From contig CAZPGO010000030.1 of NCBI GenBank assembly GCA_964586355.1, positions 1 through 32,000 on the forward strand: DNA of 32,000 nucleotides, in the 5' to 3' direction. The notes below the pieces were generated by a model. That model made no database searches and was not told the DNA's origin. It was given only the letters and a program-made list of their open reading frames with translations. Both the position numbers and the translations under genes were made by a program. Below, in pieces: positions 1 to 32,000 of the stretch. Source of the stretch: an uncultured archaeon (GTDB lineage Archaea; Iainarchaeota; Iainarchaeia; Iainarchaeales; CSSED10-239). Position 1 is the first letter of the stretch, and every line of letters begins with the position of its first letter.

Positions 1-807
1 TATGCAAATAACAGATCTATAAAAGAAGCATATGGAAAAAACTATAAACAAATAAAATTTATTGAACTAGGGTTATCAGCAGATACAAAAAGTGCAAATA
101 TTATTCCTGAGCTTAAAGATCTAACTTTTTTTTCATTCTCTGATGCACATTCCCCTAACAGCTTTAGAATAGGAAGAGAGTTTGTTTGTGCTGATCTAGA
201 GAAACCAAACTACGAGTGTATTAAAGAACTTTTAGAAAAAAAACAAAAACTTTTATTTAATGTGGGATATAACCCACAAGAAGGAAAATATAATAGATCT
301 GCTTGTAGAGTGTGTAAACAAATCTACACACTAGAAGATGCAATAAAATATAATTGGAAATGTCTTATTTGTAAAGGAACTATAAAAAAAGGAGTTAATG
401 ACAGAATTAAAGAAATTGCAAGAGAACAAGGAAACACGGAATATAAACAATTAACAAAAAGGCCAGAATATAAATATTTGATGCCACTAGCACAAATCAT
501 ACAAATAGCATTAAACAAAAAACAAATACAAGATAAAGAAGTAATAAAGATCTATGAAAAAATGTTAAAAGAAGATTGTGAGATCAATCTTATGTTAAAT
601 ACTCCAAAAGAGATCTTAGAAAAAATAGACTCTAATATTGCAAAATACATAATAGCATTTAGAAAAGATCTAGTTGTGTTTAGACCAGGTGGTGCTGGAC
701 ACTATGGAGTTCCATTTATTTGTTTTAGCGAACAAGAAAAAAAAGAAATGGAAGAAAAAATAAAAAAAGAACAAGAGATTAAAATTATTCAAAAAACTTT
801 ATTTTAA
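1..807 (+). CDS. endoQ: Endonuclease Q (EndoQ)-like protein, C-terminal part; the 5' end lies left of the window
   Basis: Frame 1 is open from nt 1, so the GTG at 262 in the ORF track is internal. Upstream translation reads ...IELGLSADT...FSFSDAHSPNSFRIGRE. This is followed by GYNPQEGKYNRSACRVC...KCLICKG (a CxxC...CxxC zinc cluster) and RPGGAGHYG. The motif order matches my recollection of the PHP-associated EndoQ/TIGR00375 family. Confidence 0.6.
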   Translation, partial: YANNRSIKEAYGKNYKQIKFIELGLSADTKSANIIPELKDLTFFSFSDAHSPNSFRIGREFVCADLEKPNYECIKELLEKKQKLLFNVGYNPQEGKYNRSACRVCKQIYTLEDAIKYNWKCLICKGTIKKGVNDRIKEIAREQGNTEYKQLTKRPEYKYLMPLAQIIQIALNKKQIQDKEVIKIYEKMLKEDCEINLMLNTPKEILEKIDSNIAKYIIAFRKDLVVFRPGGAGHYGVPFICFSEQEKKEMEEKIKKEQEIKIIQKTLF

Positions 808-1117
808 TAGCTTTTGGTTCTGCTAAAATTGAAACCTTATCCCCTTTTTTTAAATTATAATGAGCAACCACATCAGAAGGCAAGGTCACTGCTAAACTTT
901 TACCAGCGACAATAATATTTCTTTTAAATAAAAAAGTTTCGTGTAATAATTTATCTAAATGAAACATTTGCTCACTAGTACAAAACTCTTGCTTACATTT
1001 TTTACATTTATAATTAGGTTCATTTTTTATAATTATTTTACCATTATCTAATATAAGATCTTCATATTCTAAAACAGCAACGCCATTACAAAAAGGACAC
1101 TTTATTTCTTTTTCCAT
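785..1117 (-). CDS. Putative antitoxin: MqsA/YgiT-type zinc ribbon fused to an AbrB/SpoVT (MazE-like) domain
   Basis: N-terminal CPFC...(about 30 aa)...CKKC zinc ribbon. The C-terminal GKSLAVTLPSDVVAHYNLKKGDKVSI resembles the AbrB/SpoVT swapped-hairpin motif. The gene overlaps the upstream small gene by 16 nt. Confidence 0.55.
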   Translation of the reverse strand: MEKEIKCPFCNGVAVLEYEDLILDNGKIIIKNEPNYKCKKCKQEFCTSEQMFHLDKLLHETFLFKRNIIVAGKSLAVTLPSDVVAHYNLKKGDKVSILAEPKAIKIKFFE

Positions 1118-1377
1118 AAATCCACCTCATCTTCATTAGATTCCCAAACAGTTAGTACTAGAAGATAATCATTAGTTTCTTTTTTTATAGCTGTAAAAAA
1201 AGAATTATTAATTTGAAAAATAGTTTTTATATTATTATTTTGCTTCAACTTTACCCTTTGTTTTTTAAGCTCTAGTTCTAAATCGCCATAAGTTAAATTA
1301 TATTTTAAAGCACGTTCTGCGTATCTTAATCTTGCGTGTTTTGTCCAAGTAACAACCATAAATAATAAATAAAACAA
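1102..1377 (-). CDS. Putative toxin, DUF4258-like small protein
   Basis: WTKHARLRYAERAL resembles the DUF4258 signature (T.HA..R..ER.I). The C-terminal DYLLVLTVWES beta-strand and 85-91 aa size also fit. The start may be the internal Met at 1359. It is translationally coupled to the downstream zinc-ribbon/AbrB gene. Confidence 0.5.
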   Translation of the reverse strand: MFYLLFMVVTWTKHARLRYAERALKYNLTYGDLELELKKQRVKLKQNNNIKTIFQINNSFFTAIKKETNDYLLVLTVWESNEDEVDLWKKK

Positions 1378-1422
1378 AATATTTAAATAAGTATCTTATT
1401 ATAATAAGATAAGAAAAAGCAA

Positions 1423-4071
1423 TTACTTGCTTTTTTTCTTATTTTCTAAAATCGCTGCTTGGGCAGCAGCAAGTCTTGCAATTGGTACTCTGTATGGAGA
1501 ACAAGAAACATAATCTAAGCCAAGATCATTACAAAATTTGATAGACTCAGGTTCACCACCATGCTCACCACAAATACCAAGCTTTAATTTTGGTTTTACA
1601 GATCTTCCTTTCTTAATTGTCATTTCCATTAATTGCCCAACACCTTCTTGATCAATTGTAGTAAAGGGATCTCTTTTGTAAACCTCTAAATCAACATATT
1701 GTGGTAAAAATTTACCAGAATCATCTCTACTTAACCCTAAAGTCATTTGAGTTAGATCATTTGTACCAAAAGAAAAGAAGTCTGCTTCTTTTGCAATCTT
1801 ATCTGCTGTTAATGCTGCCCTTGGAATTTCTATCATTGTTCCTATTGTGTAATTTAGTTTTGCTTTTTTATCAGAGATAACTTTATTTGCAGTTTTAATA
1901 ATTAACTCCTTTTGTAAAACAAACTCTTTAACAGTTCCAATCAATGGAACCATAATTTCAGGAATTACTTTTTGACCTTTTTTATTAACTTCTATTGCTG
2001 CTTCTATTATTGCTCTTGTTTGCATCTCAGTAATTTCTGGATAAATTATCCCAAGTCTACACCCACGATGACCAAGCATTGGATTAAACTCAAAAAGACC
2101 ATCTATTTTCTTTTTTAATTCAGCAATTGGCATTTTTAATTCTCTTGACAACTCTAAAATATCTGATGCTTCTTTTGGCAAAAACTCATGAAGAGGAGGA
2201 TCTAATAATCTTATGGTTACTGGCCTTGATTTCATGGCCTTAAACAAACCAATAAAATCACTTCTCTGCATTGGAAGAAGTTTTTCTAAAGCCTTTTTTC
2301 TACCAAATAGTTCTTTAGACAAAATCATTTCTCTTACTGCCTTTATTCTATCCCCTTCAAAAAACATATGTTCAGTTCTACAAAGACCAATACCTTCAGC
2401 CCCAAAACCAACTGCAACAATAGCGTCTTTAGGAGTATCAGCATTTGTTCTTATTTTTAGTTTTCTTTTGGTGTCTGCCCAACTCATCAACTCCTTAAAA
2501 GAAGAAGACAGTTCTGGATCAATTACATTAAGCTTACCTTCATAAACAACACCAGTTGATCCATCAAGAGTAATAAAGTCATTTTCTGTATATGTTTTTC
2601 CATTAACAACCATTTTTCTACTTAACTCATCAATTCCAATATCAGAACATCCAGCAACACAACACTTACCCATACCACGAGCAACAACAGCAGCGTGACT
2701 GGTCATACCTCCTCTTGCTGTTAATATTCCTTGTGAAACATGCATGCCTTTTATGTCTTCTGGAGATGTTTCTGTTCTTACTAATATCACTTTTTTACCA
2801 TCAGAAGAATAATCAACAGCAGTTTTTGCATCAAAAACAATTGTTCCAGTAACAGCACCTGGAGACGCTGGCAAACCCTTAGTTATTATTTTTGCTTGTT
2901 TTATGGCTTTTGGATCTAGTCTTTTGTGAAGAAGTTGATTTAAGGAATCAGGATTAATTCTTAACAAAGCCTCATCCTTAGTAATTAATTTCTCCTTAAC
3001 CATATCAACAGCAATTTTTACTGCCGCAGAAGTAGTTCTTTTTCCAACTCTTACTTGTAGCATATATAGTTTACCTTCTTGAATAGTAAACTCCATATCA
3101 AGCATGTCTTTATAATGTTTTTCTAAAGACTTATAGATTTTTACAAGTTGATCATAAACTTTTGGCATACTTTTTTTAAGTTCAGAAATTTCTAATGGAG
3201 TTCTAATACCTGCAACAACATCCTCGCCTTGAGCATTAAATAAAAACTCGCCATAAAATTTATTTTCTCCAGTTGATGGATTTCTAGAAAAACAAACACC
3301 AGTTCCACTTGTAGGGCCCATGTTTCCAAAAACCATTGATTGAATATTTACTGCTGTTCCTATTAAGCCAGTAATATTATTTAACTGCCTATAAATAATG
3401 GCACGATCATTATTCCAAGAATTAAAAACAGCATTAATAGCTAAGATTAATTGTTCTTTTGGATCTTGAGGAAATTCTTTTTTTGTTTCTTTTTTTACAA
3501 TTCTTTTGTATTCTGCAATTATTTTTTTAAGATCATTTAGATCAAGATCAGTATCATTTTTTACCTTCTTATTTAGTTTTGCATCATGTAAAACATCTTC
3601 AAACAGGTCATGATTAATATTTAACACAACAGAAGAAAACATTTGAATAAATCTTCTATAAGAATCATAAGCAAATCTTGGATTCTCTGTTTTATTTGCA
3701 AGAGCAACTGATATTTTATCATTAAGCCCAAGATTTAAGATGGTGTCCATCATTCCAGGCATTGATGCAGCAGCACCTGATCTTACTGACAATAACAAAG
3801 GTTTTTTTTCATCATTTAATTTTAAAGACATATCCTTTTCTAATCTTTTTAAATAAGTATTAATTTGTTTTTCTAATTCTTTTGGCCATTTTTTATTATC
3901 CTCATAATATTTACAAGCCTCTGTTGTAATAATAAAACCCTGTGGTACTGGCAATTTTAATTTAGTCATCTCAGCTAAATTTGCCCCCTTTCCACCAAGT
4001 AAATTTTTTTTATCTTTATTACCTTCTGAAAAATAATAGACCCATTTTTTTGTTTTGTTTTTTACACTCAT
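1423..4071 (-). CDS. ppdK: Pyruvate, phosphate dikinase
   Basis: 882 aa with an ATP-grasp N-terminus (GGKGANLAEM). The phosphohistidine swivel motif GGMTSHAAVVARGMG and the PEP-utilizer C-terminal motifs (GLCRTEHMF, FFSFGTNDLTQ, CGEHGG) are present. Confidence 0.95.
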   Translation of the reverse strand: MSVKNKTKKWVYYFSEGNKDKKNLLGGKGANLAEMTKLKLPVPQGFIITTEACKYYEDNKKWPKELEKQINTYLKRLEKDMSLKLNDEKKPLLLSVRSGAAASMPGMMDTILNLGLNDKISVALANKTENPRFAYDSYRRFIQMFSSVVLNINHDLFEDVLHDAKLNKKVKNDTDLDLNDLKKIIAEYKRIVKKETKKEFPQDPKEQLILAINAVFNSWNNDRAIIYRQLNNITGLIGTAVNIQSMVFGNMGPTSGTGVCFSRNPSTGENKFYGEFLFNAQGEDVVAGIRTPLEISELKKSMPKVYDQLVKIYKSLEKHYKDMLDMEFTIQEGKLYMLQVRVGKRTTSAAVKIAVDMVKEKLITKDEALLRINPDSLNQLLHKRLDPKAIKQAKIITKGLPASPGAVTGTIVFDAKTAVDYSSDGKKVILVRTETSPEDIKGMHVSQGILTARGGMTSHAAVVARGMGKCCVAGCSDIGIDELSRKMVVNGKTYTENDFITLDGSTGVVYEGKLNVIDPELSSSFKELMSWADTKRKLKIRTNADTPKDAIVAVGFGAEGIGLCRTEHMFFEGDRIKAVREMILSKELFGRKKALEKLLPMQRSDFIGLFKAMKSRPVTIRLLDPPLHEFLPKEASDILELSRELKMPIAELKKKIDGLFEFNPMLGHRGCRLGIIYPEITEMQTRAIIEAAIEVNKKGQKVIPEIMVPLIGTVKEFVLQKELIIKTANKVISDKKAKLNYTIGTMIEIPRAALTADKIAKEADFFSFGTNDLTQMTLGLSRDDSGKFLPQYVDLEVYKRDPFTTIDQEGVGQLMEMTIKKGRSVKPKLKLGICGEHGGEPESIKFCNDLGLDYVSCSPYRVPIARLAAAQAAILENKKKSK

Positions 4072-4170
4072 ATTTTTTCTAACTCCTTTTTTTTCTAAAA
4101 ATTATAAAAAGTTCTTTAACTATTAAGATAAGTAAATAAAATATTTTAAAAAACCTATTTACAAAAAAAA

Positions 4171-5499
4171 TTAACCAGTAATAACAAGTTTTGGTTTTAG
4201 AGCAGCAGATTTTTTTACTAATCCAAAACCTTGCATAGACTCAACAACAGACAAACTATCCTTATAAGCATTTGGTTGTTCTTCTCTCATAATATTTTCT
4301 GATCTTCCTGATAAAATAACTCCATCATTTAAAAGATTTTTTTGCAGATTGGTAATAGAAATTTCAGACTTTGCTTTTTGTCTAGAAAGTCTTCTTCCTG
4401 AACCATGAGCTACAGAGTTTAGGGTTTCTGATATTTTTTTTGTTGGTTCTAGAATATATGTTTTTGCTTGCATAGATCCTGGCAAAATAATTGGTCTGCT
4501 TAGATAAGCTCTTGAAGCACCTTTTCTATGAACAATTAATTTCTTGTTTTTGTGTTTTTCTATTGTAGCAACATTATGAACAGAATCAGAAACCAAATCA
4601 AACTTTAAATCTTTAATTTCTAGAGTTTTTGAAAGGACCGTCTTTACTGAATTAGATAAAACAGATCTATTTACAAATGCAAAATTAACCGCACAAGACA
4701 TGGATTCAAAATATGCTTGTGAATCTTTAGAAGTAAAATAATCATAAGCAATTGGATCTTTATATTTAAAACCTTTAGAAAACTCGCTAGCGATTTGATG
4801 ACCAAAACCACGAGAACCAGAATGAAGCATTATTATATATTGATTTTTTTCTAGTTTTAGCTTTTTTAAATAAGCTTTATCAAAAACATTTTCAACCAAC
4901 AAAAGATCAATAAAATGATTCCCTTGCCCTAAGGTGCCAATCTCCTTTATACCTCTAGCCTTTGATTCTTTGCTTAGGTGCTTGGTGTTTGCGGTATTAA
5001 AAGAACCTTTATACTCAATATTTTTTAGATCCTTTTTATTCAAAAAATTATTTTCAATAGACCAAGAAACACCAGTTTCTAATATCTTAGAAAAATCAGA
5101 TTTGAAAAGAGAGTGCCCTTTTGTGGATAATCCCAAAGGCAATTTTTCAAGAGCTTTTGTTATTTTTTTTAAAGAAGGCAAATCTAGATCTTTTTTATAT
5201 AAATTAGTTTTTATTACAGAAATACCACAACCAATATCAAAACCAACAGCTTCAGGGCTAATAATTCCAACATCTACCGGACTTGCAAAAACAGAACCTA
5301 TAGGCACACCATAACCAACATGTAGATCAGATAAACCAATGACTGGGGAATAAATATTTGGTAATTTAGAAATATTATCTAATTGCTCAAAACAAGCAGA
5401 ATCTATTTCAGAAAATAATTTTTTATTTGCAATTATTTTTTTAGTAATAGAATTAGTTTTTTCAATATAACAATTTTTAGAAGCATATTGAAACATCAT
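4171..5499 (-). CDS. rtcB: RNA-splicing ligase RtcB
   Basis: Motifs DIGCGI, GQGNHFI, HSGSRGFGHQIA, HNV, HRKGA, PGSM and HGSGR occur in the canonical RtcB order. At 442 aa it is slightly shorter than typical archaeal RtcB. Confidence 0.9.
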   Translation of the reverse strand: MMFQYASKNCYIEKTNSITKKIIANKKLFSEIDSACFEQLDNISKLPNIYSPVIGLSDLHVGYGVPIGSVFASPVDVGIISPEAVGFDIGCGISVIKTNLYKKDLDLPSLKKITKALEKLPLGLSTKGHSLFKSDFSKILETGVSWSIENNFLNKKDLKNIEYKGSFNTANTKHLSKESKARGIKEIGTLGQGNHFIDLLLVENVFDKAYLKKLKLEKNQYIIMLHSGSRGFGHQIASEFSKGFKYKDPIAYDYFTSKDSQAYFESMSCAVNFAFVNRSVLSNSVKTVLSKTLEIKDLKFDLVSDSVHNVATIEKHKNKKLIVHRKGASRAYLSRPIILPGSMQAKTYILEPTKKISETLNSVAHGSGRRLSRQKAKSEISITNLQKNLLNDGVILSGRSENIMREEQPNAYKDSLSVVESMQGFGLVKKSAALKPKLVITG

Positions 5500-5606
5500 A
5501 AACCATAATTTAACAAATATAAATAAACAGAACTGTAATTTATAACAGCCCTTTTTTTACAAAAAAACACAAAAATGATTTTTGCATTAAAAATAATAAA
5601 AAGAAT

Positions 5607-5915
5607 TTACCCTTTTAATTCTATACTTATTTGCACATCTGTAGGAACATCAATTCTCATAATTCTTCTTAAGGTCTTATCATCTGCTTTTACATCAATT
5701 ATTCTTTTATGAATTCTTAATTGATAAGTCTGATAAGTTTCAGTACCACCACCAGAAACACCTCTTCTGTTTGGTACTACTAATTTTTTTGTTTTTAATG
5801 GTATGACTCCAGAATGTTTAACTCCACTCTGTTTTGCAATTCCAATAATTTCTTGACAAAAATCAGTGATTTTTTTGTAATCTGTTCCTGTAACAATAAC
5901 TCTTGCTGTCTGCAT
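5607..5915 (-). CDS. rps10: 30S ribosomal protein S10 (uS10)
   Basis: 102 aa. ARVIVTG...SGVIPLKTKKLVV...LRIHKRIIDV...RRIMRIDVP matches archaeal S10. It lies immediately downstream of tuf, as in the conserved archaeal tuf-rps10 arrangement. Confidence 0.95.
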   Translation of the reverse strand: MQTARVIVTGTDYKKITDFCQEIIGIAKQSGVKHSGVIPLKTKKLVVPNRRGVSGGGTETYQTYQLRIHKRIIDVKADDKTLRRIMRIDVPTDVQISIELKG

Positions 5916-5964
5916 ATTTTTTCCTGTTTATGATTTTTAAAAAAATAAAAAAATAAGAAAAAAC

Positions 5965-7224
5965 TTATTGTTTTTTCTTTACATCCTGTACAACACCTGC
6001 TGCAACTGTTTTACCTTGATCTCTAATAGCAAATCTACCTAATTGTGGAAACTCTTTAAAACTTTCAACAACTAATGGTTGTAATGGTCTAATCTTTACT
6101 ATTGCAGCATCACCAGTCTTTAAAAACTTTGGATTATCTTCTTGAGTTGGTGCTACTTTTTTAATAAATTCTGTGATAGTACAAGACATTTGTGCTGTGT
6201 GAAGGTGGAATACTGGAGTGTAGCCTGGTGCAATTGCTGTAGGGTAGTTTAATACAACTATTTGAGCTGTAAATTCTTCAGCAACTGTTGGGGGATTATT
6301 TTCAGGACCTATAACAGAACCTCTTTTTATATCTCCTTTTCCAACCTTTCTTAAATTGAAACCAATATTATCTCCTGGTAATGCTTCAGGTAATTGTTCG
6401 TGATGAGCTTCAATTGATTTAATATCTGTTACGATATTTTCTGGCATAATTACAACTTTATCATTTGGTTTTAAAACACCTGTCTCAACTCTACCAACAG
6501 GAACTGTTCCAACACCTTTGATGTTGTAAACATCTTGAACAGGTAATCTTAATGGTTTACCTGATAAATCATCTGCAGGTTTAAAATTATTGACTGCATC
6601 TAACAAAGATGGACCTTTAAACCAAGTCATTTTCTCAGAAGCTTTAGTAATATTTTCTCCATTCCATGCAGAAATTGGGATTATTTGTAATTGGTCTTCT
6701 TTAAAACCAGATCTTTTTAATAAAGTTGAAACTTCTTCTTTTATTTTATTAAAAGCATCTTCCTTATACTCAACCTCATCCATTTTATTAACAACAACAA
6801 CAATTTGTTTAATACCCATAACTTGAGCTAGAAATGCATGCTCTTTAGTTTGAGCCATAATTCCATCTTTTGCTGCAACTACTAAAACAGCTGCATCAGA
6901 TTGTGCGGTTCCAGTAATCATATTTTTAACATAATCTTGATGACCAGGGGCATCAATTACTGTAAAAGAATATTTCTCTGTATCTAATTTTTTATAATTT
7001 ACATCAATTGTAATACCTCTATCTCTTTCTTCCTTAGTAACATCCATTAAGTAAGCGAAAGCAAAAGTAGATTTTCCTTTTTCTTGAGCAATTGCTTCTA
7101 ACTTTCTATAATCTTGATCACTTAGGTTTTTTGTATCGTACATTAAACGACCAACAGTTGTTGATTTTCCATGATCGATATGTCCGATAAAAACAATATT
7201 TAGCTTTGGTTTAGCTGCTGCCAT
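5965..7224 (-). CDS. tuf: Translation elongation factor 1-alpha (aEF-1A)
   Basis: GHIDHGKST (G1), DAPGH (G3) and NKMD (G4) motifs with archaeal-type domains II/III. A GGAGG Shine-Dalgarno lies about 10 nt upstream (cctcc on the plus strand at 7236-7240). This is the locally highest GC in the window. Confidence 0.97.
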   Translation of the reverse strand: MAAAKPKLNIVFIGHIDHGKSTTVGRLMYDTKNLSDQDYRKLEAIAQEKGKSTFAFAYLMDVTKEERDRGITIDVNYKKLDTEKYSFTVIDAPGHQDYVKNMITGTAQSDAAVLVVAAKDGIMAQTKEHAFLAQVMGIKQIVVVVNKMDEVEYKEDAFNKIKEEVSTLLKRSGFKEDQLQIIPISAWNGENITKASEKMTWFKGPSLLDAVNNFKPADDLSGKPLRLPVQDVYNIKGVGTVPVGRVETGVLKPNDKVVIMPENIVTDIKSIEAHHEQLPEALPGDNIGFNLRKVGKGDIKRGSVIGPENNPPTVAEEFTAQIVVLNYPTAIAPGYTPVFHLHTAQMSCTITEFIKKVAPTQEDNPKFLKTGDAAIVKIRPLQPLVVESFKEFPQLGRFAIRDQGKTVAAGVVQDVKKKQ

Positions 7225-7472
7225 ATATATTCATTCCTCCATATATTTAAATAAAAAATGTTTGATAAAATAACAATTATATTGAAATAATTGTATATTA
7301 TATATAGAAACTAAAACTTTATAAATAGATAATTTTGTAAAACACAAACAAACTTTACATAACTGTTTAAAAAATAAATAGAGACCTAAAACAAAAAACA
7401 ACAAATCAAAAACTATATATATTGATTTGCTTTAAATATATATAAGTAAAAACCAAAGAAAAGAAAATAAAT

Positions 7473-8537
7473 ATGGAAATAGAATTTATTCAAATTATAA
7501 TAATTGTAGGAATCATAATTGTTTTTGGGGTATTAATAACCATAACTAACCTTAAAAAAAAAGTAAAAGTTCCAGTAAGCAAAGAACAAAACACTTGGCA
7601 AAAAATAGAACAACTAAATAATAAAAAAAAAGAATTTCTTAAAAAAAAAGAAGAAGTCTCATTTAAGTATAGTGCTAAAAGCATAACAGATGATAATTAT
7701 GCAAAAACTATAAAATACATAAATGAGGAATTAAAAAAAATAGATGAAGCTGTAAATGAAGAAGTCTCCAAACTAACAGATTTGCAAAAAAACCAAGATA
7801 CAGGTGGAGAGCTAAGATTTCAAAATATTAAACTTAAAGGAGATCTAAGCGAACTAATGTTAGAGCGAGATAATTTAAAAAATAGAACCCAAGAGCTAGA
7901 AGAATTTATAAAAAACATGACCAAAAGCACAAATAATAATTTGCAAATAAATGAAAGTGCGAAAAATAAATATTATGAACTAATATTAACAACCTATAAA
8001 GATATAATAAATAATAATGAGAAAAAAACCATTTCACAAATAAAAGACATGGTAGATCCTGACAATCTTAGTGTTAAAAGCATAATCTCTAAATACAAAC
8101 CTATTGGTTATGATTTTAATAAAGACTATTTTGAAACATTAAGAGTAATTTATAATTACCTAAAATCAGAAATAGAAGTTGCAAAAAACGATATTAGAGT
8201 TTTGTATTGGCTAGATGCAACACAGATCTTAAAACACAAAATTGCAGACGAACAAGATGCAGCAAATATGCTTTGTTCCATCATGAAAGCACTAAAAGAC
8301 AATAAAGCATATATTTATGTTGTTTTGTTAGAAGATGATAGAACACACGCTATAGTTAAAACCAAATTTAAAGGAGTTTACTATCTTTTAGATCTAACAC
8401 AAAAAACACCATTTGATTTATTTAAAGATCAAGATGAAAAAAAATTATTTGAAAATTATAACTATAAAAACAAAAAAATTACTAGAATGATCTATAAATA
8501 TAATAACAACACATATGTTAATTTTGAAGAAGAATAA
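7473..8537 (+). CDS. Membrane-anchored coiled-coil protein with a putative transglutaminase-like (Cys-His-Asp) C-terminal core
   Basis: N-terminal TM helix (IIIIVGIIIVFGVLITI) followed by about 150 aa rich in E/K/N/L heptads. The C-terminal ANMLCSIMKAL...AYIYVVL...THAIVKT...YYLLDLT has the C/H/D spacing of transglutaminase-like folds. I recognised this by eye only. Confidence 0.4.
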   Translation: MEIEFIQIIIIVGIIIVFGVLITITNLKKKVKVPVSKEQNTWQKIEQLNNKKKEFLKKKEEVSFKYSAKSITDDNYAKTIKYINEELKKIDEAVNEEVSKLTDLQKNQDTGGELRFQNIKLKGDLSELMLERDNLKNRTQELEEFIKNMTKSTNNNLQINESAKNKYYELILTTYKDIINNNEKKTISQIKDMVDPDNLSVKSIISKYKPIGYDFNKDYFETLRVIYNYLKSEIEVAKNDIRVLYWLDATQILKHKIADEQDAANMLCSIMKALKDNKAYIYVVLLEDDRTHAIVKTKFKGVYYLLDLTQKTPFDLFKDQDEKKLFENYNYKNKKITRMIYKYNNNTYVNFEEE

Positions 8538-8551
8538 ATTCGTATTTTATT

Positions 8552-9628
8552 ATGGAAAAATTAGAAACCACTAGCACAGCTTTTTTTTACATCTCTAAAA
8601 AACTAGAAGAAGAATTGGTTGGAGGATATATTAATAACCTTCAAGAAATTGAACTTAAGTTTAAGGAAAATAAAATAGATGAATCAGTTAGAGGCATAAA
8701 AATAAAAATACACAAAAAACAAACAAAAGAATTAATAGCAACAGAAAAAACACTATTTCTAGCAAAACACAAAATCCCTGTTTTAGAAAAAAGCAAAGGA
8801 ATTTGTAATTTTCTAAAAAAGAAAATCTATAATCAAAAAATTCATGAAATAAAACAAGATAAAAATAACAGAGTGATTTATTTTAAATTAGATCAATATT
8901 ATTTAATATTTGAATTCTTTAGTAACTCTAATATCATATTAACAGACCTTGACTTTATTGTGATTACTTCAAAAAAACAAGAGTTTTGGAAAGATAGAGA
9001 GATAAAGGCAAAAAGAAAATATGATTTCCCTTTTTCTAATGACCTTAAAAAAAAAGAAGAAAAAGAAATAGAAAATAAAACAAAAGAAGAAATCATAAGA
9101 TATTTTGTAAAAAACTATAATATTTATCCGTGGTATTTAGAAGAAATATATAAAAAAACAGAAAAAATACTTCCAGAGATAAATAAGCTTTATGAATATA
9201 AAAACCCAAATATAAAAATAATAGATCACAAAGATCAAAAAATAATAGTGGTTGTAGAAAACAATAAAGAGAAAGACTTCTTTTTAGAAATAGAAAACCT
9301 TTATCTACATCAAGATACAAAAACAGAAGAAAAAAAAGAAAGCAAACAAATGCTAAAAATAAAAGAGATTCTAAAAAACCAAATAGATACCCAAAAAGAA
9401 TATGAAGAGAGTATGGAGCTCTTTCAAAAAGAAGGAGAACAAATCTACATATATTTTACTTTAATAAATCAAATTAATACTCAAATACAAATTGCAAGAA
9501 ATAAAAAAATAGATACACCTACAATAGAGAATAAGATAAATGAACAACTAAAAAAAACAAATTCTAAAATAAGTATAAAAGAAATAGATCTTAAAAATAA
9601 AACCTATAAACTAAAAATAGAAAATTAA
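8552..9628 (+). CDS. NFACT-N domain protein (Rqc2/NEMF/FbpA-like), apparently lacking the NFACT-R (DUF814) domain
   Basis: The N-terminus LEEELVGGYINNLQEI..., then VIYFKLDQYYLIFEFFSNSNIILTDLDFIVITS, fit the NFACT-N pattern (GNIIL.D). A coiled-coil tail follows. The protein ends at 358 aa with no DUF814-like segment. Confidence 0.45.
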   Translation: MEKLETTSTAFFYISKKLEEELVGGYINNLQEIELKFKENKIDESVRGIKIKIHKKQTKELIATEKTLFLAKHKIPVLEKSKGICNFLKKKIYNQKIHEIKQDKNNRVIYFKLDQYYLIFEFFSNSNIILTDLDFIVITSKKQEFWKDREIKAKRKYDFPFSNDLKKKEEKEIENKTKEEIIRYFVKNYNIYPWYLEEIYKKTEKILPEINKLYEYKNPNIKIIDHKDQKIIVVVENNKEKDFFLEIENLYLHQDTKTEEKKESKQMLKIKEILKNQIDTQKEYEESMELFQKEGEQIYIYFTLINQINTQIQIARNKKIDTPTIENKINEQLKKTNSKISIKEIDLKNKTYKLKIEN

Positions 9629-9645
9629 GATAATTAAATCTTAAT

Positions 9646-9918
9646 TTAGAAACCGCCGTCTTTTGCTAAAAGTTCTTTTTCATCAATAACGAAAACGTCA
9701 CTTACTGCAACAACACACTTGTAAGGCACTTCTAATAAGTTTCCTTGAACATCAAGTTGTTTTACAACTTTTGAAGTTGGGTCTACTTCTATTAATAAAG
9801 CCTCTACTTCTCCTGAGACCTCATTTACTAATAGATCTACTAAACGACCTAAATTATCTCCTCTATTTGTAATTAACTTTTTTGTTGCAAGTTGTCTAGC
9901 TATAGCATATTTGTACAT
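9646..9918 (-). CDS. PRC-barrel domain protein (CdpB-like size class)
   Basis: 90 aa. LITNRGDNLGRLVDLLVNEVSGEVEALLIEV...VPYKCVVAVSDVFVID is a typical stand-alone archaeal PRC-barrel pattern. Confidence 0.7.
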   Translation of the reverse strand: MYKYAIARQLATKKLITNRGDNLGRLVDLLVNEVSGEVEALLIEVDPTSKVVKQLDVQGNLLEVPYKCVVAVSDVFVIDEKELLAKDGGF

Positions 9919-10104
9919 ATTTAAACCCTCTTTTATTTTTTAATTAATTTTATTAAAATAAACATATATAAGTAACATCGAATCATATATATATGTTACG
10001 ATTCTAAAAACAAACCAAAAATCTTGAAAATGATTAAAAAAACAAACTGAAATTAGAAAGGTTTATATATGATTTTTTGAAAAAATAAAAAAAATAAAAA
10101 AAAC

Positions 10105-11418
10105 CTAAATAATTACTCTTCCATTATCAATAACAAAATGCTTTTTTGAAATAACTTTTATCATTTTTCCATTTCTAGAAACATAACTAATTACATTTTT
10201 ATTAGAGTCCACAGAAACCACTTGTCCAATCCACACACCATATCTTGAAACTACTGGAAGACCAATTAATAGATCTGTAATGTCAGAAGTAATATCAAAG
10301 ATACTAGTTATTCTATTTAACAAAAACAAGAAAATTGTAGAAACAACTAAAGTTATGAAAAACACATTAAAATCTACTAGATTAATTATTAACTGTAAGG
10401 CAAGATCAAAAATTGCAGAAAAAACAAATATTGAAATTAATAAAAATATAGATTTTCCAAGTTTATAAACCTCTTTAGAATAAAAGAGATCAATAATATC
10501 TCCAACCACAAAGGCCACAAAAGATAAAACCAAATATAACAATATTGCTCTTAAGACATAGATTAATCTAAACCAAAATAAAAACTCAGGATTTGATATA
10601 AAAAGATTAATACCAGTAAAAACTGTGAAAAATAATAAAAACAAACCACCTAAATAAAAAGGAAAACTTATTCTTGTAAGAGAAAGCTTGTTTAAAAGAT
10701 TATTAAAAAATTTTATTATCTTAGGCTCTAAATTAAAACCCTTAATTAAGAAAAACAAACCCAAAACTAAAGCAACAATATTAAAAGCAAACATACCAAA
10801 AAAGAAAAATAACAACAAAATAATTGCAGGCACTCCAAAAATGATTTTAGAAAATGCAGGATCCTTTATTGCTTTTTTTATAAAATAAAAAGTGTTTTCA
10901 ATACTCTTCTCTTGGCGAACAATTATGGTGTCCTTAGAAATAATAGGTGCAAAGTTTTGAACAATTGGAATAACTTGATCATCCTCAGCCCCGTCACTCA
11001 CAAAAACAACACCACCAGCAGGAAATTCATTAAAAACATCTTTTAATTGAATTGCTATGTTCTTATCAGCAAAAAATAAATTTTCTTTAGAATGCCCTGT
11101 TAATGTTGCAACTTCAACATTATAATCTTTTTTTAAATCATTATACTTTTTTAAAGCACCAAAAATTGCATTAGCATCAGACTCTTCAGGATCTAACAAT
11201 AATAGATCTGATGCAAGCTTTAAATTTTTCTCATAACCTATAATAGGTCCAGAGACTTTTAGTAATTTTCCAATATCATTATCTCTATCAACATTTAAAA
11301 TTAAAATTCTTTCTTGATTTTCAGCAGTATTAATATCTTTTAAATTACTGGCAGTAACAGATATCTCATTAATTGAATTTTTCTTTTTCTTTTTTACTGC
11401 CATATTGTTTATCACCAA
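10105..11418 (-). CDS. Polytopic membrane protein, DUF373-like
   Basis: The soluble N-terminal domain starts ILILNVDRDNDIGK (compare DUF373 CvDRDDDlG). It is followed by about 6 hydrophobic helices and a beta-rich ~50-aa tail. The start may be the Met at 11403. Confidence 0.55.
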   Translation of the reverse strand: MVINNMAVKKKKKNSINEISVTASNLKDINTAENQERILILNVDRDNDIGKLLKVSGPIIGYEKNLKLASDLLLLDPEESDANAIFGALKKYNDLKKDYNVEVATLTGHSKENLFFADKNIAIQLKDVFNEFPAGGVVFVSDGAEDDQVIPIVQNFAPIISKDTIIVRQEKSIENTFYFIKKAIKDPAFSKIIFGVPAIILLLFFFFGMFAFNIVALVLGLFFLIKGFNLEPKIIKFFNNLLNKLSLTRISFPFYLGGLFLLFFTVFTGINLFISNPEFLFWFRLIYVLRAILLYLVLSFVAFVVGDIIDLFYSKEVYKLGKSIFLLISIFVFSAIFDLALQLIINLVDFNVFFITLVVSTIFLFLLNRITSIFDITSDITDLLIGLPVVSRYGVWIGQVVSVDSNKNVISYVSRNGKMIKVISKKHFVIDNGRVII

Positions 11419-11550
11419 AATTATAATAAATACAAGTATTTATATAAATAACCAAAAGATATATAATATATTAATAATAGAAAAAATTAATAAAGTAACC
11501 ACCTATTATTTATTTATATAAAGTTAAAAAGTAAACTAAGGATATTAAAA

Positions 11551-12525
11551 ATGAACGAACAAAAAACCAAAAACCTATTTTTTTCAATGCTGTTTTTTAT
11601 ATTAATTATTGTAATTACTATTTTTTTTATAAGTGATGAAAAAATACAACTAGCAATAATAATCTTAATATCAGCAATCATACTAATTTATTTAGCATTT
11701 AAATTTAATATAATTTTACAACTCTCAGATTATGAAAGAGCCTTGATCTTTAGATTTGGAAAAGTAAATAGAGTTGGAGGTCCTGGCTGGACCTTTGTTT
11801 TACCATTTATAGAAAAACCAATAATTACAACTCTAAGAACACAAGTAATAGATATACCCCCTCAACAAGTAATAACAAAGGATAATATTAGACTAAGTAT
11901 TGATGCTATACTTTATTTGTCTGTGGAAAACAGCAAAGAAGGAGTAACAAACTCAATAGTAAAAGTAGAAGATTACAAAAAAGCATCCTCTCTTTATGTT
12001 ATTGCTATGCTTAGAGATGTTTTAGGTGATTTTTTATTAACAGAAGTAATAAGTAATACCGAAAGAATTAATAAAAGACTAACAGAAGAACTAAAAAGTG
12101 TTGCAAAAGATTGGGGTATAAAAATCTCAGCAGTAGAGATAAGAGATCTAAAAATCCCAGAAGAAATCATAGAATCAATGCATAAACAAAAAGCAGCAGT
12201 TCAAAAAAAACTAGCAATCTATGAAGAAGCAGAATCAGAGAAGGCAAAAATTGTTGCAATAAATGATGCTACTAATAACCTTTCAGATAAAACGGTTCTT
12301 TATTATTACATAAAAGCACTAGAAAAAATAGGAGAAGGACAATCCTCAAAAATCATATTTCCTTTAGAAGTAACTAACCTTCTAAATAAAGTCTCTAAAA
12401 AAATGAGTACAGAAAAAACAAAAATAAATAAAACAGAAATGAATCAGTTAGAAAAATATTTGCCAGTTGTAAAAAATTTTTTAAAAAAAGAAACTATGCA
12501 AAAAAAGACAAAAAAGAAGAAATAA
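11551..12525 (+). CDS. SPFH/band-7 (stomatin/prohibitin-like) membrane protein
   Basis: Two N-terminal TM segments. These are followed by YERALIFRFGKV...GPGWTFVLPFIEK...VITKDNIRLSIDAILY and a coiled-coil tail, which is the classic SPFH domain. Confidence 0.85.
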   Translation: MNEQKTKNLFFSMLFFILIIVITIFFISDEKIQLAIIILISAIILIYLAFKFNIILQLSDYERALIFRFGKVNRVGGPGWTFVLPFIEKPIITTLRTQVIDIPPQQVITKDNIRLSIDAILYLSVENSKEGVTNSIVKVEDYKKASSLYVIAMLRDVLGDFLLTEVISNTERINKRLTEELKSVAKDWGIKISAVEIRDLKIPEEIIESMHKQKAAVQKKLAIYEEAESEKAKIVAINDATNNLSDKTVLYYYIKALEKIGEGQSSKIIFPLEVTNLLNKVSKKMSTEKTKINKTEMNQLEKYLPVVKNFLKKETMQKKTKKKK

Positions 12526-13099
12526 ACAGATCTAATTTTTTAAAATTATTTTCTAACTTTTGATTTGCAATTTCAACAAGTAAAGACAAATAATTATCAG
12601 AAACTAAAATCTCACCATCCTTTGCAAGCACAGTAGATAAATAAACTGTATTTGTAACCTCACAAGTAAATTTTCCCTCCTTTGCACTAATTATTCCAGC
12701 TTTTTTTAAACCAAAAGATCTGCAAAAATCCAAAAGAGCTTTAGCTGAAGAATAATCTTTTAGACCAAAATGAAAAATAAATGGTTCAGCTTTTAACCAA
12801 ACAACACCTGTGCTTGGTAAATTTGTTAATTGTTCTTTGATCTCTTTTAAAGTAACCTTTTCATGAAACTTTTTTAAAAAAGAAGAATTTTTTTTATTTT
12901 CATTCTCGTCTCCAATTAGAAGCATTATTCGTCCACTACAACTACTTGAAGTAAACATTGTTGGAATTTCAGTAATCTTTTCTAAAAAAGAAATAATTGG
13001 TTTATCAACCAAACCATTAGAAATGGCATCATTAAGTGTTTGCGTGTGGTGCTTTTTTAGCATCTCAAATCTAGCATCAATCATTTTGTTATCAGTCAT
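12494..13099 (-). CDS. taw3: tRNA wybutosine-synthesizing protein 3 homolog (Taw3/TYW3 methyltransferase)
   Basis: The FTSSSCSGRIMLL motif (TYW3 S-S-C-S-G-R-I signature) and 201 aa size. The gene converges on, and overlaps, the SPFH gene by 32 nt. Confidence 0.8.
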   Translation of the reverse strand: MTDNKMIDARFEMLKKHHTQTLNDAISNGLVDKPIISFLEKITEIPTMFTSSSCSGRIMLLIGDENENKKNSSFLKKFHEKVTLKEIKEQLTNLPSTGVVWLKAEPFIFHFGLKDYSSAKALLDFCRSFGLKKAGIISAKEGKFTCEVTNTVYLSTVLAKDGEILVSDNYLSLLVEIANQKLENNFKKLDLFISSFLSFFA

Positions 13100-13205
13100 A
13101 AATTTTTCCTGTTTTTTATTTTTTTTAAAAACAACAACTCTTTTTAATATAATTAGGTACTATAATATATATTATAAAAGAAAAATATAAAAGGACGCTG
13201 GAAAA

Positions 13206-14051
13206 ATGGATTCTAAAATAAAAATACTAATTATGTTTTTTGTAATAATATTAGCACTACCAAAAATATATTCACTAAAATTACTAGAACCAATCTATAC
13301 AGAAATAACTGGCTCAGAAATAGATATTGGAGTAGTTGCACCAGGCGAATTTTTTTTAATAAGCTTTTTACAAGATCAGGAAAATAAATTCACAGAAATT
13401 AGAGTTGCAGAAGAATCAAGAAACATAGCAAGTACAGAACTAACTCAATTTACTCCAGAAAGTATATTTACCACCATAAAAATTTCAAAAGAAATTAGTG
13501 GAAATCAAATATTAACACTAGAACTTATTTCAGAAAAAGAAACAAAAAAAATAAATCTTAATGTAAATGTAACAAACGATGTTATAAGTATAGTAACCCA
13601 AAACTATGAAACACTTAGTGAATATGGAAAACTTAAAGAAATAACTATTACAGTAATAAACAAATCAGTAACTACAAAACAAGTAACCCTAACCTCAAAC
13701 CTTCCAAAAAACTGGTTTGCTTATGAAAATGAAGTTATAGAACAAGATATAATTAGAACAGTACAACCAGTAAGCAAAACAGATATCAAATATAAATTTG
13801 TCCCTAAAGGTGTTGGAGACAAAGAATTTAGAATCTTTTTATATACAAAAAACGCACCAAAAGAAAACTATCTAAGATCCATTGAAAACATATTTGATGA
13901 TTTTAAAAGATCAGAAATAGATATTAAAATAAATATAATAAAAGATGTAAAAGCAATTTATAGTGCAAACCAATACTACTTTCCACTATATGGATTAAAT
14001 TCCTTACCTATTTATTTTTTTAATAATATTGTAAGAATACTAGATAAATAG
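13206..14051 (+). CDS. Secreted/surface protein with beta-sandwich-like (CARDB/COG1361-type) repeats
   Basis: N-terminal signal-like segment (KILIMFFVIILALPKIYS). Segments such as ITITVINKSVTTKQVTLTSNLP are typical of archaeal surface adhesin-like folds. No catalytic motifs were seen. Confidence 0.5.
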   Translation: MDSKIKILIMFFVIILALPKIYSLKLLEPIYTEITGSEIDIGVVAPGEFFLISFLQDQENKFTEIRVAEESRNIASTELTQFTPESIFTTIKISKEISGNQILTLELISEKETKKINLNVNVTNDVISIVTQNYETLSEYGKLKEITITVINKSVTTKQVTLTSNLPKNWFAYENEVIEQDIIRTVQPVSKTDIKYKFVPKGVGDKEFRIFLYTKNAPKENYLRSIENIFDDFKRSEIDIKINIIKDVKAIYSANQYYFPLYGLNSLPIYFFNNIVRILDK

Positions 14052-14059
14052 AACAAAAC

Positions 14060-15613
14060 ATGAATACACAGAAAAAAAAAATACAAGAATTCTTTAAAGA
14101 TATAAATAAACAAATAACAAAAGAAGAATTTGAGAAAAAGAAAGTAGAATTTGCAAGAATAAATAAACAAAAACAACTTTTATTAACCTCAGAAATACTA
14201 GAAGCACTTAATATTAAAACACCACCCTCCTTTTTAGTAACAAAACCAACCAAAACACTATCAGGAGTAACTGTTGTTGCAGTAATGACAAAACCTGGGA
14301 AGTGTCCAGGAAAATGCATCTATTGTCCAAACTCAGAAATAGCACCAAGAAGCTACACCGGTTTTGAACCTGCTGCAATGAGAGCAAAAAGAAATAATTT
14401 TGATCCCTATAAACAAATTAAAGACAGATTACATCAGTTTGAAGCAACAGGCCACCCAACAAACAAAATTGAACTAATTGTTATGGGCGGCACTTTTCCT
14501 GCAATGCCTTACAGCTACCAAAAAAACTTTATGATAAAAGTATATCAAGCAATAACAGACTCAAAATATAAAGATCTAAAACAACTTAAAAAAATAGCAA
14601 GTAAATCAAAAAGAAGAATTGTTGGATTAACCTTTGAGACCAGACCAGACTATTGTAGTAAAGAAATTATAAAAAGATTACTAGAATTTGGAGGAACAAG
14701 AGTAGAAATCGGAGTTCAAATCTTAAATGACGATATTTTAGATTATGTAAATAGAGGCCACAGAATAGACGCGGTTGTAAATGCAACAAAAGATCTAAAA
14801 GAGGCAGGGTTTAAGGTGCTTTATCATTTTATGTTAGCATTACCAAAAAGCACCACAAAAAAAGACCTAGACTCATTTAAATTGGCATTTAGTGATGAAA
14901 GATTCTGTCCAGATATGATTAAAATTTATCCTTGTTTAGTAACAAAAGGCACAAAAATAGAAAAAATGCTATATGATGGAGAATATAAACCATATGATCT
15001 AAAAACAACCATAAAACTAATAGCAGATGTCAAAGAATTTGTTCCTAAATGGGTAAGAATAATGAGAATACAAAGAGACATACCAGCAACAAAAATAATA
15101 GCAGGAATACAAAAAAGCAACTTAAGACAATTAGTTCAAGAAGAATTAAAAAAAAGAAATAAAAAATGTCAATGTATAAGATGCTCAGAACCTATGGGCG
15201 CATTAAAAGATGTTACTAACTATGAGATAAAAACCATAGAATATAATGCACAAAAAGGAAAAGAATATTTTATTTATGCAGAAAAAGAGGGCTATTTATT
15301 AGGATTTATAAGACTTAGAATACCAGAAACACAATATATAAAAGAAATAACAAAAACAACAACAATAGTAAGAGAATTACATGTATATGGACAAACAACT
15401 AACTTTGAAGATCACAATATTCAACATATTGGAATAGGAAAAGAACTTTTAAAAAAAACAGAAGAAATTTCAAAAAAACAAAAATATACAAAAGTAGCTA
15501 TTATTAGTGGAGTTGGAGTAAGAGAATACTATAAGAAACAAGGATATAGATTACAAGGCCCATATATGGTAAAAAACATAAAAGAGAGAAAAAATGGCAG
15601 AAAACAAAGATAA
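14060..15613 (+). CDS. elp3: Elp3-type radical SAM + GNAT tRNA U34 modification enzyme
   Basis: Radical-SAM cluster motif CPGKCIYCP and TFETRPDY. The C-terminal GNAT segment is HIGIGKELL...GVGVREYYKKQGY. 517 aa. Confidence 0.9.
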   Translation: MNTQKKKIQEFFKDINKQITKEEFEKKKVEFARINKQKQLLLTSEILEALNIKTPPSFLVTKPTKTLSGVTVVAVMTKPGKCPGKCIYCPNSEIAPRSYTGFEPAAMRAKRNNFDPYKQIKDRLHQFEATGHPTNKIELIVMGGTFPAMPYSYQKNFMIKVYQAITDSKYKDLKQLKKIASKSKRRIVGLTFETRPDYCSKEIIKRLLEFGGTRVEIGVQILNDDILDYVNRGHRIDAVVNATKDLKEAGFKVLYHFMLALPKSTTKKDLDSFKLAFSDERFCPDMIKIYPCLVTKGTKIEKMLYDGEYKPYDLKTTIKLIADVKEFVPKWVRIMRIQRDIPATKIIAGIQKSNLRQLVQEELKKRNKKCQCIRCSEPMGALKDVTNYEIKTIEYNAQKGKEYFIYAEKEGYLLGFIRLRIPETQYIKEITKTTTIVRELHVYGQTTNFEDHNIQHIGIGKELLKKTEEISKKQKYTKVAIISGVGVREYYKKQGYRLQGPYMVKNIKERKNGRKQR

Positions 15614-15914
15614 ATTTATAAAAATTTTATCAGAAGAACCTGGACTTTATGATGTTATTAACTCAAAACAACACCTCTATATTTTAGAAGTTTTAAAAAA
15701 AGAGAGCCAAGATTTACAACATATTAAAAAAGACATACCAAAAGATATAAATATCAATAAAGATATTATATTATATAATATATTAGATACTTTAACACAA
15801 AAAAACCTTATAAAAAAAATACAAGTTAATAATTCAGAGATTTACTACATAACAGACAAAGGAAAACTGTTATTTGATTTATACACCTCAGCAAAAAAAG
15901 AATATAATATTTAA
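15594..15914 (+). CDS. Small winged-helix (wHTH) protein
   Basis: 106 aa. LYILEVLKKESQDLQHIKKDI...ILDTLTQKNLIKKIQVNNSEIYYITDKGKLL has an ArsR/MarR-like HTH plus wing pattern. The ATG overlaps the elp3 end by 20 nt. Confidence 0.5.
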   Translation: MAENKDKFIKILSEEPGLYDVINSKQHLYILEVLKKESQDLQHIKKDIPKDININKDIILYNILDTLTQKNLIKKIQVNNSEIYYITDKGKLLFDLYTSAKKEYNI

Positions 15915-15935
15915 AAGAAAAATGGTGATTTTAAA

Positions 15936-16286
15936 ATGAAAGCATTTTTAGGAATACTTAGCACAGGAAAAGGAACTTGGGGCCAAGTTGCACATATTAT
16001 TGATAATGTTGATTACGATAAAGTTTATTTAATTTCAAATGAATGGGCACAAGATAAATTTAATTGTACTAAACCGATTAATTGGATAATAATAGATCCA
16101 AGAAAAGGGCTTAGTGAGATCATGACAGATCTAGAAAACCAATGGCCAGAAGATGCAAAAGACATAGATTTAAACATACATTCTGGAAGTGGAAAAGAAC
16201 ATAGTGCAATCTTAGCATTACTTACACAAAAAAAAATAAAATTTAATATCATCACAATAAATGCACAAGGCATAGTAAAATATTAA
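15936..16286 (+). CDS. Small alpha/beta (Rossmann-like) protein of unknown function
   Basis: 116 aa with alternating hydrophobic strands (FLGILSTGKGTWG, KVYLIS, WIIID, DLNIHSGSGKEHSAILALL). No assignable family. Confidence 0.5.
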   Translation: MKAFLGILSTGKGTWGQVAHIIDNVDYDKVYLISNEWAQDKFNCTKPINWIIIDPRKGLSEIMTDLENQWPEDAKDIDLNIHSGSGKEHSAILALLTQKKIKFNIITINAQGIVKY

Positions 16287-16309
16287 AAACTTTTTTTGGG
16301 GGGTTTTAA

Positions 16310-19300
16310 ATCAGAAAAAAAGAAACCAAAGTAATTTGGTTTTTCATAATTCTGTTTCTTTTTAGTTTTATATTTCTCTCTGGCTGTTTAGATAAACTAA
16401 ATGCTTTTGAAAAAGAAGTGTGTAAAAAAGTAACACATTTTTCATCAACCCAAATACCCTCTTGTCAAACACAAAACAGCTGTTATGAAAAAGTTGATGG
16501 GGTTATTAAAACACATGAGCTTTTACCAAAACATATAAATAATCAAATAAACCACTATAAAAATTATGTTGGGTCTAGTATATACTATTTTAATGAAAGC
16601 AAAAAAGATGTAGATAAAATACACTCCTTTTGCTCAGACTTTATAGATCCAAGCGTAATATTTAATGTTAATGATTTTTTCTTTAATATAAGAAACATCT
16701 TTTTCTACTTAGATCAAACCAATGTAAAAAGTATAGAACTGTTAACAGAATATGCAAGTTACTTACAAAATCAAGAAATAGAACTTATAACAGAAGAAGA
16801 TTTGTTTTTAGAGTATGCTTTGATTAATGAAAACATAAATGAAATAAAACAAGAAAGCAGTAATAACAACTATATAAACAATCTTAAAAAAAGCTCAAAA
16901 GAGGCAAACGAACTAGCAGAAAAATTTGGCTTTTCTGAGAGTTATTTATCTAGATTGAATTTCACTAATCTTATTTCATACTATCTTAAAATAAATGAAG
17001 AAGTACATCCAGAAAAAGAATTAGAAGTTCCTATTTTTTCAAACTCTATAGGGTTTATTGTATATAGAATAGCAAACTATGAGAATCTAAAAAGAATAAA
17101 TTTAAGATTAATAAATACAGACACATACAATCTATATTTATTTTTAGACAAAACCATAGGTTTTGAAAAATCAAACTTTGTAGAATTTAGTGAATTGCAT
17201 AATAGACTTATTGAAAATATAGAAAAAATCTCATTGAAAATAAACCAGCTAGAAAAAGAAATAGAAGAAAATTTAGAATATTTAAATTTAGAAAAAAAGA
17301 ATAACTACTTTCAATTAAAAGAAAAATACAGAACAGAAAAAATGGGTTTTGGAAGATATCTATATAACCTTAAAGAAATAAAAATAGAAATAGAAGAAAA
17401 CAAAGAAATAACAAAAACAAACAATTTAGAAAAAGCAAACAAAATAGAAAACTGCGACATAGAAATTAAAAAAATAGAAACCGAAAACTATTACTTGTTA
17501 GATCTTATTGAAAAATATAATTTAGAAAACAACTATTTAAAAAAAATAGAAATTTGCAATAATATTTTACTAAATTATGATGTTTCCGAGTGTATAAGCA
17601 AACTAAGAAAACTAAAAGAAGAAAATATTGATTATGATATAGATATAGAAAATATTACAGAAAAAAATTGTAAAGAAATAACATTTAACATAAATCTATT
17701 TTTAGAAAATAATGAAAAAATAAAATTATTTAATGAAATAATTTTAGAAATAGAAAAAACAATAACAGAAATAAAAAAATTTGAAGTAGACACCAAAACA
17801 GAACTTACTTTGATAAGATATACAACAGATATAAAAGAAGAAAAGAAAAAGGCCAATCACGAAAAAATAATAGAAATAGAAGAAAAAATAAAAGAATATG
17901 AAGAAAAAAAAGAAGATTTGAAAAAAATATTAAAAATAGAAATAGAAAAAGACTTTTTTAATAACGCAAAAATAAACTATATTGAAGAAGAATATTATTT
18001 GTGTTATTTTAATAAAACAAACTTTGCTTTTGAAAATGTTTGTTGTAATAATAAATATTCAAATATAGCATCAAAAACAAACACCCTAAAAATAACCACA
18101 ACAAACATCTGTGCAGACAAGATTTATTCAGCAAATAATTGTTACAAAATCAGTTATGAAAACCAAAAAGAAATAGAGACAAAAATCATAGAAATTACTC
18201 TTAATAAGAGTCTATTTGAAAGTGTGGTAAGTAACCAGGTGATTGGAATTCAAGACTCACTAAATCTTGGACAGATAGAATTAATTGATCGCCAAAACTA
18301 TTACTTTGATGACACCTTAGTACACTACCTAACAAAAGAACAAAACAAAATACTTTATTATAAAAAATTATTTGAATATTTTGTTGATAGAGAAATAATA
18401 GAAATATTAGAAGATATATTAATTATAAAAGAAGAATGGGTAATAAAAAACACTTCAGAACTAAATATTGATTCAGAAATAAAATTGTTTGAAATAGACC
18501 AAGAAGAGATAACTATTAAAGAAGAAGAGAGAAAAATAAATCACACAATCAAAAATAACTGGGTTTATATAACTGAAGAAATAAACAAAGATCAAGAAAA
18601 AAAATACACAATAAACAAACTAATTACTGTTGAGAAAGCAAAAGAAAGTGGCGAAGAAATAGTTTCAAATCTTTATCTTTTAAGAAACTCACAATTTTTA
18701 GAAATAAAAGAGCGGGCAGAAAAAATTGCTTTAGAAATTGATTTGGAAAATATTGTTGATGTTAATATTGAGAATCTTGAAAAAATAATAAACAAAAAAG
18801 AAGAAATAGAAAAATTAAAAGGAAAAGAAGAAAACTTTCTTGAAAGCTTAACCAATTATGAAATTTTAAAAACAGAGGTTAAAGAAAAACACCTAAATAA
18901 CACAGAAATAGAAGAAGAACTATCAAAACTAGATCAAGAAAAATATTTAGACCCAAATAAGATATTAAAAACATTAAATGAATTTATAATAGATTTTGAA
19001 GAAAAAACAGAATTAGAAAAAGAACAGAACTTTGAAGAAAATAATAAAAAAATCACAGAAATTAAAGAGAAACTAACAGAATTTGATTTACTAACCCTAG
19101 AAACAATATCAGAAATTAGTGAGTTAGACCTAACTAGTGATATTTCAAAAAATCTAGAAAACTTTAATAAAAAGATATCTAAAAAAGAAGAAGAACTAGC
19201 AAACAAAAATAAAGAACTTATCTTAGAATTTGAAAAAGAAATAGAAGATTATGAGCTTTATGAAACATTAGAAAAAGCAAGAATAGAATTTGAAGGAATA

Positions 19301-19828
19301 ACACTTACTGAGTTATATGACTCTAATATTATTCCTCCATTTACCTTGCAAGATATAGAAAGATTTGAAAAAAAAATAAAATTTAAAGATACTATTAGTT
19401 TTGGAAAAGAAATAGATTCTTTTAATGATGCTTTTTTTACTGAAGAATACACAACAGCAAATAAGAAACTAACAAAAAGCACAATAAATAAAATGAATGA
19501 AGCTCTAATAGAAAAAACCATATTTACAGAAGGTCTAGAAAATATAAAAAAAGAAGCTAAAAAAGAATATGAAAAATTCTCTAAAAACCTCTCAGAAGAA
19601 CAAAAAGAAGAAATTGAGTTACTAATAGAACAAGAAAGAGATCTACTTGCACTTTATTTATTAAAAAATAAAAAAATAAAAGAAAAAACAGAAATTACAA
19701 AAACAATTCAAATAATTGTGATCTTAGTAATAATAGCTCTATTTTATTTAGCATACCTCTTTTATAATAAAAAAACACCAACAATAACTAAAGAAGAGAA
19801 AAAAAGAAGAATTATTAGAAAATACTGA
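16310..19828 (+). CDS. Giant (~1170 aa) coiled-coil surface protein with a lipoprotein-type signal peptide, a central Cys-rich domain and a C-terminal TM anchor
   Basis: The ORF track starts at GTG 16418, but the frame is open from 16310. The extension encodes (I)RKKETKVIWFFIILFLFSFIFLSGC, i.e. a basic n-region, hydrophobic core and LSGC lipobox. The body is E/K/I/N-rich heptad sequence. A Cys cluster lies at about nt 17990-18180. The tail IQIIVILVIIALFYLAYLFY plus KKRRIIRKY ends at TGA 19826-19828. Confidence 0.7.
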   Translation: MRKKETKVIWFFIILFLFSFIFLSGCLDKLNAFEKEVCKKVTHFSSTQIPSCQTQNSCYEKVDGVIKTHELLPKHINNQINHYKNYVGSSIYYFNESKKDVDKIHSFCSDFIDPSVIFNVNDFFFNIRNIFFYLDQTNVKSIELLTEYASYLQNQEIELITEEDLFLEYALINENINEIKQESSNNNYINNLKKSSKEANELAEKFGFSESYLSRLNFTNLISYYLKINEEVHPEKELEVPIFSNSIGFIVYRIANYENLKRINLRLINTDTYNLYLFLDKTIGFEKSNFVEFSELHNRLIENIEKISLKINQLEKEIEENLEYLNLEKKNNYFQLKEKYRTEKMGFGRYLYNLKEIKIEIEENKEITKTNNLEKANKIENCDIEIKKIETENYYLLDLIEKYNLENNYLKKIEICNNILLNYDVSECISKLRKLKEENIDYDIDIENITEKNCKEITFNINLFLENNEKIKLFNEIILEIEKTITEIKKFEVDTKTELTLIRYTTDIKEEKKKANHEKIIEIEEKIKEYEEKKEDLKKILKIEIEKDFFNNAKINYIEEEYYLCYFNKTNFAFENVCCNNKYSNIASKTNTLKITTTNICADKIYSANNCYKISYENQKEIETKIIEITLNKSLFESVVSNQVIGIQDSLNLGQIELIDRQNYYFDDTLVHYLTKEQNKILYYKKLFEYFVDREIIEILEDILIIKEEWVIKNTSELNIDSEIKLFEIDQEEITIKEEERKINHTIKNNWVYITEEINKDQEKKYTINKLITVEKAKESGEEIVSNLYLLRNSQFLEIKERAEKIALEIDLENIVDVNIENLEKIINKKEEIEKLKGKEENFLESLTNYEILKTEVKEKHLNNTEIEEELSKLDQEKYLDPNKILKTLNEFIIDFEEKTELEKEQNFEENNKKITEIKEKLTEFDLLTLETISEISELDLTSDISKNLENFNKKISKKEEELANKNKELILEFEKEIEDYELYETLEKARIEFEGITLTELYDSNIIPPFTLQDIERFEKKIKFKDTISFGKEIDSFNDAFFTEEYTTANKKLTKSTINKMNEALIEKTIFTEGLENIKKEAKKEYEKFSKNLSEEQKEEIELLIEQERDLLALYLLKNKKIKEKTEITKTIQIIVILVIIALFYLAYLFYNKKTPTITKEEKKRRIIRKY

Positions 19829-19892
19829 TATTTTCTAAATAACAGATATTATTTAAAAAACATCTTATCAATAGTATATTAGTGAAGAATAT

Positions 19893-21056
19893 ATGAAAAA
19901 AATAATATTTTTAATAATTTCAATAATTATTATAACAAGTCCTATTTTTGGTCAAACAATAAGTGAGCTAAACTTTTTTGATATTGATCAAAGTAATTGG
20001 GTTATTCAAAAAGATCAAAATATTTGTAAAGATTACTATTTTGAAAAACTTACTGAAACTAAGGACTCAACATTTGTGCTTAATCTAAAATTAGAAAACT
20101 ATATAGTACCAAAAAAAGATGTTAGTATAGATATTTACCTAAATGATCTAAAAGGAGCAGCACTTAAAGAAGAAGAAATTAAAGTAAATAACATATTTAG
20201 ATTATATAACTTAAAAGAAAATAACAAACTAACAATCTGTGTAGAAAACAAATATCTTCCAAAAATGATTATTTCCAAAAAAAGCACAATAGGAAATTAT
20301 TTGCTACCAGAGTTTAAAGAAGAAAATTTTTATCAAATAATTGGAGAATATGAATTAACACAAACCATGATACCTGTAGAAGTACATATTAAAAACACAG
20401 GAGCAAAAGAAACAAACATAGAAATATATAATGCCACAGAAAAATATCTTGAAAACTCATTATTAGAAACAGTTTCAGGACATGCCAATTATTCTGGACC
20501 AATAGGCCCTGGAGAAGAAAAAATAATTAAATACTATATAAAAACTTTAGAAAACACAGACTATATGACGCCTAGAGCGATACTAAAATACACAGATGAA
20601 TTTGGAATAGATAGAGAGATATACACAGAAACAAAAATAATAACTGTTCTTAAAAATGATCAAAAATTAGATGCATTAATAGATATTGAAAACACAGTTT
20701 CATTAAATGAAAAAACTTATGGGAAAATAGTAATAAGAAACATCTCAGAAACAGATTTAAAAAACATAATAATAGAGCCAGAATTTACTGAAAACATTAC
20801 AATAAGTAAAAAAAAAATATCCCTGTTAAATAAATTTGATGTAATAGAAGTACCTTTTATCATAAGCAAAGAAGATCAAACAAAAACAAACTTAAGTTTT
20901 TCAATAAAATATACTACTTTAGATAATAGCAAACTAGAATTCAAAACAAAAGCAATAACACTATTTCCAGTAGAAAAAACAAACTACACCAATGAAATTA
21001 TTGGTATCTTATTACTTTTTTGTGTTTTAATATATATTTGGATAGTTAAACTTTAA
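19893..21056 (+). CDS. Surface protein with signal peptide, COG1361/CARDB-like beta-sandwich domains and a C-terminal TM anchor
   Basis: MKKIIFLIISIIIITSPIFGQ signal. PVEVHIKNTGAKETNIEIYN and GKIVIRNISETDLKNIIIEPEF are S-layer/CARDB-like strands. The C-terminal IIGILLLFCVLIYIWIV is a TM segment. Confidence 0.6.
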   Translation: MKKIIFLIISIIIITSPIFGQTISELNFFDIDQSNWVIQKDQNICKDYYFEKLTETKDSTFVLNLKLENYIVPKKDVSIDIYLNDLKGAALKEEEIKVNNIFRLYNLKENNKLTICVENKYLPKMIISKKSTIGNYLLPEFKEENFYQIIGEYELTQTMIPVEVHIKNTGAKETNIEIYNATEKYLENSLLETVSGHANYSGPIGPGEEKIIKYYIKTLENTDYMTPRAILKYTDEFGIDREIYTETKIITVLKNDQKLDALIDIENTVSLNEKTYGKIVIRNISETDLKNIIIEPEFTENITISKKKISLLNKFDVIEVPFIISKEDQTKTNLSFSIKYTTLDNSKLEFKTKAITLFPVEKTNYTNEIIGILLLFCVLIYIWIVKL

Positions 21057-22768
21057 ACAATCCTTTTAAACAATTTTTCTAAATCCTTTACACTATAAAA
21101 AATATTTGTTGGTCTGCCATGAGCACAAATGTTTTTATCAACACAAGAATCTAATTTTTTTATAAGATCTTGAATCTCAAATACTGAAAGCTCGGTGTTT
21201 GATTTTAAAGATTCTTTACAAGATTTTAATTTTATTATTTTATCCTCTAATTTAGTTATAACCTCTTTAGGGTTTTTTTCAAATTCATAAAGAAATTCCA
21301 AAAACAAATCAAAATCAAAAAAATTATCTAAAAAAGCAGGAATTGATTTTAAATACAAACCATCTTTTTTTTGCTCAAAAGAAAAACCAACTTCAGAAAA
21401 ATTGTCTTTGTGCTCTATAAGTAAAGAGGATTGCTCAGAAGTGATGTTTTTTATCTGCTTAGGCACCAATAACTCTTGCTTATCTAAATTAATATTAAGC
21501 TTTCTGTTTTTTTCTAAGTTTATTCTCTCTGCAGCTGCATGCTGATCTATTAATAAAAAGCCGTCTTTGGTTTCACAGACTATATAGGTTTTATGTAATT
21601 GTCCAAGAATTAGTGTGATTTCTTTATCATTTAATTTTAAGGTTGGATCTGTTGTAAATTCATTAAAATAACTATTTGTTTTTGTAAAAGTTGAATGATA
21701 ATTTGGTAAAGAAGAAGAGGATTTTATAAAGTTTTGCGAACTTACTGGTGTTGAGGAAAATAACCTATTTTGATTTGCAACTTCAAAACTTGCTTTTGGA
21801 GCAAACTTATTTGTACTTTCTAAAATTTTAGAAACCTCTAACTTTAACTCATTAATAAAAAGTGATTCATTCTGTATTTTTATGAATCTTTTTTTAGGAT
21901 GAACATTAATATCCACTAACCCTTTATTAATTTCAAAAAACAAAACAAAGAAGGGTTTTTGCTGAATCATTAAATAGTCTTTATAAGATTCTAGTATAGC
22001 TCTATTAATCTGTGAAGAATAAATAGCTCTGTTATTTATATAAACAAAAGATTTTGGATAATAAAATCCATTGATAGGACTCATTAATATTCCTTTAATA
22101 TTAAATAAATCATTTTTAATATCAACAGAAATTATATTGTTCTTAAAATCCTTACCAAAAACCTGCAAATATCTATTATTTGAATCTGTTTGAAAAAAAA
22201 CTTCTCTTTTCTTAGAGGAAATAAAACTAAATTTAATGCTAGGATATAATAAAACAAATTCTAAAAAAACATCATAAATTCTAGAAAACTCCACATATTT
22301 AGATTTTAAAAATTTCTTTCTTACTGGCACATTATAAAACAGATCTTTTATTTTTATGGTTGTGCCTTTTCTACACTCTATTTCTTTAATCACTTCTTTT
22401 TCTAGAAGATATCCTCTACCTGAGTTGTCAACAGACGAAACTATATTTAAATTAGAGATTACATTAATACTAGACAAAGCCTCGCCTCTAAAACCAAAAG
22501 AATCTAAAGAATAGAGATCATCTATTTTTTTTAATTTACTTGTGGTGTGTTTTTCTAAACAAAGAGAAAGATCTTCTCTAGTAATACCACACCCGTTATC
22601 AATAATCTCAATTGAATCTAGCCCAGTATTCTCTATTTTCAGGGTTATTGAATCAGCACCAGAATCTATGGAATTTTCAATTAATTCTTTTACAACATCA
22701 CTAGGTGCTTCAATAACTTCTCCAGCACTTATTAGATTAATAGTTTCTTTATCCAATCTTTCAATCAT
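21053..22768 (-). CDS. mutL: DNA mismatch repair protein MutL (endonuclease-proficient type)
   Basis: GHKL ATPase motifs ELIENSIDSGA, DNGCGI, GFRGEAL and GTTIKIKDLFYNVPVRKKF. The C-terminal DQHAAAERINLE (DQHA(X)2E(X)4E), SCK and CAHGRPT motifs are characteristic of nicking MutL. It starts 3 nt after the mutS stop. Confidence 0.93.
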   Translation of the reverse strand: MIERLDKETINLISAGEVIEAPSDVVKELIENSIDSGADSITLKIENTGLDSIEIIDNGCGITREDLSLCLEKHTTSKLKKIDDLYSLDSFGFRGEALSSINVISNLNIVSSVDNSGRGYLLEKEVIKEIECRKGTTIKIKDLFYNVPVRKKFLKSKYVEFSRIYDVFLEFVLLYPSIKFSFISSKKREVFFQTDSNNRYLQVFGKDFKNNIISVDIKNDLFNIKGILMSPINGFYYPKSFVYINNRAIYSSQINRAILESYKDYLMIQQKPFFVLFFEINKGLVDINVHPKKRFIKIQNESLFINELKLEVSKILESTNKFAPKASFEVANQNRLFSSTPVSSQNFIKSSSSLPNYHSTFTKTNSYFNEFTTDPTLKLNDKEITLILGQLHKTYIVCETKDGFLLIDQHAAAERINLEKNRKLNINLDKQELLVPKQIKNITSEQSSLLIEHKDNFSEVGFSFEQKKDGLYLKSIPAFLDNFFDFDLFLEFLYEFEKNPKEVITKLEDKIIKLKSCKESLKSNTELSVFEIQDLIKKLDSCVDKNICAHGRPTNIFYSVKDLEKLFKRIV

Positions 22769-22771
22769 TTT

Positions 22772-25276
22772 TTATTCACCATTAAATTCACTTAGGGATT
22801 TTTGTTCTGAGTCGTAAATTACTGGTTTTTCTGTTTCTTGAGAATCTATAGTATTATTATCATTATTTTTTAATTTTAAGAAAGAATCATTTTCTAGATC
22901 TCTTTGAATAATTAAAGCTCTATTTATTACTGAGTTTTTAATACCAGCTAGTTTTGCAACCTGTATACCATAACTTTTGTTAATTCCACCTTTTTGAAGT
23001 TTGTGAAAGAAGTGAAGAGAGTCTCCTTCTTCTTTTGCAGTTACGTGAAAATTATTAATACCAGTATAAAGCTCTTGCAATTTATTTAAGATATGATAAT
23101 GAGTAGCAACAAGAGTTTTTGAACAAACACTATTATTTAGCTCTTCAACAATAGCCCAAGCAAGACTAAGTCCATCATATGTGCTTGTACCTCTTCCTAT
23201 TTCGTCCAAAATAACTAAACTATTGTTTGTGGAATTATTTAAAATATAAGCAACTTCTGACATTTCAACTAAAAAAGTGCTTTGCCCATGTATAATATCA
23301 TCAGAAGCACCTACTCTAGTAAAAACAGCATCAATCTCGCCTATTTTTGCATAACTTGCAGGAACAAAGCATCCACTAAGCCCTAAAATAACTCCGACAC
23401 AAACACTTCTCATATAACTGCTTTTACCTGCCATATTTGGACCTGTTATTATCATCGTTTTATTTGTTTTGGATAAATCACAATCATTTGGAATAAAATG
23501 TGTTAATTTTTCTATTATCGGGTGTCTTAGATCTTTAAAGATTAATTGATCTGAATCATCAATAATAGGTCTTACATAATCAAAATTATTACTTACAAAA
23601 GAATGTGAAAAATAAACATCTAATTTTGCAATCAAAGAAGAAAGCACTTTAATTTCTTCTTGATATTCTAAAGTTTCTTTACAAAGATTAGTAAATATTT
23701 CAAACTCTAATTCATTTCTTTTATCTTTTGCAGATAATATTTGTTGTTCTTTAAAAGAAAGTTCTTCAGTTGTATATCTTTCAGAATTTACTAAAGTTTG
23801 TTTTCTTATAAAATATTTTGGAACTTGATTTGCTTGGGATTTTGGAATTTCTATATAATATCCAAATATTTTATTAAATTTTAATTTTAAAGATTTAATA
23901 TTTGTTTCAGATTTTAGTTTTGCTTCAAATTCTGATAACCAAGAACTTGAGTTTTTTGTTATATTTATTAGATCATATAGTTCTTTAGAAAAACTTGGTT
24001 TTATGAAATTACCTTCTCTTAAACTAAAAGGAGGATCTTTTACAATTGTTTGTGATATTTTTTCTGTTAAGGTATCTAAACTTGGCATTTCTAATAATTT
24101 TCTTAAATTTTCTGATTTTGTTTCTAATAGGGTTTTTTTAATTAGAGGGATTATTTCTAGACTTTGTTTTAAAGATATAAGATCTCTTGCATTTGCATTT
24201 CCAAAACCAATTTTACAGATTATTTTATCAAGATCTCCAATATAAGAAAGATTATTTTTTAATTCCTCTTGTAGAAATAGATCTGCTCTTATCTCATCAA
24301 CAGAATCATGAATTTGTTTTAGTTTTTGTTTATCTGTTAATGGATGAAGTAGATCAAAATATAGTTTTCTATAACCCATTGCTGTTTTTGTATGGTTTAT
24401 TAAACTAAATAAACTATTTTTTATAGAATCATCTTTTAGATTTGAGACTAGTTCTAGATTTTTAATTGTTTTTCTATCTAGTTTTAAAAATTTAGATTTA
24501 TTGAATTTTTTAATAGTTTTAATATAATTAAGATCACAAAATTGTGTTTCTTTTAAATAATTTAGAGCATTATATGCAGAAATTATTGAAGCATCTTCTT
24601 CAAAACCAAAACTCTCTAATGATTTTAAATTAAAATGTGTTAGTAATTTTTCTGTTGATGTTTGTAGATCTGTGTTTATGGTATAATTAATTATTATATT
24701 GTTAATGTGTTTTTTTATTTTTTCAATATTTTTATAATCATCTAAAAGATTTTTAGTAACTATTAGTTCTTTTGGTTTTATAATTATTAATTGATCTAAT
24801 AAATTATCAAAGGAATCAATAACGCCTGATTTAAAATCTCCTGTAGTAATATCTACTATAGAAAAACCATAATTCTTTTTTGCTTTTACTATTGAACATA
24901 AAAAATTATTTTCATAATCATTATTAAAAATAGTGCTTGGAGTTATTATTCTTGTTACTGCTCTTTTAACTAATCCTTTTGCTAACTTAGGATCTTCTAT
25001 TTGCTCACAAATAACAACTTTTTTTCCTGCTTTTATTAATTTAGTAATATATGGATCTATTGAGTGATAAGGAATTCCTGCAAGTGGTGCTTCTCCAGTA
25101 CCTTTTCCTCTTTTTGTTAGAGTTATGTTTAATATCTGTGCAGCTATTTTTGCATCATCATAAAACATTTCATAAAAATCTCCTGCTCTAAAAAGCAATA
25201 CACCATCAGGATATTCTTTCTTGGTTTGAATATATTGCCTCATCATCGGAGTTAAGTTAGAATTTAGATCTTGCAT
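22772..25276 (-). CDS. mutS: DNA mismatch repair protein MutS (MutS1 type)
   Basis: The N-terminal mismatch-recognition GDFYEMF (Phe-x-Glu), Walker A GPNMAGKSSYMR, Walker B ILDEIGRGTSTYDG and THYH. 834 aa. Confidence 0.95.
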   Translation of the reverse strand: MQDLNSNLTPMMRQYIQTKKEYPDGVLLFRAGDFYEMFYDDAKIAAQILNITLTKRGKGTGEAPLAGIPYHSIDPYITKLIKAGKKVVICEQIEDPKLAKGLVKRAVTRIITPSTIFNNDYENNFLCSIVKAKKNYGFSIVDITTGDFKSGVIDSFDNLLDQLIIIKPKELIVTKNLLDDYKNIEKIKKHINNIIINYTINTDLQTSTEKLLTHFNLKSLESFGFEEDASIISAYNALNYLKETQFCDLNYIKTIKKFNKSKFLKLDRKTIKNLELVSNLKDDSIKNSLFSLINHTKTAMGYRKLYFDLLHPLTDKQKLKQIHDSVDEIRADLFLQEELKNNLSYIGDLDKIICKIGFGNANARDLISLKQSLEIIPLIKKTLLETKSENLRKLLEMPSLDTLTEKISQTIVKDPPFSLREGNFIKPSFSKELYDLINITKNSSSWLSEFEAKLKSETNIKSLKLKFNKIFGYYIEIPKSQANQVPKYFIRKQTLVNSERYTTEELSFKEQQILSAKDKRNELEFEIFTNLCKETLEYQEEIKVLSSLIAKLDVYFSHSFVSNNFDYVRPIIDDSDQLIFKDLRHPIIEKLTHFIPNDCDLSKTNKTMIITGPNMAGKSSYMRSVCVGVILGLSGCFVPASYAKIGEIDAVFTRVGASDDIIHGQSTFLVEMSEVAYILNNSTNNSLVILDEIGRGTSTYDGLSLAWAIVEELNNSVCSKTLVATHYHILNKLQELYTGINNFHVTAKEEGDSLHFFHKLQKGGINKSYGIQVAKLAGIKNSVINRALIIQRDLENDSFLKLKNNDNNTIDSQETEKPVIYDSEQKSLSEFNGE

Positions 25277-25302
25277 ATTTTACTCAAAGATTAATTATAA
25301 TA

Positions 25303-25376
25303 TGGGATCGGTGGGATTTGAACCCACGACACATAGGTCTTCAGCCTATTGCTCTCCCAGGCTGAGCTACGACCCC
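25303..25376 (-). tRNA. tRNA-Phe (GAA)
   Basis: The reverse complement folds as GGGGTCG/TA/GCTC-AGCCTGGGA-GAGC/A/ATAGG-CTGAAGA-CCTAT/GTGTC/GTGGG-TTCAAAT-CCCAC/CGATCCC/A. 74 nt, no encoded CCA. Confidence 0.95.
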
Positions 25377-25390
25377 ATAACATTTTAGAA

Positions 25391-25467
25391 TGGTGAGCCC
25401 GAGGGGATTTGAACCCCCGACACCAAGATTAAGAGTCTTGTGCTCTACCAAGCTGAGCTACGAGCCC
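25391..25467 (-). tRNA. tRNA-Lys (CTT), with genomically encoded CCA
   Basis: The reverse complement is GGGCTCGTAGCTCAGCTTGGTAGAGCACAAGACTCTTAATCTTGGTGTCGGGGGTTCAAATCCCCTCGGGCTCACCA. The anticodon arm is CAAGA-CTCTTAA-TCTTG. It ends in A-CCA. Confidence 0.93.
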
Positions 25468-25486
25468 ATACTATTTTAATATAATT

Positions 25487-25561
25487 TGAATCTGAGGGGA
25501 TTCGAACCCCCGACACCGGGATTAAAAGTCCCGTGCTCTAACCAGGCTGAGCTACAGATCC
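25487..25561 (-). tRNA. tRNA-Lys (TTT)
   Basis: The reverse complement is GGATCTGTAGCTCAGCCTGGTTAGAGCACGGGACTTTTAATCCCGGTGTCGGGGGTTCGAATCCCCTCAGATTCA. The anticodon arm is CGGGA-CTTTTAA-TCCCG. No encoded CCA. Confidence 0.95.
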
Positions 25562-25603
25562 AAAAGGTATATATTATATAATAAAATAGTATATACAATA
25601 TAT
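25562..25603. promoter_or_regulatory. Compact divergent promoter region (tRNA cluster/mutSL leftward, trm56 rightward)
   Basis: Only 42 nt, aaaaggtatatattatataataaaatagtatatacaatatat, separate the tRNA-Lys(TTT) 5' end from the trm56 ATG. Two TATA-like blocks sit about 25-30 nt from each gene start. This implies near-leaderless transcripts. Confidence 0.4.
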
Positions 25604-26149
25604 ATGACTCAAAATATTTATAAACTTAATATATTGAAATTAGATCATAGACCAGAAAGAGATAAAAGAATTACAACACATTGTGCACTTGTTTCTAGAG
25701 CTTTTGGGGCAGATTCTTTCTTTTTTTCTGGTATTGAGGATAAAAAGATCATAGAAAATATAAAAAATATTAATAAAACATGGGGCGGGGATTTTGGTGT
25801 TGAATATTGTAAAGGCCCTTTAAAATTTATTAAAGAATTGAAGTTAAAGAATTGGTATGTTATTCATTTGACTATGTATGGTTTAAACATAAATACTGAA
25901 ATAGAAAATATTTTAGAAATTAAAAAAAATAAAAATATATTAATAATAATTGGAGGACCTAAGGTTCCAAGAGAGTATTATGATATTTCAGATCTTAATT
26001 TAGCGGTGGGTAATCAGCCTCATAGTGAGGTTGCTGCTATTGCACTATTATTATATTTATTAAATCCTAAATATCTTACTAAAGAATTTAGTGATTCTAA
26101 AATAAAAATAGATCCAAATCAAAAATATAAAAAGGTTATTAATTTATAA
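25604..26149 (+). CDS. trm56: tRNA (cytidine56-2'-O)-methyltransferase aTrm56 (SPOUT)
   Basis: LDHRPERDKRITTHCALVSRAFGA matches the aTrm56 N-terminal signature (R.GHR..RD.RITTHV.L.ARAFGA). 181 aa. Confidence 0.85.
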   Translation: MTQNIYKLNILKLDHRPERDKRITTHCALVSRAFGADSFFFSGIEDKKIIENIKNINKTWGGDFGVEYCKGPLKFIKELKLKNWYVIHLTMYGLNINTEIENILEIKKNKNILIIIGGPKVPREYYDISDLNLAVGNQPHSEVAAIALLLYLLNPKYLTKEFSDSKIKIDPNQKYKKVINL

Positions 26150-26196
26150 TTTGTTAGTTACATAAATATTATTGTAAATTAAAAAAAGGATCAATA

Positions 26197-26787
26197 ATGA
26201 GTAAAACTGCAACCTTAAATAAATTAAAAAAAGATATCTTGAATGATAAAATAACAACACAATTTCTTGAACAAATTGCAGGACCTGTTGCACCAGATAT
26301 TATAAAAATTTATGGAAAAGATTCTGCTTTGTCTCCAGAAGATATATCTACTAAACTTAAGACTAAAATAACTTCTGTTAGATCTACATTAAATAGTTTA
26401 CATTACAGAGGAATTGCTTGTTATAAAAAAGTTAAAAATAATCAAAATTTGTTTGAATTTTTTTGGGAAATTAAGTTTAAAAAAATTATTGAACTTGTTT
26501 TAGAAACAGAAATAGAAAATATTAAAAAATTAGAAGAATTAATATATCTACAACAAGATAGAGATTATTTCTTTTGTCCTAAAAAATGTATTGAAGCACC
26601 TTTTGAAGTTGCTGCTGCTTATAATTTTAAATGCCCTAATTGTGGCAGAAATTTAGAAATGGCAGATACTAAAACTTATGTAGCATCTCTTAAAAGAAAA
26701 AAAACTATTGCCAAAAAAAACATAGAAAAATTACATAAAATTTTAGAGAATATAGAGGATAAAACAACTGGATATATTTGTGAATAG
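26197..26787 (+). CDS. tfe: Transcription factor E (TFE alpha)
   Basis: The N-terminal winged helix (ISTKLKTKITSVRSTLNSLHYRGI...FFWEI) plus zinc ribbon YFFCPKKC...FKCPNCG. The size and architecture are those of archaeal TFE. Confidence 0.85.
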   Translation: MSKTATLNKLKKDILNDKITTQFLEQIAGPVAPDIIKIYGKDSALSPEDISTKLKTKITSVRSTLNSLHYRGIACYKKVKNNQNLFEFFWEIKFKKIIELVLETEIENIKKLEELIYLQQDRDYFFCPKKCIEAPFEVAAAYNFKCPNCGRNLEMADTKTYVASLKRKKTIAKKNIEKLHKILENIEDKTTGYICE

Positions 26788-26891
26788 ATAATATAAAAAA
26801 AATCTATTTAAATATCTTTTTATTTATTATATACTTAGAATGTCTTATAGTTATTAAATAAAAAATACTCTTTTTATTTAAAATCTACTTT

Positions 26892-26966
26892 AGCGGGGTG
26901 GGGCAGCCTGGAGTGCCCGTCGGGCTCATAACCCGAAGGTCGATGGTTCAAATCCATCCCCCGCTA
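26892..26966 (+). tRNA. Initiator tRNA-Met (CAT), archaeal type
   Basis: AGCGGGG/TG/GGGC-AGCCTGGAGT-GCCC/G/TCGGG-CTCATAA-CCCGA/AGGTC/GATGG-TTCAAAT-CCATC/CCCCGCT/A. The A1:U72 pair and three G:C pairs closing the anticodon stem are initiator hallmarks. No encoded CCA. Confidence 0.9.
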
Positions 26967-26974
26967 TTTTTTTT
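26967..26974 (+). terminator. Oligo-T (T8) tract directly after tRNA-iMet
   Basis: TTTTTTTT begins at the first base after the discriminator. Archaeal RNA polymerase commonly terminates at such T-runs. Confidence 0.4.
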
Positions 26975-27201
26975 ACTATTTTTAATTATTAAATTTTGTT
27001 AAAATACATTATTAATACTGGTTATTTCACACCAAATCTTGGACATAAAGCACTTATATTAAAAAGATAAAAACAAGAGCAAAAAAAAACAAAATAATAT
27101 GATTAATCTATTTTTAACAGTTATTTTTCTTTTATTTTATTAAAAAACACTTTTTTTAACTTTTTTTAAGAAATAAAGCACAACAAGATCTTTTACATTT
27201 A

Positions 27202-27416
27202 GTAATTACCATAGAAATAACCGTAATTACTAACATATTTTCTTAAAAATTTATTTAATTATCATAGTTATACATAATAAAAAAATGTTATTTTTACTGC
27301 AAAACAAATATTTAGTAATTACTTTTGTCTTTTCTTAATAATTACCGTAATTACGAAAATAGCTCTAATATAATTACAGTAATTACAGAAGCATTTATAA
27401 TAATTACGGTAATTAC
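27202..27416. promoter_or_regulatory. Iteron/operator-like array of the palindrome GTAATTAC
   Basis: Perfect GTAATTAC at 27202, 27223, 27315, 27347, 27379 and 27409. ATAATTAC partners at 27338, 27370 and 27400 form three 17-bp units ATAATTAC-N-GTAATTAC. The last four perfect sites are spaced 32, 32 and 30 bp apart. Confidence 0.6.
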
Positions 27417-27426
27417 TATATATAAT

Positions 27427-28173
27427 ATGAACATAATAAAAAAAAGCATTGGTTTTATTCTAAAAAAAGTACATAAACTTGATAGATATTTTATAGATAA
27501 TAAAAAGATTCAAGAAATAGATAATAAAAATATAGATCATCTAAAAAATGAAAAATTAAAAAAAGAATATAACGAATTAATTAAAAAAGAAGAAAATAAT
27601 AAAATTAATCAAAATAAAGATTCTATAAATTACCAAAATACTGTAGATAATTTTACTAATAATTACACTAAAACACAATCAAGTAATTTTCAAAATACTA
27701 ATACATATTCTAATAATCAAAATTTTAGTTTAGAAAATTCTTCAAATAAAGAAATAGATGATTACTCTAATAAAGAAAGAAATAATTATTCTAATAATCA
27801 AAATAATTTAATAAATGAAAAACCCTTAAAAAATACTTATACAAAAACTGAATTAAATAAACTTGAAAATACTAAAATATATGATGTTAATAAAATAGAT
27901 TTTAATAAAATAAATACTATTTGGGATGTTATAAAAATAAAAGAAAACACACAAGCAGAACATATTATTAAATCATTGTCTGCAGATCAATGGATGGATA
28001 TTGAAGATATTAAAAGAAGAATAAAACTTGAATTTAATATAGAATATCAAAACGAAAAGAGTCTTTACCCTTACATAAAAACATTAACAGATATTAATTT
28101 AATTAAAGTAAATAATACTGGAAAAAAAAGAACTTGGAAAAAAAACATAATTTTAATTGAAAATAATAAGTAA
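27427..28173 (+). CDS. N/Q-rich low-complexity protein with a C-terminal winged-helix domain
   Basis: I start at ATG 27427. The TTG at 27325 in the ORF track reads through the repeat array. The middle part is N/Q/S/T/Y-rich (NYQNTVDNFTNNYTKTQSSNFQNTNTYSNNQNF...). The C-terminal WMDIEDIKRRIKLEF...SLYPYIKTLTDINLIKVNNTGKKRTWKK looks like an HTH plus wing. Confidence 0.55.
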   Translation: MNIIKKSIGFILKKVHKLDRYFIDNKKIQEIDNKNIDHLKNEKLKKEYNELIKKEENNKINQNKDSINYQNTVDNFTNNYTKTQSSNFQNTNTYSNNQNFSLENSSNKEIDDYSNKERNNYSNNQNNLINEKPLKNTYTKTELNKLENTKIYDVNKIDFNKINTIWDVIKIKENTQAEHIIKSLSADQWMDIEDIKRRIKLEFNIEYQNEKSLYPYIKTLTDINLIKVNNTGKKRTWKKNIILIENNK

Positions 28174-28234
28174 TTTTATTAGAAATTATTCTTCCTTTTA
28201 ATGCTAGTAGTTGCTTTTTATTTTATAATAATTA

Positions 28235-28816
28235 TTACTCTTTATTTTTTAGTAATAAAATATTATTATAAAAAGAAGATAAGATTTCTGAGTGTTCTTT
28301 TGATTTATTAAACCAATCTATATCTAAAACATAATTTATATCATTATCTAAATAATTAATATTAGATAAATTATTTAAAACAGCATAATTAACTTCATCA
28401 ATTATTTTTTTTAAAGAACCATCATGTGATATTATTAAATATTCTTTTAAAAAATCTTCTGTTGCTTTTATTATATTATTAATATCAATATCTATAACCT
28501 CTATTTTATAATCAACAGACCAAGAACCTTTTTCTTTCCAATTATGAGTTGGGTTAACTCCTGTATTAAAAAAATCTATTAATTTATGTTCTAATTTTAA
28601 TGGAATTACTACAGCATTTTTACCTGGTCTAATTAATGGCATATTACTTAAAACACCTTTTCTAAAATAAACATATTTTTTATTATTATTTTTAGAAACA
28701 TTTTGTTTATAACCATAAATAGATCTAAATATTCTTTGGTATGTATAACTTGAATGTTTAATATTATTTTCAAAAACAAACTTATATTTTATGTAGTTAG
28801 ATTTTATAGTTTCCAT
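28235..28816 (-). CDS. Hypothetical protein (ORFan to my eye)
   Basis: 193-aa ORF with a GGGGTG Shine-Dalgarno-like element about 9-14 nt upstream (cacccc on the plus strand at 28825-28830). No recognisable motifs. Very AT-rich codon usage. Confidence 0.5.
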   Translation of the reverse strand: METIKSNYIKYKFVFENNIKHSSYTYQRIFRSIYGYKQNVSKNNNKKYVYFRKGVLSNMPLIRPGKNAVVIPLKLEHKLIDFFNTGVNPTHNWKEKGSWSVDYKIEVIDIDINNIIKATEDFLKEYLIISHDGSLKKIIDEVNYAVLNNLSNINYLDNDINYVLDIDWFNKSKEHSEILSSFYNNILLLKNKE

Positions 28817-28876
28817 ATTACTGACACCCCATAGTTCCTGTATTATTTATTTATTATATATAAACATAGTTATGTA

Positions 28877-28916
28877 TAATAATAATAATAATAATATATA
28901 TATATATATATATATA
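28877..28916. repeat. Compound microsatellite (TAA)6(TA)11
   Basis: TAA x6 at 28877-28894 is directly followed by TA x11 at 28895-28916. It lies 61-100 nt upstream of the 28816 start codon, in the putative promoter region. Confidence 0.9.
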
Positions 28917-28968
28917 AATAAAATATAATTTAAAATTAAAAAAATAGAAATATTAAAAGAAGATTAAT

Positions 28969-29331
28969 TTATCTTCTTCCAGCTGTAGAATATTTACTTT
29001 TGTAACCAATATACTTTTTTCTTATTTTAGCATCATAAGTATTTTCAGGTTCTTCAGGTTTTTCTCTTATTACTTCTTTTTCTTGTATTGGTACATTACC
29101 TGAATTAATTAGTATAATATCATCAACAGATATTACTTTTTTATATGGTATACTATGCTCAGTCATAATCTTTTTAGCTTCTTTTTTAGAGTTAACCTTT
29201 AATGGTTGTGTTGTTATTGTCTCTATTATTCCTTGTTCTAAGTTTACAACTAAATCATATACTTTTCCTCTATATAAGGCATTAGTCTCATATAGATCCA
29301 TTCCAAATAATTTTGAGATTCTCATTGTCAT
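28969..29331 (-). CDS. PRC-barrel domain protein with a basic C-terminal extension
   Basis: ISKLFGMDLYETNALYRGKVYDLVVNLEQGIIETI...IPYKKVISVDDIILI is a PRC-barrel pattern. A GGAGG lies about 8 nt upstream (cctcc at 29339-29343). The tail is rich in K/R/Y. Confidence 0.6.
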   Translation of the reverse strand: MTMRISKLFGMDLYETNALYRGKVYDLVVNLEQGIIETITTQPLKVNSKKEAKKIMTEHSIPYKKVISVDDIILINSGNVPIQEKEVIREKPEEPENTYDAKIRKKYIGYKSKYSTAGRR

Positions 29332-29594
29332 TTTAATTCCTCCAAATAAATTAAATATTATTTATTAAAAACTATATCTAAAAGGTTATACAAAGCATTT
29401 ATATATATTACTTTTTTATTTTATATATAATTTAAATAGATAAGTTTGTTTTTAAAACCAATAATTAATAAATACTTACAAACAATATATAAATGTTATA
29501 GTTTTTTAGTTAATTTTATTAAGATTTTAATAAATTTAGAACTTTCTAAGCAATTTGTAAAATATTTTTAGTAATACAAGAAGTATGGGGTCTA

Positions 29595-30425
29595 TCATAT
29601 GTTATCTAAAGGATTTTGAATAGTTTTTAGTTTATTTGTATTAACTTTAGTATAAATTTGTGTGGTATTTAAGTTAGCATGTCCTAGTAGTTGTTGAATA
29701 TATCTAATATTTACATCATTTTCTAATAAATTAGTAGCAAATGAGTGTCTTAATGTATGTGGACTAATTTTTTTATCAATATTTGATTTACTAGAATATA
29801 TTTTTAAAAATTTTTGAATAGTGTCTACTGAAAGTGCATTACCTGAATTATTACAAAATAAATATTCTGATTTTATTTTTCTATTTTCTAAATATGTTTT
29901 ATAATCTTCTACCCATTTTTTAGAAAGAATAATTATTCTATCCTTATTTCCTTTTCCACTAATAACATTACCAGTAAACTCATCAAAATTTAAATTACTT
30001 ATTTTCATATTTACACATTCTGATATTCTAACACCTGTTGAAAACATAAATTCTACTATTAGTTTATTTCTAGTATTATCTATAACAGAAATAAGTTCTT
30101 TAATTTCTTTAGGTGTTAAGACAATTGGTATTTTCTTAGCTTTTTTTGGCAGTTTTATATTTATTAAAATATTACTTTTTAAAAATTCAATATAAAAATG
30201 TTTAATAGCAGAAAGTACAAGATTAAGTGTTGCAGATCCTACTTTTTTTTCTGTTTTTAAATATGATAAAAAATTTATAATATCATCATCATTTATTTTA
30301 TCTAGATCTTTTTTAACATATTCATAAAACATATTTAAATATATCATATATGTATCAATAGTTCTTTGACTATAACCCATAATATTTAGTTCATTTTTGA
30401 ATTTTTTTAATAGTATTTCTGACAT
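29595..30425 (-). CDS. Tyrosine site-specific recombinase, XerA/XerC/D-like
   Basis: The SAM-like N-domain (YSQRTIDTYMIYLNMF) and the catalytic set R (STGVRISE), K (GKGNKDR), HxxR (HTLRHSFAT), H (LGHANLNTT) and Y (QIYT). The 276 aa size is typical of archaeal XerA. It could be housekeeping or element-borne. Confidence 0.85.
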   Translation of the reverse strand: MSEILLKKFKNELNIMGYSQRTIDTYMIYLNMFYEYVKKDLDKINDDDIINFLSYLKTEKKVGSATLNLVLSAIKHFYIEFLKSNILINIKLPKKAKKIPIVLTPKEIKELISVIDNTRNKLIVEFMFSTGVRISECVNMKISNLNFDEFTGNVISGKGNKDRIIILSKKWVEDYKTYLENRKIKSEYLFCNNSGNALSVDTIQKFLKIYSSKSNIDKKISPHTLRHSFATNLLENDVNIRYIQQLLGHANLNTTQIYTKVNTNKLKTIQNPLDNI

Positions 30426-30739
30426 ATAAATAATAATAGCTCTATTTTCTTTATAATCTTATTGTTTTAAGCCGAAAAAGTGCTTTGTTTTTCAAACCTT
30501 TTTGACTCTTTTTTTTTCTAGTTTTTTAGTTTTTTTAATAAATTATATTAAACAAGTGTTATTTTGGCTTGTTTTATTTATACATAAATTTATTTTTTAG
30601 ATCTTTTTTTCTTCTAACCTTTTATATTTTCTAGCTTTTTTCTAATTTATACATAAGTTAGTAAAACAAACAAAACCACTTATAAAATGATTGACCTTCT
30701 ATTAATTATACTTTTTTTAAAAAAAGAAATATAATGTGA

Positions 30740-32000
30740 TCAAATATAAATCCCAAATACATACTCAACAGAAAAGATGAAAAAATCACTTATAATATTT
30801 ATAAAATCAAATTAGCAATATTAAAAGCACTTGATGCAATTGAGAATCCTGATATAGATCTTGCTGATTTTATTACTAAAAAAGTTGATACTGTTTTAGT
30901 TAATGAATATTTTAATAAAAAGATTTTACCTAAGATTGATGATATTCAAAATATTATTGAAGATGTTTTAATTAAAGAAGGATTAACTAAATTAGTAAAA
31001 GCTTATGTTATTTATAGAAAACAACATGATGATTTTAGGCAATTTTCTAAATTAATAGATAGTGTTAATGCTGTTGAAAGTTACATAAACATTTCTGATT
31101 GGCAAGTAAAAGAAAATAGCAATATGGATTATTCATTACAAGGTCTAAATAATTATTTATCTACTAAAATAATTTCTGATTATTGGATAAAAAAAATATA
31201 TCCTCCAGAAATAAAGGAAGCACACGAAAAAAGGCAATTACATATACACGATCTAAGCACATTAGGACCTTATTGTGTAGGTTGGGATCTACAATTTTTA
31301 TTAAGAAATGGTTTTAAGGGAGGTCTTGGTAAAATTGTTGCATCTGCTCCAAAACATTTTGATATTGCATTAGGTCAAATAGTTAATTTCATTTATACTC
31401 TTCAAGGAGAAGCAGCAGGTGCTCAAGCTTTTAGTAATTTTGATACTCTTTTAGCTCCTTTTATTTTTTATGATAATCTGGATTATAAAAGAGTAAAGGC
31501 AGATCTTGAAAAATTTATTTATAATATGAATGTTCCAACAAGGGTTGGATATCAAACTCCATTTTCAAATATAACCTTAGATCTAACAATACCATCAACT
31601 CTAAAAAACGAATCAGTAATAATTGCAGGAAAACCTATGGACAAAACCTATGGGGAATTCCAAGAACAAGTTGATATGTTTAATAAAGCAATTTTAGAAA
31701 TTTTTTATGAAGGTGATGCTGGAGGAAACATGTTTTCATTTCCAATACCTACAATAAATGTTACTAGTGACTTTAATTGGGATAGTGATCTTGCAAATAA
31801 AATAATTGATCTAACCATAAAATATGGTACCCCTTATTTTGCAAACTTTGTAAATTCTGATATGAAACCAGAAGATGCTAGAAGTATGTGTTGTAGATTA
31901 AGATTAGATAATCGTGAGCTTCAAAAAAGAGGAGGAGGGTTATTTGGATCTAATCCTCTAACAGGATCTATTGGTGTTGTAACAATTAACCTTGCACAGA
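30740..32000 (+). CDS. nrdD: Anaerobic ribonucleoside-triphosphate reductase (class III), N-terminal part; the 3' end is beyond the window and the start codon is unresolved
   Basis: Frame 2 is open from 30740 to the window end. It encodes an ATP-cone (YILNRKDEKITYNIYKIKLAILKAL...AYVIYRKQ). This is followed by the class III core (LHIHDL, YCVGWDL, QGEAAGAQAFSNFDT, RSMCCRLRLD, GGGLFGS). The first in-frame ATG/GTG/TTG is not until 31124. Confidence 0.9.

Follow-up and report, generated by a model that had tools for sequence, protein, structure and literature searches.

The window, the whole 32,000-nucleotide stretch of DNA analysed here, is chromosomal DNA of an Iainarchaeota/Diapherotrites (DPANN) archaeon with a GC content of ~25%. 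It encodes aTrm56, TFE-alpha, EF-1alpha, S10, RtcB, MutS/MutL, anaerobic ribonucleotide reductase and four tRNAs. The host is a tiny symbiotic (DPANN) archaeon. An array of short palindromes precedes a gene for a winged helix-turn-helix (wHTH) protein within the gene order mutL-mutS-(tRNAs)-trm56-TFE-(tRNA-Met)-array-wHTH, followed on the opposite strand by a gene for a 193-aa protein, a PRC-barrel gene and, mostly, xerA (Table 1). Either this full order or its core, TFE-array-wHTH-193aa-PRC, recurs in 33 genome loci with GC contents of 21-47%, and relatives of the wHTH gene are found in MAGs labelled archaeon, Candidatus Iainarchaeum/ainarchaeum, Diapherotrites or Ca. Forterrea multitransposorum. 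Within the window, GC falls to 17-21% over 27-31 kb and amounts to 17.5% in the AT-rich intergenic region that holds the array. Of the 33 genome loci, 28 have the 193-aa gene downstream of the wHTH gene; in four of the others, the sequence stops too early downstream to tell, and the fifth exception, L034, is arranged differently. The product of the 193-aa gene has no PDB or BFVD fold match despite a confident structural model. The PRC-barrel protein weakly matches the PRC-barrel structures 8qzo and 8onw. Judged by its profile match, the recombinase encoded 2 kb downstream is a chromosomal XerA rather than the integrase of a mobile element, and xerA is syntenic in most loci. The region thus constitutes a conserved part of the chromosome rather than a mobile element. 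Among structured RNAs (Rfam, 25200-30800), tRNAs alone were matched.

Table 1 Features of the array locus in window coordinates
Feature	Position	Strand	Remarks
GTAATTAC, 8-bp palindrome, exact copies	27202, 27223, 27315, 27347, 27379, 27409; seventh at 11611		window scan
Distal GTAATTAC pair	27202..27230 (27202-27209 and 27223-27230)	.	21 bp start-to-start, ~two helical turns
TACATAA element (consensus tTATACATAA)	27271..27277	+	between distal and proximal clusters
Solo GTAATTAC	27315..27322	.	first site of proximal cluster
Unit 1, ATAATTAC-C-GTAATTAC	27338..27354	.	holds 15-bp palindrome 27339-27353
Unit 2, ATAATTAC-A-GTAATTAC	27370..27386	.	holds 15-bp palindrome 27371-27385
Inferred TATA box TTTATAAT	27394..27401	+	centre ~29 nt before ATG; TTTAAAAT in most orthologues
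Unit 3, proximal candidate operator, ATAATTAC-G-GTAATTAC	27400..27416	.	palindrome 27401-27415, between putative TATA box and start codon
wHTH gene	27427..28173	+	248 aa; small family; AF2 model m568e67159123
193-aa gene, convergent neighbour	28235..28816	-	conserved; AF2 pLDDT 86, pTM 0.82
PRC-barrel gene	28969..29331	-	Pfam PF05239; 84-91% identical in close relatives
XerA tyrosine recombinase	29595..30425	-	NCBIfam NF040815 recomb_XerA_Arch, 273 bits vs cut-off 220

The array comprises six copies of GTAATTAC and three of ATAATTAC, that is, nine sites in 215 bp (27202-27416), and the positions given for them in the initial annotation proved exact to the base in a scan of the window. The same holds for the description of three 17-bp units in which the central base (C, A, G) is the sole variable one, given that ATAATTAC-N-GTAATTAC occurs exactly three times in the window, for the 32/32/30-bp spacings of the perfect palindromes from 27315 onward, and for the 10-nt gap between the end of the array and the ATG at 27427. 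As a refinement absent from that description, the 15-bp sequence TAATTAC-N-GTAATTA within each 17-bp unit is a perfect palindrome. The window contains seven copies of GTAATTAC versus 0.73 +/- 0.84 expected per 32 kb from dinucleotide-preserving shuffles, none of 100 of which reached seven; the initial annotation had roughly estimated about one chance occurrence per 32 kb. Locally, the word is enriched ~1000-fold at the array, and the scan found it in none of the other promoters of the window. As previously observed, exactly one copy lies elsewhere, at 11611, in a hydrophobic and probably membrane-spanning stretch (FFILIIVITIFF) of the gene for an SPFH/Band-7 protein. We rejected this copy as a second target, because it is located inside a hydrophobic coding stretch and fits chance.

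As described initially, a TTG-started open reading frame from 27325 merely translates the repeats. The real start is the ATG at 27427, from which the N-termini of the closest homologues of the wHTH protein, P0002, P0003 and P0006, align. In the AlphaFold2 (AF2) model, residues 1 to ~20 form a basic amphipathic helix, residues ~56-152 an Asn/Gln-rich linker that is disordered (pLDDT <50), and residues ~165-245 (nt 27919-28161) a helix-helix-helix-beta-hairpin winged helix (pLDDT >90; 81 homologues), which bears out the C-terminal winged helix recognized earlier from the translation. In all 34 sequences, the first ~14 residues are hydrophobic/basic amphipathic (e.g. MGLFDKIKSLFSKK), with a net charge between +1 and +7. 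The hydrophobic moment of the N-terminus exceeds that of shuffles in some sequences only; its pattern is suggestive, yet not significant in most single sequences. Searches of Pfam, NCBIfam, PHROG and PDB sequences, including a PDB profile search, returned no matches, and Foldseek against the PDB retrieved generic wHTH proteins only (Fur, ArsR/SmtB, e.g. CzrA and NolR, PadR and BlaI; E about 1e-3). Assignment of the domain to a named family was rejected on account of the empty PDB profile search and the generic nature of the Foldseek matches. All publicly named homologues are annotated as 'hypothetical protein'. A profile search against 1.84 billion representatives (50% identity) recovered 37 proteins of 75-252 aa, all without fused domains, and the family is confined to Iainarchaeota/Diapherotrites (DPANN archaea). 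Across the 81 homologue clusters, the C-terminal 90 aa are 70-82% identical, among species in which TFE is merely 56-71% identical. The segment EY(K/Q)NEKSLYPY(I/L)KTL, which spans the predicted recognition helix, is identical in 10 of 11 diverse loci, including all of the high-GC ones; the most divergent locus, L034, is two residues off in this segment, and the DNA motif is intact there as in the other ten.

The array and the gene are conserved together. The possibility that orthologous loci do not keep the array had been raised along with its description; none of the 33 genome loci, across the entire GC range of 21-47%, lacks GTAATTAC ahead of the wHTH gene, and in all but one of them the word occurs within 56 nt of the ATG (in L025, the nearest copy is 221 nt away). 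Genome loci were retrieved via the wHTH protein and metagenome loci via the motif itself. The metagenome scan for site triplets gave at least 120 matches and at least four orthologous loci carrying the wHTH gene and the same synteny; among the matches listed, most were unrelated repeats built on longer palindromes, such as AGAGTAATTACTCT. In the complete genome of Ca. Forterrea, the scan via the protein revealed one locus (L012). Anchored on the last site, the layout of the main clade is ...ATATAATTAC-N-GTAATTAC-(13 nt)-TTTA(A/T)AATAATTAC-G-GTAATTAC-TATAT..ATG. In 18 loci of this clade, the unit columns are 98-99% identical and the spacer 80%, mostly owing to the TATA-like box, with the central N variable; the flanks of the sites display a weak R...Y preference. 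Relatives with 41-47% GC retain one to three exact copies, the last of which directly follows a AAAATATAA box, 13-16 nt before the ATG.

Putative promoter elements and sites are interleaved. The sequence TTTA(A/T)AAT is conserved among orthologues immediately 5' of the proximal unit, overlapping it, and other genes of the window have similar TTTAWATA-like boxes 30-45 nt ahead of their ATG. In archaea, the TATA box is usually ~26-27 nt away from the transcription start site (TSS). The placement of TTTATAAT relative to the ATG thus implies a leaderless or near-leaderless mRNA, and transcription of the wHTH gene is predicted to begin at most a few nt from the ATG; the interval between TTTATAAT and the ATG at 27427 lacks a Shine-Dalgarno sequence. 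The proximal palindrome takes up the DNA between the 3' edge of the putative TATA box and about -10, which would be the classic position for an archaeal repressor blocking recruitment of TBP/TFB or polymerase. The last GTAATTAC ends 7-16 nt ahead of the ATG in 27 of 34 loci; in the main clade, the ATG follows 15-19 nt after the start of the proximal site, and the consensus of the proximal region reads TTTAaAATAATTACgGTAATTACtatat..ATG.

Spacing between the sites is quantised. The 88 adjacent-site spacings of up to 62 bp at orthologous loci fall solely into the classes of 9-13, 18-22, 30-33, 39-41, 50-51 and 61-62 bp, with a resultant length of 0.78 at a 10.3-bp period. The preferred multiple (21, 31 or 41) varies by lineage and the register is maintained. 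Hence, the proposal that the sites lie on the same face of the DNA, originally made for this array alone, is borne out across orthologues. Although the loci are not phylogenetically independent, this pattern points to helical phase being under selection. Distal sites in pairs or triplets, spaced 20-22 bp, recur in L002-L009, and in the orthologues the counterpart of the solo site precedes the next unit by 32 or 41 bp.

We consider it probable that the array is a cooperative, helically phased cluster of binding sites for the adjacent wHTH protein, which would repress its own leaderless promoter. This interpretation builds on the motif statistics, the wHTH fold, the co-conservation with its fixed geometry and the chromosomal context established here. 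The initial annotation had put forward a cooperative operator, the iterons of a plasmid or viral replicon and an origin-recognition-box (ORB)-like element, and is partly supported: the operator reading gains support from comparative anatomy, namely the co-occurrence of array and gene, the fixed proximal site and a recognition helix that is invariant along with the motif, and the other two do not. From the same features, we infer that it is the wHTH protein, and not another one, that binds the motif. The recognition unit would be the 8-bp palindrome (R)GTAATTAC(Y), doubled near the promoter into the 15-bp palindromes. The proximal palindrome begins inside the putative TATA box and ends ~11 nt before the putatively leaderless ATG; given this position, the occupied site should exclude TBP/TFB or RNA polymerase and thereby shut the wHTH gene off, which would amount to negative autoregulation. 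With the upstream sites in register (about 10.3 bp x n), several dimers may bind cooperatively on one face of the DNA, possibly with looping from the upstream sites to the distal pair and a sharper response. The protein family and its DNA word are new and uncharacterised, and most likely work in a known way.

Operators of archaeal wHTH/HTH autorepressors (MDR1, LrpA, Phr, TrmB-family) overlap or abut the TATA box and the TSS. Similarly, the wHTH gene is preceded by palindromes between the putative TATA box and the putatively leaderless start, and the expected mechanism is likewise exclusion of TBP/TFB or RNA polymerase. However, the protein shows no sequence kinship to these regulators (no Pfam, NCBIfam or PDB matches), its candidate operator consists of nine phased sites over 215 bp, built on an 8-bp unit, rather than of one or two sites, and besides its winged helix it has an amphipathic helix at the N-terminus and a long disordered linker but lacks a ligand-binding domain. 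MetJ and its met-boxes offer another parallel, in that tandem 8-bp palindromes abut one another (here at a distance of 9 bp within a unit) and neighbouring dimers read them cooperatively, as predicted for the array, although MetJ is a ribbon-helix-helix protein and most of the sites described here are two to four helical turns apart.

Several features count against a plain operator. For a wHTH dimer, a palindrome of 8 bp is short, and merely 8 bp separate the half-sites of the 15-bp palindrome. It is not obvious what purpose the conserved basic amphipathic N-terminus would serve in a plain repressor. The window contains no satellite cluster and, besides the chance copy at 11611, no further site in 30 kb; no second target promoter was seen there, which is odd for so conserved a regulator. 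Furthermore, sites occur beyond the promoter. In the 33 loci and the window, 154 of 233 sites lie within 500 bp upstream of the ATG and 28 inside or just past the wHTH gene, and there is a second, weaker enrichment, with 31 sites at -2500 to -1000 versus 2 at +1000 to +6000. The trm56 coding sequence, 1.65 kb upstream, contains a full 17-bp unit with a further site 31 bp on in L005, L008 and L010; L009 has the unit and a second site that is one base off. L011 carries five sites, 18-23 bp apart, upstream of mutS, and in L012, L013 and L015 three sites occupy the gap between the wHTH and 193-aa genes, whose stop codons face each other. In seven loci, in-frame (S/G/R)-N-Y sites are located at +73 to +115 of the wHTH gene. 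There, SNY is encoded as AGTAATTAC in 7 of 10 cases versus 6 of 25 in other ORFs, and TAC accounts for 34% of Tyr codons versus 15% elsewhere. The satellites could be auxiliary operators for looping or part of a larger centromere- or boundary-like domain; their clusters sit where a simple operator is not expected.

These observations bear on a different view, in which the protein is mainly architectural and marks one locus beside xerA and the PRC-barrel gene as a centromere-like, anchoring or domain-boundary site, with autoregulation a by-product of promoter-overlapping sites. We regard this as fairly unlikely. A large phased nucleoprotein complex would mark the locus and might be tethered to the membrane via the N-terminal helix, as in Noc or RacA, or might stall SMC, in the manner of TrmBL2. 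Noc/RacA-like membrane binding is a resemblance only. In favour of an architectural role are the lineage-specific sites that lie in coding DNA, where 3' ends converge, or 1-2.5 kb upstream, the codon choice of the wHTH gene, biased towards the motif, the 34 of 34 net-basic amphipathic N-termini followed by a disordered linker, the 30 kb devoid of another target, and a conservation of motif and protein as strong as in parS/ParB-type systems. PRC-barrel proteins function in archaeal cell division, and XerA and the PRC barrel loosely match a theme of chromosome and division; yet their proximity is perhaps coincidental, since PRC-barrel genes are found in many, varied neighbourhoods. A precedent exists in TrmBL2, an archaeal wHTH protein that makes a boundary at a single locus (PMC11840125). 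On the other hand, there is no ParA/SegA-type NTPase gene in the window, and the hydrophobic moment, as noted above, is not significant in most single sequences.

A more specific version, which we hold to be unlikely, is a lineage-specific chromosome-marking device of Iainarchaeota rather than primarily a transcription factor. Its N-terminal helix would bind the membrane or a partner, a flexible linker would connect this helix to the winged helix, and the latter would nucleate a large phased complex at one conserved locus beside xerA and the PRC-barrel gene, with satellite clusters embedded in coding DNA in some lineages. It would be an analogue of ParB/parS, Noc/NBS or a TrmBL2-type boundary, with an unrelated fold and no partner ATPase. 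Like the array, the sites of centromere-binding autoregulators (ParR/parC of R1, omega, ParB/parS, SegB, AspA) adjoin their own gene and double as operator, a role only putative here; additional sites occur in nearby coding DNA (parS within spo0J), with the extra clusters described here lying up to 2.5 kb away on either side, and the DNA word is strongly conserved. In contrast, the wHTH fold is unrelated by sequence to ParB, RHH proteins and AspA, and neither the window nor the conserved neighbours of the gene encode a partner NTPase (ParA/ParM/SegA). TrmBL2 at the dif boundary of Thermococcus kodakarensis and Bacillus Noc at NBS form large architectural complexes at defined loci, and Noc binds DNA site-specifically and also has an amphipathic helix at its N-terminus; the parallel with the wHTH protein is pure analogy.

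To our knowledge, almost no regulators of DPANN archaea have been characterised by experiment. The locus provides a testable candidate protein-DNA pair, comprising a 90-residue domain, an exact 8-bp word, a predicted promoter geometry and at least 37 natural array variants. If the protein is a mere autorepressor, it represents a new wHTH family and a clean archaeal case of helically phased cooperative operators; if the satellites and the N-terminal helix mean more, DPANN archaea would have in this pair their first candidate for a site-specific system that organises the chromosome.

Since the motif is assigned to the wHTH protein from adjacency and co-conservation only, another factor, for example the 193-aa neighbour or a general factor, might bind it, with the wHTH gene merely a regulated target. 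The 193-aa protein is equally syntenic and, as mentioned, has no fold match. This scenario appears improbable, given that the wHTH protein is the sole product of the locus with a recognisable sequence-specific DNA-binding fold and that L034 keeps the array and the wHTH gene, with no 193-aa gene detected in the 4.9 kb available.

It is very unlikely that the locus is a secondary chromosomal origin with a lineage-specific winged-helix initiator, comparable with Sulfolobus oriC3/WhiP or with an iteron replicon captured in the distant past. The layout does recall iteron replicons: as with the iteron initiators RepA/RepE/pi, phased repeats with 21-22 bp spacing precede a winged-helix gene and inverted copies cover its own promoter. 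Similarly to Orc1/Cdc6-ORB origins and Sulfolobus oriC3/WhiP, the repeats reside in AT-rich intergenic DNA (low GC being a further point for an origin) beside a winged-helix gene. The Ca. Forterrea locus occupies 764-776 kb of the 839.6 kb of CP045477.1; provided that the record begins at the origin, as the Forterrea paper implies, ~65-75 kb lie between them, and coarse GC skew would not separate two origins that near to each other. Iteron systems differ, however: iterons are 17-22-bp direct repeats, whereas these are palindromic 8-mers, phased too, and 17-bp units that have no direction, being palindromes; the present locus resides in the chromosome, with synteny across the phylum; and the protein possesses one winged-helix domain instead of two, with no replication gene alongside. 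Nor does it correspond to a known Rep initiator with two winged-helix domains or a HUH/primase module, having a single winged helix, no ATPase and no Pfam, PHROG or PDB matches. No Orc1/Cdc6, MCM or primase gene lies nearby in the window or in L012; scanned ORFs of the window and of the regions within 6 kb on either side of the Ca. Forterrea locus include neither an Orc1/Cdc6 (AAA+) protein nor whiP; and GC skew keeps its sign across the array. A search for the ORB consensus TTCCAGTGGAAAC with up to three mismatches produced 6 matches in the window versus 7.4 expected, none of them in 26968-27426. The ORB-like reading of the initial annotation fails on these grounds, the lack of a nearby Orc1/Cdc6 gene and of an ORB-like sequence in the array, and because the single skew-defined origin of Forterrea adjoins cdc6, away from this locus (PMC5905446).

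Least probable, and already contradicted, are iterons of a plasmid or virus integrated at tRNA-Met with its own integrase: the array does follow a tRNA-Met gene, in the GC-poor segment and 2 kb from a tyrosine recombinase, but the recombinase is XerA and the whole block is syntenic across a phylum. No att-like direct repeats flanking the region were found, and the wHTH family has no homologue in IMG/VR (protein-pattern scan), PLSDB and GenBank phages (tblastn) or PHROGs. The earlier suggestion of plasmid or viral iterons does not stand in the face of the chromosomal synteny, the identity of the recombinase and the absence of the family from IMG/VR, PLSDB and GenBank phages. A viral link was rejected also at the level of the motif, because in the 39 viral contigs with three consecutive copies of GTAATTAC the word belongs to unrelated tandem repeats of fixed period, and these contigs lack the gene. 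Of 89 viral contigs with the 17-bp unit, 88 have a single copy and the remaining one an overlapping pair, which fits chance.

A further element, TACATAA, lies within the array region. We considered it as the dif site of the neighbouring XerA and discarded it, as it belongs to no 11-6-11 inverted repeat, in which 6 bp separate two imperfect 11-bp arms; comparison by eye with P. abyssi dif, ATTGGATATAA-TCGGCC-TTATATCTAAA, revealed no such repeat around TACATAA or in the array. The window and 22 related loci share the element, at -120 to -230 relative to the ATG, and the divergent clades lack it.

The site motif of the array also occurs, in some relatives, inside the coding sequence of the upstream gene trm56. 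In three of the orthologous loci retrieved with the wHTH protein (L005, L008 and L010), trm56 contains, 1.65 kb before the wHTH gene on its upstream side, a full ATAATTAC-N-GTAATTAC unit followed 31 bp further by another site; the peptide encoded across these sites reads GIITVITKT...GGNYQ. A fourth locus, L009, carries an intact unit in trm56 with the second site off by one base; the window's own trm56 lacks both the embedded unit and the site. Within the array itself, the spacer that separates the distal site cluster from the proximal one holds a conserved TACATAA element, which the window shares with 22 related loci and which is missing from the divergent clades among the orthologous loci. 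This element could be a second promoter or the site of another factor; a dif site was considered and rejected, the sequence not being dif-like.

Two array-bearing contigs are filed under other organisms. Both L002 (JAQUUM010000105.1, assigned to a Bacilli MAG) and L011 (NZ_JAEDAM010000051.1, assigned to Candidatus Vampirococcus lugosii) display the archaeal trm56-TFE-wHTH synteny together with the array, L011 also including mutS. Almost certainly both come from an Iainarchaeota-like archaeon and entered these bins as contaminants. The AT-rich metagenome contigs L114 and L141 bear dense arrays of longer palindromes built on the same core (AGAGTAATTACTCT, AATAGTAATTACTATT). The wHTH family is not encoded on the stretches of these contigs examined, and the arrays are probably unrelated palindromic repeat elements.

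The wHTH gene is paired with a convergent gene for a 193-aa protein in 28 of the 33 orthologous loci. This protein carries a YxYQKxFRSIYGYxQNV motif and yielded a confident AlphaFold2 model (pLDDT 86, pTM 0.82). Given that the fold search returned no match in BFVD or in the PDB, where the best E was 0.17, and that Pfam, NCBIfam and PHROG likewise gave none, the modeled structure may represent a new fold.

Coordinates of additional features in the window and in orthologous loci
Feature	Location	Strand	Remark
TACATAA (tTATACATAA) conserved element	27271-27277		between distal and proximal site clusters
193-aa protein gene	28235-28816	(-)	convergent with wHTH gene
(TAA)n/(AT)n microsatellite	28878-28918		intergenic, 193-aa gene/PRC-barrel gene
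Second PRC-barrel protein, 90 aa	9646-9918	(-)	
Sizeable ORFs of 354, 358, 281, 1136 and 387 aa	within 7473-9628, 13206-14051, 16418-21056		
trm56-embedded sites	L005 4188-4234; L008 4025-4071; L010 4249-4295; L009 4170-4185		

Further downstream in the window, the anaerobic ribonucleotide reductase gene opens its conserved N-terminal part with ATG-TGA (30734-30739), and because of this in-frame TGA at codon 2, gene callers placed the start at 31127, 130 codons downstream. In L001, the glycyl-radical C-terminus (RVVGY) forms its own 50-aa ORF past a stop codon (5858-6010). Since TGA serves as an ordinary stop in 2 of the 25 window genes, there is no sign of global TGA recoding.

Pfam searches with the five sizeable ORFs of the window gave no match; the longest, of 1136 aa, may encode a giant surface protein of the kind typical for DPANN genomes. 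The gene for the second PRC-barrel protein lies 18 kb upstream of the array.
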